Positions 1-64,000 are shown, counted from the stretch's first letter. The stretch is 64,000 bases of DNA from Candidatus Forterrea multitransposorum CG_2015-17_Forterrea_25_41 (GCA_009392915.1 CP045477.1:288001-352000), one strand, 5' to 3'. The notes: generated by a model from the letters alone, not told the origin. Numbers and translations: made by a program.

Positions 1-783
1 AGAAAAAGAAAATATGATATTTCAGAAAAATCAAAAGAACTTCCTTTACATTTAAAAGTTTTTGATATTATTTATTTTGATGAAAAAAAGATTTATCTTT
101 TACCTTTTAAAGAAAGAAGAGAGCTTTTAGAGAAATATTTTAATATTCCTCCAGTAATCTCTCCAACAAAAATATTAATTACAAACAATCTCTTAAATTT
201 AGAAGATTTCTTTCTTGAAATGAAAGATTCAGGTTTTGAAGGTTTAATTGCAAAAGACCTTAATTCTCCTTATAGTGCAGGATCAAGAGGCTTTAATTGG
301 ATTAAATACAAAAAATCTTATGATAAAGAAAATTTAGATACAATTGATGCTGTTATTATTGGTGGTTTTTTTGGACAAGGTAAAAGAACAGTTACTGGTC
401 TAGGTGCAATTTTAGTTGCTTTATATGATGAAACAAAAGATTGTTATTTTTCTCTTGCAAAAGTTGGAAGTGGACTTAAGGATGAAATTTTAGTTGAGCT
501 TTCTGAAAAGTTAAAAAAAATAACAATTCCAAAAAAACAAGATAATATAGTTTCAAACATTGAGCCTGATTTTTATGTTCTTCCAAAAATAGTTGTTGAA
601 GTTAATTATGATGATATTACAGTTAGTTCTGTTCATACAGTTCCATTACTTAACAGAAATGAAACTCTAGCACTTAGATTTCCAAGATTTATAAAATACA
701 GAACAGATAGAACAGAAAAAGATACAACCTCTCTTAAAGAGATTGCAAGACTTTTTTCTCTTCAAGAAAAATCATTTTCTTAA
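1..783 (+). CDS. lig: ATP-dependent DNA ligase, C-terminal portion (5' end lies upstream of the window)
   Basis: The reading frame is open from nt 1 with no stop until 781-783. The translation has the EGLIAK motif (the ligase EGLMVK motif), an OB-fold-like region and the C-terminal ALRFPRFIKYRTDR signature typical of archaeal/eukaryotic ATP-dependent ligases. Confidence 0.8.
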   Translation, partial: RKRKYDISEKSKELPLHLKVFDIIYFDEKKIYLLPFKERRELLEKYFNIPPVISPTKILITNNLLNLEDFFLEMKDSGFEGLIAKDLNSPYSAGSRGFNWIKYKKSYDKENLDTIDAVIIGGFFGQGKRTVTGLGAILVALYDETKDCYFSLAKVGSGLKDEILVELSEKLKKITIPKKQDNIVSNIEPDFYVLPKIVVEVNYDDITVSSVHTVPLLNRNETLALRFPRFIKYRTDRTEKDTTSLKEIARLFSLQEKSFS

Positions 784-1341
784 AAATTTATTTACTTTCT
801 TTTCAGTAAATTTTTGTATATTTAGTTTATCTTTTTCTATGTTTAAAGCACTACCAAATATATAAGAACTTGAGGCAATACCACAAAAACTTAAGATGTT
901 TTTTGTAAGACCTTTTGTAAATTTATTACAAGTAAATAAATTATATATTTTTGGAGCTCCTGAAGTTGTTAAAACTAGTGCTTTTTTATTTTTTAAAAGT
1001 CCTCTTGGAATAGAATTTACATATTTATAAGCAAAACCAGGAGTAAATACTCTATCACAAAATCCTTTTAAAATTGCAGGCATTGTTCCCCACCAAATAG
1101 GGTAGATAAATATTAGTTTATTGCTTTCTTTTATTTTTTCTTGAATTTTTTTAATTTCATTTGAAGTTTCTCTATTAAGTTCTTCTTTTCCTAAAATAGG
1201 ATTAAATTTCATTTTATAAAGATCTAATACTTGATAGTCTATTTTTTGTTTTTTTAAAATTTCTGTTGTTTTTGTAAGTATCTCTTTATTATAGCTTTCT
1301 TTATCTGGATGTGAATACACTATTAATATTTTTGATTTCAT
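772..1341 (-). CDS. flavodoxin-like fold NAD(P)H-dependent oxidoreductase (Flavodoxin_2 / NQO-like)
   Basis: N-terminal MKILIVYSHP...SYN, central IFIYPIWWGTMPAILKGFCDRVF, about 190 aa. An AGAGG Shine-Dalgarno lies upstream. The gene overlaps the ligase 3' end convergently by 12 nt. Confidence 0.65.
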   Translation of the reverse strand: MKSKILIVYSHPDKESYNKEILTKTTEILKKQKIDYQVLDLYKMKFNPILGKEELNRETSNEIKKIQEKIKESNKLIFIYPIWWGTMPAILKGFCDRVFTPGFAYKYVNSIPRGLLKNKKALVLTTSGAPKIYNLFTCNKFTKGLTKNILSFCGIASSSYIFGSALNIEKDKLNIQKFTEKKVNKFLRK

Positions 1342-1421
1342 TTTTTAAAACCTCTTTTTTTCTTCTAAAAATAAAAATAGAAAAGAAGACTTTATTTTAA
1401 AAATCTTCTTTTATTAACGAT

Positions 1422-2132
1422 TTAATATTGTTTAATTGATGACCACATAATTTCATCATGTGGATTAATTTCAATTCCTTTTGGTGTTATAAACAAAGGA
1501 TGTACTTTTTGATCATGTTTAGTTCCTCTTAGTTTTCTAATGAAAATTGATCTGTGAGGTGGTATAAAGTAAAGCATAAAAATTCCATCTACAACAAATT
1601 CTTCAACACCAAATGCAGAAAAGTCATGTGGTCCTCCAGAAGTTTCAGCTGTTAGCATAGTTGTACAATCTAAATCTTTTAAATAATCTGAAAATCTAAA
1701 AAGAAGATTTCTTAATTTTCCAGGATCAGTTATCCATGCAGAAAAAGCTGTTGTTGAGTCAATTGTAAGTCTTTTTGCACCAATATCTTTAACCATAGAT
1801 GTTATAATATCAAGTTCTTTATCTATTTGTGGTTCTATTGGTTTTCTTGGGTCAATATGCATTCTGTATATTTTCATTAAATCTCTTTGTTCAAGTGATT
1901 TAATATCCCATCCAAAGTTTTCCATGTTCCAGACAATATTTTTAAGATTGTCTTCAACAGTTACAAAAAGACCTGGTTCTCCGTATTTTTTAGCCCCTTC
2001 ATAAATAAAAGTGGTTGCAAAAATAGTTTTTGCAGAACCTGCACCTCCTGATACTAAGACAGACGCTCCTCTAGGGATTCCTCCATCTATAAGTTCATCA
2101 AAGCCAATAACACCAGTTGGTACTCTATCCAT
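1422..2132 (-). CDS. KaiC-like RecA-superfamily ATPase (archaeal KaiC/RadA-paralog family)
   Basis: GVIGFDELIDGGIPRGASVLVSGGAGSAKT Walker A followed by GEPGLFVTVEDN. The motif order is that of KaiC-domain proteins. Confidence 0.75.
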   Translation of the reverse strand: MDRVPTGVIGFDELIDGGIPRGASVLVSGGAGSAKTIFATTFIYEGAKKYGEPGLFVTVEDNLKNIVWNMENFGWDIKSLEQRDLMKIYRMHIDPRKPIEPQIDKELDIITSMVKDIGAKRLTIDSTTAFSAWITDPGKLRNLLFRFSDYLKDLDCTTMLTAETSGGPHDFSAFGVEEFVVDGIFMLYFIPPHRSIFIRKLRGTKHDQKVHPLFITPKGIEINPHDEIMWSSIKQY

Positions 2133-2463
2133 TTTTAATACACCTTTTTTTAAATATTTGCTTATATATATTAAATATAAACATATAATATAATGTAAGG
2201 TAAGTTATTTAAAAGTTTACTTTATTTTAAACTAATTTTAATAATATTTATAATACATAAAAAACTCTTAAAAAGCTGTTTTTTGAAGTAAAAAACACAT
2301 CTATTTAAAAAGTTTTTGTATGTAAATTACTTTATGCTCTTATTATCATCTCTCTATTTATCTATACCGACGAATTTTACAAAATATATATATTTATCAC
2401 TATTTAAATTTAGAGCAAAAGAGTTTATGAGATTATATTTATAAGTATAGCTTTTTTAAGAAG
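2133..2463. promoter_or_regulatory. AT-rich divergent intergenic region between the KaiC-like gene and the rpoH operon; likely carries BRE/TATA promoter(s)
   Basis: A 330-bp non-coding stretch with several TTTATATA-like TATA candidates. No ORF is present. It sits upstream of the first gene of the RNAP operon. Confidence 0.3.
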
Positions 2464-2823
2464 GTGTTTATTTTGGATCAAGAAGATTTTATAATGGAAG
2501 AAGAAAATTTAGAAGAAAAAGATTCTTCAGAAGATGAAGAAAAAGTTTCAAAAGTTAGAAAATTAAGTAAGAACAGAAGACAAAGAAGACTTAAGGATGA
2601 AATTGTACATAATTTTATACCTCTTCACACTATTGCTGATGAAAAAGATTTAGCAGAGCTTTCTTTAAAGAATATATTTGTTGAAAAACTTCCTTTAATT
2701 TTAATTACTGATTCTGCTTTAAGACATTTAGAAGTTAAAGTAGGCGATGTCATTAAAATAAAAAGAAAAAATGAAATCATTGGGGATGTTTATTATTATA
2801 GAAGGGTTGTAGCTGATGAATAA
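2464..2823 (+). CDS. rpoH: DNA-directed RNA polymerase subunit H (Rpb5 homolog)
   Basis: C-terminal LPLILITDSALRHLEVKVGDVIKIKR...YYRRVV matches the RpoH/Rpb5 signature. Its position directly upstream of rpoB is the canonical archaeal order. The start is uncertain: GTG at 2464 or ATG at 2494. Confidence 0.75.
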   Translation: MFILDQEDFIMEEENLEEKDSSEDEEKVSKVRKLSKNRRQRRLKDEIVHNFIPLHTIADEKDLAELSLKNIFVEKLPLILITDSALRHLEVKVGDVIKIKRKNEIIGDVYYYRRVVADE

Positions 2824-2885
2824 ATCATTCTTTTTAAGCAACCTTTTTTTTAAATTTTTTAAAAAAAATATAAATGTGATTGTAA

Positions 2886-4340
2886 ATGGATAATTGGCCA
2901 TTAATTGAATCTTATTATAAAACTGCAGGACCTATAGATCAAATTTTAAAATCTTTTGATCAATTTATTGAGGAGAAAATTCCTGAAATTGTTGAAGAAT
3001 ATTCAGATGTTGAATGTAATAACAATGTTAGAATTAAACTTGAAAATGTAGAAATTTTTAAACCTGAAATTGTTGAAGCAGACAGAAGTGCAAGATTAAG
3101 ACTTACACCAATGGAAGCAAGACAAAGAAATATTAATTATGCAGGTGCTATTTATTTAGATATTAAACTTTACAGAAAAGATGTTTTAATTGATGAAAAA
3201 AGAACATATGTTGGTGAAGTTCCTATTTTAGTAAAATCAAAATACTGTAACCTTAATGGTCTTTCAGAAGAAGATTTAATTGAGCAAGGAGAAGATCCTT
3301 TAGATTTTGGTGGTTATTTTATAATTAATGGTTCTGAGAAAGCTTTAATTACTCAAGAAGTTTTAGCACTTGATAGAATTTTAATTAGTGAAACTTCAGG
3401 TGTTGTTAAAGCACAAGTAATCTCTGTTAAAGGAGCTTTTAAAGGTAAAGTTAAAGTTGAAAGAAATTTAGAAGGATTAATGTATATTTCTTTTCCATCT
3501 TCTCCAAGAAAATTAGCTCTTGTTGAACTTTTAAATGCCTTAGGTATTATAAAAGAAAAAGATATTGTTGATCTTTTCTCTGATGAAAAAGTTATAAATA
3601 ATGAAATATTATTAAATATTGATAAAATTGGATGTACAACAGAGCAAGAAGCTTTAGATAAAATTGGAAAAGCAGTTGCTCCTTCTCAAACACAATCCTA
3701 TAGATTAAGAAGAGCACAAGAAGTTATTGATTCTTTCCTTTTACCACACATTGGTCAAGATAAAAAAGATAGAGCTGCAAAGGCTTTCTATTTAGTAACA
3801 ATGACAACAAAAATCATTGAAAAAGTCTATAAGTTAAGAGAAGACGAAGATAAAGATCACTACTCAAACAAAAGACTTGAACTTTCTGGAAAATTAATGG
3901 AAAATTTATTTAGATATTCTTTTAAACATTTTGTAAATGATTTAAAATTCCAGATTGATAGAACAATTTCAAGACATAGAAAATTAAATATTACAACAGT
4001 AATTAGACCAGATGCAATTTCTGATAGAATCAGATTTGCTGTAAGTACAGGAACTTGGGTTGCAAATGTTACTGGTGTTTGTACTTTCATGGATAGAATG
4101 AATTTTATAGCTCCATTAACTAACCTTAGAAAAGTTAAATCAACTCTTGATTCTCAAAGAGAGCTTTATGAAGCAAGAGATGTACATGGAACTCACTGGG
4201 GAAGATTATGTCCAGTTGAAACTCCTGATGGTCCTAATTGTGGTTTATCTAAAAACCTTTCTATTCTTTCAAGAATTACAACTGATGTAAGAAGTGAAAG
4301 TATATTAAAAACAATAGATATTGAAGAAATTAAATTGTGA
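2886..4340 (+). CDS. rpoB2: DNA-directed RNA polymerase subunit B'' (N-terminal half of split RpoB)
   Basis: 484 aa, ending in ...GTHWGRLCPVETPDGPNCGLSKNL (RpoB N-terminal-half motifs). It is followed after 6 nt by the B' gene. Confidence 0.9.
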   Translation: MDNWPLIESYYKTAGPIDQILKSFDQFIEEKIPEIVEEYSDVECNNNVRIKLENVEIFKPEIVEADRSARLRLTPMEARQRNINYAGAIYLDIKLYRKDVLIDEKRTYVGEVPILVKSKYCNLNGLSEEDLIEQGEDPLDFGGYFIINGSEKALITQEVLALDRILISETSGVVKAQVISVKGAFKGKVKVERNLEGLMYISFPSSPRKLALVELLNALGIIKEKDIVDLFSDEKVINNEILLNIDKIGCTTEQEALDKIGKAVAPSQTQSYRLRRAQEVIDSFLLPHIGQDKKDRAAKAFYLVTMTTKIIEKVYKLREDEDKDHYSNKRLELSGKLMENLFRYSFKHFVNDLKFQIDRTISRHRKLNITTVIRPDAISDRIRFAVSTGTWVANVTGVCTFMDRMNFIAPLTNLRKVKSTLDSQRELYEARDVHGTHWGRLCPVETPDGPNCGLSKNLSILSRITTDVRSESILKTIDIEEIKL

Positions 4341-4346
4341 AGACTT

Positions 4347-6164
4347 ATGCCTATTAATAAAAGTAAAATATATATAAATGGAAGTTTAGTTGGATTTCAT
4401 AACAATCCACTAAAATTAAAGCAAGAGCTTTTAAAAAAGAGAAGAAAAGGAGAAGTTGATGACCAAGTAAACATTGCTTTTAATCAAGAGACAAATGAAA
4501 TCTACATCAGTACTGATAGTGGAAGAGTTCAAAGGCCTTTGATTATTGTTGAAAATGGAAAATCAAAATTATCTGCTGATCTTGTAAAAGATATAAAAGA
4601 CCAAAAAATAGTTTGGGATGATCTTGTAAAAGATGGTGTTTTAGAGTATTTAGATGCTGAAGAAGAAGAAAATGCATTAGTTGCTTTAGATGAAAAAGAA
4701 TTAACTCCAGATCATACTCACTTAGAGATTTCTGGAACTGCTATTTTTAGTGTTATTTCATCAATGATTCCATTTATAAATCACAACATGGCTGGTAAAG
4801 CTATTCACGGTGCTAAAGTTTTCAAACAAGGTGTTGGTATTCCTTCTGCAAATTACAGAAATAGATTTGATACTGAAATGCATGTTCTTTATTATCCTCA
4901 AAGAACATTAGTAACTACAAGAACAGAAGAAATGATTCAATCTTATAGAAGACCAATGTCTCAAAATGCAGTTGTTGCTATTATGCCTTTTAAAGGATAT
5001 AATATGACTGATGCTTTAATAATTAATAAAGGTGCAATTGAAAGAGGAGTTGGAAGATCTTCATACTATAGAACTTATTCTGCTCAAGAAAACAGATATC
5101 CTTCAGGACAAGCAGATGAATTTATTGTCCCTGATGAAACAATTGTTGGATATAGAGGAGATGAAGTTTATAAAAATTTAGGTGCAGATGGAATTGCAAA
5201 TGTTGAATCTTATGTTGAAGAAGGTGGAGTTGTTATTGGTATGTCTTCCCCTCCAAGATTTGTTGAAGAAATCTCTGAGTATGGTGTTGTTTCTGAAGAA
5301 AGAAGAGAATCTTCTGTAACTTCTAGAAGACACTTAAAAGGTTATATTGACAAAGTTATGTTAACTCAAACTGTTGGTGGTGTTAAAATTTGTAAAATTA
5401 AAGTTAGATCAGACTTTATCCCACAGACAGGAGATAAATTTTGTTCAAATCACGGACAAAAAGGTGTTATTGGTGCTGTTATAAACGAAGAAGATATGCC
5501 TTTTACATCAAATGGTATGAAACCTGATTTTTTATTAAACCCTCACTCAATTCCTTCAAGAATGACTATTGGTCACTTACTTGAAACTATTGGTGGAAAA
5601 GTTGCTTCTTTAAAAGGAGAAATTATAGATGGTACTCCTTTCTATATTGATAAAGATAATCTTTTAGAAACTTTAAAAGCATATGGTTTTAGAGAAGATG
5701 GTAAAGAAACATTTTATGATGGAACTACTGGAGAAAAAATGGAAATGCCAATTTTTGTAGGTCCAGTTTCATTTAAAAGATTATATCACGTTGTTACAAA
5801 TAAAATACAATCAAGAGATACAGGTTCTATACAATTATTAACCAGACAACCAACCGAAGGTAAAGAAAAAGGTGGTGGACTAAGATTTGGTGAAATGGAA
5901 GGAGATGCTTTAATTGGTCATGGATCAGCTATGCTTTTACATGAAAAATTAATTGATTCTGCTGATGAACTTGAAGTCCATGTATGTTCTGATTGTGGAA
6001 TGATTGCAATTGATGATAAAATTAGAAATAGAAAATATTGTCCTATTTGTACAAATGGTACAATTGAAAAAATAAAAATTAGTTATGGTTTTAAGCTTCT
6101 TTTAGATGAACTTAAAGCTTTAGGTGTGTATCCAAAACTTGAAATTGGAGACAAAATAAATTAA
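4347..6164 (+). CDS. rpoB1: DNA-directed RNA polymerase subunit B' (C-terminal half of split RpoB)
   Basis: Contains NHGQKGV, GEMEGDAL and the C-terminal Zn-ribbon CSDCG...CPIC, all characteristic of the RpoB C-terminal half. Confidence 0.9.
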   Translation: MPINKSKIYINGSLVGFHNNPLKLKQELLKKRRKGEVDDQVNIAFNQETNEIYISTDSGRVQRPLIIVENGKSKLSADLVKDIKDQKIVWDDLVKDGVLEYLDAEEEENALVALDEKELTPDHTHLEISGTAIFSVISSMIPFINHNMAGKAIHGAKVFKQGVGIPSANYRNRFDTEMHVLYYPQRTLVTTRTEEMIQSYRRPMSQNAVVAIMPFKGYNMTDALIINKGAIERGVGRSSYYRTYSAQENRYPSGQADEFIVPDETIVGYRGDEVYKNLGADGIANVESYVEEGGVVIGMSSPPRFVEEISEYGVVSEERRESSVTSRRHLKGYIDKVMLTQTVGGVKICKIKVRSDFIPQTGDKFCSNHGQKGVIGAVINEEDMPFTSNGMKPDFLLNPHSIPSRMTIGHLLETIGGKVASLKGEIIDGTPFYIDKDNLLETLKAYGFREDGKETFYDGTTGEKMEMPIFVGPVSFKRLYHVVTNKIQSRDTGSIQLLTRQPTEGKEKGGGLRFGEMEGDALIGHGSAMLLHEKLIDSADELEVHVCSDCGMIAIDDKIRNRKYCPICTNGTIEKIKISYGFKLLLDELKALGVYPKLEIGDKIN

Positions 6165-6187
6165 AAACTTTATAAAAAGGATTAATT

Positions 6188-8776
6188 ATGAGTGGTGTTA
6201 AAAAAATAAAATCAATTGAGTTTAATATATTAAGCCCAGAAGTTATTAGAAAGATGTCTGGTGTAGAAATTTCTAGATCAGATACTTATGATAAAGATGG
6301 ATATCCAATAGAAAGAGGGGTAATGGATCTTCACTTAGGAGTAATTTCTCCAGGTTTAAGATGTAAGACTTGTGGTCATGGTATGAAAGATTGTCCTGGT
6401 CACTTTGGACATATTGAACTTACAAGACCTGTAATGCATCCTAAGTTTACTGAAAAAATATATCCTATACTTCAATCTAGTTGTAAAGAATGTGGTAAAC
6501 TTTTAATTGAAGATGAAAATAGAACTGAGCTTATGAGATATGCTCAAGATCCTGACAAACTTGCAAAATTCATAATTGATACTTCAAAAACTTTAAAAAA
6601 ATGTCCTCATTGTCAAGCAGAAATTTCAAAAGTTTCTTTAGATAAACCAACTAATTTCTTTGTAGATGGTGAAAGATTATATCCTTCTGATATTTTAGAT
6701 TGGATTTTAAAAATAGAAGATAAAGATTTATTTTTATTTGGATATTCTGAAAAATTAAAACCACAATGGTTTATTTTAAATGTTCTTCCAGTTCCTCCAG
6801 TTTCAATGAGACCTTCTCTTTCTCTTGAAAATGTTGTTACTGCTGAAAATGATTTAACTCACATGCTTTTAAACATTGTAAGAATTAATTCAAGACTTCA
6901 TGAAAACATGAATGCTGGTGCTCCACAAATAATTATTGAAGACTTGTGGGATCTTTTACAATACAATGTTACAACTTATTTTGATAATAATACAGCAGGT
7001 GTACCTCCTGCAAAACACAGATCTGGAAGAGCATTAAATACTTTAGCTCAAAGATTAAAAGGTAAAAAAGGAAGATTTAGATATAACTTAATTGGAAAAA
7101 GAGTTAATTCTGCATCAAGATCTACAATATCACCTTCTACAGAAGTTGCAATTGATGAACTTGGAATTCCTCAAGAAGTTGCAGATACTTTAACAGTTTC
7201 TGAAAGAGTAACTTCTTGGAATATTTCAAAGATTAAAGATTTTATTATGCAAGATAAAGTAAAATATTTAATATCTAAGAATAATAGAAAAAGAATGATT
7301 ACAGAATCAAACAGACAAGAAATAATAGATGCTTTAGAAGAAGGAACTATTGCTAAAAGAAAAATGGTTGATGGAGATTTAGTAATTTTTAACAGACAAC
7401 CAACACTTCATAGATCTTCAATTATGGGACACAAAGTAAAAGTTTTACCTGGTAAAACCTTTAGACTAAATCCAATTTCATGTGCTCCTTACAATGCGGA
7501 CTTTGATGGTGATGAAATGCAAATTCACGCTCCACAAAGTGAATCTTCTATTGCTGAGATTAAAAATCTTTTAATGGTTAATAATCATGTTTTAAGTATT
7601 AGACATGGTAAACCAATTATTACACCTACAGAAGACTTAATTTCTGGTGGATTTTTACTTACAAAACAAGATACTGAATTTACTAAAAAAGAAGCCATGG
7701 AAATGCTTTATTCAATAGGTGTTACAGAACTTCCTGCAGCTGATAGAGGAAGAGGACTTTATTCTGGTAAGTTAATTTTTAGTCAAATCTTACCAAATGA
7801 TCTTAATTTAGAATATGAAAATAAAATGTATACTATTATTAAGAAAATAAAAGGAAAAGTTACTAAAAAAGATATTGAAAAATACGATTGTTACTTTAAA
7901 ATTGAAAAAGGAAAATTAGTTTCTGGAGTCTTTGATGAAAGAGCAACTTCTCCTAAAAACTTAATTGATGTTATTGTAAGACATTATCCTACAGATTTTA
8001 TTTCTGAGTTTTATTATAAATTATCTAAATTAGTTTTTTATGCTTTATCAAAGAAAGGTTTAACTATTGCTTTAGATGAATATAAAACAACTAAAGAATT
8101 ACAAGTTGAAATTGATCAAAAAATAAAAGAATTAATTGTAAGTACAAATGCAATTGTTAAAAAATATGAAAATAAAACATTACCTTTAGTATCTGGTAAA
8201 AATCTAGATGAAACTTTTGAAATTGAAATGATGACAGCAGCATCTAATGTTAAGGATTATATTTCTGACAAAATACTTCTTGAAAAATTCAACGATATGT
8301 ATGATGATAGAAAAGTTTCAAACAATAACACAACTATGCTTTCAAGTGTAGGTGGGTCTAGAGGAAAAGTTTTAAATGTTGTAAACATTATTGGTCTTTG
8401 GGGACAAGTAACTGTTAGAACAGGAAGAGCTAAAAATGGTTTTAAAAATAGACTTTTAAGTTCTAATGTTTTAGGTTCAAATGCATTAATGGATTATGGT
8501 TTTGTTAAAAATAATTTCTATAATGGTATGACCCCTAAAGAATATTTCATCCACTCAATTGGTGGAAGACAAGGTGAAATTGACACTGGTGTTTCTACAA
8601 AAGTATCTGGATATCTTTATAGAAGACTTTCAAATGCTTTAAAAGATCTTGTTGTACAAGATGATTTATCTGTAAAGACAGCAGATGGACAAGTAATACA
8701 ATTTACTTATGGTGATGATGGTCTTTCCCCTGATAAAGCTTATCTTGGAAAGAATATTAATTTCTTCCACGAGTAG
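6188..8776 (+). CDS. rpoA1: DNA-directed RNA polymerase subunit A'
   Basis: N-terminal Zn-binding CKTCGHGMKDCPGHFGHIEL and the catalytic NADFDGDEMQIH motif. 862 aa. Confidence 0.92.
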   Translation: MSGVKKIKSIEFNILSPEVIRKMSGVEISRSDTYDKDGYPIERGVMDLHLGVISPGLRCKTCGHGMKDCPGHFGHIELTRPVMHPKFTEKIYPILQSSCKECGKLLIEDENRTELMRYAQDPDKLAKFIIDTSKTLKKCPHCQAEISKVSLDKPTNFFVDGERLYPSDILDWILKIEDKDLFLFGYSEKLKPQWFILNVLPVPPVSMRPSLSLENVVTAENDLTHMLLNIVRINSRLHENMNAGAPQIIIEDLWDLLQYNVTTYFDNNTAGVPPAKHRSGRALNTLAQRLKGKKGRFRYNLIGKRVNSASRSTISPSTEVAIDELGIPQEVADTLTVSERVTSWNISKIKDFIMQDKVKYLISKNNRKRMITESNRQEIIDALEEGTIAKRKMVDGDLVIFNRQPTLHRSSIMGHKVKVLPGKTFRLNPISCAPYNADFDGDEMQIHAPQSESSIAEIKNLLMVNNHVLSIRHGKPIITPTEDLISGGFLLTKQDTEFTKKEAMEMLYSIGVTELPAADRGRGLYSGKLIFSQILPNDLNLEYENKMYTIIKKIKGKVTKKDIEKYDCYFKIEKGKLVSGVFDERATSPKNLIDVIVRHYPTDFISEFYYKLSKLVFYALSKKGLTIALDEYKTTKELQVEIDQKIKELIVSTNAIVKKYENKTLPLVSGKNLDETFEIEMMTAASNVKDYISDKILLEKFNDMYDDRKVSNNNTTMLSSVGGSRGKVLNVVNIIGLWGQVTVRTGRAKNGFKNRLLSSNVLGSNALMDYGFVKNNFYNGMTPKEYFIHSIGGRQGEIDTGVSTKVSGYLYRRLSNALKDLVVQDDLSVKTADGQVIQFTYGDDGLSPDKAYLGKNINFFHE

Positions 8777-8823
8777 AAATGTTATGTTTGTTGGACAATT
8801 TAAAATATTAAATGTGAAATATT

Positions 8824-9990
8824 ATGAGAGAACTTCCAAAATTAGTTTTAGAGAGAATTGAAAATTATTCTAAAAAGAAAAGTTTTAGTGATGCAAAACA
8901 AAAAAAATTAGTTGAAATTGTAACTAGAAAATACAATGATTCTTTAGTAACTCCTGGAGATGCTATGGGTCTTATTGCTGCTCAATCAATAGGTGAACCT
9001 GGAACACAGTTAACTTTAAGAACAAAGCACTATGCTGGATCTTTAGAAGTATCTGTTGGTCAAGGAATTCAAAGAGTAATTGAAATTGTTGATGGAAGAT
9101 TATCTTCAAAGTTTCCTTCTATGAAGCTTTATTTAAAGAAAGATGTTTTTAATACTGATAAAAAAATAAATAAATTTGCAAAAAGTTTAATAGATATTAA
9201 AGTTGGAGCAATTGGAGAATTCCAAGAAGATTTTTTAAACAGAACTGTTTCTTTTGTCCTAGATCATGAAAAAATTAATGAACTTGATATTGATAAAGAA
9301 GAAGTTATGACACTTATCTATGATAAGATAATTGATGTTTATGTTTCAAAAAGATTTACTCCAAATAAAAATGGTATAAATTTTACTTTTGATAAAGATA
9401 CACCTCTCTTCAATATTAGAAAAGCTATTATTAAATGGAATAAAATACCTTTATTTGGTATAAAAAATATAGAATTAACTGTTGTTTCAGAAGAGAATGG
9501 AGAAAAAGTAATTATTACTAAAGGTTCTAATCTTTCTGAAATTTTAAAAGTTGAAGAACTTGATACTCAAAGAAGTTACACAAATGATATTTTAGAAGTA
9601 AATAAAGTTTTTGGTATTGAAGCTGCAAGAGAATCAATAATAAGAGAACTTTATAATACTTTTGATAGTAATGGAATTGATATTAACAAAAGACATATTG
9701 CAATTTTAGCAGATCTTATGTGCTTTAATGGAAAAGTTAAAGGAATTGTAAGAACTGGAATTACAGGAGAAAAATCAAGTCCATTTGCAAGAGCTTCTTT
9801 TGAAGAAACTGTTAAACATATTCTTTCAGCTGCATTTGATGGTGAGAGAGAAAACTTCAAAGGAATTATTGAAAACCTTATTGTAGGACAACCAATACTT
9901 GCAGGAACTGGTAGAGTAAAACTTACTCTTGATCCTAAAAATCTTAAAAAAATGATAAAAAAACAAGAGAGTTTAATTGAAGATAAATAA
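8824..9990 (+). CDS. rpoA2: DNA-directed RNA polymerase subunit A''
   Basis: Trigger-loop region LIAAQSIGEPGTQLTLRT and C-terminal GITGEKSSPFARASFEET...NLIVGQ motifs. It follows rpoA1. Confidence 0.9.
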   Translation: MRELPKLVLERIENYSKKKSFSDAKQKKLVEIVTRKYNDSLVTPGDAMGLIAAQSIGEPGTQLTLRTKHYAGSLEVSVGQGIQRVIEIVDGRLSSKFPSMKLYLKKDVFNTDKKINKFAKSLIDIKVGAIGEFQEDFLNRTVSFVLDHEKINELDIDKEEVMTLIYDKIIDVYVSKRFTPNKNGINFTFDKDTPLFNIRKAIIKWNKIPLFGIKNIELTVVSEENGEKVIITKGSNLSEILKVEELDTQRSYTNDILEVNKVFGIEAARESIIRELYNTFDSNGIDINKRHIAILADLMCFNGKVKGIVRTGITGEKSSPFARASFEETVKHILSAAFDGERENFKGIIENLIVGQPILAGTGRVKLTLDPKNLKKMIKKQESLIEDK

Positions 9991-10081
9991 ATAAAAAAAG
10001 AGATTCCTTTTTTAAATGTTGTGAAGCATAATTATATATTATATTAAAGGATTTTTTTTAAAAAAAATATAAGTGATTAAT

Positions 10082-10576
10082 ATGGATTGGAATAGATTTA
10101 ATACACAATTAAGAAGTGCAGTTGATACAGGAAAAGTAATTTATGGAACTAAAGAGACTTTAAGAGAATGTCTTGTTGGTGAACCTAAATTAGTTGTTGT
10201 TTCAAAGAATATAAAAAACATTACAAAAAAAGAAATTGAACATTTCTCAAACAAACTTAAGATTCATTTTATTGAATATCCAGAAAATGGTTTTGAATTA
10301 GGTTCTGTTTGTGGAAAACCTTTTAATATTTCTTCACTTGTAATTAAAGATTTAGGTCAATCATCAATTGTTGATGTTATTAACTTAAAAGAAGTTGTTG
10401 AAGAAAAAATGACTAAGTCTAAAATTAAAGCTGAAAAAAGACAAGTTAAAGAAGAAAAGAAAGCTGAAAAATCTAAAGCAAAGAAATTAAAAGAAATACA
10501 AAAAGAAGAAGATGATGAAAAGTCTATTAAAGAAGACGCAGCTTTAAAAGGAATTTTAAAAATTAAAAAGAAATAA
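10082..10576 (+). CDS. rpl30e: ribosomal protein L30e with a ~60-aa K/E-rich C-terminal extension
   Basis: MDWNRFNTQLRSAVDTGKVIYGTKET...LVVVSKN resembles L30e (L7Ae superfamily). Position after rpoA2 is canonical. The track start GTG at 10073 was moved to ATG 10082. Confidence 0.75.
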   Translation: MDWNRFNTQLRSAVDTGKVIYGTKETLRECLVGEPKLVVVSKNIKNITKKEIEHFSNKLKIHFIEYPENGFELGSVCGKPFNISSLVIKDLGQSSIVDVINLKEVVEEKMTKSKIKAEKRQVKEEKKAEKSKAKKLKEIQKEEDDEKSIKEDAALKGILKIKKK

Positions 10577-10580
10577 TTAA

Positions 10581-10841
10581 ATGGCTAGAAAAAATATAAA
10601 TAATTTTAACAGGAAAAAAAAAGTTGTAAAAGAAGCTATACCAGTTTCTGAGCAAAAAGTTAAAAAAATAAAACCTGGTAAAATTACTGCTGAAATTTCT
10701 ACTTTAATGAGTTTTGGTATTTATGTTAATAATCCAAAGAAAGCAGAAATGCTTTTAGCGGAAATATTTAAGGAAGCAAAAATAAGCGGCGAATCTATAT
10801 CTCTTGTTGCTAAGAGATTTAGAAATAAATTAAAAAAATAA
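10581..10841 (+). CDS. small basic hypothetical protein occupying the position where nusA is normally found
   Basis: 86 aa, lysine-rich. It contains PGKITAEISTL (a possible degenerate GxxG-like segment) but no clear KH-domain signature. It is tightly packed between rpl30e and rps12. Confidence 0.4.
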   Translation: MARKNINNFNRKKKVVKEAIPVSEQKVKKIKPGKITAEISTLMSFGIYVNNPKKAEMLLAEIFKEAKISGESISLVAKRFRNKLKK

Positions 10842-10868
10842 AAACTTAAAAAATAAAGGTGAATTTAT

Positions 10869-11294
10869 ATGGCAAACGGAGAATTTGCAGCAAAAAAGAA
10901 TATCAAAGATAGAAAAAAATGGAATAAAAAAGATCCTAGAGAAAAAAGAAGCATTAAAGTTAAAGCTAAGAAAGGACTTTTAAGAGGTGCTCCTCAAGCA
11001 AAAGGTATAGTTCTTGAGAAAAAAGGAATTACTGCAAGACAGCCAAACTCTGGTATTAGAAAATGTGTTAGAGTTAAGCTTATTAAAAATGGTAAGGAAT
11101 TAACTGCTCTTGCACCTAAAGATAAAGCTATTAAATTTATTGAGATACACGACCAAGTAACTGTTGAAGGTATTGGTGGACGTAAAGGAGGTCCAGTTGG
11201 TGATCTTTGGGGTGTAAAATACAAAGTTATCAAAGTTAATGGACAATCTCTTGAAATGCTTAGAACAGGTAAAAAAGAGAAATCTAAAAAATAG
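10869..11294 (+). CDS. rps12: 30S ribosomal protein S12 (uS12)
   Basis: [39 protein letters not shown] is a near-canonical archaeal S12 core. AAGGTGA Shine-Dalgarno lies upstream. Confidence 0.9.
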
Positions 11295-11320
11295 GTAAAA
11301 TTTAAAAATTGGTGTTAAAT

Positions 11321-11920
11321 ATGATGATTTTAGGTAAATGGGCAACAAATGATGTTGTTTGTAAAGATTTAGGTATTGCAAGATATGTAAGTTTTAAAGA
11401 AAAAGAAATTCCTCATACTTTTGGAGTTGCTAAAAGTACTCCTACAGATAAAGCAAAAGTTAATGTTGTTGAAAGACTTATCAATAAAATGATGAGATCT
11501 GGTCAAGGTAAAAAGAAATTATCTGGAAAGTTTATTAGAGGAAAAAATGCTTGTGGTAAAAAAGATCAAATGATAAGAGTTGTTGATGAAGCTTTTGATC
11601 AAGTAAATAAAATTACAAAGCAAAACCCAATACAAGTTTTAGTTGAAGCTATTGAAAATTCTGCTCCTAGAGAAGATATTATCAAACTTCAAAGAGGAGG
11701 AATTAATTATAATCAAGCAGTTGATATTGCTCCTATACAAAGACTTGATGAAGCTTTAAAGAATTTAGCTCTTGCACCTTTCAAGGCAACTTTTAAAACT
11801 AAAAAAGACATGGCTTCAGCTCTTGCAGAAGAACTTATGGCAGCAGCTAAGAATGATCAAAAGAGTTATGGTGTAAAAAGAAAAGATGAAATTGAAAGAA
11901 TTGCACAAGGTTCTAGATAG
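11321..11920 (+). CDS. rps7: 30S ribosomal protein S7 (uS7)
   Basis: GKW...NDVVCKD..IARYV N-terminus, central NNLIVRVVDEAF-like block and C-terminal AAK... tail. The start was moved from TTG 11309 to ATG 11321, which has a GGTG Shine-Dalgarno 6 nt upstream. Confidence 0.88.
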   Translation: MMILGKWATNDVVCKDLGIARYVSFKEKEIPHTFGVAKSTPTDKAKVNVVERLINKMMRSGQGKKKLSGKFIRGKNACGKKDQMIRVVDEAFDQVNKITKQNPIQVLVEAIENSAPREDIIKLQRGGINYNQAVDIAPIQRLDEALKNLALAPFKATFKTKKDMASALAEELMAAAKNDQKSYGVKRKDEIERIAQGSR

Positions 11921-11938
11921 TTTTATTATTTTTGTTTT

Positions 11939-11962
11939 CTCTCTTTTTTTAAAAAAAGAGAG
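11939..11962. terminator. perfect 24-nt palindrome (CTCTCTTTTTTT|AAAAAAAGAGAG) just after rps7 stop, flanked by T-tracts
   Basis: Read directly from the sequence. It lies between the rps7 stop (11920) and the next gene (12032). Oligo-T tracts are typical archaeal termination signals. Confidence 0.3.
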
Positions 11963-12031
11963 GAATTTCTATTTTTTAAAAAAAAAATTCTTTTTTAAAC
12001 TTATTGATTTATTTATATTATTGTATCATTT

Positions 12032-12787
12032 ATGACTAGATTTAAAAATACTTTAAAAAAGTTATTACCAGATAGACTTAGATATGGAAAAGGCTATGTT
12101 CTTGAAAATAAAATGTCTAAAGTTTCAACTTCTTATAATATTAAAGAATATAATATAAATTATTTAAAAGAAGTTAATAATTTTTATAAAACATTTAGAC
12201 TAGATTCTAAAAAATATTCTCTTTCTAAAACTAATTTTAAAGCTTTAAGAAATAAAGACTCAAGAGAGCTTGTTGTTAGAGGAGTTTATTCTCTTTTTAA
12301 ATCTTTTAATGTTTCTGATGAATTAATTTTAAAAAGATTTCCAAATAAAACAAAAAAAGAAAGAGAGCTTATTAAAAATAAGTTATATAATCAGAAATAT
12401 CCTAAACTTGCAAGTGAAGTTATTGAAAGTATTAATTTATTTTTAAAAACTAGAAAACAAGAAATGCAACCAAGATACTTAGAAAAATTTGCAGAAATTT
12501 TTTATGAACTTAATCTTTTAAAAGAAAAAGAAAATTTAAGAATTGAAGGAAATAAATTTTTTTTAGAAGTTTTTAATAAACTTAATGAAATCACAAAACA
12601 AGAAAATAATTCTCAAAAAATAAACAATTCAACTCCTGCTTATGATTATTTATCTTCAATTTCTGGAGATTTTATTGAATTTGTAATTAGAAGTAGAAGT
12701 AATAATAAAAATAAATATGTAACTGTTAAAGAATTTAAAAAAGAACAATTTTCTTTAGATAGAATTAAAAAATATAGTGTTAGGTAA
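12032..12787 (+). CDS. hypothetical protein (no recognisable domain) inserted between rps7 and fusA
   Basis: 251-aa ORF, K/N-rich, predicted largely helical, with no motif I could assign. Confidence 0.5.
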   Translation: MTRFKNTLKKLLPDRLRYGKGYVLENKMSKVSTSYNIKEYNINYLKEVNNFYKTFRLDSKKYSLSKTNFKALRNKDSRELVVRGVYSLFKSFNVSDELILKRFPNKTKKERELIKNKLYNQKYPKLASEVIESINLFLKTRKQEMQPRYLEKFAEIFYELNLLKEKENLRIEGNKFFLEVFNKLNEITKQENNSQKINNSTPAYDYLSSISGDFIEFVIRSRSNNKNKYVTVKEFKKEQFSLDRIKKYSVR

Positions 12788-12821
12788 ATTTTATAATAAT
12801 TTTTAAAAGAAAAGAAAAATC

Positions 12822-13451
12822 ATGCAAAAAGATAATAACTGGGATAATATTTATTCTTCTGTAAAGAATCTTAAAAAACTTCCTTGGGTAAGAACCACAA
12901 TACCAGAGTGGTTTAAACTAATAATTAATTCTAAATGGATAGCCCCTTGTAAAACATTAGATGTTGGGTGTGGAAATGGTTATTTTTCATATTATCTTTC
13001 AAAAAAAGGCTTTAAAGTTACAGGTATTGATGTTTCAAAAGAAATTATTATTTATGCAAAAAAATCTTATCCTCAAAGTAATAATCTAAAATTTATTGTG
13101 TCTAATTTTTTTAATAAAGAAACTCTTTCTGAAAAATATAATTTTATTTTAGATATTGGACTTTTCCATAATATCTTACCAGAGAAAAGAAAAGAATTTT
13201 CAAAAAGACTTTCAGAGCTTCTTTTTGATAAAGGTAAGGTTTTAATCTTTTGTTTTGATAAAAGAGAAGGTACTTTTGAGAATAAAGAAATATACTTTAA
13301 TTCATTAATTAACATGTATTCATATCCTCTTTCAAAAGAAGAAATAATTAAAACTTTTAGTAAAGATTTTATTATTGAAAAAATAGAAGAAATAAGACAT
13401 GGTACAAATAATTATAAAAGACGTTATCTTTGTTTTTTAATTAAAAAATAA
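12822..13451 (+). CDS. class I SAM-dependent methyltransferase
   Basis: Motif I LDVGCGNGYFSYYLSKKGFKVTGIDVS. Small (209 aa) Rossmann-fold methyltransferase. Confidence 0.7.
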   Translation: MQKDNNWDNIYSSVKNLKKLPWVRTTIPEWFKLIINSKWIAPCKTLDVGCGNGYFSYYLSKKGFKVTGIDVSKEIIIYAKKSYPQSNNLKFIVSNFFNKETLSEKYNFILDIGLFHNILPEKRKEFSKRLSELLFDKGKVLIFCFDKREGTFENKEIYFNSLINMYSYPLSKEEIIKTFSKDFIIEKIEEIRHGTNNYKRRYLCFLIKK

Positions 13452-13644
13452 GTGATTTTAAGTAAAATATATGATTTTTTTAAAATAAGAAAAGGTATTT
13501 AAATAAATCTCTACCTATATTATATATAGTATACTATTTTTAGTATTATCCTAAAGAAAAGGTAGTATAGCAAATATTAATATTTTTTTAAAATCATATT
13601 ATAAAAAAATACATTCTAAAAATAACTATAAAGGTGAAAGTAAA

Positions 13645-15843
13645 ATGGGAAGAAAAGAACAAGTTGCTGAGCTTGCAGAAAAGCTTATGGCAAATACAAA
13701 AAATATTAGAAATATTGCAATTATTGCACACATTGATCATGGAAAATCTACTTTAACAGACAATTTAGTTGCAACTGCTGGTTTAATTTCAAAAGATTTA
13801 GCAGGAGAACAAAGATTCATGGATTCATATGTTTTAGAACAAGAAAGAGGAATTACAATTAATTCTGCAAACGTTTCTGTTCCATGTGATATTGATGGTG
13901 AAAAATTTTTAATAAATATTATTGATACACCAGGTCACGTTGATTTCACTGGTGATGTTATAAGAGCGATGAGAGCTGTTGATGGTGCTGTTTTAGTTGT
14001 TGATGCTGTTGAAGGTGTTATGCCACAAACAGAAACTGTATTAAGACAAGCTTTAAGAGAAAAAGTAAAACCTGTACTTTTTATTAATAAAGTTGATAGA
14101 TTAATTACAGAAATGCATGTAACTCCAGAAGATATGCAAAAGAAATTTGTTAAAGTTGTAATGGATATTAATAATTTAATTGCAAAAAATGCTCCTGAAG
14201 AATTCAGAAAAGATTGGTTAGTAAATATTGCAGATGGTTCTGTATGTTTTGGTTCTGGTTTCCATAATTGGTCTCTTTCAGTTCCTGCTATGAAAAAATA
14301 TAATGTAACTTTTAAAGATGTTATTGAGTATGCAGAAAATGAAAAACAAAAAGAACTTGCAGATAAAATTCCAATTTCAGAAGTTTTCTTAGGAATGGTT
14401 GCAAAACATCTTCCTGATCCAAAGACTTCTCAAAAATATAGAATCCCAACTATTTGGAAAGGAGATCCTGAATCCCCAGAAGGAAAAGCAATGTCTGAAT
14501 GTAATACTACATCAGAAGAAGTTTCAATGATGGTAACTGATATTGTTTTAGATAAACATGCAGGAGATATTGCTTCTGGAAGAATTTATTCTGGATCAAT
14601 TAAAAAAGGAATGGATTTAAAAGTTTTAGGAACAGATAGAACAACTAAAGTTCAATATGTTGGTATTTATTTAGGTCCTGAAAGAGTTATTTTAGATGAA
14701 GTAAAATCTGGAAATATTGCTGCAATTATTGGACTTAAAGAAGTTTATGCTGGTCAAACAATTGCAAGTCACGATATTGTTCCATTTGAAGATTTCATGT
14801 CAGATGTTGAACCAGTAATGACTGTTTCTGTTGAAGCTAAAAATTCAAAAGATCTTCCAAGATTAATTCAAGTTATTCATAATATAACTAAAGAAGATCC
14901 AAACATAAAAGCTGAATTAAATCAAGATACAGGAGAACATCTTTTATCAGGTATGGGTGAACTTCACTTAGAAATTACACAATACAAGATTGAAAAAGAT
15001 AATAATATTCCAATAACTGTTTCACCACCAATTGTTGTTTACTATGAAACAACAACACAAGAATCTCCAGTTGTTGAAGGAAAGACTCCAAACAAACACA
15101 ATAAATTTAAAGTTAGAGTTGAACCAATCTCTTCAGAAATGCTTGAAAAAATTAGAAAAATTAAGTTTACTGGAAAGATAAGACCTAACAAAGATTTAGA
15201 TATTATTAAAAAATTACAAGAAGCAGGATTTGATGTTGACGAATCAAAGAATGTTTGGGCAATCAATAATCATTCAATTTTAATTAATAGAACAAAAGGA
15301 ATACAAAACTTAAATGAAGTTAGAGAACTTATAATTGAAGGATTTACAGATGCTACAAATGAAGGTCCTGTTGCTAAAGAAAAAGTATCTGGAATTATTG
15401 TTTCTCTTGAAGATGCAACATTACACGAAGATGCAATCCACAGAGGTCCTGCACAAGTTCTTCCTGCAATAACAAGAGCAATATATGCTGGTGTACTTGC
15501 TGGTAACTATGTTCTTTTAGAACCAAAACAAAGTTTAACTGTTTCAGTTCCTCAAGATTTTATGGGTTCTGTTTCTAAAGTTTTATCTTCAAGAAGAGCA
15601 CAAATTGAAGATATTAAAACAGAAGGAGATTCTTCAATTTTTATTAGTAAGATTCCTGTAAAATCAATGATTGGTTTCTCACAAGAGATGAGAGGAGAAA
15701 CACAAGGTAGAGCTGTTTGGACTGCTGAATATTTTGGTTATGAACAACTTCCAAAAAGTATGCTTAAAGACACAATCATAGATATTAGAAAAAGAAAAGG
15801 TATGGATCCTGAACCAAAACCTGCTGAGTTTTTCATGGATTAA
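13645..15843 (+). CDS. fusA: translation elongation factor 2 (aEF-2)
   Basis: G-domain AHIDHGKST, DTPGHVDF and NKVDR motifs. The diphthamide-loop is DATLHEDAIHRGPAQV. 732 aa. AAGGTGA Shine-Dalgarno lies upstream. Confidence 0.93.
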   Translation: MGRKEQVAELAEKLMANTKNIRNIAIIAHIDHGKSTLTDNLVATAGLISKDLAGEQRFMDSYVLEQERGITINSANVSVPCDIDGEKFLINIIDTPGHVDFTGDVIRAMRAVDGAVLVVDAVEGVMPQTETVLRQALREKVKPVLFINKVDRLITEMHVTPEDMQKKFVKVVMDINNLIAKNAPEEFRKDWLVNIADGSVCFGSGFHNWSLSVPAMKKYNVTFKDVIEYAENEKQKELADKIPISEVFLGMVAKHLPDPKTSQKYRIPTIWKGDPESPEGKAMSECNTTSEEVSMMVTDIVLDKHAGDIASGRIYSGSIKKGMDLKVLGTDRTTKVQYVGIYLGPERVILDEVKSGNIAAIIGLKEVYAGQTIASHDIVPFEDFMSDVEPVMTVSVEAKNSKDLPRLIQVIHNITKEDPNIKAELNQDTGEHLLSGMGELHLEITQYKIEKDNNIPITVSPPIVVYYETTTQESPVVEGKTPNKHNKFKVRVEPISSEMLEKIRKIKFTGKIRPNKDLDIIKKLQEAGFDVDESKNVWAINNHSILINRTKGIQNLNEVRELIIEGFTDATNEGPVAKEKVSGIIVSLEDATLHEDAIHRGPAQVLPAITRAIYAGVLAGNYVLLEPKQSLTVSVPQDFMGSVSKVLSSRRAQIEDIKTEGDSSIFISKIPVKSMIGFSQEMRGETQGRAVWTAEYFGYEQLPKSMLKDTIIDIRKRKGMDPEPKPAEFFMD

Positions 15844-15871
15844 TTTTTCTTTTTCTTTTTTCTTTTATTTT

Positions 15872-15930
15872 TTTGTCCTTCTTTATATCTAGGACAAAGC
15901 TTCTTTTTTTCTTTTCTTTTTCTTTAAAAC
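15872..15930 (+). terminator. hairpin (TTTGTCCT...AGGACAAA, 8-bp stem) followed by T-rich tract downstream of fusA
   Basis: Inverted repeat at 15872-15879 and 15891-15898 with an 11-nt loop. It is followed by CTTCTTTTTTTCTTTTCTTTTTCTTT. Confidence 0.4.
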
Positions 15931-16106
15931 TATTTGTTTTATAATATTCTTCAAACTTTTTCTTGTTTTATTATTTGGACAGTTTATTTTTTTTATTAAA
16001 AATAATTATTTTTAAAAAATATATAACATTTATAAATGTTTACATCTACAGTATATAATATATTTTATTATTCTGCTTTTGCAGAAAAATTGGAGGGAGA
16101 AAAAAA

Positions 16107-16346
16107 ATGGCTGTAAAAAAGAAAGTAGTTGCAAAAAAAGCACCTGCTAAAAAAGCTGTTGTTAAGAAAAAAGCACCTGTTAAAAAAGTAGTTGCTAAAA
16201 AAGCACCAGCTAAAAAAGTAGTTGCAAAAAAAGCACCTGCTAAAAAAGCTGTTGTTAAAAAAGCACCTGCTAAAAAAGTAGTTGCTAAAAAAGCACCAGC
16301 TAAAAAAGTAGTTAAAAAGAAAGCACCTGCTAAAAAGAAAAAATAG
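16107..16346 (+). CDS. lysine/alanine-rich histone H1-like (Hc1/AlgP-like) tandem-repeat DNA-binding protein
   Basis: 79 aa made almost entirely of (V)VAKKAPAKK(A) repeats. A strong GGAGGGAG Shine-Dalgarno lies 6-8 nt upstream. The repeat is encoded by 30-nt tandem DNA repeats. Confidence 0.6.
   Translation: MAVKKKVVAKKAPAKKAVVKKKAPVKKVVAKKAPAKKVVAKKAPAKKAVVKKAPAKKVVAKKAPAKKVVKKKAPAKKKK
16125..16337. repeat. seven tandem copies of a 30-nt unit (GTAGTTGCAAAAAAAGCACCTGCTAAAAAA and variants) inside the H1-like gene
   Basis: Directly visible in the sequence. The units differ by synonymous and near-synonymous substitutions. Confidence 0.8.
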
Positions 16347-16476
16347 GTGTCATCTTTATTTAATAACTATTTTATTTTAATAAGTCTTTTTTTATAAAAG
16401 GCTTATTTTTTCTATTTTTTTAATATTTTCTTTTAAAAAATATATTTAAATACCTTAATATCTATCTATATATATC

Positions 16477-17604
16477 ATGATTAAAAATATAACTTTATTA
16501 GGTTCAAATAATGATATTGGTATTAAGACAATTGAGTTTTTAAAAAACAATACTAATAAGTTTAAAATCTATTCTCTTTCTTATGACTCTAAGGTAGATA
16601 ATCTTGATTTTTTTATATCTCAAATAAAAGATGTTTCTCCAAAGAAAGTTTTTATACCTTTAGAAAAAGATGCTGAATATATAGAATCTAAAACTAAGGT
16701 TGAGATAATTACAGGTACTGAAAATTTTCCTGAGTTTATAAAATCAAATGAAATTGATCAAGTAATTTCTTCTTTATCAGGACTTTCAAGTGTTAAAAAA
16801 ATATTATCAACTATTTATGAGTTTAAAGATATTACTTTACTTAATACATCTCCTTTTCTATATTGTGGAAGAATAATTACAAATGAAGTTAAATCAAAAG
16901 GAGTAAATTTTAATATTTTTTCATATCCAGTTTATTCTTTAGATTTTATTTTAAAATCTTCAAATATTAATTTTATTAAAAATATTAATTTATTTACAAA
17001 ACAAAAAAACAAAAAAGAAAAAATAACTATTAATGATTATAAAGATTTTGGAAGTTATCTTAAAGCATATTATTCTGAAAATAATATAAGACTTGTAAAT
17101 GATATGTTTATTATTTATTATTTATATAATATTCCAATAGATAATTTTAATTTTTATGAACAATCAGAAAGAATAATAAATATTGAAATAAAATTTTTAA
17201 ATGGTACAAGTGTTTTCTTTAAAGCAAATCTAGATATAGATAGTATTTTTAATTATTATTTTTTAGATAATGAAAAAATAGTTGAAAATAAAGAAAAAGA
17301 TCTTGATAAAATATCTTTTTCATATAAAAAAATAGATCCAACTAAAGAAAAGTTTTTAAGTTTAGGTATAGAAACTTTAAAAAAAGGTGGTTCTTTTCCA
17401 ATAATCTATTATATAACAATTGAAACATTACTTTATTATATTTATAAAAGAAAAATTAAAGAAAACATAGATATTTATAAAATTGTTAAAGAATTTTTAG
17501 AAGACAAAACACTTTATGATAAATTCCCTGATTTAAGTTCTGTTTATGCTATTGATAATAAGATAAATGAAAAAATCAAAAATAAATTTAATATTAAAAA
17601 CTAA
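16477..17604 (+). CDS. DXR-like protein (1-deoxy-D-xylulose-5-phosphate reductoisomerase homolog), apparently catalytically degenerate
   Basis: Alignment is collinear with E. coli Dxr as I recall it. ITLLGSNNDIG aligns to LTILGSTGSIG, LLNTSPFLYCGRII to LLANKESLVTCGRLF, and the YPVYSL position to the catalytic PVDSEH. NGTSVFFKANL aligns to DGSVLAQL, and a C-terminal helical domain is present. The GxGxxG and DSEH residues are replaced. Confidence 0.5.
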   Translation: MIKNITLLGSNNDIGIKTIEFLKNNTNKFKIYSLSYDSKVDNLDFFISQIKDVSPKKVFIPLEKDAEYIESKTKVEIITGTENFPEFIKSNEIDQVISSLSGLSSVKKILSTIYEFKDITLLNTSPFLYCGRIITNEVKSKGVNFNIFSYPVYSLDFILKSSNINFIKNINLFTKQKNKKEKITINDYKDFGSYLKAYYSENNIRLVNDMFIIYYLYNIPIDNFNFYEQSERIINIEIKFLNGTSVFFKANLDIDSIFNYYFLDNEKIVENKEKDLDKISFSYKKIDPTKEKFLSLGIETLKKGGSFPIIYYITIETLLYYIYKRKIKENIDIYKIVKEFLEDKTLYDKFPDLSSVYAIDNKINEKIKNKFNIKN

Positions 17605-18380
17605 ATTGATTCTTCATAAATTATAATTCCAGCATTACTTTTTTCTTTAGCTTCTTTTAAAAGATTTTTATTTTCTTCAATATATTTAACACCATAGTTT
17701 GCAACTACATGCCCAAAACAGTATTTATTATTTATATTAAAGGTAAGTCTATTAAATCTTGTACAATAATGACTTCCTCCAACACCAACAGCTTCAATCC
17801 ATTGATTTTTATTTTTAATTTCTTCTTTGTTATAATCTTTAATATTTTCTATTAAGATTTTAATCATATATTTTGAAACTAATTTATTTGTCCAATCATT
17901 TTCACAAGATCCTATTTCATAAAATAAAGTTGGTTCTTCAAGATATGGTCCATGATGCGTTGCTTCTTGTTTAATTTCATATTCTTTTATTTCTTTAGGT
18001 TTATTTTTTTTTAATTCTATTAAAAGTAATCTCATTAATATTGGGTCAGCTTTTACAACTGCATGATCTTTTCCACCTAATTCTGCAATTCCCCAATTAC
18101 CGATTGCATGTACTGTCATACATTTAGGTTTATTTTCAGAAAGAGTAGAATGTCTTGACAAAAAGATAATTTGATCATATTTTTTTTCTCCAACAATATT
18201 TTTTTCTGAAGAATAAATATGTGTTTCTGATATTTCTTTGAAGAATATTTCGTTTTTACTTTCAATATTTATTTTATAGATTTTATCATCTATTTTTTCT
18301 AAAGAATAATAATTAAACAATTCTTCCTTAAGATTAATTGAAGCTAAATCTTCTTTTGAAGTAATTATTAAAATTTTCAT
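17601..18380 (-). CDS. dtdA: D-aminoacyl-tRNA deacylase, archaeal type (DtdA family)
   Basis: MKILIITSKEDLAS N-terminus, LSRHS...HAIGNWG...GG, ATHHGPY, EIGS..NDW and GVGGSHY motifs match the archaeal D-Tyr-tRNA deacylase family. Confidence 0.75.
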   Translation of the reverse strand: MKILIITSKEDLASINLKEELFNYYSLEKIDDKIYKINIESKNEIFFKEISETHIYSSEKNIVGEKKYDQIIFLSRHSTLSENKPKCMTVHAIGNWGIAELGGKDHAVVKADPILMRLLLIELKKNKPKEIKEYEIKQEATHHGPYLEEPTLFYEIGSCENDWTNKLVSKYMIKILIENIKDYNKEEIKNKNQWIEAVGVGGSHYCTRFNRLTFNINNKYCFGHVVANYGVKYIEENKNLLKEAKEKSNAGIIIYEESI

Positions 18381-18491
18381 AAAATTTACACCTTTTTTTC
18401 CAAAAGTTATTTAAATATATTTAAGTATATATATATAATAGACATAAATAATTATAAATTGTTTAGTATATTTAAAAGAAGGTGAATTTAA

Positions 18492-18845
18492 ATGATAAAT
18501 ATTACAAACTCTCTATTTCCGTTTAGATTAAACATTAATGAAAAAAACCCAATAGAATTAACTTTAAAAATAAAAAATATGGGTGTTGAAGATAAATTTA
18601 TAAGTTATGATGTAATTTTAGAAAGAACTCTTTCTTTTGATAAAAGTGGTCTTAAAAAATCAGTTTCAATAAGACACGGAACTTTAAAACCAGATGAAAC
18701 TATATCTGAAAAATTAGACATTTTTCCTTTCCAAGGTATTAAAGCAGGAGACCATAGAGTTTTAGTTATTGTTAACGAACATTATTTAGATTATACTTCT
18801 TTAAAACAAAAAACAGAGAAAGTAATTATCATTAGATCCTTCTAA
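18492..18845 (+). CDS. hypothetical protein
   Basis: 117-aa ORF with an AAGGTGA Shine-Dalgarno. No assignable motif. Confidence 0.4.
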   Translation: MINITNSLFPFRLNINEKNPIELTLKIKNMGVEDKFISYDVILERTLSFDKSGLKKSVSIRHGTLKPDETISEKLDIFPFQGIKAGDHRVLVIVNEHYLDYTSLKQKTEKVIIIRSF

Positions 18846-18899
18846 TTTTTTTATTATTTTTTATTTTAAATAAAATCAATATAAAAAACTGAATAAAAT

Positions 18900-20078
18900 A
18901 TGTCCTTTATATATACTTGTCTTGAAAAATTATCTATTTTTCAAAAAAAATATAAATATTTAATTTTATTAATAACTATACTTATAACTATTTTCTTTAT
19001 ATTAGGTGTTCCAAAAATACAAATGGAAACTGATTTTTCAAAAATGTCTCCTTCAGAACTTGATATCTTTAAATTAAATGAAAAAATAACAGATAAGTTT
19101 GGAGGTTCTGATGTTGTTGTAATTATTTTAAAATATAATGATTCTTTTAATTCAAGTTTTAAAGAATATGATATCAGAAATATTGATGTTATAAATTATT
19201 TAGAAGAACTAGAAACTGAATTTAGAAAAGAAAGTCAAGTTAACACAGTAATTTCTGCATCAACTTATCTTTCTATGTTTTCTTTAAACTCAAATGAAGA
19301 TGTAATTAATTCTATTGATTTACTGCCAGGAATATCAGATTTTTTTAGTAAAGATTATAAAACAACAATTTTGTATTTAACTTCTGATTTATCTGGAAGT
19401 CAAGATAAAACAATTGCTTTTACTGAAATGATTAATGAAAAAATAAATCTTGTAAACAAACCAACTGGTATTGATGTTATGGTTACAGGAACAGCTCCTG
19501 TAGGTGTTACAGTTTTAGATATTTTAGGTAAAGATGCTGTTAAAACATTAATTTATGCGATTATTATTATATTATTTTTATTATTTATTACAGAAGCTTC
19601 TTTTTCAAGAGGTTTTTTAGTATTTTCTCCAATATTTTTAGGTGTTATTTGGACTATTGGAACAATGGGTTGGCTTTCAATTAAACTTTCAGTTGCAACT
19701 GTTGGAATTGGTGCAATGATTTTAGGTTTAGGTGTAGAGTATGGAGTTTTTATGACTTCAAGATACAGAGAAGAAAGAAATAAAGGAAAAACACAAGAAG
19801 AATCCTTAAAAGTTACTGTTCCTTCAATAGGTTCTTCAATTTTAGGTTCTGGCCTTACAACTATTGTTGGTTTCTTAGCATTAACTTTTTCAATTATGCC
19901 AGTTTTAAAAGATCTTGGTAATTCTCTTGCAATTGGAATTGGTTTTAGTTTATTTATTGCAATTTTTATTTCTCCAAGTCTTATAATTCTCTTTGAAGAC
20001 TTTACTTTTTGGTTCTCTAAAAAGATGCATGATACTTATAAAAATATCACTGATAAACAAGGAAGGTTGATAAAATGA
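18900..20078 (+). CDS. RND-superfamily/MMPL-like exporter, first half (N-terminal TM + extracytoplasmic domain + C-terminal TM bundle)
   Basis: Topology and the C-terminal block GLGVEYGVFMTSRYREE resemble COG1033/MMPL and SecDF-type half-transporters. The stop overlaps the next start (ATGA). Confidence 0.5.
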   Translation: MSFIYTCLEKLSIFQKKYKYLILLITILITIFFILGVPKIQMETDFSKMSPSELDIFKLNEKITDKFGGSDVVVIILKYNDSFNSSFKEYDIRNIDVINYLEELETEFRKESQVNTVISASTYLSMFSLNSNEDVINSIDLLPGISDFFSKDYKTTILYLTSDLSGSQDKTIAFTEMINEKINLVNKPTGIDVMVTGTAPVGVTVLDILGKDAVKTLIYAIIIILFLLFITEASFSRGFLVFSPIFLGVIWTIGTMGWLSIKLSVATVGIGAMILGLGVEYGVFMTSRYREERNKGKTQEESLKVTVPSIGSSILGSGLTTIVGFLALTFSIMPVLKDLGNSLAIGIGFSLFIAIFISPSLIILFEDFTFWFSKKMHDTYKNITDKQGRLIK

Positions 20079-21301
20079 GTTGGTATGATAAACCTTTGAG
20101 CAGGTATTCTTATTTTGTATCTCATAGACCTTATCTTGTAATACTAATTGTTATTATACTTATTATTTTTGCAATGTATTTTTCATCAAAAGTAGAATAT
20201 GTTAATTTTAGTAATTCTGATATGGTTCCTGATAATTATGAAGTTGTAAAAGCATTTAATCTTTTAGAAGATACTTTTGGAAATCCATCAAGTATTTTAA
20301 TTGCAATTGAACTTGATGATTCTTTTCAAGGTTATAATAAAGTAAATGATCTTAGAGATTATAAAGTTATTGAATATATTGATGTAATTTCTCAATATAT
20401 TGAAAACACAGATTATATTTTGGAAGTTTCAAGTATTTCAACAGCTGTAAAAGAAGTTAATAATGGAATAATTCCTAAATCTAATCTAGAAATTAATAAA
20501 CTTATTAGTAATAATTTTATTTTTGAAAATATAATTAGTAAAGATTATTCAATGACATTAATTAGAATTTCTTTAACTGATGATTTCAGTGAAGAAGATA
20601 ATGCTGAAGAAGTTGTTTTTAATCTTGAAAAAATAATTTCATCAATAGATGACCCTAATATAGGTCTTAATGTTAATGTAGCAGGAGAAATTTCAGCAGG
20701 ACCAATTGTTGAAAGAGAAATTGGACCTGATATGCAAAAGACAAGTAGTTATTCTATATATGGAATAATTATTTTATTAATATTTATATTTGTAGTTGGA
20801 GAAGTAATTTCTTCATTTAATAAAAAACAATCAAAAAAAATAAAAATTTTAACAGTTCTTGGTTCAATAAGGTTTGGACTTATTCCTCTTTCAACAATAT
20901 TAATTGGAGTAATTTGGACTTTTGGATATCTTGGACTTGTTAAAATGGGTCTTTCTTCAATTACTTCAGGAGTAATTTCAATGATTATGGGTATTGGAAT
21001 TGATTTTGGTATCCAGACAGTTATGAGATTTAAACAAGAAATAAAAGATAAAACTCCTGAAAAAGCAATGGAAGAAACCATGAAAAATGTTTTTATTCCA
21101 ATGGCAACAACAACTATTGCTGCATTAATTGGTTTTAAAGCAATGTCAATGGGAGAATTAACTTTACTTCAAGATTTAGGGAAAATGATGAGTTATGGAG
21201 TTACTGCTTGTTTTTTTGCAGCAATAACATTTGTTCCAGCAATTTTAGTTGTTTTGGAAAAATGGATTTTATCTTTAAAAGTAAAATTTAAAAAGAAATG
21301 A
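20075..21301 (+). CDS. RND-superfamily/MMPL-like exporter, second half
   Basis: Same architecture as the preceding gene. GIGIDFGIQTVMRFKQE resembles the MMPL GIGxDYxI..R..EE motif. The two genes are translationally coupled. Confidence 0.5.
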   Translation: MSWYDKPLSRYSYFVSHRPYLVILIVIILIIFAMYFSSKVEYVNFSNSDMVPDNYEVVKAFNLLEDTFGNPSSILIAIELDDSFQGYNKVNDLRDYKVIEYIDVISQYIENTDYILEVSSISTAVKEVNNGIIPKSNLEINKLISNNFIFENIISKDYSMTLIRISLTDDFSEEDNAEEVVFNLEKIISSIDDPNIGLNVNVAGEISAGPIVEREIGPDMQKTSSYSIYGIIILLIFIFVVGEVISSFNKKQSKKIKILTVLGSIRFGLIPLSTILIGVIWTFGYLGLVKMGLSSITSGVISMIMGIGIDFGIQTVMRFKQEIKDKTPEKAMEETMKNVFIPMATTTIAALIGFKAMSMGELTLLQDLGKMMSYGVTACFFAAITFVPAILVVLEKWILSLKVKFKKK

Positions 21302-21332
21302 AATATTTTTAAAAAAAAAGGTGTGATTAAAT

Positions 21333-22583
21333 ATGAATAAAAAATATATGCTTATAGTTTTGGTTTTATTAACAATGATTTTAATAAAGCCAATTTATGC
21401 AAATGATTTAGATGTAGTTAAATTATCTGCAAATTTGCAAAATCAAGATCCAGATCCTGCAGTTCCTGGAGAATACTTAGAACTAAGATTTAATGTTTAT
21501 AAAACAGGTAATAATTCTGCAGAAAATATTCAATTTTACTTAGATGTTGAACATCCTTTATCATTTGATTTATCAGATACTCCTGATAGAAATATTTCTT
21601 TATGGAAAGGTCAATCAGGAGATGATTGGTATTATACTCTTTACTATAAAGTTTTAGTTGATTCTTTAGCTTTAGAAGGAGATTATGAAATTTCATTAAG
21701 ATATAAATATAATGATATAGATGTATGGAATATTGAAAAATTTAATATTAGAGTTGATAATAAAGAAGTCCCTAATTTTGTTTTTGGAAATTTATTAACA
21801 ACTCCTAGAAAACTTTTAAGTGGTCAAGAAGAAGCAAAAATAGATATTGATTTATTAAATATTGGAAAAGGGGATGCAGAAAATGTAATTCTAGAAGTAA
21901 ATCTTCCAGAAGGGTTTAATCCTACATATGCATATTCAGATAGAATTAATTTAGGGAATATTGATGCTTCTCAAAATAAAACTGGATCAATATATCTTGA
22001 TATTGATGATGAAATCAAATCAGGAATATATCAAGCTAAAGTTAAGGTAAAATATATTGAAGAAAGCGATTCTAAAAAAGAATTAAAAGAAAAAGAAATG
22101 ATTTTAGAAATTCCTGTTAAAGCAAAACCATATCTTAAAGTTACAAGTCAAGAAGTTTTAAATGAAACAAAAACTATATTTCCTGGACAAACTATTGACA
22201 TTAAGATAAATGTTAAAAACTTTGGAGATAAAGATGCAGAATCAGTTTCTTTAAGAGTTTTAAAAGATTCTTCTCATCCTTTTGATTTAGTTGAAAAATC
22301 TGATTTTATAGGTAATTTAGAATCTTTGCAAGAAGGTGAGGCTGTAATATCTATAGAAGTTGATCCTAATGCAAATTTAAAAGAATATAAATTAAATGTA
22401 GAAATTAGATCTATATCTGAAAATACAGTATTTATTGATGATGATTCAATTATTTTAAAAGTTGTTTCTGAAGATAAAAATAAAAATAATTTATTGATTC
22501 CTATTTTAGTAGTCTTATTTTTATTAGCTGGTTTGATTTATTATATATCAATTAAGAAAAAAAATAAAAAAGGAAAAAAATAA
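21333..22583 (+). CDS. secreted cell-surface protein with three CARDB/Ig-like repeats and a C-terminal TM anchor + basic tail
   Basis: N-terminal signal peptide. Three ~100-aa repeats share the pattern L..N.G.GDAENV.LEV. C-terminal LIPILVVLFLLAGLIYYISIKKKNKKGKK. Confidence 0.55.
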   Translation: MNKKYMLIVLVLLTMILIKPIYANDLDVVKLSANLQNQDPDPAVPGEYLELRFNVYKTGNNSAENIQFYLDVEHPLSFDLSDTPDRNISLWKGQSGDDWYYTLYYKVLVDSLALEGDYEISLRYKYNDIDVWNIEKFNIRVDNKEVPNFVFGNLLTTPRKLLSGQEEAKIDIDLLNIGKGDAENVILEVNLPEGFNPTYAYSDRINLGNIDASQNKTGSIYLDIDDEIKSGIYQAKVKVKYIEESDSKKELKEKEMILEIPVKAKPYLKVTSQEVLNETKTIFPGQTIDIKINVKNFGDKDAESVSLRVLKDSSHPFDLVEKSDFIGNLESLQEGEAVISIEVDPNANLKEYKLNVEIRSISENTVFIDDDSIILKVVSEDKNKNNLLIPILVVLFLLAGLIYYISIKKKNKKGKK

Positions 22584-22593
22584 GTGATATTAT

Positions 22594-22920
22594 ATGTTTT
22601 CACATCAATTAAAAATAACTAAGAGTAGATTATATTTTGCTCTTACTTTTATTTTTGTTCTTCTTTTAATTGGTACTTTATTATTTAGTAATATAGAAGA
22701 ATGGTCTTTTGTAGATTCTTTTTATTTCTCTACAGCAACTTTAACAACTGTTGGGTATGGAGATTTAGTTCCTACTCATAATTTAAGTAAGATATTAACT
22801 TCAATATATACTCTTTTAGGTGTAGGTACATTCTTGTATTCTATAGGTATAGTTGCAGAATTTTATTTCTATAAGAGATTTACAATACTAAATAAAAAAA
22901 TAGAAAAAAGAAAGAAGTAG
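22594..22920 (+). CDS. minimal two-TM potassium channel pore subunit
   Basis: Canonical selectivity filter TTVGYGD lies between two hydrophobic helices. Only 108 aa, with no sensor or RCK domain. Confidence 0.75.
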   Translation: MFSHQLKITKSRLYFALTFIFVLLLIGTLLFSNIEEWSFVDSFYFSTATLTTVGYGDLVPTHNLSKILTSIYTLLGVGTFLYSIGIVAEFYFYKRFTILNKKIEKRKK

Positions 22921-22923
22921 AAT

Positions 22924-23613
22924 TTACTTCTTTTTAACTTCTTTTCTTTTTGTAATATAGGTTTCCATAAGTTTACTTGAATAATTCTTTACAGATCCAC
23001 TTAAACCTATACCAATTGCAATTGCGAAAGCTAAAACTACTCCACCTAATATTATTAGAAGTATAGCTTCAATAAATTGTATTTGTACACCTATTTGTCT
23101 TAAAGCAATATTTAAAATTAATATTATGATGATTGCTTGAACAATTTCTGATATTATTTTTGAAAATTTGTGATCTTTTGAAACATGTATACTTCTTGCA
23201 ACAATTTCTGAAAGAACAAGTCCTACAATTGTTAATATTATTGCAAATATTAAATGTGGTATCCACATTGCAAATTTTGTTAATAAATCAGTTAAAACAT
23301 TTATTTTTATTAAACTTGCAGCTGGAGCTAAGAATACTATGAATATACCCCATAAAATTAATTGTTTAATAATTTTTGAAAGTTTAATATGTAATAATAC
23401 GTTTGAAAAATCATTTTTTTTTACCCAATTATCAATTTTCCATTTAGTGATAATTTTGTAAACTATGTGAGCAACTAAAAGACCTATTAGATAACCTATA
23501 ATTATTACAACCAATGCTCCAATAATTCCAGGAATATTTTGAACAATAGATTGCCAAATTGCTTCTAATGGGTTTAATGTAGCTTGCCCAACTTCAACTA
23601 GTGTGCTAACCAT
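22924..23613 (-). CDS. integral membrane protein (repeated TM-helix, MscS-N-terminal-like)
   Basis: Five or six hydrophobic segments. GGAGG Shine-Dalgarno upstream. C-terminal KRKEVKKK. Confidence 0.45.
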   Translation of the reverse strand: MVSTLVEVGQATLNPLEAIWQSIVQNIPGIIGALVVIIIGYLIGLLVAHIVYKIITKWKIDNWVKKNDFSNVLLHIKLSKIIKQLILWGIFIVFLAPAASLIKINVLTDLLTKFAMWIPHLIFAIILTIVGLVLSEIVARSIHVSKDHKFSKIISEIVQAIIIILILNIALRQIGVQIQFIEAILLIILGGVVLAFAIAIGIGLSGSVKNYSSKLMETYITKRKEVKKK

Positions 23614-23731
23614 TTTTTAAAACCTCCTTGTAAGTTTAAAAATAATACATATATATTTAAAGAATATGTTTAAAAATACATTTATTTACTATATTTTTTA
23701 AATATTAACATTATTTTTATTTTGATTAGCT

Positions 23732-24727
23732 ATGAAAAAAGAAAATAAAACAATTATTTCTATTAAAGGTTTAAAAAAAACATTTAAAACAAAAGTTACA
23801 AAACCTGGCATGAGTGGTATTTTTAGAAATATATTTTCTCCAGATTATAAATATATAAAAGCTGTTGATAATATTTCTTTAGATATTAAAAAAGGAGAGC
23901 TTGTTTCTTTTATTGGTCCAAATGGTGCTGGTAAATCAACTACTTTAAAGATGCTTTCAGGTATTCTTTTTCCTGATTCTGGAAAAATAAAGATTCTAGG
24001 TAAAGATCCTTCAAAAAAAAGAAAAGAACTTTCTTATGATATTGGAACTATTTTTGGACAGAAACCACAGTTATGGTTTCATCTTCCACCAATAGATAGT
24101 TTTAATTTATTTGCAAAAATTTACGATATTGATCAAACAATCTATAAAGAAAGACTTGATAATTTAATAAATCTTTTTGAAATATCTGATATTATTAATC
24201 AACCTGTAAGAAAATTATCTCTAGGTCAAAGAATGAGGTGTGAGTTTGTTTTAGCTTTACTTCATAATCCAAAAATATTATTTCTAGATGAACCAACTAT
24301 AGGTATGGATATTATTGTTAAAAAAACAATGAGAGAATTGATTAAAAAGATTAATGAAAAGGAAAAAACAACAATTATTTTAACAAGTCATGATATAGGA
24401 GATATTGAAAATATATCAACAAGGCTTGTTATCATTAATCATGGTGAGATTGTTTATGATGGGGATTTTAAAAATATTAAACAAAAATATCTTTCAAAAA
24501 AGTTATTAAAGATTACAACTGAAGATAAGATTGATGAAAAAGATTTTAAAGATTTAACTGTTATAAAAAAATCAAAGTACTATATTGAGTTTGAAATTGA
24601 AACACATAAATTTCCTTTAAAGAAAGTAATTGATTTTTTGTTTACTAAATATAAGATAACAGATATTGGCATAAATGAAATGCCTATTGAAGATGTTATT
24701 GAAGAGATTTATAGAGATCAAAGATGA
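23732..24727 (+). CDS. ABC transporter ATP-binding protein (COG4586-like, with C-terminal extension)
   Basis: Walker A GPNGAGKST, signature LSLGQRMR, Walker B LFLDEPT and an H-loop. Confidence 0.85.
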   Translation: MKKENKTIISIKGLKKTFKTKVTKPGMSGIFRNIFSPDYKYIKAVDNISLDIKKGELVSFIGPNGAGKSTTLKMLSGILFPDSGKIKILGKDPSKKRKELSYDIGTIFGQKPQLWFHLPPIDSFNLFAKIYDIDQTIYKERLDNLINLFEISDIINQPVRKLSLGQRMRCEFVLALLHNPKILFLDEPTIGMDIIVKKTMRELIKKINEKEKTTIILTSHDIGDIENISTRLVIINHGEIVYDGDFKNIKQKYLSKKLLKITTEDKIDEKDFKDLTVIKKSKYYIEFEIETHKFPLKKVIDFLFTKYKITDIGINEMPIEDVIEEIYRDQR

Positions 24728-25524
24728 GCTCACAGTTAAATAAATATTTGTCTATTTCTTTTATTAATATAAAAGAAAGTTTGACATATATCTGGGACAT
24801 AATATTTGGAAAAGTTATATTTATAGCTTTAATTATTTTTGTTTTTGCAAACCTTTGGACAGTTGTTTTTGCATCAAAAGGAGAAGTTATACCTGGTTTT
24901 ACTCTTGCAATGATGGTCTGGTATTTAGTTTTTGGTGAAGCCATAATTACTTCTATTGGAAGATTTGTAAAAGAGGTTGGAGATGATATTAAGAGCGGAG
25001 AGATTGCAAATTATTTAACAAAGCCATACAACTATATAGTTTACAAAATGTTTGTCTCTTTTGGAAAAGGTTTAATTAATTTTACTTTAATACTTATCTT
25101 TGGTGGACTTGTTGCTTATCTTATGGTTGGTGGTGTTGAAATATCTTTAATCTCAATACCTTTTCTATTAATTGTAGCTTTACTTGCAATGCTGCTTAAT
25201 TTAGTAATTGCATCTGTTATAAGTCTTTTTGCTTTCTGGATAGAGGATGCAAGTTCTCTAAATTATATTTATTCAAAGTTTACTTTTATTTTTGGTGGAA
25301 TGATTGTTCCTTTAGAGGTATATCCTCCTTTAGTTGAAAAAATAGCATCATTCTTACCTTTTAGTTATTCTGCATACCATCCTTCAAAATTAGCTTTAAT
25401 TTTTAGTTTTGAATCTTTTTTTAAAGTTTTTCTTGTTCAAATAGCATGGATAAGTTTTTTTATAATAATTTTAATTTTCTTTTATAAATATATAATTAAA
25501 AAAGTGAGTGTTAATGGCGGTTAG
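24724..25524 (+). CDS. ABC-2 family permease
   Basis: Six hydrophobic segments. Translationally coupled (ATGA) to the ATPase gene. Confidence 0.6.
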   Translation: MSSQLNKYLSISFINIKESLTYIWDIIFGKVIFIALIIFVFANLWTVVFASKGEVIPGFTLAMMVWYLVFGEAIITSIGRFVKEVGDDIKSGEIANYLTKPYNYIVYKMFVSFGKGLINFTLILIFGGLVAYLMVGGVEISLISIPFLLIVALLAMLLNLVIASVISLFAFWIEDASSLNYIYSKFTFIFGGMIVPLEVYPPLVEKIASFLPFSYSAYHPSKLALIFSFESFFKVFLVQIAWISFFIIILIFFYKYIIKKVSVNGG

Positions 25525-26308
25525 AGAAATTATTTCAAATTTTAAATTATTTATAGAGTATCAAAAGATTTTCTTAAAGTCAGCCATAGAATACAGGGCT
25601 AATTTTTTACTGTCCACTTTTTTCATGTTTTTAAATGATGTTATTTGGTTATTTTTTTGGTATCTTTTATATTATAAATTAGGAGATATTAATGGATGGG
25701 TCTTTCAAGATTTAATATACATTTATGTTTTTGCAACAATTTCTTTTGGTATTGCAGGTTATTTCTTTGGAAATCATAAAGAAATTGCAGAGCTTGTTGT
25801 TAAAGGAAAATTAGATTTTTATTTAACACTTCCAAAGAAAGATTTAACACATATACTAATATCTAAGAATAGTTGGTTTGATTTAGGAGATCTTTTATTT
25901 GGAATTTTATTACTTATATTTATGGTTTCAGTTACAAAGGTTCCTTTAATATTATTAATGATAATTCCTGGTGTATTAATATTAATTGGTTTTGGTATAC
26001 TTGTAGGTAGTTTATCTTTTTATCTTCAGTCATCAGAGAGCTTTGGTTCAACTCTTTATGAATCACTTATATCTATATCTCTTTACCCTGGTTCAATCTT
26101 TACAGGAGCTACAAAGTTTATAACATTATTTATTCTTCCAGCAGGTTTTATAACAGCTGTTCCTGTTCAGTTACTACATTCTTTTGATTTAACTTGGTTT
26201 ATTTTACTTTTCTTATTCTCAATAGCTTTATTTTTACTTGCTATCTATGTTTTTTATAAGGGATTAAAGAGATATGAGAGTGGAAATCTTCTTTATGTAA
26301 GAATGTAA
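25514..26308 (+). CDS. ABC-2 family permease (second subunit)
   Basis: Multi-TM protein overlapping the previous gene. The track start GTG at 25508 was moved to ATG at 25514. Confidence 0.6.
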   Translation: MAVREIISNFKLFIEYQKIFLKSAIEYRANFLLSTFFMFLNDVIWLFFWYLLYYKLGDINGWVFQDLIYIYVFATISFGIAGYFFGNHKEIAELVVKGKLDFYLTLPKKDLTHILISKNSWFDLGDLLFGILLLIFMVSVTKVPLILLMIIPGVLILIGFGILVGSLSFYLQSSESFGSTLYESLISISLYPGSIFTGATKFITLFILPAGFITAVPVQLLHSFDLTWFILLFLFSIALFLLAIYVFYKGLKRYESGNLLYVRM

Positions 26309-26410
26309 TTTAACTTTTTTAATAATTTTTTAACCTGTGAGATATATCTAACATATTTAAAAACATTTTGGTGTTATATATATCTAACAAGTACAATTGG
26401 AGGAAAAATT

Positions 26411-26809
26411 ATGATAAATAAAAATTATTCAAAAAAATTTAAAATTTCTTTAATATTTGGTGTTATTATTTTATTATTAGGTATTCTTTTAACTGCTTTA
26501 AATGTATTAACTGAAAGTTTTTCAAGTGTTTTAATATCTGTAGGTTTAGTTTTAATAATAGTTAGTTATGTTAGAATGATTAAATATAAAGATGGTCCTG
26601 CAAAAGATGAACTTACAAGGAAAATTGCAGATAGGGCGGCAGCATATAGTTGGTTTTATACTTTAATTGTTCTTTTTATTATTTTTTGGATAGATTATTT
26701 TAAATTAATAGTTTTAACAGTAGAGGGTGTTATTAGTATATTATATATTGTAATGATCTTTACAATGATATTCTATCAACAATGGTTCTGGAAAAAAGGT
26801 GATGTATAG
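26411..26809 (+). CDS. small membrane protein (DUF2178-like partner of XRE regulators)
   Basis: Three or four TM segments. GGAGG Shine-Dalgarno. Its stop is immediately followed by the XRE gene. Confidence 0.45.
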   Translation: MINKNYSKKFKISLIFGVIILLLGILLTALNVLTESFSSVLISVGLVLIIVSYVRMIKYKDGPAKDELTRKIADRAAAYSWFYTLIVLFIIFWIDYFKLIVLTVEGVISILYIVMIFTMIFYQQWFWKKGDV

Positions 26810-27019
26810 TTGAAAACAATAATTAAAGCACTAAGACAAAAATATAATTTAACACAAGAAGACCTTGCTTTAAAGGTAGGGGTTAGAAGAGAAACAATTG
26901 TCTTTATTGAGAAAGGATCTTACAATCCTTCTTTAAAACTTGCAAAAAAGATCTCCTTAGTTTTAAAAGAAAAAATAGATAATATCTTTATATTTAGTAA
27001 AGGAGATTTAGATTTTTAA
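26810..27019 (+). CDS. XRE-family (Cro/C1-type) helix-turn-helix transcriptional regulator
   Basis: [29 protein letters not shown] is a textbook HTH_3. TTG start with AAGGTGA 6 nt upstream. Confidence 0.7.
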
Positions 27020-28033
27020 TATCTTTCTAAAACTTTCTATTTTTTTATCAATATATCCTTTATCATAAAGATATTTATAATTTTTTAAAATATCTTTAAT
27101 TATTTTCTTTCTATCATATAAATTATATTTAGTTTCTTCAAAGATTAAATGTAAATAATATTCAGAACTTGTAACAAGCCAAAAATATACTTGTAAATCT
27201 TTAAAAAAGAAATATTTTTTAGAAACATTTTTTATTTTTTTAAAATTTTTTATATATTCTTTAAGAAATAATTTTTCAAATGTTTTAAATTTATTAGAGT
27301 GAGATAATTTTGCAATATCAAGTATAGGATTACCTACTTTCAAATATTCCCAATCAATAAAATTTATTTTTTTATTATTTTCAATAATATTTTTTGAATT
27401 TAAATCTCCATGTGTTAAATAATTATCTTTATTTATATCATTTGGTTTATTTACTTCAATATTTTTTCTTATTCTTTTATACATTTTTGAAACATCTAAA
27501 CATCTATGACTAATATACGTCTCTTTAATTTTAAATTCTGATATAAGTTTATTATAATTTTGTTTATCAATATTTATTTTTTCTAAAAATGATAATTTTG
27601 TATTATTTGATTTTGCTAATTTTTTAGCAATAATTGAAATATTTTTTTTATTTAAAACTATATTTTTTCCTTTAACGTATGTAATTATTATATATGAATA
27701 AGAACAAAATCTACCTTTTTTTGAAAAATAGATTTTTTTTGTATCTGATAAATTATATTTTTCAACAATTTTTAGTTTATTATACTCTTTTTTTGATTTT
27801 TTATAAGAATCATTATTTAATCCTTTGATATTTATTCTAAAAATATATTCTTTTTTATTTATTTTAAAATAAATGTTTATATTTTTTCTATTAATTTTAA
27901 GAAATTTAATATTTTTCACTTGTATTTTTTCATTAATACCAAATATATCTGAAGATAAATTTTCAATTTCTTTTTTAACATCGACAAGCTTTATTTCCAT
28001 AATTATTTTATAATTAATTAAGTTTTTAAACAT
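27008..28033 (-). CDS. aminoglycoside-phosphotransferase/choline-kinase-like (protein-kinase-fold) phosphotransferase
   Basis: Catalytic-loop [10 protein letters not shown] and DFG-equivalent IDWEY, spaced as in the APH family. Confidence 0.55.
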
Positions 28034-28123
28034 AATTATTTAATATTTATATTAAATAATTTATTTAAAATAAGAAAAGAGTTTATATAAGTATCTATCT
28101 TATATATTAATTATTAAAATACA

Positions 28124-29521
28124 ATGAAGGTCTTTTTAATGAATGAAATTGAATTTGATTATGAAAATAAAGAATTTAATGAAATAATTTATAAAATAAT
28201 GTTACATACTATAGAAATATCTGATTTTGATAATTATTTTACTAAAGGTCTTACAAATGAAGATAAAGAAAAAGTATTGACTGAAATAAAAAATTTAGAT
28301 TTTAGTATTATAGCAATTAATGAAGTTATTGTAGAAACTAAAAACTTTTTTAAAAAATATTTAGAATCAGATTTTACAGAATATTTAATTGATTATTTGA
28401 TAGGTTATAAAGAATTAGCACCGATCATGAAAAGTGATGATTATGAAGAAATAATGGTTAATGATTATAATAAAGTATTTGTAATTTCAAGAAAAAATAT
28501 ATATTATAAAACAAATATCGTTTTTGATAGAAGAAGTTTTAATGTTTTTTTAGAATATATTAAAAAAACAATTAATGGTGACTTTAATAAAAGAAAATTT
28601 ATTGATGGTGTACTACCTGATAACTCAAGAATAAATATTGTTTCTAAAGAGATTGCAAGATTTAATGTTATAACTATTAGAAAATTTTTAAGTAAACCAT
28701 TAACAATAGTTGATTTAATTAATAATAATACTTTTAATTATGAAGTTGCAGCTTATTTATGGACTGTAATTGAAGGATTTAATTTAAAACCAGCAAATCT
28801 TTTTATTTGTGGTGGAACAAGTACAGGTAAGACAACTCTTTTAAATATTTTACTTAACTTTGTACATCCAAAAGAAAGAGTTATTTGTGTTGAAGATACT
28901 AAAGAAATAAATACAACTATCTTTGATAATTCTGTAAGTCTTATTAGTGATATTTCTGATCCAGATAGTCTTTATAATATTACTTTAAACATATTAAGAA
29001 TGAGACCAGATAGAATAGTTATTGGTGAAACTAGAGGTAAAGAAGCTAAAGCTTTATTTATGGCAATGGATACAGGGCACCAAGGTTGTATATCTACAAT
29101 TCATGCAAATAATAGTGGAGATTTAATTAATAAATTATTATCTGAACCAATGAATATAGAAGAAAGTTACATTAAATTATTAGACATAATAATTACTTTT
29201 GATAAAAAATATATTGGTAATAAAATGTATAGATATGTTTCTCAAATTTCAGAAATTAGTAGACTTGGAAATATTACATTAAATCACATTTATTCCAATG
29301 ATAATATGGAATTTAGTTCTTCAGTTAATTTTATGAGTTCTCAATTTTTAGAAAAATTATGTAATTATATAAGTATTTCAAAAATAGAACTTCAAATTGT
29401 AATTGATAATAGAATTAAAATACTTAAAAGTATGGTTGATAGAAATATTAAAGATTCTGAAGAAATTAGAAATTTACTTATTGATCCAAGATTTGGTTAT
29501 AAAGAATTATTAAATAAATAA
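28124..29521 (+). CDS. secretion-superfamily ATPase (FlaI/TadA/VirB11-like) with long N-terminal domain
   Basis: Walker A GGTSTGKTT, Asp box VEDTKE, Walker B RMRPDRIVIGETRG and His box HQGCISTIHANN. Confidence 0.8.
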   Translation: MKVFLMNEIEFDYENKEFNEIIYKIMLHTIEISDFDNYFTKGLTNEDKEKVLTEIKNLDFSIIAINEVIVETKNFFKKYLESDFTEYLIDYLIGYKELAPIMKSDDYEEIMVNDYNKVFVISRKNIYYKTNIVFDRRSFNVFLEYIKKTINGDFNKRKFIDGVLPDNSRINIVSKEIARFNVITIRKFLSKPLTIVDLINNNTFNYEVAAYLWTVIEGFNLKPANLFICGGTSTGKTTLLNILLNFVHPKERVICVEDTKEINTTIFDNSVSLISDISDPDSLYNITLNILRMRPDRIVIGETRGKEAKALFMAMDTGHQGCISTIHANNSGDLINKLLSEPMNIEESYIKLLDIIITFDKKYIGNKMYRYVSQISEISRLGNITLNHIYSNDNMEFSSSVNFMSSQFLEKLCNYISISKIELQIVIDNRIKILKSMVDRNIKDSEEIRNLLIDPRFGYKELLNK

Positions 29522-29559
29522 AAAAGAAAGGTTTATAAATAAATTGAATAACAATATAA

Positions 29560-29850
29560 ATGATTATTATGGATATTACAATGATTTATGCTTTATTTAT
29601 AATAGCTTATGCAGTTTTAATATTTTTAGGTTCTACATATCTTGAAGAATCTAATTTATTAAGAAATAAAGGTAAAAGAAAGAAAGTTGATCAAGCAAAG
29701 AAATGGTTTAGTTTTTTTATATTTAGTTTCTTATATGCTGTATTAATATATGCAAGTTTTTATGTGCATTATTTAATAGTAATTTCTCTTCTTTTATATG
29801 CTACCTTATTATTTTTCATAGCGTATTCTATTAGAAGACACTTAAAATAA
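29560..29850 (+). CDS. small membrane protein
   Basis: 96 aa with two or three TM helices, directly downstream of the ATPase. Confidence 0.4.
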   Translation: MIIMDITMIYALFIIAYAVLIFLGSTYLEESNLLRNKGKRKKVDQAKKWFSFFIFSFLYAVLIYASFYVHYLIVISLLLYATLLFFIAYSIRRHLK

Positions 29851-29870
29851 ATGTTTTATTTTTAGGACAT

Positions 29871-30455
29871 TTATTTTATAATTTTTCTTTTTTTTGTATA
29901 ACTATATTTATTATTTTTTTTAATTATTTCAAATAAGTATATAAAATTATTATTAAAACTAGAAATATCTTTATTATATTCTTTATTAGTAATGTATGAT
30001 ATTATTGCTCTTCCTATACCATTGTGACAAGTAATTAATATTGTTTTTTCTTTATAATTTTTATATAAATAGTCTATAAAATTTTTAGCTCTTTTTAAAA
30101 ATTTTTTATTTTTTTCTCCTTCTTTATTTTCATATATAACAAAATAATAACTTTTTAGTGACCAATTAAATTCTTTTTTAGTTTTTCCTGTAAGTTCTCC
30201 TAAATCTTTTTCTCTTAATTTTTCTGTGTAAATTAAAGGTTTAGATTTATGATATTTGTATATTTCTTTAATAGTGTCTTTGGCTCTTTTAAGATCACTT
30301 GAAAAGAAAAAGTCTATTTTTTCATTTTTTAAAGTAATTGCTATTTTTTTTGCTTGTTCTATACCTTTTTTTGTAAGTTTACCTGGTAGATGTCCTTGCA
30401 TTATACCTTTTGTGTTTTCTATTGTTTCTCCATGTCTTGTTATTATTAGTTTCAT
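29871..30455 (-). CDS. histidine phosphatase family protein (phosphoglycerate-mutase-like)
   Basis: N-terminal LIITRHGET catalytic RHG motif and downstream ITCHNGIGRAIISY. Confidence 0.7.
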   Translation of the reverse strand: MKLIITRHGETIENTKGIMQGHLPGKLTKKGIEQAKKIAITLKNEKIDFFFSSDLKRAKDTIKEIYKYHKSKPLIYTEKLREKDLGELTGKTKKEFNWSLKSYYFVIYENKEGEKNKKFLKRAKNFIDYLYKNYKEKTILITCHNGIGRAIISYITNKEYNKDISSFNNNFIYLFEIIKKNNKYSYTKKRKIIK

Positions 30456-30564
30456 ATATTTTTCACATTTTTAAATATTTATAATGTAGACTATATTAAA
30501 AATAGTCTTTTTAATTAGTATAATTTTTTTGTAGTAATTTCTTTTTCTTAAGTATACTATAATT

Positions 30565-31479
30565 TTATTTTATATTTTTAAAATAGATATACTCATTTTC
30601 TATATTTAGATCAAATACTTTTATGAAAAAATTTTTTGCATTAAATTCATTTTTATCATCAAAATTATCTTTATTACCTATAGTATTAAACATTTTTTGA
30701 AAAGCTTCTTTATATGAAATATTTTCTTTTTCAGAAATTTTTTTTAATAAATAATCCATAAATTTACCTGCTGATTGATAATATCTATTTTTAGTTATAT
30801 TACGCTTGTCATAGTCAAAAACATTAATTCTTTCTAAAAATAATTCTTTTGCTGTAATTAATTCTTCATTGAAATCTTTTGAGATTTGATTTGCACATAT
30901 TACTGTTAATCCTTCATTAAATAATAATGGTAATGAATTTAATTTCCCATTTTTTTTTAAATTATATTTGTGAAAAAATATGTGTAACAATTCATGAGCA
31001 TCTCCTAGTATTGATTCTTTAGAATGTACATTTCTTTTTGCATTATCTAAAAGAAATGTTTGAAGATAAATTAAAGTTGTACTAGATACTCTTCCTTTTG
31101 CATTTGATGGTAAATTCATTTTTGTAGTGCGTCCAATTGAACAAAATTCATCAAAGTCTTTAGCCAAAAATATATTAATTGAATAGCATTCTGAATAGAA
31201 TATTTTTTCTGGAGAATAAAAAAATGAAATTAGATGGTCTTTTGCTTTTAAAAATCTTTCTTTAACATATATAAATACATTAGCCTTTTTATAAGTTCCT
31301 TTTAAAATCTCATCTAAATTTTTTTGGAATTCATTAATTAAAGAAGTATAATAAAAATTAAAAGGAATTTCTCCATCTATATTTACTTTGAAAATAGATT
31401 TTTCTTTTGAAATTACAAAATTTTTACATAAATTTTCTTTTTCTTTATCTTTAACTTCATAAAATTTTATTTTAAGCAT
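30565..31479 (-). CDS. hypothetical protein with HExxH motif (putative zinc metallopeptidase)
   Basis: LGDAHELLHIFFHKY lies mid-protein. There is no signal peptide and no other recognisable family signature. Confidence 0.4.
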   Translation of the reverse strand: MLKIKFYEVKDKEKENLCKNFVISKEKSIFKVNIDGEIPFNFYYTSLINEFQKNLDEILKGTYKKANVFIYVKERFLKAKDHLISFFYSPEKIFYSECYSINIFLAKDFDEFCSIGRTTKMNLPSNAKGRVSSTTLIYLQTFLLDNAKRNVHSKESILGDAHELLHIFFHKYNLKKNGKLNSLPLLFNEGLTVICANQISKDFNEELITAKELFLERINVFDYDKRNITKNRYYQSAGKFMDYLLKKISEKENISYKEAFQKMFNTIGNKDNFDDKNEFNAKNFFIKVFDLNIENEYIYFKNIK

Positions 31480-32458
31480 GGTATTCTATTTTAGTATTTT
31501 TTAATTATTTTTAATTATAAATATAATCACATATAATATATTTAAAGCTTTTGATTTAATTTTTATTGATATATTTTTCTCGGCCAGGTAGCCTCTCCTT
31601 GAAAACAGATATATTTTTGTCTTTACACTATATTATTATAATTTATAAAAGGAGGTAATAGATGGTTGTGATAAAATGAACTTTAAACTACATAATATTT
31701 TAGATTATTTGTTTCGGCAAATTTAATATAGATAAAAAGTAAGTAAGTTATGTATAGTTTATAAGATATTAAAAATTAAAAAATTGTTATGTCTTTGGGA
31801 AGTAAATTATTTTATAAAAAATTATTTTTGTGAGAGATGATGATAAGAAATACTTTTTTACAATTATTATTTTTTATAATCTAATTTACTATACATAACA
31901 ATATAATTTTAAAAAATATTTTTTTCTAGAAAGTGTCAAAAAATTAAATTTTCAGCTTCATTCTTCGGTCGGCATAATATCTCTTATGCCGAAAAATAGC
32001 CTAAAAAAGAGGTGTTTTTTGTGCTTTTTTTAACCTTTTTAAGGGATTTGATTTAAGGGAAAAATGTGCTAAAAAATATGTTCTAAATAGGGTAGGGTAT
32101 TTGACCACTAAATGCCCTGTTTTTAAGGGGTTTTGATGGAGTTTCTTAAGATCTTTAAAAAAAGTAGATTTTTTAGTGTTTTTTTACAAAATTTATTTAA
32201 TAAAAATATATTTTTTGAAAAATCTGTTTAAATTGTAAAAATTATAAGATTATAAAAAAATTTAATTATGAAATATTTGTATTAAAATTTGATGGAAATT
32301 AATTGTCCAATATTTAATGAATTTATAAAAATAATAGTTTTTTTATAGATTAAAAAAATTATTTAATATTATTAAAAATAAAAATAATGTGATTTTAGAA
32401 GTAACTCTATATATACATAACGATGTAATAGTATTTCATATAATCATCCTCTTTAAAA
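31480..32458. other. ~980-bp gene-free segment with inverted repeats, direct repeats, a GC-richer core and a stable hairpin (candidate ncRNA / miniature element / att remnant)
   Basis: There is no ORF of 60 aa or more on either strand. A 12-bp inverted repeat GTTATGTATAGT/ACTATACATAAC sits at 31747-31758 and 31888-31899. An imperfect ~17-nt direct repeat ATACATAAC(A/G)AT.TAAT sits at 31891-31907 and 32413-32429. A 9-bp-stem hairpin is at 31969-31992. TTAAGGG(A/G)TTTGAT repeats are at 32039 and 32123. Confidence 0.5.
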
Positions 32459-32875
32459 TTATTTAAAAGGATTAATTACCTTTATTTCTTTGATTTTTTT
32501 AAAAGTTTTGTAATCTTCAGTATATATTGTTTTAATGTTGTTTTCTATCATAGTTTGAGCTAGTAATGCATCAAAAAAAGGTATTTTCTTATTATAACTT
32601 ATATTAATTGCATCTAATATACTGTTTTTATTATATTCTACAATATTAAATAATGTTTTTATTTCAGTTATATAAGTTTCTAGCTCTTTTTTTGATATTT
32701 TTAATTTGTTTATAGAAATATTTGTAAATTCCATTATTGTCTGTATACTTATGTAGCATTCTTTTGTATTAGCAAATTTATCTATTATGTCTATTGCTTT
32801 TTCTTTATTTTTACTATTTACTAAAAAATACGCATTTAACAAGATATTAGTATCTAATAATATTTTTTCAGTCAT
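32459..32875 (-). CDS. vapC: PIN-domain ribonuclease toxin (VapC)
   Basis: N-terminal ILLDTNIL and C-terminal FFDALLAQTMIENNIKTIYTEDYKTF are acidic PIN residues. 138 aa. Confidence 0.75.
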   Translation of the reverse strand: MTEKILLDTNILLNAYFLVNSKNKEKAIDIIDKFANTKECYISIQTIMEFTNISINKLKISKKELETYITEIKTLFNIVEYNKNSILDAINISYNKKIPFFDALLAQTMIENNIKTIYTEDYKTFKKIKEIKVINPFK

Positions 32876-32886
32876 ATTATTCCTCT

Positions 32887-33120
32887 CTATTTATAATAAT
32901 TATCTCTATTTTTTATTTGATTTTTATTTATTTTTTTAGTGTTTTTTTTCAATTTATTAATTAGATTTTTCTTAAGATCGTCTCTACTATTTTCTAGATT
33001 ATTTAGTGCTTTAATAATTGTTTTACTTATAGCATCTTTTCTATTTCCATAGTGTATTTTTGCAGAATCTCTAAGTAATTTTTCAGAATCGTTGTCTAAA
33101 GATATTGTAATTACACCCAT
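32887..33120 (-). CDS. vapB: VapB-like antitoxin (ribbon-helix-helix / CopG-like)
   Basis: MGVITISLDNDSEKLLRDSAK is N-terminal RHH-like. It lies immediately upstream of vapC with an 11-nt gap. The start was moved to the ATG with an AAGGTGG Shine-Dalgarno. Confidence 0.5.
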   Translation of the reverse strand: MGVITISLDNDSEKLLRDSAKIHYGNRKDAISKTIIKALNNLENSRDDLKKNLINKLKKNTKKINKNQIKNRDNYYK

Positions 33121-33446
33121 AATTTCCACCTTATTTTTATTATACCGAAAGTGATTTTTAACAATTATATTTACTATGAAAAGGTTTTTAAATCTATTTA
33201 TTATTTAGTTTAATATTTAAATATATTATTATTTAAATAAACAATTATTTAATAATTTTATAAAATATTTTTGTCCAACAAAAATAGTTTTTTTTATTAA
33301 AATGTTTTTTTATAATTTGATATTTTTTTCTTAATTTATTTGATATTTTTTTTACAAAATATTAATCTTTTTTTATTTAGTGGTTTACTTTTTTAAATGA
33401 CACTACTTATAGAAACTTTTTTAAACTTATAATACTAAAAATATTT

Positions 33447-34250
33447 ATGTCATTAAACTTAGAATTATTTTTAAATGATCTTCCTACAAATATCTCTGAA
33501 AAGCAAGGTATTTATGAATATTTTAAACTATATGCTGTAGAACCTTTTAATAAATTTAATAAAGAACAAACAAAATTTATTTTAGATAAATATAAAGATC
33601 CTTTAAAACTTGAAAAAGCTTTAAAAATAATGATAAATCTACCTAAATCTCTTTCTTTTAAAAATTTAATTAAATCTACTGATTATAATTTAAATTTTAG
33701 AGAAAAATTTAAAGAATTAAATCTAAGAAAAGATTTTAAAATTAAAGTTTCAAGTTATAATTCTCCTCATAATTTTTTTAATGGTACTCAATACGACATG
33801 TATTTTAAAAATGAAGTTATAGGTAATTTTAATTTTATTTTTACTTATGAAAAAAATAATTTAACTTTAAGATTAAAATATATGCAAGGTGTAAAAGGAA
33901 AAGGTAGCCAATTAAGTTCTCTTTCATCAAGATTAAATCAAGACTGGATGTCAAGATTATTAATTTTTTTAAAAAAATATTCTGAAGCTAAAAAAATTAA
34001 TTATGTTTTTGAAATACCTCCTAAATATACTACAGCTAATGAAAAGGTTTATAGAAAATATGCTTTTGAAAATTATTTAAAAAGATATTTAGATAATAAT
34101 ATACCAATATCTAAAATTGATTTTAAAAATGTACCTAAAGAATATCTTCCTGAAATTAAAGAAATAATTAATTCTAGAAAACCAAAAAAAACTATACCAA
34201 GACTTTTACTTAAAACTAAAAGAAATTTGCGTAAATTTCAAAAAAAGTAA
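33447..34250 (+). CDS. hypothetical protein
   Basis: 267 aa with a basic C-terminus. No assignable motif. Confidence 0.45.
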   Translation: MSLNLELFLNDLPTNISEKQGIYEYFKLYAVEPFNKFNKEQTKFILDKYKDPLKLEKALKIMINLPKSLSFKNLIKSTDYNLNFREKFKELNLRKDFKIKVSSYNSPHNFFNGTQYDMYFKNEVIGNFNFIFTYEKNNLTLRLKYMQGVKGKGSQLSSLSSRLNQDWMSRLLIFLKKYSEAKKINYVFEIPPKYTTANEKVYRKYAFENYLKRYLDNNIPISKIDFKNVPKEYLPEIKEIINSRKPKKTIPRLLLKTKRNLRKFQKK

Positions 34251-34309
34251 GCTTTTTAAACATTTTTTAACTATATATAGTTATAGTAAATAATAGGTTT
34301 AGATAAAAA

Positions 34310-34732
34310 ATGAAGCAAGAAGTTAGAATTCTTTTAGGATTATTAATATTTTATTTAATGTATGTTCTACTTGTAGACTTTACAAAGCTTTCAAGTATAC
34401 CTTTAGTAATAGTTGCAGGTATTTTTTTAATTTTTTTATTCTTACCAGATATTTCAAATGAAAATAATATGATAAATAAAAATCAAAAGAATATTTCTAT
34501 TTTATTATTTATAGCAGCTATTTTAGTTTTTATTACAACAAAGCTTCTTTTAATACCTTTAATAATTATAGGAAGTATATTTATTTTAGTATTTTTAACA
34601 ACAAGTCCTGGAATTTATAAGTCTTTAACAACTGGACTTTATTTGTCAGCTCCATTATTTTTATTAAGCCCTTTTTATTTTCTATTTGCTTTCTTAGGCT
34701 TTCTAACATTCTGGATATCTTCAAGAATTTAA
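34310..34732 (+). CDS. membrane protein (4 TM)
   Basis: 140 aa of highly hydrophobic helices. Confidence 0.45.
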   Translation: MKQEVRILLGLLIFYLMYVLLVDFTKLSSIPLVIVAGIFLIFLFLPDISNENNMINKNQKNISILLFIAAILVFITTKLLLIPLIIIGSIFILVFLTTSPGIYKSLTTGLYLSAPLFLLSPFYFLFAFLGFLTFWISSRI

Positions 34733-34743
34733 AATAGATTAAA

Positions 34744-35232
34744 ATGATAAATTATAAAAGATTTATTGATTCAGAAATTAATAATATATCTGAAAACGAT
34801 TTCAAAAATATTTTTAAAATAAGTGATAGACAATTTAGTAAGGACTATTTCTTAGATAAATTTAATAAAAAGAAAAGTTTTTTTAAACCAATTTCAAACT
34901 ATTTGTATCTAGCATATAATGATAAAGAATTAGTAGGATATTTATTTGGAGAAAAAAGAAAGTCAAATTTTAAAATTAAGTGGATGGGAGTTAGTGAAAA
35001 ATATCTTAATCAAAAAATAGGTTTAAAAATAAAAATAAGAGTGCTTTCTGATTTAAGAGTTAGTGGAATTAAACAAGTAATTTCTCAAGCACATACAGAG
35101 CAAATAAAAAATTTAAATGACAAAATAATTAAAAGGAAAGGTAAAACTCATTATCAATTAACTGAAGAAAAATCAAAAAATAGTGCTTTTAAATATAGAT
35201 TTTTTAGTAAATTTAAAATTAAAAGAAAATAA
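34744..35232 (+). CDS. possible GNAT-like acetyltransferase (weak)
   Basis: LVGYLFGEKR...IKWMGVSEKYLNQKIGLKI resembles a GNAT motif A region. The rest is too divergent to be sure. Confidence 0.3.
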   Translation: MINYKRFIDSEINNISENDFKNIFKISDRQFSKDYFLDKFNKKKSFFKPISNYLYLAYNDKELVGYLFGEKRKSNFKIKWMGVSEKYLNQKIGLKIKIRVLSDLRVSGIKQVISQAHTEQIKNLNDKIIKRKGKTHYQLTEEKSKNSAFKYRFFSKFKIKRK

Positions 35233-35239
35233 TTTTTAT

Positions 35240-35947
35240 TTAACCTTTAAGATATTTTAGTCTTTCTTTTTCTTCAAACCTTTCAATAGAATATCTAAGC
35301 ATAGTCCTTGGCATTTCTTTAAAGTGCTTATCTAAAAAATTAGTTTCTTCTTTTAAATCTCTATTTCCAATCTCTCTTAGCATCCAACCAACAGCCTTAT
35401 GGATTAGATCTTCTTTATCTCTTAAAAGTAGCTTAGAAATTTTTAAACTGTCCAAGAAATAGTTCTTTTTAATAAAATAAAAAGTAGAAATAATAGCAAT
35501 TCTTCTAACAAACAACTTCTCTGACTTTACCCATTTGTAAAGAATTTTTCTTTTTGAAGGATTTTCAAACAAATACCACCCTATAATGTTTGGAGCAGAA
35601 GAGTCAACTAAGTCCCAGTTGTTAACCTTATCTATATTCTTAACATAATAGCGATAAATCTCATCCCTTCCTTTCTTATCTTCAATTTCAAACCTATAAA
35701 CCATTAAAAAAAGAGCTACTTGTCTATGTTCATGCACTTTTGAAGAGATAAGGACACTCAAGTCAGTGATTTTAATTTCTTTAAAGTATTTTTTAGCAAT
35801 ACTTCTTTGTGAAGGAACAGATAACCCTAAGAAAATATCCCCTTCTCCATAATCTCCTTTACCAGTCTTAAAGAATCTTTGAAAGTTAAGACTTTTTTCT
35901 GGATCATAAAAAGAGTCTATTTCTTTTTTAATTTTTTTAACATCCAT
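35240..35947 (-). CDS. DNA alkylation repair protein (AlkD/AlkC HEAT-like repeat family)
   Basis: NNWDLVDSSAPNIIG, HKAVGWMLREIG and MPRTMLRYSIERF match the DNA_alkylation family. Confidence 0.7.
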   Translation of the reverse strand: MDVKKIKKEIDSFYDPEKSLNFQRFFKTGKGDYGEGDIFLGLSVPSQRSIAKKYFKEIKITDLSVLISSKVHEHRQVALFLMVYRFEIEDKKGRDEIYRYYVKNIDKVNNWDLVDSSAPNIIGWYLFENPSKRKILYKWVKSEKLFVRRIAIISTFYFIKKNYFLDSLKISKLLLRDKEDLIHKAVGWMLREIGNRDLKEETNFLDKHFKEMPRTMLRYSIERFEEKERLKYLKG

Positions 35948-35950
35948 AAT

Positions 35951-36919
35951 TTATCTTTTAATAATTTTTTCTAATAAACAAAACATTTTATTTCTAACAT
36001 TTATTTTACTATCATAAATATTTATTCTAGAAATATTTGGAAGATATTCAGATCTATTTTCAGAGCAAGCAACTTTATATAATTCCTCAATCCATTTACT
36101 TGCATACCTTTCGTTTACAAGCAGCTGATACCTTGTATTAAGTTCATAGTCATCCAATATCCTTCCTTCACTTCTTTTTTCTCTAAATTTAGTATACTCT
36201 TCTATTTCCCATTTTTCAGGTCCACAAACAATAAATAAATCTGTAGGAGGATATTTAAATGCAATTTTATGCCCAGGAAGAGATATATAGTCTTTTAAAG
36301 AAACTCCACTTTGGTTATATTTTTCATCATATATTTGATAGCAAGCGGATTCTTCAGATCTACTTCTTACAATAATTTTATTATGATCTCTTAATATTTT
36401 TCTAATTCTATAAAATTCATCTATTCTATATGCTTGGTGTAAAAGTACAGCTGAATAAGAATCATGTGTAGGGTAATTAGTTTCTAGAAAATCAAAAGAA
36501 CTTCTATTTTGTTCAATAACTCTATTTGTTTGTCCTGCACTTCTTTTAGAAGGTTCTTCTAATATCCAAACATCTGCAGAATCAGGATTAATATATGTAG
36601 TCACTTTATTTTTTTTAAAAGATCCTACAAGTAAGTCATTATTTCTATTATATCCAGAAAGTAAATAATAGATTTCAAATAATAATTTACTTTTATCTTC
36701 GTCTTTGATTTTTTTTGATTTTAAAAATTCTTTAAAAGATATAAATTCTTTATTATATTCTTTAAAAATTTCTGCATGAAATAATAAATCAATTTCAGTC
36801 CCTCTTAAGTCTTTTACAATATAATTTTTACTTTTAAAAAAATCAATTGTATCTTGAATTTGTGTACTTGTACCAGACATATCTGGCCCACATATAACAA
36901 TATCAGTAAATAATTTCAT
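35951..36919 (-). CDS. P-loop nucleotide-kinase-like protein (thymidylate-kinase-like Walker A) with large C-terminal extension
   Basis: IVICGPDMSGTSTQ resembles the Tmk-type P-loop xEGxDGxGKTTQ. Downstream motifs are not recognisable. It is co-oriented and contiguous with the AlkD-like gene. Confidence 0.35.
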   Translation of the reverse strand: MKLFTDIVICGPDMSGTSTQIQDTIDFFKSKNYIVKDLRGTEIDLLFHAEIFKEYNKEFISFKEFLKSKKIKDEDKSKLLFEIYYLLSGYNRNNDLLVGSFKKNKVTTYINPDSADVWILEEPSKRSAGQTNRVIEQNRSSFDFLETNYPTHDSYSAVLLHQAYRIDEFYRIRKILRDHNKIIVRSRSEESACYQIYDEKYNQSGVSLKDYISLPGHKIAFKYPPTDLFIVCGPEKWEIEEYTKFREKRSEGRILDDYELNTRYQLLVNERYASKWIEELYKVACSENRSEYLPNISRINIYDSKINVRNKMFCLLEKIIKR

Positions 36920-37258
36920 ATAAATTTAGTAGATGATAATGTTTTTATATAAATGTTATTTATGTAGTAAATACTTTCTTAAAAAGCTTTAAATATTTCA
37001 AAAACCATAATATATATATGCTTTTGACTCTTACTTTAATTTTCTTAAAGAGAAAGATAAAGGAGGTGAAAAGAACTGACTAAACAAGGCTTTTGATGTT
37101 TCTCTTTTGTTTGAAAAGATAACCTTATTAATTATTCTTCTAAAATCTATTGAAAGTTTTCTAAAAGAACTTTATTCTTTAAGTGCTTTTATGTTATATT
37201 TAATTGCAATAGCTCTAATATTAATATTATATCTTTTATAGATTGTTAAAGAAAAAGG

Positions 37259-37816
37259 TTAATTATTCATTGGCATTTTAAATAATTTATTAAGTGTGTT
37301 ATTTCCTTTTCTTAATACTTGATAAAATTCTTTCAAATTTTCTGTTTTTTGTGATTCTTTTAAAATAGCTAAAAATGTTTTTTCAAAAACTGTATTCACT
37401 TTGAAAGTACTTTGTAATGTTAGACTTTTTAAAAGATTAATGTCTATACTTCTTTGTGATTTTGGAATTGCTTCCATTTCTTGAATAAAATATTTGGTGT
37501 ATATTGTCATTTCTTTTTGTTTCATATAAAAATTATTAATTGCTTCTATTTGATCGAATGATCTTTTATAATAATTTTGATCATATTTTAAATTATTTAA
37601 TCTTGTATTTAATAAATTAATATTAAAAATAGATTTTGTATGTTCAATCATTTCAGGATTATTTTTATATTTTTTAAGATTTGTTCTATATTCTTTTAGT
37701 ATATTAAAAAATTCATTATAAGAAATTTGTTTATCTACTTTTACATCTTTTTTAATTCTTTCTTTAATTTTTCTTAAGTTTTGTTTCTTTAAAACACTTC
37801 TATTATTTGGTTTCAT
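37259..37816 (-). CDS. hypothetical protein (paralog of the adjacent upstream gene)
   Basis: 185 aa, helical. It shares a NINLLNTRLNNLKY block with NLNILDSRLRVLY of the neighbour. Confidence 0.45.
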   Translation of the reverse strand: MKPNNRSVLKKQNLRKIKERIKKDVKVDKQISYNEFFNILKEYRTNLKKYKNNPEMIEHTKSIFNINLLNTRLNNLKYDQNYYKRSFDQIEAINNFYMKQKEMTIYTKYFIQEMEAIPKSQRSIDINLLKSLTLQSTFKVNTVFEKTFLAILKESQKTENLKEFYQVLRKGNNTLNKLFKMPMNN

Positions 37817-37831
37817 AATTTTAGCACACTT

Positions 37832-38317
37832 TTAATTTAATTTAGGATCTTTTGGTTTATATTTTTTTTCAATTTTTTCAATAAAAGAATTTAATAGTGG
37901 TTCAATTTCTTCAATAAATTCTATTTTTAATCCTTTTCTTGATAATTGTTTAAGATCTTTTATATAATCATTAATAAAAGCATCATGATATTTTTCTTTA
38001 AAATTTGGTTCTGAAGAAATAAATTTAGATGTAAGTATTTCTTTTGATTTACTTAAAAAAATATCATTAGATATGTTTATTAGATTTATATATTTTTTAG
38101 TGATTTTTTTTGCATTATCTGCATTTTTAAATCTACCATTACTATATAATACTCTAAGTCTTGAATCTAGAATATTTAAATTTGTTTTTTCTTTTAAATA
38201 TTTAATATCAATTTTATTAGATAATTTCCCTAAAAATGTTTTATATCTTGTAATATTTGGATTAAATTTTTTCTTTGTTGCAATTTTAATATTTTTTGAA
38301 ACCATAATTCGCACCAT
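37832..38317 (-). CDS. hypothetical protein (paralog of adjacent downstream gene)
   Basis: 161 aa, with a 15-nt gap to the next gene. Confidence 0.45.
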   Translation of the reverse strand: MVRIMVSKNIKIATKKKFNPNITRYKTFLGKLSNKIDIKYLKEKTNLNILDSRLRVLYSNGRFKNADNAKKITKKYINLINISNDIFLSKSKEILTSKFISSEPNFKEKYHDAFINDYIKDLKQLSRKGLKIEFIEEIEPLLNSFIEKIEKKYKPKDPKLN

Positions 38318-38414
38318 ATATTTTATTAATATATTAAATAGTAAAACAAAAAGTATTTTAAACCTAATTATACAACATTAATTTGCAAATATAAAAATAA
38401 GGGGTTTTTATAAT

Positions 38415-39761
38415 ATGTATGATGTAATTATTGTTGGCGCAGGACCTGCTGGTCTTTTTTCTGCTTTAAAGTTTTCACAAAAAAATAAAAATTTAAAAGT
38501 ACTTTTAATAGATAAAGGTAATTTAGTTGAAAATAGACAAAAAACAGAAGTTATGAATGGTTTTGGTGGAGCTGGAACTTTTTCTGATGGAAAATTACAT
38601 TTTACACCTGTTCTTTCTCATGAGAAACTTTTACATCTCTATACAGTTTCAGAATACCAAGAATATTTAGATGCTGTTGAAAAAATATTTTTAGATTATG
38701 GAGTAAACCCAGAATACTATCCAAAAGATTTATCAAAAGCAAAAGATTTAGTTGATAATGCTGAAAGAAACAATATTAAACTATTTATTAGAAAAACTTT
38801 ACATGTTGGAACAGATAAACTTCCAAAAATTATTAAAAAAATGCAAGATGATATTTTAAAAAGTAATATAGAACTTTTACCAAATACAGAAATTAAAGAT
38901 TTAATTATTGAAAATAATAAAATAAAAGGTGTAGTTACAAAAGAAAATAAAGAAATTTTAGGTAAATATGTAATTTGTGCACCTGGAAGATATAATGCTT
39001 CCTGGATTGAAAAAATTACAAATAAATATAATATCAAAACTGTTTATGATAAAATAGAAGTTGGTGTAAGAGTTGAGTTTCCTGCCTCAATTAACAACGG
39101 TCATTCAGAATTAATGTATGAAACTATTTATTCACTTTATACAAAAACTTTTGATGATGTTGTTAGAACTTTTTGTCCATGTCCAAAAGGTTTTGTTGCA
39201 ATTGAAGATTATAAAGATTATGTTTGTGTAAATGGTTATTCAAATTCTAATAATGATGGTAAAAATTCTAATTTTGCATTAGTTGTAGAAGTTGCTTTAA
39301 CAAAACCTTTAGAATCTTCTAGAAAATATGCAGAATTTATAGCTCAAGGTGTAACTCTCTTAGGAGCTGGTAAACCAATTATTCAAAGATTTAAAGATTT
39401 AAAACAAGGTAGAAGATCAACTCCTGATAGAATATTAAAAGCACATATAGAACCTTCTTTAAAAGATGCTATACCTGGAGATATTGGTATGGCAATGCCT
39501 TACAGAATCACTAAAAATCTAATAGAAGGTATTGAAGCTCTTTCAAAAATTTTACCAGGTCTTGATGGAGATTCAACTTTTTTATATGCCCCAGAAGTTA
39601 AATTTAGATCTACAAAAGTTTTTACAAATAAGAAATTAGAAACAGAAATTGAAAATTTATTTATGGCAGGAGATGGTGCTGGAGTTTCAGGAAATATTAT
39701 CGGAGCTGCAATTTCAGGTATTATTGCCGCAGAAGGAATTATTAGTAAGGAATTTACCTAA
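38415..39761 (+). CDS. FAD-dependent oxidoreductase (COG2509-like uncharacterised FAD dehydrogenase)
   Basis: N-terminal MYDVIIVGAGPAGLFSAL dinucleotide-binding motif and a C-terminal GDGAG...GAAISGIIAAEG second FAD-binding segment. Confidence 0.7.
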   Translation: MYDVIIVGAGPAGLFSALKFSQKNKNLKVLLIDKGNLVENRQKTEVMNGFGGAGTFSDGKLHFTPVLSHEKLLHLYTVSEYQEYLDAVEKIFLDYGVNPEYYPKDLSKAKDLVDNAERNNIKLFIRKTLHVGTDKLPKIIKKMQDDILKSNIELLPNTEIKDLIIENNKIKGVVTKENKEILGKYVICAPGRYNASWIEKITNKYNIKTVYDKIEVGVRVEFPASINNGHSELMYETIYSLYTKTFDDVVRTFCPCPKGFVAIEDYKDYVCVNGYSNSNNDGKNSNFALVVEVALTKPLESSRKYAEFIAQGVTLLGAGKPIIQRFKDLKQGRRSTPDRILKAHIEPSLKDAIPGDIGMAMPYRITKNLIEGIEALSKILPGLDGDSTFLYAPEVKFRSTKVFTNKKLETEIENLFMAGDGAGVSGNIIGAAISGIIAAEGIISKEFT

Positions 39762-39805
39762 CTAAATAATTTATTTTAAAAACTAATAATAACAATTGAA
39801 TATAT

Positions 39806-40429
39806 ATGACTGAAGAAAAAATATTAATTGATAGAGAAACTTTAAAAGCTATAGCTTCAGATACAAGATTAGATATTTTGAAATCTTTATCTAAGAGGAA
39901 AAAAACTCTTTCAGAGTTATCAAAAGTATTAGATTTAAAAAGTCCAACAATTAAAGAACATTTAGATCATTTAATTAATTCTAATTTAGTTTTAAAAGAA
40001 GAAACAGAATCTAAATGGAAATATTATTCTTTAACTGATAAAGGTTCAAAATTAATTAAACCAAGAGAAATAAAAGTCTTAATTTCTTTTGTAGTCTCTT
40101 TCATTTCTACATTAGGCCTTATTGGGTTATATTTAATTAAATATGTTTTTTCTTCATCTAAATCAATGATGGCTTCTTCAGATTCTATTGCATCAGACAT
40201 GATAATGTCAAAATCAATTGAAGAAACAATAATGGATACAGCCTCTCAAACAGTTTCACAAGAAATTTCACAAGCACCTCCAATGATTATTTCTAATACT
40301 TCAAATAATACAGAAATATTAATGATAATTGCTATTGGTATTTTATTATCTTTAACAGTATTTTCATTAATCTTATTAATTAAAGATAAACAAAAAAGAA
40401 AAAAAGAATGTGTTTCTGTTATTGATTAA
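39806..40429 (+). CDS. membrane-anchored ArsR-family winged-helix transcriptional regulator
   Basis: LKAIASDTRLDILKSL...LSELSKVLDLKSPTIKEHLDHLINSNLV (ArsR HTH) is followed by a TM helix and a Ser-rich tail. Confidence 0.65.
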   Translation: MTEEKILIDRETLKAIASDTRLDILKSLSKRKKTLSELSKVLDLKSPTIKEHLDHLINSNLVLKEETESKWKYYSLTDKGSKLIKPREIKVLISFVVSFISTLGLIGLYLIKYVFSSSKSMMASSDSIASDMIMSKSIEETIMDTASQTVSQEISQAPPMIISNTSNNTEILMIIAIGILLSLTVFSLILLIKDKQKRKKECVSVID

Positions 40430-40511
40430 ACATTTTTTAAAAACAAATATTTATAAATTCTTTCTTCTTATTTATAATTAGTTAAATAATTATTAAGAGG
40501 ATTGATGTAAT

Positions 40512-40775
40512 ATGGATTTTTGGGTAATGTTAGGTCTTACTTTAATTGTTTTTGGATGGATGATTCAATTACTTGAAGTTTGGGAGCTTGATAAAAAATT
40601 AAATATTTGGTTTATTTTTTTCTATGCTTTAGGTTCAATTTGTTTAGTTATTGATGGTTTTATGACAAGAAATTTAGATATTGCTTTATTAAATATTTTA
40701 GCAGTTATTTTTTCAGGTCTAATTTTTGCAGTAATTCTTTCAAATTCTACAAAAAAGAAAACTAAAAAAAAATAA
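40512..40775 (+). CDS. small membrane protein
   Basis: 87 aa, three TM segments. Confidence 0.4.
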   Translation: MDFWVMLGLTLIVFGWMIQLLEVWELDKKLNIWFIFFYALGSICLVIDGFMTRNLDIALLNILAVIFSGLIFAVILSNSTKKKTKKK

Positions 40776-40784
40776 AGATTAATA

Positions 40785-41144
40785 ATGATTCCAGAAATAA
40801 TTAAAGATACAGAATATGTTGTTTCTGGAATCACAGATATTTTTGTAAAGGCAATAACAGGTATTGTTTTAGCTTTTATATTTTTAATATTTAGTAGATA
40901 TTTAGATGTTGTATTTGGTGTTTATTGGCTTTCAAATCATTATATCTTTTTATTTGGAATTATTATTTTTAGTTTTTATCATATTTTTGTAAATTATAAG
41001 CAATTCACAGCCTATTATTTATTAGGTTGGATTCTTGGTATTTTTGGTATGGTTGTAATAAATCTTATTACAACTTCTAAAGCTTTAATATATATTGCAA
41101 TTCCTTTAGTTGTTCTTGCAATAAAAAGATTATTATTTCATTGA
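40785..41144 (+). CDS. small membrane protein
   Basis: 119 aa, four TM segments. Confidence 0.4.
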   Translation: MIPEIIKDTEYVVSGITDIFVKAITGIVLAFIFLIFSRYLDVVFGVYWLSNHYIFLFGIIIFSFYHIFVNYKQFTAYYLLGWILGIFGMVVINLITTSKALIYIAIPLVVLAIKRLLFH

Positions 41145-41204
41145 TTTTAACCAAAATTATTAAATACTTTTAGTTTTATATTTAATATATAAAAATGATC
41201 ATTT

Positions 41205-42521
41205 ATGAAAAATCCATTACAGTTTATTAAAAAAAGTTCTATTACAGAAAGAGCAAAAAGCATAAGTCATCTTTTACACAATAAATTATATTTAAAAGTA
41301 TTAATTGCTTTATTTTTTGGTATTTTAGTTGGATTTATTTTAGGACCAACATTTGGTTTTGTTTCAACAGATATTTCAAAGATTATAACTGAATGGCTTG
41401 CTCTTCCAGGATATGTTTTTTTAAGTTTAATACAAATGATTGTAATTCCTTTAATTTTTGCATCAATAATAAAAGGTATTGCTTCTAATGAATCTTCTTC
41501 TAAATTAAAAAAAATAGGATTATCTATTACAATTTATTTTATAATTACAACTGTAATTGCAATAATAATTGGAATTGGTGTTGCAAATATTATTCAGCCA
41601 GGAAAATATATAACTTCTGATCAAATTTCAGCAATTAATGTTGATGGTTCTCAAGAAGTTGTTACCACTGAGATGCCAAAAATTGAAAAAATTCCTGAAA
41701 TGATAGGAGATATTTTTCCAAAAAATGTTTTAAGTTCTATGCTAAAAGGGGATATGCTCCCTATAGTTATTTTTTCAATAATTTTTGGTATTGCCTTAAT
41801 TAATCTTAAGAAAACTCAATCAAAACCATTACTTGATGTTTTAAGTTCTATTCAAGATGTCTCAATAATGATTGTTAAGTGGGCTATGGTTCTTGCTCCT
41901 TTAGCAGTTTTTGGACTTATGGCAAAAATTAGTAGTCAGTTTGGGATAAGTACTCTTGTAGGTTTAGGTGTATATATTTTAACAGTAATGCTTGGTTTAA
42001 TATTATTAATTTGTGTTTATTTATTAATAGTTTATTTTTCAACAAAACAAAAACCATTTACTTTTTTAGGAAAAATATCAGAAGCACAATTACTTGCTTT
42101 TTCAACTTCAAGTTCAGCTGTAGTAATGCCTTTATCAATTAAGACTGCTGAAGATAATTTAAAAATTAGAAAATCTATTTCACAATTTATAATTCCTTTA
42201 GGAACAACAATTAATATGGATGGAACTGCTCTTTATCAAGCAATTGCTACAATTTTTTTAGCACAAGTTTTTGGTATTGAAATTAGTTTTTTAGCTTTAG
42301 TTTTATTAATTGTTACAATTGTAGGTGCATCTATTGGAACTCCAGGAACTCCAGGAGTTGGAATTGTAATTCTTTCAATGGCTTTAACAACAGTTGGCGT
42401 ACCATTATCAGGAATTGCTTTAATAATTGGGGTTGATAGAATCCTTGATATGATGAGAACTACTGTAAATGTAACTGGAGATTTAACAGCAGCAACTTTT
42501 ATAAATAAATTTATTAAGTGA
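41205..42521 (+). CDS. gltP: dicarboxylate/amino acid:cation symporter (GltP/GltT, SDF family)
   Basis: NMDGTALYQAIATIFLAQ and the TPGTPGVG region are hallmark motifs. 438 aa with about 8 TM plus re-entrant loops. Confidence 0.85.
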   Translation: MKNPLQFIKKSSITERAKSISHLLHNKLYLKVLIALFFGILVGFILGPTFGFVSTDISKIITEWLALPGYVFLSLIQMIVIPLIFASIIKGIASNESSSKLKKIGLSITIYFIITTVIAIIIGIGVANIIQPGKYITSDQISAINVDGSQEVVTTEMPKIEKIPEMIGDIFPKNVLSSMLKGDMLPIVIFSIIFGIALINLKKTQSKPLLDVLSSIQDVSIMIVKWAMVLAPLAVFGLMAKISSQFGISTLVGLGVYILTVMLGLILLICVYLLIVYFSTKQKPFTFLGKISEAQLLAFSTSSSAVVMPLSIKTAEDNLKIRKSISQFIIPLGTTINMDGTALYQAIATIFLAQVFGIEISFLALVLLIVTIVGASIGTPGTPGVGIVILSMALTTVGVPLSGIALIIGVDRILDMMRTTVNVTGDLTAATFINKFIK

Positions 42522-42531
42522 TAATTAAAAT

Positions 42532-43086
42532 ATGTATTCTTTATTATTCTTAACAATTTATGTTTTAATCTATTATTTTATTATTTATAAGAAAACTAAA
42601 CATTTAGATCTTACAAAAGAAACTATTGAAATGTTTAAAACTGATTTTGCAACTTCTCTTTATATTTCTATTTTTTATTTAGTTTTACTGGTTTCTTTAG
42701 TTTATTATGTTTTCTTTACAAATTTTTTTAAATTAGAAATGTTAGATATTCTTGGTGTTTTTTTAATTATTTTTTCAGGAATAATTGAATATCATGGAAT
42801 AATTAGTTTAAAAGATAATTATTATCCTCAAGTTGGTATGGAAAAATATTTAGTAACTAATGGTATTTTTAAGTATATAAGACATCCAATTTACTTATCA
42901 GGAATTTTTTTAGGAACTGGCATTATTATTCTTTTTTCAAAGGATATTTTTATTTATTTATTTATAATAATAATTATAACTATTATTTATAAAGTAGAAT
43001 CTGAAGAAAAATATTTACTTAAAAGATTTAAAGATTATAAAAAATATACTAAAAAAAGTTATAAGTTAATACCTTATATTTACTAA
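42532..43086 (+). CDS. isoprenylcysteine carboxyl methyltransferase (ICMT/PEMT) family membrane methyltransferase
   Basis: YIRHPIYLSGIFLGTGIII...E matches the ICMT C-terminal motif. Confidence 0.65.
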   Translation: MYSLLFLTIYVLIYYFIIYKKTKHLDLTKETIEMFKTDFATSLYISIFYLVLLVSLVYYVFFTNFFKLEMLDILGVFLIIFSGIIEYHGIISLKDNYYPQVGMEKYLVTNGIFKYIRHPIYLSGIFLGTGIIILFSKDIFIYLFIIIIITIIYKVESEEKYLLKRFKDYKKYTKKSYKLIPYIY

Positions 43087-43153
43087 AAAAGAAAGTATTT
43101 AATAGTAGTTTATACTTAAATATCTATATTTTGAATATTAATGTGATATAACT

Positions 43154-44149
43154 ATGATAGAAACTTATAAAGATTTTAAAAAATATGTTGCAATTGCTAT
43201 AATATTGATTCTTTTTATTTTTATGGTAAAATATCTTTGGCCACATGTTAATGGTTTTTTAGGTGCTTTTATTTTATTTGCTTTATTTTTACCATTACAT
43301 TTATTTTTAACTAAAAAGCTTAATTTTAATAAAAATTTATCTGCAGTTTTAATAATTATTTTAACTTTGTTAATTGTGATTATTCCAAGTTATTTTATAG
43401 TTACTGAATCATATAATCAAGTAAAACAAATAACTTTAGAAAAAAATAAAATAATTTCAGAAATAAGTAAATTTGAAGAAAATTTTCCAGGACTTGAAAT
43501 TTCAGATAAAGTAAATGAATATCTTCCAAGTTTTGCTAATTGGAGTGCAGATGTTTTGTTTAAAAGTATTAATAATGTCATAAAAACTATTATTACTTTA
43601 ATTATAATGTATTTTATTTTATTCTATTTACTTGTATATAATTCTCAATTATATAAAGTACTAAGAGAATATCTTCCATTTAGTTCTAAAAATTCAATAA
43701 TTCTTGCAAAAGAATTTAAAAAAGTAACTTATGCAACTTTAATTTCCACTGGTCTTGTAGCAATTTTCCAAGGGTTATTATTAGGTTTAGGTTTCTGGGC
43801 ACTTAATATTAAGGGTGCTATATTTTGGGGATTTTTAGCAGCAATATTATCTTTCTTACCAGTATTAGGTATTCCTTTAATCTGGGTACCTTATGGTGTT
43901 GTGTATTTAATAAAGCATGATTATTTTACAGCTATTGCAATATTAATTTTAGGACTTATTATTAATTATTCTGAATTCTTTATAAGACCATATCTTCAAA
44001 AAAGAATAGGAGATTTACATCCTTTAGTTTCAATTATTGGAATATTTATTGGAATTCCTGCTTTTGGTTTTGTGGGTATTGTTATTGGTCCTTTAATCAT
44101 TTCTTATTTTGTATTAATATTTAGAATGTTTAAAGATGAATATTTATAA
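43154..44149 (+). CDS. AI-2E family transporter-like membrane protein (UPF0118)
   Basis: 331 aa, 7-8 TM, architecture typical of PF01594. The assignment rests on topology and length, not on a specific motif. Confidence 0.5.
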   Translation: MIETYKDFKKYVAIAIILILFIFMVKYLWPHVNGFLGAFILFALFLPLHLFLTKKLNFNKNLSAVLIIILTLLIVIIPSYFIVTESYNQVKQITLEKNKIISEISKFEENFPGLEISDKVNEYLPSFANWSADVLFKSINNVIKTIITLIIMYFILFYLLVYNSQLYKVLREYLPFSSKNSIILAKEFKKVTYATLISTGLVAIFQGLLLGLGFWALNIKGAIFWGFLAAILSFLPVLGIPLIWVPYGVVYLIKHDYFTAIAILILGLIINYSEFFIRPYLQKRIGDLHPLVSIIGIFIGIPAFGFVGIVIGPLIISYFVLIFRMFKDEYL

Positions 44150-44172
44150 AATAAAAGAAAAATAAAGAATAA

Positions 44173-44775
44173 TTATTTCTTTATTTTTTTAGTTGTTTTT
44201 TTCTTTTTAGAAACTACTTTTTTAGTTTTTGGTTTAGTAGTAGTTTTCTTTTTAGTCATTGGTTTTTCTTTCTTTGCAGATACTTTTTCTTTTTTACTAG
44301 GTTTATCAACCCATGCAACAATACCTAAAACAATTAAGTTTGCAAGGCTTACTAAAGTTAATAAACTTAAAGCACCGTGATAATTTCTTTTTTCAAATAT
44401 TTTCCAAATCCAGTATGTTCTAAAAGACACTAATATTAAAGTTCCAATTAAAATAAGTAAAGATAAAAACATATTTATAAATGGAATTAGTGTAAATGGA
44501 AGGAAAAGTAAAGGTGCAACTATTGGAAGTAAAGCAATAAAACCCCATTCCCATCTTTCTTCAGCTAAAATTGGATAAAGAAAGTATTGTCCTATTGGTA
44601 TCCATGCAAGAAAAGCATATTTAGAGTTTAATTTTTTTGCAATTGTATATAATGCAAATGCTTTATATAAAAATACTGCTAATAAAATTATTATTGCAAA
44701 ATAAAACATAAACACTAATAAAGAACCAAACCCTAAACCAAAAAGAGTTCCAGTTAGTAATTCATCAGTAATCAT
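44173..44775 (-). CDS. membrane protein with lysine-rich C-terminal tail
   Basis: Four TM segments followed by SKKEKVSAKKEKPMTKKKTTTKPKTKKVVSKKKKTTKKIKK. Confidence 0.45.
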   Translation of the reverse strand: MITDELLTGTLFGLGFGSLLVFMFYFAIIILLAVFLYKAFALYTIAKKLNSKYAFLAWIPIGQYFLYPILAEERWEWGFIALLPIVAPLLFLPFTLIPFINMFLSLLILIGTLILVSFRTYWIWKIFEKRNYHGALSLLTLVSLANLIVLGIVAWVDKPSKKEKVSAKKEKPMTKKKTTTKPKTKKVVSKKKKTTKKIKK

Positions 44776-44861
44776 TTTAAATACTCTCCTATATAATTAA
44801 TATATAGTTATTATACTAAAGTATTTATAAATATTTTCTTTAAGTTTAAAAGTGTAAAAAT

Positions 44862-46106
44862 ATGAAAAAACCAATTATTTTAAGCCCAGTTGGAAACTGG
44901 GATATGTTAGTTTCTGCAATTGATGCAGGATGTAATGCTGTTTATTTAGGTATTAAAGGCATAAACATGAGAGAGAGAGCACAAAATTTTACTTTACAAA
45001 ATATAGGTAAAGTTATTAAGTATTCTCATGAAAGAAATGTTGAAGTTTATTTAACATTAAACACAATAATTTTTGATAAAGAAATTAATAAAGTAAAAAA
45101 AATATTAAAAAAAGTTAAAGAATTAAAAATTGATGGAGTGATTGCTTGGGATCTTGCAGTTATAAAACTTGCAAGAGAATATAAAGTTCCAGTTCATTTA
45201 AGCACACAAGCAAGTGTTTCAAATATTGAAGCAATTAAACAATATTATGATTTAGGTGTAAGAAGATTTGTTCTTGCAAGAGAATTAACTTTGGAAGATA
45301 TTAAAAAAATTGTAAAAAATGCAAAAAAAATAGATCCTAAAATTGAAATTGAAATATTTATTCATGGTGCAATGTGTGTTTCTGTTAGTGGAAGATGTTT
45401 TATGTCTCAATTTTTATATGGAGATAAGACTTCTGCAAATAGAGGTAAATGTATTCAACCTTGTAGACGAAAATATTTAGTTTTAGATCCTGAAACTAAA
45501 AAAGAACTTTTAGTTGAAAATAATTATGTTATGAGTCCAAAAGACATGAACACTATTTTATTTATAGATCAATTAATAAAAGCAGGAATTGATGTCTTTA
45601 AAATTGAAGGAAGAATTAAAGGTGCAGAGTATGTTAAAATAGTCACTGAATGTTATAAAGAAGCTATTGATTTATATTTTAAAAAGAAATTAACTTTAAA
45701 TAAAAAGAAAGAACTATATGAAAAATTAGATTCTGTTTATAATAGAGGTTTTTCAGATGGATTCTATCATGGAAAACCAATTAATCAATGGGCTGAACAA
45801 TATGGTAATAAATCAGAAACTAAAAAAACATATATTGGGAAAGTTACTAAGATTTTTAAAAAAATTAATGTTGCAGAAGTTAAAATTGAAGGAACTAAAC
45901 TTAAATTAAATGATAATATTTTATTTATTGGAGAAAAAACAGGTGTTATTGAGCAAAAAATAAATAGTATGCAAAAAGATGTAAATCATCCTTTAACTAT
46001 TGCAAAAAAAGGAGATTTAATTGGAATTAAAATAAATTCAAATAAACTTCCTTATAAAAACGATAAAGTTTATATTTTTCAAAAAGATAAACTTATAAAT
46101 AGTTAA
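44862..46106 (+). CDS. peptidase U32 family protein (PrtC/RlhA/TrhP-like)
   Basis: LSPVGNWDMLVSAIDAGCNAVYLG, E.YLTLN, HLSTQ and the Cys cluster GAMCVSVSGRCFMS...CIQPCRRKY. Confidence 0.85.
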   Translation: MKKPIILSPVGNWDMLVSAIDAGCNAVYLGIKGINMRERAQNFTLQNIGKVIKYSHERNVEVYLTLNTIIFDKEINKVKKILKKVKELKIDGVIAWDLAVIKLAREYKVPVHLSTQASVSNIEAIKQYYDLGVRRFVLARELTLEDIKKIVKNAKKIDPKIEIEIFIHGAMCVSVSGRCFMSQFLYGDKTSANRGKCIQPCRRKYLVLDPETKKELLVENNYVMSPKDMNTILFIDQLIKAGIDVFKIEGRIKGAEYVKIVTECYKEAIDLYFKKKLTLNKKKELYEKLDSVYNRGFSDGFYHGKPINQWAEQYGNKSETKKTYIGKVTKIFKKINVAEVKIEGTKLKLNDNILFIGEKTGVIEQKINSMQKDVNHPLTIAKKGDLIGIKINSNKLPYKNDKVYIFQKDKLINS

Positions 46107-46205
46107 ATTAATAATATATAAATATAATTTTATTAAAAAATGTGATTAGATATTAAAAAAGAAAAAAATATTTCCTTACCTAAAAAAACATTACTTGGAA
46201 TTCAG

Positions 46206-47345
46206 ATGTTATTTGTTGCTTTTGGTGCAACTGTTCTAGTTCCACTTTTAATTGGTATTGATCCTTCTGTTGCTTTATTTACAGCTGGACTTGGAACTTT
46301 AATATTTCATTTAATTACTGGTGGTATTGTACCTATATTTTTAGGAAGTTCTTTTGTTTTTATCGTACCAATTATTGCAGCAACACAGCTATATGGTTAT
46401 TCAGGGGCATTGAGTGGACTTATTGCTGTAGGTTTAGTTTTTATAATTGTATCTTTAATTATTAGAAAAAAAGGTATTGTTTTTATTAAAAAAATATTTC
46501 CTCCAATTGTTGTGGGGCCTGTAATTATGGTTATAGGACTTTCACTTTCTTCAACTGCAGTTGAAATGTCTTCTCATAATTGGATTCTTGCAAGTATAAC
46601 TTTAATTACAGCAATTATTATTTCTATTTTTGGAAGAAGAACAATTAAATTACTTCCAATTATTGGAAGTATAATTTTTACATATATTATAGCAATGATA
46701 TTTGGCATGGTTGATTATTCAAGTATTATTAGTGCTAGTTGGATATCTCTTCCAAACTTTATAACACCAACTTTTAGTCTAGGCGCAATTCTTTTAATTA
46801 TCCCAGTTGCAATAGCTCCAATGATTGAACATGTAGGAGATATGTATGCAATAAGCAAAGCTACAGGAAAAGATTTTATTAAAAAACCAGGAATTCATAA
46901 AACAATGCTTGGAGATGGTCTTACAACTATTATTGCAGCTTTATTTGGTGGTCCTCCAAACACAACATATTCAGAAGTTACAGGTGCAATTGTTTTAACA
47001 AAATTAAAAGATCCTATGATTTTAAGAATTTCTGCAATTACAGCAATATGTTTTGCATTTATAGGAAAAATAAGTGGTTTTTTGCAAACAATTCCAGATT
47101 CAATATTAGGTGGAACTTTAATATTATTATTTGGGATGATTACAATTGTAGGTATAAAATCAATTGTTGAATCAACAACAAATCTTAATAAAACAAAAAA
47201 TATGATAATAGCAGGGGTTATGCTTACAATTGGTGTTGGTGGAGCTGTAATTTCTTCAGGCACATTTTCAATTGAAGGTGTAGGTCTTGCATCAATTGTA
47301 GGAATTGTTTTAAATTTAGTTTTACCAGAAAAAGAAATTATTTAG
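46206..47345 (+). CDS. nucleobase:cation symporter NCS2 family (uracil/xanthine permease)
   Basis: The (Q)MLFVAFGATVLVPLL N-terminal motif aligns to UraA LQHLFAMFGATVLVP. 379 aa with about 12 TM. The N-terminus may begin slightly upstream at a non-canonical start. Confidence 0.85.
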   Translation: MLFVAFGATVLVPLLIGIDPSVALFTAGLGTLIFHLITGGIVPIFLGSSFVFIVPIIAATQLYGYSGALSGLIAVGLVFIIVSLIIRKKGIVFIKKIFPPIVVGPVIMVIGLSLSSTAVEMSSHNWILASITLITAIIISIFGRRTIKLLPIIGSIIFTYIIAMIFGMVDYSSIISASWISLPNFITPTFSLGAILLIIPVAIAPMIEHVGDMYAISKATGKDFIKKPGIHKTMLGDGLTTIIAALFGGPPNTTYSEVTGAIVLTKLKDPMILRISAITAICFAFIGKISGFLQTIPDSILGGTLILLFGMITIVGIKSIVESTTNLNKTKNMIIAGVMLTIGVGGAVISSGTFSIEGVGLASIVGIVLNLVLPEKEII

Positions 47346-48048
47346 GTTTTTTAAATTTTAAAAGATTAGGTATTTTTTTAAAAGATAAAGAATTCTTTTT
47401 TTCTTTTAAGTGATTTGACAATAATCTTTTAACTCTTTCTTTATTTGGATTTAAGTCTCCAAGTTTAGTAAAATATCTATCCCTTATTTTACCATTTATT
47501 GTAATCAATCTATCGATTTTTAAAACTGTTTCTTGAATTTCAATATTTGCTTTCTGATATTGAATTCTTTCTAAAACTAAACTTTTTAATTTAGCTTTGT
47601 CTTTTTCTTTTTTTATTTTCTCTTCTAGTTTTTTTATTATTTTTAAATTTGTTTCTAATTGCTTTTTTTTATTTTTAATATAATTTTTATTATATTCATT
47701 TTGTAAAGAAACTGGATCATATACTATTTTTTTTCCAGTCTTTAGTGAAGCTTTAATAAAAGAATCTAATATTATTTCATAAAAAGGTTTTTCTAAGTTT
47801 TTATAATTAAAATTATTTTCTTCTTGTTTTACACCTTGTATAAAATTAATAATTATTTTATTAGATGTTGGTGAATTAGTGTAATTAATAAGTCCAAGAG
47901 GATTATTTTTATGATATAATACTAGTATTGGAGAATAAAGTTTAGATTTATAAACAAATCCATCAGGAAAAACCCAATAACTTTTTTTTCTAAAATAAAA
48001 ATCATTACTGGGTTTATTTTTTAATAGATCTAAAAATATATTATTCAT
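47338..48048 (-). CDS. hypothetical coiled-coil protein
   Basis: 236 aa with a K/E-rich helical C-terminal half. Convergent 8-nt overlap with the permease. Confidence 0.45.
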   Translation of the reverse strand: MNNIFLDLLKNKPSNDFYFRKKSYWVFPDGFVYKSKLYSPILVLYHKNNPLGLINYTNSPTSNKIIINFIQGVKQEENNFNYKNLEKPFYEIILDSFIKASLKTGKKIVYDPVSLQNEYNKNYIKNKKKQLETNLKIIKKLEEKIKKEKDKAKLKSLVLERIQYQKANIEIQETVLKIDRLITINGKIRDRYFTKLGDLNPNKERVKRLLSNHLKEKKNSLSFKKIPNLLKFKKPK

Positions 48049-48057
48049 ATTTAAAAA

Positions 48058-49248
48058 CTATATAAATCCTCTTACAATTACAACAGGAGTATTAGAATCT
48101 GCAGAACCAGAAACTAAGTCTGCTAAAGATGAAACTAAATTTTCTATTTTTCTAGGTGTAGTTCCTTGAGCTGAAAAAGAATCTTTTTTTTGCTCTCTTA
48201 CAAATTTTTCTTTTTCTTCTTCAATAATTTTTGAAATCTCTTCTTTACTTTTTCCATCATTATATAATTTTTGCATTAAAAATTTAGTTTTAACACCTAT
48301 TCTGTTTCTATTCTTTATTCCAGGAGTAACACCAAAAGCAGAAACAGGATCTGCAAGTTCATATATTCCTGATTCAGGATCTTTATAAGCTCCATCACCA
48401 TAAATAATTACTTCTACATCTTTAGAAAATTCTTCTTTAATCATCTTTTGAACATCAAGACAAACTAAATCTCCATTTTTTGGAGCTAATTTTATTTTTT
48501 CATTTTCAGGATCTAAAATATTTGAACCTAATAAACCATATTCAGAATAAGCTTCTTTTTGTGAATCACTACAAATATTTTGAAGAGTAATAACATTTTG
48601 ATATTCTCTTTTCTTAATTGCATTTAAAGTATCGTTTCTATGATGTACATTTGATACAATTATTCCATCTGGTTTTTTATCAACTAAATATCTAGTAGAA
48701 TTTGCAAGATAAATCTCAACATCACAACCTTCTTTTTTAACAATAGATTCATAGAATGCAATATAGTCAAGTCCAGTTTCTGGATGTAAAAACCTATCTT
48801 TTCCGATTTCTTCAGTTGTTATTTTATCCTCAAAAGTTTTATCTAACTTATGTAACATTTTACTATCAGTGATTGGATTTCCTTGTTCATCATCAGGAAA
48901 CTTAAGTTGAATTATTATTTTTCCTTTAGGAACTGTTTTTGCAATTCCTTTTAATATCATTGAAAATCTATTTCTTGAAAGAATAGGATAAATTATTCCA
49001 ATAGTTGAATCTTCTTTAAGATTTAATTTTTCTTTAATTTCTTTTGAAACATCGTTTAAATAGACATAGTTTTTTTGAGTTATTGCAACAACTGCTTCAG
49101 TCATACAAACAATATCTCCATTGTCTATTAAATCTTTTTCTTTTTTTAAAGAATTTTTAACAACATCAACCATATTATCTTCAAAAGTTATAATTCCTGT
49201 TTTAACACCAAAAGCTATAACTCCTAAATTACTTCTATTTAATTCCAT
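48058..49248 (-). CDS. CofE-like protein (F420-0:gamma-glutamyl ligase family, PF01996-like)
   Basis: GDIVCMTEAVVAITQKN aligns to CofE GDILVISHKIVSKAEGR. C-terminal TPVVIVRGFI resembles the CofE/FbiB C-terminal PVVIVRG. The protein is about 150 aa longer than canonical CofE. Confidence 0.4.
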   Translation of the reverse strand: MELNRSNLGVIAFGVKTGIITFEDNMVDVVKNSLKKEKDLIDNGDIVCMTEAVVAITQKNYVYLNDVSKEIKEKLNLKEDSTIGIIYPILSRNRFSMILKGIAKTVPKGKIIIQLKFPDDEQGNPITDSKMLHKLDKTFEDKITTEEIGKDRFLHPETGLDYIAFYESIVKKEGCDVEIYLANSTRYLVDKKPDGIIVSNVHHRNDTLNAIKKREYQNVITLQNICSDSQKEAYSEYGLLGSNILDPENEKIKLAPKNGDLVCLDVQKMIKEEFSKDVEVIIYGDGAYKDPESGIYELADPVSAFGVTPGIKNRNRIGVKTKFLMQKLYNDGKSKEEISKIIEEEKEKFVREQKKDSFSAQGTTPRKIENLVSSLADLVSGSADSNTPVVIVRGFI

Positions 49249-49333
49249 AAGATTTTCTCCACCTACATTTTTTAATAATATTAATTAAATACATGTAGAT
49301 GGATATCTTAATAAATCTTTTCTTAGAAAAAAA

Positions 49334-49903
49334 TTATTTAAATTTTCCTTCAATTACAATTTCTGAAAGTTCTTTTCTTGAAGAAACAATTTCTTTATCT
49401 TGAAGTTCTACTGGTAAATCTTCAATCTTTCCTTTATTACCTATAGCTAACATTGCAAGTACATGATAATTTTCTGGAATTTCTAAGTTTTCTCTTATTT
49501 TTTTATAATCAAAACCAGACATAGCATGTCCAACAAGTCCTAAATCTTTTGCTTGAAGAGCCATATTTTGCATTGCAGCTCCAGAATCAAATATATTTAT
49601 TATTTCTTCTTTATCATTAAACATTTTATCTGCAATTACAAGAATAATAACAGATGCATTTTTAACCCAAGATTTATTAAAATCAACTAAGCTTTCAAAA
49701 AATAAATCCCATTCTTTTGTTTCTCTTTTTGCATATAAAAATTTCCATGGTTGATAATTATATGCTGAAGGAGCATATCTTCCTGCTTCTAATATTGCAA
49801 AAAGATCATTATTTTCAATAGTTTCTCCATTCATAGCTCTAGGAGAAGTTCTATTTAATATTAATTTGTTAACATTATATTCTGATTTTCTTTCTGATGA
49901 CAT
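49334..49903 (-). CDS. nitroreductase family protein (FMN-dependent)
   Basis: RTSPRAM...AILEAGRYAPSAYNYQPWKF is a canonical nitroreductase N-terminal motif. 189 aa. Confidence 0.8.
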   Translation of the reverse strand: MSSERKSEYNVNKLILNRTSPRAMNGETIENNDLFAILEAGRYAPSAYNYQPWKFLYAKRETKEWDLFFESLVDFNKSWVKNASVIILVIADKMFNDKEEIINIFDSGAAMQNMALQAKDLGLVGHAMSGFDYKKIRENLEIPENYHVLAMLAIGNKGKIEDLPVELQDKEIVSSRKELSEIVIEGKFK

Positions 49904-50183
49904 GTATATTACACCTCTTTATTTTTTTTATAAATTTTATTTATTTTTAAGAAAAAATAAATTATAGAAATAGCTATATATTTAGGTACAGAAGTATATT
50001 TATATGTATTTATTTTCATATATTGTTCAATTAAATAAATATATCCTCATTAACCCTCAATTCTTAACAAAATAATAACTTTTAAGTTTTTTTACCAATA
50101 TCTTTTTAAAGATTTCCAACTACATTTTTTTATCATTTTTAAAAAATAATTGTGAAATTAGAAAAAATAGGTTGTGATAAGAA

Positions 50184-50471
50184 ATGTTATATAAATATTG
50201 TTCAAATTGTTTTTCAATAGATGTTAAATATCTTCCTGCTGAAAAAAAATATCATTGTTTAAAATGTAATTTTAAGGGAGAATTTAAAGAAGATTCAATA
50301 GATAAGATAAATAATTATAAAAAACAAGGTAGTACTGTTATTCAAAGAGATACATTTATTGAAGCAAAAAAAGAAGTTGCGTCAGACACTGAAGAATTCG
50401 ATTCAATTGATGATAAAATAAAAAGTAAGTTTGGTGAAAAATCTAAAAATTCAGATTGGGAACTTTTATAA
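50184..50471 (+). CDS. small zinc-ribbon protein
   Basis: CSNC...17 aa...CLKC forms a four-Cys ribbon at the N-terminus. The C-terminus is acidic. Confidence 0.45.
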   Translation: MLYKYCSNCFSIDVKYLPAEKKYHCLKCNFKGEFKEDSIDKINNYKKQGSTVIQRDTFIEAKKEVASDTEEFDSIDDKIKSKFGEKSKNSDWELL

Positions 50472-50501
50472 GTTTCTTTTCTACTTTTTTTATTTTAAAA
50501 A

Positions 50502-51347
50502 TTATAATTTTTCATAAATTTCTTTTAAAAAAAGTGCATCTTCTACAATTTCTGGAGATTCACAAATAACAGTTCCTGTAGTTTTATTATCTTTTAAATT
50601 TGCTAAAATTTCTTTATAAGGCAAGTCTGCTTCTCTAAAAGGAAGATGATGTTTTTCTCCTTTTTCACCATAGGCAATACCAGACATATGCATATGAAGA
50701 TTTTTAAAAAATTCAGGATAACTTTTTAATTTTTCAAAAAATAAAGATACATTTTTTTTATCTTTAAAATAACCATTTTCTCTTGCATGTTGATGTGCAA
50801 AATCAATAACTGGTTTTACAAATTTAGGATGTTTGTCAATAAAATAAAATATTTCATCAATTGAACCTACTTGTGTTTTTTTACCTGTAAGTTCAATACC
50901 AAGTTTTGTATCTCCTTTATATTTATCTTCAATTAAAGAAATTTGATGAGATATGTTTTCTAAAACTTTTTTAGGTTCTTGTTTTAAAAAATATCCAATA
51001 TGGCAAACAATTGTTTTTGCACCAATTTCATGTCCAACATTTAAGGAATCTAAAATATATCTGTGAGAATTAATTATTTTATGTTCTTCAATAGCATTAA
51101 GGTTTATAAAATAAGGAGCATGTATACTTAAACTAACATTACTATTAATTGCATTATTCTTAATTTCTTCTTTTTTTTCAGGAACACTATTCTTTAAATA
51201 AACAGATCTTACAAATTCAATTTCCATTGCGCTAAGACCTATTTTGGAAACTTCTAAAATAGCATCTGCAGTTGGATTTTTACTATTTTTTGGAATTTCT
51301 AATATTGTTCCTCCAAAACCAGCAGGTCCAAAATTTAATTTATTCAT
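50502..51347 (-). CDS. AP-endonuclease family 2 / endonuclease IV-like TIM-barrel protein
   Basis: SIHAPYFINL (compare Nfo SVHAPYLINL), spaced His/Glu/Asp metal ligands (HIGY, HQHA, HMHMSG) and a C-terminal E. Confidence 0.55.
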   Translation of the reverse strand: MNKLNFGPAGFGGTILEIPKNSKNPTADAILEVSKIGLSAMEIEFVRSVYLKNSVPEKKEEIKNNAINSNVSLSIHAPYFINLNAIEEHKIINSHRYILDSLNVGHEIGAKTIVCHIGYFLKQEPKKVLENISHQISLIEDKYKGDTKLGIELTGKKTQVGSIDEIFYFIDKHPKFVKPVIDFAHQHARENGYFKDKKNVSLFFEKLKSYPEFFKNLHMHMSGIAYGEKGEKHHLPFREADLPYKEILANLKDNKTTGTVICESPEIVEDALFLKEIYEKL

Positions 51348-51535
51348 TCTTCTTCAATAGTTATGCATTGTACAGGGCAAACATCTGCAGCTTGTTTGTT
51401 ACATCCAACTTCTTTAACTTCTGTCTTTATAGGCTTTGGTTTTTCTCCTTGAAATTTCCAATTATCAGCACAAACAGAAACACAAGCTCCGCAACCAATA
51501 CAAGCAGAATAATCTTGTTTAATTTTTACAACCAT
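51344..51535 (-). CDS. small ferredoxin ([4Fe-4S]/[3Fe-4S], single-cluster type)
   Basis: CIGCGACVSVC ... CP motifs in a 63-aa protein. Its stop abuts the endoIV-like start. Confidence 0.7.
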   Translation of the reverse strand: MVVKIKQDYSACIGCGACVSVCADNWKFQGEKPKPIKTEVKEVGCNKQAADVCPVQCITIEEE

Positions 51536-51659
51536 TTTAAAATTACCTCACATATTTTTTTTTAAATATACAATAAAATAATAAATAAACACATATAAAA
51601 ATATATCTATATACAATTTTAATATATATTTTTAAAAAACAAATAAATTAAGAAATTTT

Positions 51660-53900
51660 ATGGATGAAAAAATACCTAGAGGATCTCCTGGACAACTTTA
51701 TAGTTCAATTTCCGTAGAATCCAGAGATTTTTCTTTAGATGAAGATAAACTATCTAAAAAAGTCGAAAATGGATATGTTTTATTTTGTAAAAAAGTATAT
51801 AATCAATTTCCTTCTCTTGGTAACAATACTAAATATGATGAAAAATTACAATCAACAATTGATTTCTTAAAATGGGATTTAAAAGCTGAAGAGTATTTTG
51901 CAGGTTATAAATTTGTAATTTTTGCAGGTATTTTTTTAACTTTTGTAACAGTATTATTATTATATTCTTATCTTCTTCCAACTCTTACAAAAATGTTTGG
52001 AAATGCAATGGTTCCTACAGTTTTTATTTTTGGAGGTCCAATTGTTCTTTTTATTCTAGGAATTGATTCTTTTAAAAATTATCCTCACAAAAAACTTAAT
52101 CTAGAAAAAATATATGCACTAACTTTTGTACCTGAAATCTTAGGGTATATGATAATGTCAATGAAACTTGTTCCAAATCTTGAAAAAGCAATTGAGTTTG
52201 CATCAAGTCATGGTCACGGTAAAATTGCAGATGACTTAAAAACTTTACTTTGGGAAGTAAAGGTTGGAATTAAAACAAGTGTTGCAGAAGCAATAGATGA
52301 ACTTGCTTATAAATGGGGAGATGTTTCTCAAGAATTTAAAAAGTCTTTAATGAAAATAAGGTCTAGTGTTATTGAAATATCTGAATCAAAAAGATATCAA
52401 ATATTAGATCAAACAATGGAAGACACTTTAACCTCTATTAAAGGAAAACTAGAAGAATATGCAAGAGGGCTTTCACAACCTGCAATGGTTATGTTTTATC
52501 TAGGTATTTTACTTCCTTTATTATTAATTATTATATTACCAGTAGGTTCTGCTTTTTCAGATTCAAATCTTGCAAGACCAATTTATTTAATTTTAATTTA
52601 TAATCTAATAATACCTATTGGTTGTTTAATTTTTGCAAGAAAAGTTATAAGAGAAAGACCAATAACATATATTCCTCCAGTTATTCCAGATAATCATCCT
52701 GATCTTCCTGCAAAAAATACAATGGTATTTGGAAGTTTTAAAATAAACATTTATGTTTTATTAATAATTGTTGGAACAATTCTAGTTGCAGGAAGTATTT
52801 TTACACAAGCAACTTTTGGAAAAACAAGATATAATGTTTTACTTTCAGAAGGATATATTCAACAAGGAGAAGATATTTCTCAAGCAGACTTTTTATGTAC
52901 TACAGAAGAACTAGTCTATAAAGCAACAGAACCTAAATTTCAATGTGCTTCTGAAAGAGATTTTTGGCAAAGACCTGAAAACAATACTACTCCTTTTTTC
53001 ATAATTTATGGATCTTTATTAACAATTAGTTTTTTAGTTTCAATTTATTTATATGGTAAAAATATTTACAAAAGAAGAGTTCAAGTTAATTCTCAAAAAA
53101 TGGAAGATGAGTTTAAAGATGCATTATATGTAATTGCAAGTAGATTAGGTGAAAATAAACCAATTGAAGAGGCCTTAAATCATACTAAAAATTTCCTTCC
53201 AAATTCTTTAATTGCACAAAATATTTTTGCAAGAACTTTAGATAATATTAGAATAATGGGTCTTAATTTAAAAGCTTCTTTGTTTGATCCTAATTATGGA
53301 GCTTTAAAAAATAATCCTTCTAGGTTAATTAATAGTGCAATGCTATTAGTCGTAGACTCTGTTCAATTAGGTGTATCTGTAGCTGCAAAAACATTAATGT
53401 CCTATTCAATGCAACTTAGAAATACTGATGAAGTATCTAAAATGCTTACAAGTTTAATTGCAGATATTACTGGAACATTAAATAGTATGGCAAAATTTAT
53501 TGCACCAATTGTTCTTGGTATTACAACTGCTCTTCAAAAAATTGTAATGTCAACATTAAACTCTATATCTTCAAGTAATGTTATGCAAGATATGGAAAAA
53601 ATGGTTCAAGGTATTGGTGAAGGTGCTACTGCTGCAGGACTTGGAAGTGTAAATATAGGTGGTGTTTCAGGTTTAGGAACCTCCATTGATCCTACAAAAA
53701 TAGCACAGTTTGCAAGTGCAACAACATTTTTAATAATTGTTGCAATATATGTTATACAGATTGTAATAATTATTGTATATTTTACAACAATGATAGAACA
53801 AGAAAACATTATCTTAGCAAAGGTAAGAATTGCACAAACTTTACCAATTGCAACAATTTTGTTTATATTAACAACAATTTTATCCAATTTTTTATTTTAA
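51660..53900 (+). CDS. FlaJ/TadC-like type IV pilus platform membrane protein (two T2SS-F domains)
   Basis: Two helical cytoplasmic domains (about 160-300 and 520-660), each followed by TM bundles. 746 aa. Confidence 0.6.
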   Translation: MDEKIPRGSPGQLYSSISVESRDFSLDEDKLSKKVENGYVLFCKKVYNQFPSLGNNTKYDEKLQSTIDFLKWDLKAEEYFAGYKFVIFAGIFLTFVTVLLLYSYLLPTLTKMFGNAMVPTVFIFGGPIVLFILGIDSFKNYPHKKLNLEKIYALTFVPEILGYMIMSMKLVPNLEKAIEFASSHGHGKIADDLKTLLWEVKVGIKTSVAEAIDELAYKWGDVSQEFKKSLMKIRSSVIEISESKRYQILDQTMEDTLTSIKGKLEEYARGLSQPAMVMFYLGILLPLLLIIILPVGSAFSDSNLARPIYLILIYNLIIPIGCLIFARKVIRERPITYIPPVIPDNHPDLPAKNTMVFGSFKINIYVLLIIVGTILVAGSIFTQATFGKTRYNVLLSEGYIQQGEDISQADFLCTTEELVYKATEPKFQCASERDFWQRPENNTTPFFIIYGSLLTISFLVSIYLYGKNIYKRRVQVNSQKMEDEFKDALYVIASRLGENKPIEEALNHTKNFLPNSLIAQNIFARTLDNIRIMGLNLKASLFDPNYGALKNNPSRLINSAMLLVVDSVQLGVSVAAKTLMSYSMQLRNTDEVSKMLTSLIADITGTLNSMAKFIAPIVLGITTALQKIVMSTLNSISSSNVMQDMEKMVQGIGEGATAAGLGSVNIGGVSGLGTSIDPTKIAQFASATTFLIIVAIYVIQIVIIIVYFTTMIEQENIILAKVRIAQTLPIATILFILTTILSNFLF

Positions 53901-53914
53901 AAAAATGAGTATAA

Positions 53915-54433
53915 ATGTTTATAAAAAATAATAAAGGACAAGCTTTTGAAGCATATCAATTATTGATTGCATTTATTATAGCAACTGCTATTTTAGGAAT
54001 TATTGTAATGATGATTTCAAAAACAAATAGTCAAGCAATAATTATTAGTAATCAAAAGATTGAAGATGCTTTTACTTCTGCAATAAATAGTCCTGTAATT
54101 AGTATGGAAAAACCTTTTGTTGTAAAAGATGTTTTAATAACAGGTATTTTAAGTTATGAAAGATATGAACAAATTTCAGGTATTGAAGAAGGGTGCTTTG
54201 GGTTTATTGTAGGGCCTGGAGTTACTTTACAACCATATGGAGTTATTGTTGATAAAAAATATTTAAAAACAAATGTTTATTTTTCATGTGGTTTAAGAAA
54301 CATGAGTGGTCTTCCTGATGAAATTTATCCAGGTGTATCTGGAAATAGGCCTTTTCAAGATGATCCTTCAAGGGAATGTGAAAGATTATTTTGTGTAATG
54401 TATATTAATAAAACTCCAGAAGTTTTAAATTAG
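53915..54433 (+). CDS. type IV pilin-like protein (class III signal peptide), Cys-containing
   Basis: MFIKNNKGQAFEAYQLLIAFIIATAILGIIVMMI has a KG|QAFE prepilin cleavage motif and a hydrophobic helix. Six Cys in the globular part. Confidence 0.6.
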   Translation: MFIKNNKGQAFEAYQLLIAFIIATAILGIIVMMISKTNSQAIIISNQKIEDAFTSAINSPVISMEKPFVVKDVLITGILSYERYEQISGIEEGCFGFIVGPGVTLQPYGVIVDKKYLKTNVYFSCGLRNMSGLPDEIYPGVSGNRPFQDDPSRECERLFCVMYINKTPEVLN

Positions 54434-54449
54434 ATTAAAAGAAGTAATT

Positions 54450-54953
54450 ATGAATAAAAATAAATGGACAAGAAATATTAAATATTTTTTAATTGCTATA
54501 ATAATACTTGTTTTTGGATATTTTTTTGGAATAATTATTTTAGGTATAATTGCGTTAATTATTGTTTTAATGAGTATTTTATTTTTAATATCTTTATTAT
54601 TTAATAAATCATTAGATTTTTTCTTAAATAAAAAAGTAAGATTGTTTATAACAATGTTTTTTTCTCTTGCAATATCTTATGGATTTATTATGTTATTTTG
54701 GAAAAGTATAGATTCTATTTTAAATGTAGTTTTAAAAATTTCTGTTATCTGGGCAATTACTGCTTTTATTTTTGGATCTCTTTGGAATATTTTTGTTATT
54801 AGAAAAAGAGTAGTTTATAAAAATAAAGTTTTTGATTATAAAGAAAAAGATTTAAAGATTGGAATTCAGTTTAAAGATATTATATTTATGATTTTAATTC
54901 CTTTAATCTTTAGTTTAACATTTAGTATTTTAAAAGGAATTTTAATAATATAA
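54450..54953 (+). CDS. polytopic membrane protein inside pilus locus
   Basis: 167 aa with 4-5 TM segments. No peptidase Asp motifs. Confidence 0.4.
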   Translation: MNKNKWTRNIKYFLIAIIILVFGYFFGIIILGIIALIIVLMSILFLISLLFNKSLDFFLNKKVRLFITMFFSLAISYGFIMLFWKSIDSILNVVLKISVIWAITAFIFGSLWNIFVIRKRVVYKNKVFDYKEKDLKIGIQFKDIIFMILIPLIFSLTFSILKGILII

Positions 54954-55019
54954 TAACATTTAAATATCTTTTGGACTAAAAAATTAATAAATATTATATT
55001 ATTGAGGTGAAAAATAATT

Positions 55020-55553
55020 ATGAAATTAATATCTTTAAAAAATAGTAAAGGTCAAGCTTTCTCAACATTTCAGTTATTAATTGCTGCTGTTGTTGCTTTA
55101 GCTTTATTAGGTGTATTAATGCCAATTATTGGTGGAATTAATCCTGGTACAGACCGTTTAGTTGATGCTTTAAAAGAAAGAATTAATACTCAACAAGATC
55201 AACCAGGAACTTTAACCTTAACTGATGAAATAAAAGTATCTTCAAAAGGAGATCCGTATGTTTCTGCAGCAACAATTACAGAAGGAACAGGACTAGCTGA
55301 TGATCAAGTAAAATTTATGTTAAATGGATATGAAAATGATTTTGCAGTTAACGAAGGTAATAATGTTTTAGAAGTTAGAGCTTCAAGTTCAGTAACATAT
55401 CAATTTGGAGTTTTATGTCATAGAAATTTTGAAGAACTTGAAAACTCTATAAATGATTATTCATCAATTATTAAAGAAACAGAAGATCTTCCTACATTTG
55501 ATGAAGAAAACGATAATGTAAGAGTATGTGTTGTTGTTCCAGTAAAAAGATAA
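55020..55553 (+). CDS. type IV pilin-like protein (class III signal peptide)
   Basis: MKLISLKNSKGQAFSTFQLLIAAVVALALLGVLM. GAGGTGA Shine-Dalgarno. Confidence 0.65.
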   Translation: MKLISLKNSKGQAFSTFQLLIAAVVALALLGVLMPIIGGINPGTDRLVDALKERINTQQDQPGTLTLTDEIKVSSKGDPYVSAATITEGTGLADDQVKFMLNGYENDFAVNEGNNVLEVRASSSVTYQFGVLCHRNFEELENSINDYSSIIKETEDLPTFDEENDNVRVCVVVPVKR

Positions 55554-55576
55554 AATTAGTTTAAAAAAGATAATAT

Positions 55577-55777
55577 ATGAAAACAATTAAAAAGAAAATT
55601 TTAATGATCCTAAAAGATCAAAAAGGACAAACAGAGTCTAATACAGTTTTCTTTTTAATTGTTGTCGCTATTGTTGCAATAATTTTGATTGCTGTTGTAA
55701 AACCAATGTTTAATAAATCAGTAAAAACTTCAGCAAAACAAGCAGCACTTCCTTCTCAAACGATACCTGTTGAATAA
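55577..55777 (+). CDS. short pilin-like protein
   Basis: KDQKGQTESNTVFFLIVVAIVAIILIAV with only about 25 aa beyond the helix. Confidence 0.5.
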   Translation: MKTIKKKILMILKDQKGQTESNTVFFLIVVAIVAIILIAVVKPMFNKSVKTSAKQAALPSQTIPVE

Positions 55778-55836
55778 ATAATTTTATTTAAAAAAGAAAA
55801 CTATTTTAAATACTTCTTATAATATCTTTATAATAT

Positions 55837-56418
55837 ATGTTATTAAAGATATCAAATAAAGCACAAATGAGTGCACCTTTTGAATTATTAGTTGCAATTA
55901 TAGTTATGATTTTTGTAGTTGCTGCAGGAAGCTATGCTCTTGCAAACTTAAATGAAAATACTTGTCTTGGAAATAAAAGACAAGAAATGAGTAATCTTGT
56001 TTCTTCTTTAAGAGAAGTTGTTTTAGGATCAGATCTAGCATACAGAACAATTGATTTTTCAACAAAAGCATGTTATAATGAAAATAATGAACAAACATAT
56101 CTAAGAGTGGTTGATAATGATAGAGATGTTTGTGAAAGATTTTGTGGGTCTGGAACAAGCTGTATTCTTTTACAATACCAGTATGTTGATGAAGTTAAAC
56201 TTGATTATAAATATCCAATAGATCCTGTTTGTACATATCTTCCTACAAATTTAGTTTTTGGTTCAGATACAGATTGTGGAATAGACCCAGATGTTACTAA
56301 TGAAGAAACTATTGATCCTACTGAAGATAATTCAAATATAAAAAGAGGAACATATAAAATATATAAACTATCAAATTCAGGTCCTTTATATAAAGTTTGT
56401 ATGATAAAAATAAGGTGA
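55837..56418 (+). CDS. pilin-like protein, cysteine-rich (10 Cys)
   Basis: NKAQMSAPFELLVAIIVMIFVVAAG N-terminus (A at -1). Globular part has CxxxC/CxxC pairs. Confidence 0.5.
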   Translation: MLLKISNKAQMSAPFELLVAIIVMIFVVAAGSYALANLNENTCLGNKRQEMSNLVSSLREVVLGSDLAYRTIDFSTKACYNENNEQTYLRVVDNDRDVCERFCGSGTSCILLQYQYVDEVKLDYKYPIDPVCTYLPTNLVFGSDTDCGIDPDVTNEETIDPTEDNSNIKRGTYKIYKLSNSGPLYKVCMIKIR

Positions 56419-56426
56419 TTTTTTAA

Positions 56427-57074
56427 ATGTTTGATTTTGCTCTTTCAAAAATAAATATGTTAATTTTTGTAACTGCAATAGCTGTAGTTGTAATTTTTTT
56501 TATGAATACCTTAAATGATACTCTTAAAACAAGACAAAGTTATGAACTTGCATTTAAAATAGGTAAAGAAATCAAGACTGTAATTGATTCAGATAGTTAT
56601 TGTTCAATAAAATTTATTGAAGTTCCTAAAACAATAAGAATTAGAGAAGGAAGTAGTCTTTCTGGAATTACTTATAAGCTAGGATTAAAAAGTTATATGC
56701 AACTTGATAATCAATCACTAATTATTTATTTAACTGATTTAAAAGAAAAAAATATTCTTGGAGCTTATAATTTAGATTATAATGGAACAATTAATTTTTT
56801 TTCTTCAGAATATAATAACACAGAATATAGATTTAATAATGAAGGTGAAGAAGAAATAGTTTATTACCCTAGAGAAGAAAATTCAAATACTACAAGTTTA
56901 TTAATTCTTAAAAATATTGAAAACAATGAAAATAATTATTTTGTAATACCATGTGAAAAAAAATATGGTGAATATAGTTGTAAGAGATATGTTTGTCAAG
57001 ATAATGATGATATAAAAGATTTTTCTTGTTTAAATGATTTCTGTAGCACATCTATGGAGGAAAATAATACATGA
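56427..57074 (+). CDS. pilin-like / pilus-associated protein, Cys-rich C-terminus
   Basis: N-terminal hydrophobic helix MLIFVTAIAVVVIFF without a KGQ motif. C-terminal CEKKYGEYSCKRYVCQDNDDIKDFSCLNDFC. Confidence 0.4.
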   Translation: MFDFALSKINMLIFVTAIAVVVIFFMNTLNDTLKTRQSYELAFKIGKEIKTVIDSDSYCSIKFIEVPKTIRIREGSSLSGITYKLGLKSYMQLDNQSLIIYLTDLKEKNILGAYNLDYNGTINFFSSEYNNTEYRFNNEGEEEIVYYPREENSNTTSLLILKNIENNENNYFVIPCEKKYGEYSCKRYVCQDNDDIKDFSCLNDFCSTSMEENNT

Positions 57075-57592
57075 ATCAAAAAGGATTTATAGGATCAATT
57101 GGAGATGATCTTCCAAGTCTTATTCCAATCTTTTTAGGTTTAGTTGTATTTTTTTCTGTATTCTTAGGTGTATTTAATGATTATAATGCAAAAAATAGAG
57201 TTTATACTTTAAATCAAGAAGCTGTTGAAATTTCTATGCAACTTAAATCAGATCCTGTTATTGTTAGTTATGATCATTTTATTGAAAAATGTAATGAGAT
57301 TAATACTCCAAAAAACTGGAATGCTTTTTTAGTTGATCTGCCACAAAATACTGAAGATTTTAAGTCTATAACTTTAGAAGATATTTATGATGATTATCAA
57401 AATAATGTAATAAAAATAGAAAATCCTGATTTTGGCACAGAAAATTATTTTATCTGTAATGAAGATGAAGAGAACTTAGATCAATTAAAAGATACTTCTA
57501 AAAATATAATTAATTTTTTATATCCTGTAGTTTTACAAAACCAGGATGGTTATTCAACAACTGCAAGATTATATATTTTAATATGGGAATAA
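57071..57592 (+). CDS. pilin-like / pilus-associated protein
   Basis: MNQKGFIGSIGDDLPSLIPIFLGLVVFFSVFLGVF. Overlaps the previous stop (ATGA). Confidence 0.4.
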   Translation: MNQKGFIGSIGDDLPSLIPIFLGLVVFFSVFLGVFNDYNAKNRVYTLNQEAVEISMQLKSDPVIVSYDHFIEKCNEINTPKNWNAFLVDLPQNTEDFKSITLEDIYDDYQNNVIKIENPDFGTENYFICNEDEENLDQLKDTSKNIINFLYPVVLQNQDGYSTTARLYILIWE

Positions 57593-57593
57593 A

Positions 57594-58343
57594 ATGAAAC
57601 TGAAATTAAAAAATTATAAAGGCCAAGCTGCAATGACAGATTCTTTGTTTTTTTTAACAATAATTGTAGCTTTGTGTGTTTTATTATTTCAATTTTCTGC
57701 AACATATGGAGAAAGAGTAGATCTTGCAATTAATAATTTATATTTTAAAGAATACACAAATTCAAGTCTTAAGACAATTTATTATACAGATATACCCTTA
57801 GATAATACTAAAGATATAGAGGATAGTTTAGAAACTGATTATTTAATTACATCTTTAAAAAGTGATTATTTAAGTGATGAAAAAATAGGTTATAGTGATA
57901 TTAATTCTTTAAATAAAGATGATGTTAAGGATCTTTCAAAATATAATTTATTCCATACAATTAAATCTTTAATGTATGCACTTCCAAATTATGATTATAT
58001 TTATTATATACAAGAATCAAGTGGACAAAAATTTATTTATTTTATGCTAAAAATAAATAATTTTGAAGATAATGAGCTTGAACAACTTTATTATTTATGT
58101 GAACCTACATCTATTAATCCAGTAAGAAATGTTGTTCAGAGAACAAATAAAATATATTCATCTTCTTCTCCTCAAATATATCAAACAAAAGATACTGGAG
58201 AAGTAAGAGCAACTTCTAATTTAACAATATGGCCTTCAACAAGCAGTATTAATAAAGAATATCTAGAAGGAAGATTAGACTCTCTTACTGATAATGAAAT
58301 TGAAAATATAACTAATTTAAAATGTAAAGAATATATTGAATAA
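57594..58343 (+). CDS. type IV pilin-like protein (class III signal peptide)
   Basis: MKLKLKNYKGQAAMTDSLFFLTIIVALCVLLF. Confidence 0.6.
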   Translation: MKLKLKNYKGQAAMTDSLFFLTIIVALCVLLFQFSATYGERVDLAINNLYFKEYTNSSLKTIYYTDIPLDNTKDIEDSLETDYLITSLKSDYLSDEKIGYSDINSLNKDDVKDLSKYNLFHTIKSLMYALPNYDYIYYIQESSGQKFIYFMLKINNFEDNELEQLYYLCEPTSINPVRNVVQRTNKIYSSSSPQIYQTKDTGEVRATSNLTIWPSTSSINKEYLEGRLDSLTDNEIENITNLKCKEYIE

Positions 58344-58348
58344 GAAGA

Positions 58349-59002
58349 CTAAAACTTTAAACCTAAGTCATCTTCATTATCTTCTTCAAGATCTAAAGAA
58401 TCAGAATCATCGTCCAATAAATCTTGTATATCAGAATCTTCTTTTTTCTTAGTTTTCTTTTCTTCTTTAACATTTTTTTTAGAAGGTTCTTCTTTCTTTT
58501 TTGAAGTTTCTTTTTTTGGTGCTAATTTATTTTCATTTCTTATTTCTTCAGATTCAAGTTGATTAAAAACATCTTCAACTAAAGATTTCATATTGTCTGT
58601 TTCAACTATTTCTCCTGATTCATCTTTAGAGGCTCTATAATGTTTACTACTTTTAATAGTTTCTTGAATTTCTTCTTTTTTAAAATTATTTAAATTATCA
58701 TCATTACTTACTTGAGAATAAATAGCATCAGCAATACTATCTATGTCAGGAGCTACAATATCTGAAATGTTTCTTAAAACTTTTTGAATCTTTTCATCTT
58801 TATGTACAATTAGTTTTTTCTTTTGACCAACATCTAAAAGACTTTTAATATTATCCTCTTCTTCACTGTTATCTTGATAAGTTTTAGAAGAATAATTATG
58901 TTTTTCTTCATGTCCAAAAGGTACATCTGAATAAACAATTTCTCCATTTATATATTTTCTAAAATGTCTTCTTTCTCTTCTAGGTACTTTTTCAATTTCC
59001 AT
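58349..59002 (-). CDS. acidic/lysine-rich hypothetical protein with poly-acidic C-terminal tail (...DDDSDSLDLEEDNEDDLGLKF)
   Basis: The ORF-track start at 59074 adds a hydrophobic leader overlapping the promoter. The ATG at 59002 (MEIEKVPRRERRHF) is more plausible. Confidence 0.4.
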   Translation of the reverse strand: MEIEKVPRRERRHFRKYINGEIVYSDVPFGHEEKHNYSSKTYQDNSEEEDNIKSLLDVGQKKKLIVHKDEKIQKVLRNISDIVAPDIDSIADAIYSQVSNDDNLNNFKKEEIQETIKSSKHYRASKDESGEIVETDNMKSLVEDVFNQLESEEIRNENKLAPKKETSKKKEEPSKKNVKEEKKTKKKEDSDIQDLLDDDSDSLDLEEDNEDDLGLKF

Positions 59003-59117
59003 ATTTAATTTTCTCTTTAATTTTCTTATTTTTATATAAATTAATATATATAATAAGCCTTTTAAATCTTTCAATTAATATATATTATAGATATATTATA
59101 TTTTTGGGGATAAATTA

Positions 59118-59618
59118 ATGGAAAACATATTTCAAACAATCTTAAATTATTTATTATTTATTTTAAAGTTAGTTGGTGTTTCAATACTTTTCTCAATTCC
59201 TTTCTTTATAATTGTAAAAATATTCAAATCTAAATTTATTAATTTAAGAAAGAAATTTAGTGTTATTGGTTCTCTTTTTATAATTATTTATATAATTTCA
59301 TACATTATTTTATTATTAATTTATTTTTTACCAATTATTTCAACTTTTTATCAAGATTTAACATTTTGGCAATCAGTAGGTTTTATTTTCTATCATTTAA
59401 TAAGATTAATTTTAATTAACATAATAATTTCAGGAGTTATTCTTTCCTTTTCATTTATAACTCTTGCAATTTATGATAAGTCTGAAACAAATAAAAAGAA
59501 ACCTTATCATAATCTTAATTTATTTAAAAGTCTAATAATTACAAATATAATTATATTTTTTATATTATTAGTCTTTCCAAAATTAATAGCATTATTAGTT
59601 TATTTAATATATATATAA
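59118..59618 (+). CDS. membrane protein (4-5 TM)
   Basis: 166 aa, hydrophobic. GGGGA Shine-Dalgarno. Immediately upstream of the giant ORF. Confidence 0.45.
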   Translation: MENIFQTILNYLLFILKLVGVSILFSIPFFIIVKIFKSKFINLRKKFSVIGSLFIIIYIISYIILLLIYFLPIISTFYQDLTFWQSVGFIFYHLIRLILINIIISGVILSFSFITLAIYDKSETNKKKPYHNLNLFKSLIITNIIIFFILLVFPKLIALLVYLIYI

Positions 59619-59631
59619 AAAAAGAGAAACT

Positions 59632-62600
59632 ATGAAAACAAAAAGACTTTGGGCAATATTTTTTTTAATATTAATGATAAATGGAGTTTTTGCATCTACA
59701 ATAGATCCAAACAGAGTATTTTCAACTGAAGATACATCTTATTATTTTGATGATGCTATTCCAATTAATTATACAGATGAACCTATAAACTATACTCAAG
59801 ATAAAGTTATTTCAGAATGTTACACAGAAGAGCTTTCTCCTGAAGCTGTAGAAAATATTTGGAATGAGATTTTAGTTAATGGTTTTAAAGCTGATTTAAT
59901 AACAAGTGATCAACCTGCAAACTTAAATAGAGAAACATTAAAAGCAAATGAAGTTATAATTACAGACAAAGATACAAAATCAGGAGATGTTGTAGGAAAA
60001 ACAGAAATTCCTGATAAAATAATGGATCCTTTAGAAGTTCCAACTATTTTAGGTCAAGTATGTTATGGTCCTTTTTCAAGTGGACTTGATCTTGATAGTA
60101 CCCTAAGAGTTGGAAGATGTGCTGGTGGAGACCAAGCAGCTTGTTATCTTGAAGGAGAAGGATTATTTAGACAAAATGGAAGTTATGGTTTTATTGATCA
60201 AACTTTTTCTGTAAGTAAAGATTTTTTAGATATGTTAGGTCTTAAAAAATTAGAAGAAGTTTCAAATGAATTAATTGACCCAGAGTTAGATTATGATACA
60301 AATGTTGATTTAGGTTTATTTTCTGATATGTCTTATGAAGAACTTGCAGAGTTTAGAAAAAGTCAATTTCAAGATAGTAATTTAACTGAAATAGATATTA
60401 AAAAAATGGAATTAGTTTTAGATAAAGCTATTGAAAACAGTATGTTTACTGATTCTTTTAATGCAAGTATGGAAAGCACTTGTAATTCTGATAATTGTTA
60501 TATTAACATGTATTCTCTTTTTGACAAAGTTTTTAATCAATATTATTCTGCTGATATGGTATTTACTTCAGCATCTCCTGTTCTTTGGAAATTTACTGGA
60601 AAAATATTTAGAAATGTACCAAATAAACTTGGAGCTCAAAAATTAATTGCATCTGATAAGATTGGTGGAATAAGAGGTAAAAATGGTTTTTTAGATAATT
60701 TTTTAAATAAAGATATGAGTGCAGTAAGTTCTGCAGTACAAACCTATAAATATTCAAAGATTACAAAAAACATTGATGATTATGCTGCTAAACTTGCAAA
60801 AAGTAATGACAATATAATCAAGAATATTAATAGATATAACATGAAACCAGAGTTTGATAAATATGTAAATGCTTTAAACTCTAAAAAGAATGCAGACACA
60901 ATTAAAAATGAATTCTTTAAAGATGGAGCTTTTGCAAAAATGAATAAACCTCAACAAAGAGTGTTCATGGAATCTGTTCTTGAATATCAAAACAATATTA
61001 GAACAGTTAGAATGGTACAAGATTTTACAACTGATAATTTAAAAAATACTTTAAAAGAACCTCTTGAAAATTTATTTAATAAATCTAAAACAATGGAAGA
61101 CTTTTATCAATCTTTAACAAAAGAAGAATATGATCTTTTACTTGAAGAAACAAAAAGATTAAATGGTCTTAATAAATCATTTTCAACATTTACTGAAAAT
61201 AAATTTAAATGGGATGATGGTGCTGATAATATCACTCTTTTAAAAGAAAGAGGAAAAATAATTAATGATGAAGAAGTTTTATTAAATAAAGTAAGACTTA
61301 AAAATGAAGTAACTTCAACAGAACTTACAGGATCTTCTAAATTTGGAGATATTATTTCTGAAAATAAAGTTTCTCCTTTCCAAACTAAAAAAATAACTGT
61401 TAATTTTAAAGATGGTCCAAGTGAGGTTGAAGTAATTATTCCTTTTAAAGAAAAAATAAGTGATACTTCAACTATGCTTAATTATAATGATATAATATAT
61501 AACAAAAAACCAGATGTATTAATAGAATATGTTGCAAAAGATGGAACTGCAAAAAAAGTGAGAGGCTCTGTAATTGATATTGGAGATGTTGATCCTGGTA
61601 AACAAATAAATATGAGAGATATTAAAGATACTGCAGTTCCTGATGCAGAACTTTCAAAATATGGAATTAATCCTTTAGAAGTATCTTATGGTTATTTACA
61701 AGAACTTGGAATTAAAAAAATAAAAGATGCAGAAATAGTAACTGATGGTGTCGTAAGTGTTTTAAAAGACCAAGGATGGAGTACAGGAAGAGGATTAAGT
61801 TATATAAATCAAAGAATGAAACAACAAACTGTAACTCAATGGGATAAAAGAGGATTTAATATAATGTCAGATTCTGCAAAAGCTTATCTTTATAATTTTG
61901 GATATTGGCAATTTAAAACAGCTGGTTCAACTATATTTGGTGGAGCTTTTGATAGATATAGTATGTTTAGAATACCAGAAACATATACTTCTATTATTTT
62001 TAAACATGGTGAAAGTGGAGATATATACAATGATTCTTATATAGATTTCTTTGCAAATGATGGTTCTGATCAAGGAGATCTTTTTATGGATTATTTTAAT
62101 TCAATTATATTTTGGATGGTAAATCTTCCTAAAGGTGCTTTAGAAAACACAGAGTGGGAAACAACACAAGGTTTTTCAAACTGGATAACAGAACTAACTG
62201 AAGGACATATAAGAAGAAGTTCTACAGATAATATTGCAATATTAACTGATGCAATGAACAATAATTGTTCAACAACTTCTTGTCATATAAAAGTTGGAGA
62301 CTCTTCTCTTCTTGAAGAAGTTACAAGAAGTAAATCTATGGATGCAAATAATTCAACATCTACAAGTCTTAAGAAAAATATTGAAGTTAATTATGCAACT
62401 GGAAATGCAATAAAAACAACAAGTTATATTTTAGAAAACACAAGTGAAGAAAACTTTGAAGAAGAAGGACAAACATTAATTGCATTTTCTCATCATACAG
62501 ATTATGATGGTTCTCTTGCAGGTTTTAACTCTACAGATTCAGTAAATCTTTTACAATCAATTAACGAAGAAGAAACTTGTTCTGATAAACTTAAAAATTT

Positions 62601-64000
62601 AGAAGTCATGGGAATACCAATAGGTTGGACAAACCAAATAACAGGAAAATCATATAGAGCAGGTGCTGTTGCAGCTGGTTTTTCAAATATTGTTTATTAT
62701 TCTTTAAGTGTTCCTCAACACAGAGTAGTTTTAGGAGCAATTTTTGGTGATATTTTACCACAAGTTGTAATTGTTCCAGAAATTTATAATTGTGTAGATC
62801 ATGAAGAAGGTTATTATTCACATTTCTTTGTTGCCTCTGAAGAATATGAAAGAATTGAAAAAGATCCAAAAAATAAAGTTGGAGATGCAATTTCAAAAGG
62901 AGCAGATTCTGTTGAAAAGAGTTTAACAAATATTACAAAGAACACAGAACTTCAAGAATCAATTTCAAAAACAACACAAGAAGTAAAACAATTTGCTGAA
63001 ACTGAAATTAAAGATAATCCAATTATGCAATCAAGAATAGAAACACAAGGTAATACTTCTGGATCAATGAATGCTAAACTTTTCTTCCTTGAAATTGGAG
63101 AAAGTTCAATGTGTAGAGCAAGTGGTTATAATGATAAAGGTGTTGAACATTTAGTTGATTCTAAAACAGGAGAAACTTTAGTTGTTGATAAAGAAGAAGG
63201 TGTTGTTGAAATTGTTGATAAAGATGGAAATGTTAAAGAAATAATTTCTTCAAAAAATAAAGATTGGGTAAGACTAATGGCAACTAACTTAGGAATTCCT
63301 GCAAAAGTAATTCCTCATAGTCTTTCATATATCCCTGTACCTGACACAAATACTCCTTTGTTTAATATTGATGTTTATGGTAATCTAAAGATAGATGATG
63401 CTGAATTTTTAAGTTGTTTAAAAAGAAATTACTATGAACAAACTGGTCTTGAAATGAGTGGTAATACTTTAACAGAATATTTAGGTTCTGTAAAACAAGT
63501 AATCACAACAAATAATTTAAACCCAGATAGTCAATATGACATAATACCAAAAGGAATGAATAGTTCAGCAGAAATAATAGCAGAAGGAACTCCAAGAAAA
63601 ATAGCTTCTGGTGAATCTGCAAGAATAAATGTTCTAGGAAACAGAACTACAAAATTATATCCTATTGAAGGAAAAGAAGTCACTCTTGGTAAAAATATTT
63701 CTGTTCAATTTGAAAGAGGACAATTAATCTATAATGGAGAAAAGAATAGTTATATTATGTGGGTTGAACAAACCTATGTAATGCATCAATCTGAAATAAA
63801 AGGAATGGATGTTGATCCTATAAAAGAAACTAATCCTGAAACTGGTTGTGAAGAAGATGCCTTTGAAATTAGTGTTTCACCAGATACTTCTAACCCTGAA
63901 GCTGTTAAAAAGTCAGAAAATATGAATAAAGCTTTAGAAAAAGTTGGACCATTTAAGATGTTTGATACACCTACAAAAACATTTATTTTCTATACAACAG
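59632..64000 (+). CDS. giant secreted/cell-surface protein, at least 1456 aa (3' end beyond window)
   Basis: ATG at 59632 after AAAGAGAAAC. Signal peptide MKTKRLWAIFFLILMINGVFAS. Frame 1 is open without a stop to the window edge by manual translation. The protein is Cys-containing and Asn/Thr-rich. It is absent from the ORF track only because it lacks a stop in the window. Confidence 0.7.
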   Translation, partial: MKTKRLWAIFFLILMINGVFASTIDPNRVFSTEDTSYYFDDAIPINYTDEPINYTQDKVISECYTEELSPEAVENIWNEILVNGFKADLITSDQPANLNRETLKANEVIITDKDTKSGDVVGKTEIPDKIMDPLEVPTILGQVCYGPFSSGLDLDSTLRVGRCAGGDQAACYLEGEGLFRQNGSYGFIDQTFSVSKDFLDMLGLKKLEEVSNELIDPELDYDTNVDLGLFSDMSYEELAEFRKSQFQDSNLTEIDIKKMELVLDKAIENSMFTDSFNASMESTCNSDNCYINMYSLFDKVFNQYYSADMVFTSASPVLWKFTGKIFRNVPNKLGAQKLIASDKIGGIRGKNGFLDNFLNKDMSAVSSAVQTYKYSKITKNIDDYAAKLAKSNDNIIKNINRYNMKPEFDKYVNALNSKKNADTIKNEFFKDGAFAKMNKPQQRVFMESVLEYQNNIRTVRMVQDFTTDNLKNTLKEPLENLFNKSKTMEDFYQSLTKEEYDLLLEETKRLNGLNKSFSTFTENKFKWDDGADNITLLKERGKIINDEEVLLNKVRLKNEVTSTELTGSSKFGDIISENKVSPFQTKKITVNFKDGPSEVEVIIPFKEKISDTSTMLNYNDIIYNKKPDVLIEYVAKDGTAKKVRGSVIDIGDVDPGKQINMRDIKDTAVPDAELSKYGINPLEVSYGYLQELGIKKIKDAEIVTDGVVSVLKDQGWSTGRGLSYINQRMKQQTVTQWDKRGFNIMSDSAKAYLYNFGYWQFKTAGSTIFGGAFDRYSMFRIPETYTSIIFKHGESGDIYNDSYIDFFANDGSDQGDLFMDYFNSIIFWMVNLPKGALENTEWETTQGFSNWITELTEGHIRRSSTDNIAILTDAMNNNCSTTSCHIKVGDSSLLEEVTRSKSMDANNSTSTSLKKNIEVNYATGNAIKTTSYILENTSEENFEEEGQTLIAFSHHTDYDGSLAGFNSTDSVNLLQSINEEETCSDKLKNLEVMGIPIGWTNQITGKSYRAGAVAAGFSNIVYYSLSVPQHRVVLGAIFGDILPQVVIVPEIYNCVDHEEGYYSHFFVASEEYERIEKDPKNKVGDAISKGADSVEKSLTNITKNTELQESISKTTQEVKQFAETEIKDNPIMQSRIETQGNTSGSMNAKLFFLEIGESSMCRASGYNDKGVEHLVDSKTGETLVVDKEEGVVEIVDKDGNVKEIISSKNKDWVRLMATNLGIPAKVIPHSLSYIPVPDTNTPLFNIDVYGNLKIDDAEFLSCLKRNYYEQTGLEMSGNTLTEYLGSVKQVITTNNLNPDSQYDIIPKGMNSSAEIIAEGTPRKIASGESARINVLGNRTTKLYPIEGKEVTLGKNISVQFERGQLIYNGEKNSYIMWVEQTYVMHQSEIKGMDVDPIKETNPETGCEEDAFEISVSPDTSNPEAVKKSENMNKALEKVGPFKMFDTPTKTFIFYTT

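Follow-up and report, generated by a model that had tools for sequence, protein, structure and literature searches.

DPANN archaea in culture mostly live attached to other cells, through contact molecules that are largely unknown, and no member of the Iainarchaeota is known to have been cultivated. The SPEARE proteins of Nanohaloarchaeota, several thousand residues long, carry recognizable protease, adhesion, and nuclease domains. In archaea, type IV pilus loci often hold large proteins with a signal peptide, a C-terminal transmembrane (TM) helix, and conserved cysteines (PMC4858521), and in DPANN loci "specific surface proteins" accompany TadC and an ATPase (PMC6393860). Here we describe a giant surface-protein gene from a 64,000-nucleotide stretch (the window) of Candidatus Forterrea multitransposorum CG_2015-17_Forterrea_25_41 (GCA_009392915.1 CP045477.1:288001-352000).

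The gene occupies positions 59632-64000 of the plus strand, where residues 1-1456 of 1629 are encoded before it runs off the window. Translation of frame 1 gives 1456 codons and zero stops. Given the base composition of the window (A 0.377, T 0.381, G 0.134, C 0.109), each random codon has p = 0.092 of being a stop, and 1456 open codons would arise by chance with a probability of ~1e-61. The single uninterrupted frame of ~4.4 kb reported in a first-pass annotation is thus one real gene, and the two ORFs listed inside it are in other frames, as stated there: the first, 60431-60646, lies in frame 2, and the second, 62606-62929, on the minus strand. The full gene, which that annotation proposed to retrieve from the contig, was read from the identical source contig (L001:10515-15404); it is 1629 aa long, so that 173 residues lie beyond the window edge. 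The annotation had also named a misread stop, or a frameshift or assembly error joining unrelated ORFs, as what could undo its claim. No in-frame stop occurs, and the chance that the frame arose from a chimeric assembly, or from unrelated ORFs being fused, is negligible. Nothing was found in support of such an artefact: window positions 51660-64000 show 0 mismatches in 12,341 to JGI contig Ga0100390_10000002 (663,598 bp), the same 1629-aa gene is present in a second, independent metagenome, and full-length orthologs (1617-1763 aa), collinear from end to end, occur in more than 20 MAGs. Contig identity and collinearity together refute an artefactual origin. Codon usage is unremarkable (CAI rank 19 of 55).

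In this tiny DPANN archaeon (Iainarchaeum), the product is a cell-surface protein anchored in the membrane. Its N terminus, MKTKRLWAIFFLILMINGVFA/STID (a slash marks the predicted cut), has the n/h/c layout of a Sec-type signal peptide when judged by eye, in line with the classical signal peptide noted earlier. Residues 1-21 (59632-59694, plus strand) precede the predicted cleavage site VFA/S, hydrophobicity peaks over residues 6-24 (Kyte-Doolittle (KD) 2.17), and Phe20 and Ala21 are invariant across orthologs. The ectodomain of ~1570 residues is acidic (pI 4.7) and non-repetitive; internal repeats are absent, unlike in typical giant adhesins, and N-glycosylation sequons are not enriched (19 versus 17.6 +/- 3.9 in shuffles). 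The protein has exactly 14 cysteines, all invariant in 12 close orthologs (alignment A1). At the C terminus an NLPLTPE motif is followed by a single TM helix (KD 2.17) and a basic tail. Given this helix and its basic, predicted cytoplasmic tail, the protein is anchored and not freely secreted; of the earlier label "giant secreted protein", size and export stand, and simple secretion does not.

Conservation climbs toward the membrane, from 0.22-0.24 at residues 301-700 (lowest) to 0.46-0.51 at residues 1401-1600 (highest). Along the plus strand, residues 22-350 (59695-60681) form an N-terminal Cys-containing region with six of the A1-invariant cysteines (C63, C144, C163, C171, C284, and C289, including a CxxxxC pair), over which the AF2 model is not confident. 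Residues ~371-711 (60742-61764), where the family varies most, are modelled as a helical bundle and then a small beta domain; in the N-half model, confidence is limited to this part (pLDDT about 70-93), which has no fold match in the PDB (best E 0.93). Residues 803-818 (62038-62085) carry the acidic motif Y-I-D-F-F-A-N-D-G-S-D-Q-G-D-L-F, whose columns Y803 to F818 are invariant in alignments A1, A3, and A4 and of which the distant member P0024 has a recognizable version, YIDFFSNTGSDEGDMF; metal binding by this motif would be a guess. The motif F-S-H-H-T-D-Y-D-G at residues 952-960 (62485-62511), invariant in A1 and A2, retrieved 21 GTDB loci when used as a search pattern. A conserved, moderately hydrophobic internal segment follows at residues 1010-1051 (62659-62784; KD peak 1.71), and distant members have comparable G/A/P-rich hydrophobic segments. 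The best-conserved module is beta-rich and membrane-proximal, residues ~1240-1540, starting at 63349-64000 and continuing outside the window; AF2 pLDDT is 70-89 for fragment residues 340-640, and Foldseek returned only weak beta-propeller-like matches (probability <=0.38, TM-score <0.1) to this low-confidence model. Both AF2 models are poor overall (mean pLDDT 57 and 53), and fold searches gave nothing significant.

The C-terminal order of motif, TM helix, and basic cluster has the tripartite layout of LPXTG, PGF-CTERM, and PEP-CTERM signals. It might therefore be a cleavable sorting signal through which a sortase- or archaeosortase-like enzyme passes the ectodomain to lipid, envelope, or pilus, a reading that we consider improbable. 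Immediately ahead of the helix the consensus is [FL]-N-[LI]-P-S-x-P-E, itself preceded by a G/S-rich linker; among 150 relatives, the C-terminal hydrophobic stretch is seen in 134 and the strict pattern in 84. Only 10 columns of a 36-sequence alignment are invariant, among them the LP proline, P1595, which does not vary across the whole family. Sortase and archaeosortase substrates (LPXTG, PGF-, PEF-, and PEP-CTERM) likewise join a short proline motif to a TM helix and a basic cluster, and the window protein reads LPLTP. They differ from it, however, in several respects. Ten C-terminal tails searched against NCBIfam at E up to 10 matched no curated CTERM model (VPXXXP-CTERM was also among the signals compared), the sole exception being a chance-level LAVTG match at E 0.19. 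A genuine sorting signal is usually found on several proteins of a genome, whereas among 534 ORFs in the window and the loci, which take in ~10% of this genome, the motif sits on a single family and on 0 other ORFs. Genes for a sortase, archaeosortase, or rhombosortase are missing from every locus; some relatives, but not others, have an Rce1-like CPBP protease at a distance of 5-8 kb. The adjoining 166-aa membrane protein lacks a catalytic-type residue set; it has no conserved Cys/His/Arg set and is hence not sortase- or archaeosortase-like. We give little credence to the stronger proposal that motif, helix, and tail are a previously undescribed archaeal sorting signal, with cleavage and covalent transfer to a lipid or pilus-like filament. 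If true, it would provide an archaeal counterpart of sortase-assembled tip adhesins in small-genome DPANN archaea that contact other cells.

An exhaustive HMMER search places the protein in a family of at least 204 cluster representatives, about 1300-1750 aa in size, apparently with one copy per genome and a wide distribution in the clade. For ten members the source name was checked: these are Iainarchaeota/Diapherotrites, a single MAG labelled Micrarchaeota, or simply "archaeon", and wherever a protein name is given it is "hypothetical protein". The suggestion that the protein may be lineage-specific therefore holds in taxonomic terms, to Iainarchaeota and Micrarchaeota-labelled MAGs, but not in the sense of a single orphan. 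It was also right that no domain family can be recognized: Pfam, NCBIfam, PHROGs, and PDB sequence searches with the giant protein were as empty as the fold searches, and neither 14 aligned relatives nor 6 distant members match Pfam or NCBIfam.

The gene does lie directly downstream of a pilus locus, as first noted. The cluster occupies 51660-58343 on the plus strand and opens with a 746-aa polytopic TadC/FlaJ-like platform protein (51660-53900), assigned from a weak Pfam T2SSF match (E 0.0054, under the curated cut-off); a TadC-like protein of the same size comes after a T2SSE ATPase in two distant loci, L030 and L032. Genes behind it carry class III (KGQ/A-type) pilin signal peptides, read from the translations and found again in orthologous loci. 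These pilin-like proteins are MFIKNNKGQ/AFEAYQLLIAFII... (53915-54433); ..NSKGQ/AFSTFQLLIAAVVALALLG.. (55020-55553), the best conserved pilin of the cluster, whose motif also occurs in L030; ..DQKGQ/TESNTVFFLIVVAIV.., of 66 aa (55577-55777); ..SNKAQ/MSAPFELLVAIIVM.. (55837-56418); and ..NYKGQ/AAMTDSLFFLTIIVAL.. (57594-58343). Between them lie a 167-aa polytopic membrane protein (54450-54953), whose position is conserved among loci, and two proteins with N-terminal hydrophobic helices that recur in orthologous loci (56427-57074 and 57071-57592; together 56427-57592). The latter two are candidate minor pilins or assembly factors, and the second carries a conserved GxIGDDLPSLIP motif, with GPIGDD[LI]PS[LI] also in L029, L030, and L032. 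Within the window, a T2SSE ATPase was seen only at 28124-29521, 22 kb away, which counts against a link of the giant protein to the pilus machine.

Two further genes separate the pilins from the giant gene. The divergent acidic K/E-rich protein of the first-pass annotation is present on the minus strand (58349-59002); it starts at the ATG at 59002 and not at the TTG at 59074, in agreement with the 217-aa call in L002. It is predicted to be cytoplasmic, and an alignment of 10 orthologs (A6) shows an invariant N-terminal RRERRxYR and an invariant C-terminal D-[DE]-L-G-L-K-F; proteins at the same position in the distant loci L030 and L031 have RRxRRFYR-like starts. The small membrane protein reported ahead of the giant gene is a polytopic 166-aa protein with four TM helices (59118-59618, plus strand), 13 nt upstream. 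Its position is kept in all 13 orthologs, and the two genes are probably co-transcribed partners.

The search for homologs and their context in related MAGs, likewise proposed at the outset, shows how far this arrangement extends. Of 20 loci that extend far enough upstream, 19 have the giant gene behind a TadC-like protein and 2-6 class III-signal genes. Every one of the 16 Iainarchaeum-type loci whose upstream sequence is available has the same order of TadC-like protein, class III-signal pilins, divergent RRERR protein, small TM protein, and giant gene. The cluster recurs around distant members at 14-25% identity and 35-59% GC. For example, L029 has a TadC-like protein with RRGQ pilins, and in L030 and L032 a T2SSE ATPase of 755-761 aa immediately precedes the TadC-like gene. 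A second T2SSE/T2SSF set follows closely downstream in L030 and L031, and in L031 and L033 contig ends cut the upstream part and leave the proximal genes.

This linkage can also be read as inherited gene order, the product then being a general cell-envelope protein (a stalk, spacer, or surface enzyme) with no function shared with the pilins. Among close relatives, housekeeping neighbours (aminoacyl-tRNA synthetase, DHH, and SpoU) are equally syntenic, and part of the pilus linkage is accordingly only shared ancestry. In L028, the Micrarchaeota-labelled MAG, the family member does not adjoin pilin genes, and the conserved acidic and His motifs (YIDFFANDGSDQGDLF, FSHHTDYDG, and CVDxEEGYY) could form a binding or catalytic site. 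However, the TadC/pilin linkage persists to 14-25% identity across 33-59% GC while the downstream neighbours change completely, and no catalytic signature (HEXXH, GDSG, and similar) or enzyme family was detected in the protein. We regard the general envelope reading as rather unlikely.

Because the family nearly always stands at the end of a pilus-like gene cluster, a surface partner of the pilus machine is its most likely role. Specifically, we propose, with about even confidence, that the giant gene encodes a type I surface protein, anchored in the membrane, that works with a type IV pilus-like system specific to DPANN archaea. Export would run through the Sec pathway, with the signal peptide cut after residue 21. 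Some 1570 residues would then fold outside the cell, probably stabilized by up to seven disulfides, and the single C-terminal TM helix with its basic cytoplasmic tail would serve as the tether. The conserved C-terminal module and the LP-x-x-PE motif probably touch membrane machinery or the small membrane protein, a contact that may couple the protein physically to the pilus machine. The variable N-terminal half would face outward, probably past the S-layer, as a contact or adhesion surface. An adhesin or host-interaction role, as first suggested, is plausible, and the conserved pilus-locus context and the pattern of variable distal and conserved proximal regions are compatible with it; domain and fold searches found no recognizable domain that ties the protein to pili or adhesion.

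Several archaeal S-layer glycoproteins are likewise large and acidic, with a signal peptide at one end and a TM helix plus basic tail at the C-terminal other, and the signal peptide, pI of 4.7, and membrane anchor are all present here. The family, moreover, is apparently single copy and widespread in the clade, and Makarova et al. term such pilus-locus proteins "S-layer-like" (PMC4858521). That it forms the lattice of the Iainarchaeota S-layer is nevertheless quite improbable. Pfam and NCBIfam searches gave no match to PF05123 S_layer_N, PF05124, the MSTP-like TIGR01564/TIGR01567, or Ig-like arrays; sequons are at shuffled levels and codon usage, an uninformative proxy for abundance, is ordinary. 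The family also occurs in a Micrarchaeota-labelled MAG, and proteomics identified a different, ~101 kDa PF05123 protein as the S-layer of Micrarchaeum harzensis (10.1101/2021.04.28.441871). In the Iainarchaeota, a structure-based survey assigned the S-layer to a different protein of 1039 aa, A0A2G9N319 (10.1101/2024.05.28.596244 supplement). MSTP-like (PF05123/TIGR01564) DPANN S-layer proteins such as SLP_Mh and A0A2G9N319 (Diapherotrites archaeon) are likewise exported, acidic envelope proteins, but they are a different family that shares no domain with the giant protein and are shorter (about 980-1040 versus 1629 aa), and the SLP_Mh preprint reports no counterpart of the C-terminal TM anchor (10.1101/2021.04.28.441871). 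The giant protein is thus probably not the S-layer protein of the cell.

Taken together, these results define an unnamed family by its full-length architecture, a signature C-terminal motif, and conserved genomic partners (ATPase, TadC-like protein, pilins, and small membrane protein), and set it apart from the S-layer protein proper. With this architecture, motif, and partner set, the family is a concrete candidate for what faces outward in a DPANN pilus-like apparatus. Current ideas are not overturned; the use lies in annotation and in the choice of targets for cryo-ET and proteomics.

Among known systems, the SPEARE proteins are likewise very large exported DPANN proteins proposed to act in cell-cell contact, but the giant protein is without their recognizable domains and without repeats. 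The PilY1/PilC-type adhesins associated with bacterial type IV pili, and the DUF2341 proteins of Methanococcus pilus loci, also exceed 1000 aa and are encoded beside minor-pilin-like genes. PilY1/PilC and the giant protein are alike in a beta-rich C-terminal region, to which the weak propeller-like Foldseek matches relate, and in an invariant acidic loop motif; however, the propeller signal is not significant and no PF05567 or DUF2341 match was found in Pfam. Furthermore, PilY1 has no TM anchor, being soluble after export and carried by minor pilins, whereas the giant protein has one at its C terminus. The "S-layer-like" or adhesin proteins that type IV pilus loci of archaea encode (Makarova, Koonin & Albers 2016, PMC4858521; DPANN loci in Makarova et al. 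2019, PMC6393860), a descriptive class and not a homologous family, are similarly large; they combine a signal peptide with one C-terminal TM helix and a number of conserved cysteines, and are encoded with a TadC-like protein, an ATPase, and fast-evolving pilins. The giant protein shares the signal peptide, TM helix, and cysteines and stands with TadC/FlaJ-like and class III-signal genes; within this class, it matches no searchable arCOG-derived Pfam or NCBIfam model and is distinguished by a juxtamembrane LP-x-x-PE motif of its own.

Frame 1 of 59632-64000 (+), which the first-pass annotation described as a single uninterrupted frame, is open across all 1456 codons. With a stop probability of 0.092 per random codon at the window's 24% G+C, the chance of 1456 open codons is ~1e-61. 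The two ORF-track entries inside it are indeed off-frame, one lying in another frame and one on the opposite strand. Positions 51660-64000 match JGI metagenome contig Ga0100390_10000002 (663,598 bp) with 0 mismatches in 12,341 bases, and the same giant gene is carried by a second metagenome; the full gene, which runs past the window edge, has 1629 codons on both metagenome contigs. Full-length collinear orthologs (1617-1763 aa) come from >20 MAGs. Taken together, the open frame, the identical contig, the second metagenome and the end-to-end orthologs indicate a real gene, neither misread nor chimeric. The identity to the metagenome contig and the collinear orthologs speak against both a misread stop and an assembly error joining ORFs. 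That the frame is an artefact is almost inconceivable, contradicted as it is by two metagenomes with the gene and orthologs in >20 MAGs.

The source organism is a DPANN archaeon with a genome well under 1 Mb. Among the window's genes are those for split RNA polymerase B and A subunits and for an archaeal EF-2, the MAGs of close relatives are named Candidatus Iainarchaeum/"ainarchaeum", Diapherotrites or only "archaeon", and the giant protein of isolate STF1_257 is 99% identical to that of the window. Scans of the window for Rfam families and tRNAs found nothing, and a search for viral relatives was likewise negative.

The N-terminus of the giant protein, MKTKRLWAIFFLILMINGVFA|S, has by eye the Sec form expected of the proposed signal peptide, with a Kyte-Doolittle (KD) hydrophobic peak of 2.17. 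In the C-terminus, ...GGSDRGTLNLPLTPEKILPFTLYILVIMASFMYLFSSRNQKFKKR, a G/S-rich linker leads into a proline motif, which is followed by a single TM helix (KD 2.17) and then by a basic tail. The topology predicted from sequence is type I, with ~1570 residues outside the cell. Of the "giant secreted protein" first proposed, the signal peptide stands and free secretion does not, since the C-terminal TM helix and basic tail anchor the protein. The ectodomain is acidic (computed pI 4.7, about 177 kDa) and has exactly 14 cysteines, including two CxxxxC pairs; all are invariant across 12 close orthologs, which is consistent with an extracellular protein stabilised by disulfides. Self-comparison by BLASTP reveals no internal repeats. 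N-glycosylation sequons are not enriched (19 observed vs 17.6 +/- 3.9 expected).

Among the invariant motifs are YIDFFANDGSDQGDLF (residues 803-818), FSHHTDYDG (952-960), CVDxEEGYY (1054-1062) and NLGIPAKV (1219-1226). None of these matches a known catalytic signature. Inside the ectodomain, residues 1010-1051 (62659-62784, +) form a moderately hydrophobic G/A/P-rich segment, with KD up to 1.71, that has comparable counterparts in distant members and could lie buried in the core or form a loop that is either re-entrant or membrane-interacting. In this genome (GC3 9%), codon adaptation is uninformative as an expression proxy.

The view that the protein belongs to no recognised domain family holds, as Pfam gives no consistent match: Pfam, NCBIfam and PHROGs searches with the giant protein, 14 aligned relatives and 6 distant members returned scattered chance-level matches only. 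Sequence searches of the PDB with the single protein and three family profiles (A2, A3, A7) yielded nothing below E 0.26. Two AlphaFold2 runs, both resting on a shallow 14-sequence alignment that predates discovery of the wider family, were poor overall (mean pLDDT 56.9 and 52.8). Confident regions are limited to a helical bundle with a small beta domain at residues ~371-711 and a beta-rich region at ~1240-1540.

Word-indexed searches find only 14 relatives, and exhaustive HMMER searching with a profile built on residues 586-1629 finds 204 cluster representatives at E <= 1e-3, 98 of them at E <= 1e-30. Most of these members are 1300-1700 aa long, and the match runs to their own C-terminus. Source names are available for five of 10 representatives checked (Candidatus ainarchaeum, Candidatus Diapherotrites, Candidatus Micrarchaeota [PIO06610.1] and plain "archaeon" twice) and missing for the other five; the product name, wherever given among the 10, is "hypothetical protein". 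Across a deep alignment of 36 sequences spanning 14-46% identity, conservation climbs steadily towards the membrane, from 0.22-0.24 at residues 301-700 to 0.46-0.51 at 1401-1600, suggesting a variable, exposed distal half and a constrained membrane-proximal module.

The AMR_MDS_2622 MAG has the gene on two contigs (L022:134-2299 and L026:6832-12172) with identical C-terminal sequence; a stretch of N breaks the L026 copy. The pair looks like redundancy in the assembly, not like real paralogs, and the family accordingly seems to be single copy. In a Micrarchaeota-labelled MAG, a second, unrelated giant ORF (L028:1954-7824, -; 1956 aa, signal-peptide-like at its start) is located 2 kb upstream of the family member, in a stretch without a called gene.

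A hydrophobic stretch at the C-terminal end is present in 134 of the 150 relatives listed, and 84 of these 150 match the strict pattern [LIVMF]-P-x(1-3)-P-[ED]. Immediately before the TM helix stands the consensus [FL]-N-[LI]-P-S-[LVWF]-P-E, a basic cluster follows the helix, and the LP proline is among only ten invariant columns in the 36-sequence alignment. The motif may serve in sorting, mark a cleavage site or act as a hinge. Its layout recalls that of sortase, archaeosortase and exosortase signals, yet a cleavable sorting signal on the giant protein is decidedly improbable: none of the curated CTERM models matches any of ten representative tails, even with the E cut-off relaxed to 10, the motif is on no other ORF among 534 from the window and 33 loci of relatives, and no sorting enzyme lies near the giant gene. 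The 166-aa membrane protein encoded at 59118-59618 was rejected as a sorting enzyme because it has no conserved catalytic-type residues.

CPBP proteases are sorting enzymes in some bacteria. In several relatives, a gene for an Rce1-like CPBP intramembrane protease (PF02517; L003:19906-20556, L005:10604-11224, and equivalents in L007, L012 and L014) sits 5-8 kb downstream of the giant gene, beside one for a ~370-aa exported protein; the protease gene is absent from the distant loci L030-L032. As a lead for the C-terminal motif, this protease is weakly linked.

The small membrane protein reported ahead of the giant gene is a 166-aa four-TM protein (59118-59618, +) ending 13 nt upstream, and it is always directly upstream in Iainarchaeum-type loci. 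L031 has a 174-aa counterpart sharing the FP-x-L ending. At the same position, the more distant L029, L032 and L033 have a ~80-aa two-TM protein with a KKYPK-x-P loop, whose homology with the 166-aa protein is unsupported (hhalign probability 20%). The divergent acidic K/E-rich protein, also correctly noted at first pass, has 217 aa (58349-59002, -); its gene starts at the ATG at 59002, and the ORF list over-extends it to a TTG at 59074. Ten orthologs (31-64% identity) share two invariant ends, RRE[RK]RxYR...G-x-I-x-Y at the N-terminus and D-[DE]-L-G-L-K-F at the extreme C-terminus, joined by a low-complexity K/E linker. The acidic tail with G-L-x-F recalls the C-terminal tails of ribosomal stalk P proteins. 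L030 and L031 have proteins with a similar basic start at this position, the latter with a C-terminal zinc ribbon.

As first proposed, the giant gene follows a pilus-type locus. This pilus-like cluster (51660-58343) encodes a 746-aa polytopic TadC/FlaJ-like protein with a weak T2SSF match, five proteins whose signal peptides are class III (KGQ|A, KAQ|M), two more with N-terminal hydrophobic helices, one bearing a conserved GxIGDDLPSLIP motif, and an internal polytopic membrane protein. No ATPase adjoins the cluster in the window genome; the sole T2SSE-type secretion ATPase seen in the window (465 aa, 28124-29521, +) is 22 kb away. A 96-aa membrane protein follows that ATPase.

All Iainarchaeum-type loci that extend far enough upstream have the same gene order ahead of the giant gene. 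Flanking housekeeping genes are also common to close relatives, so the informative cases are the distant loci. L029 (51% GC) retains the TadC-like protein and RRGQ pilins. The full set occurs in L030 (35% GC) and L032 (59% GC), opening with a 755-761-aa T2SSE ATPase directly upstream of the gene for a 706-770-aa TadC-like protein, followed by six or seven small proteins, most with [KR]GQ-type pilin signals, the divergent gene(s) and, last, the giant gene, which in L032 is immediately preceded by a gene for a small membrane protein on the + strand. L031 and L033, both cut by contig ends, keep the proximal genes, and a second T2SSE/T2SSF set lies just downstream in L030 and L031. The cluster is missing only in L028. 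A general envelope protein, linked to the cluster by inherited gene order only, is an unlikely reading of this pattern. The best-supported reading of the giant protein, given about an even chance, is a surface protein exported by Sec, stabilised by disulfides and anchored at its C-terminus, with a functional place in a DPANN-specific type IV pilus-like system. In such a system, the conserved membrane-proximal module would be positioned near the pilus-like machinery and the variable distal half would be turned to the environment or a partner cell.

Elsewhere in the window, a pair of MMPL/SecDF-like half-transporter genes (18900-20078 and 20075-21301, +) precedes the gene for a 416-aa protein (within 18900-22583, +) with a signal peptide, a C-terminal TM helix and a basic tail. 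It has CARDB/DUF11-type beta-sandwich matches below curated cut-offs and lacks the LP-x-x-PE motif; by its predicted features it is another S-layer-like surface protein. ORF 35240-35947 (-) has a third-position GC of 0.23, vs about 0.09 elsewhere in the window, and the lowest codon-adaptation value (0.52). Third-position GC is also raised (0.16) in two membrane-protein genes after an ABC ATPase (24724-26308, +). All of these could be foreign or recently acquired.

The giant protein is probably not the S-layer protein itself. In Micrarchaeum harzensis the S-layer is built from the most abundant protein, a PF05123 protein of ~101 kDa (10.1101/2021.04.28.441871), and the S-layer proteins of DPANN are reported to be orthologous MSTP-like proteins, the Iainarchaeota entry being the 1039-aa A0A2G9N319 (10.1101/2024.05.28.596244). 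The giant family has no domain in common with these proteins and is present also in a Micrarchaeota-labelled MAG. On these four counts a lattice-forming role is very improbable. PilY1-type adhesins differ as well: their defining domains are absent from the giant protein, which, unlike them, is membrane-anchored. According to Makarova, Koonin and Albers (PMC4858521), "S-layer-like" or adhesin components are frequent in archaeal type IV pilus loci; these are large proteins that have a signal peptide, a C-terminal TM domain and conserved cysteines. DPANN loci combine an ATPase, TadC and specific surface proteins beside unrecognisable pilins (same authors, 2019, PMC6393860). The giant gene fits the former descriptive class on every feature testable from sequence; although both gene and family are genuine and lack annotation, proteins of this kind have already been described.
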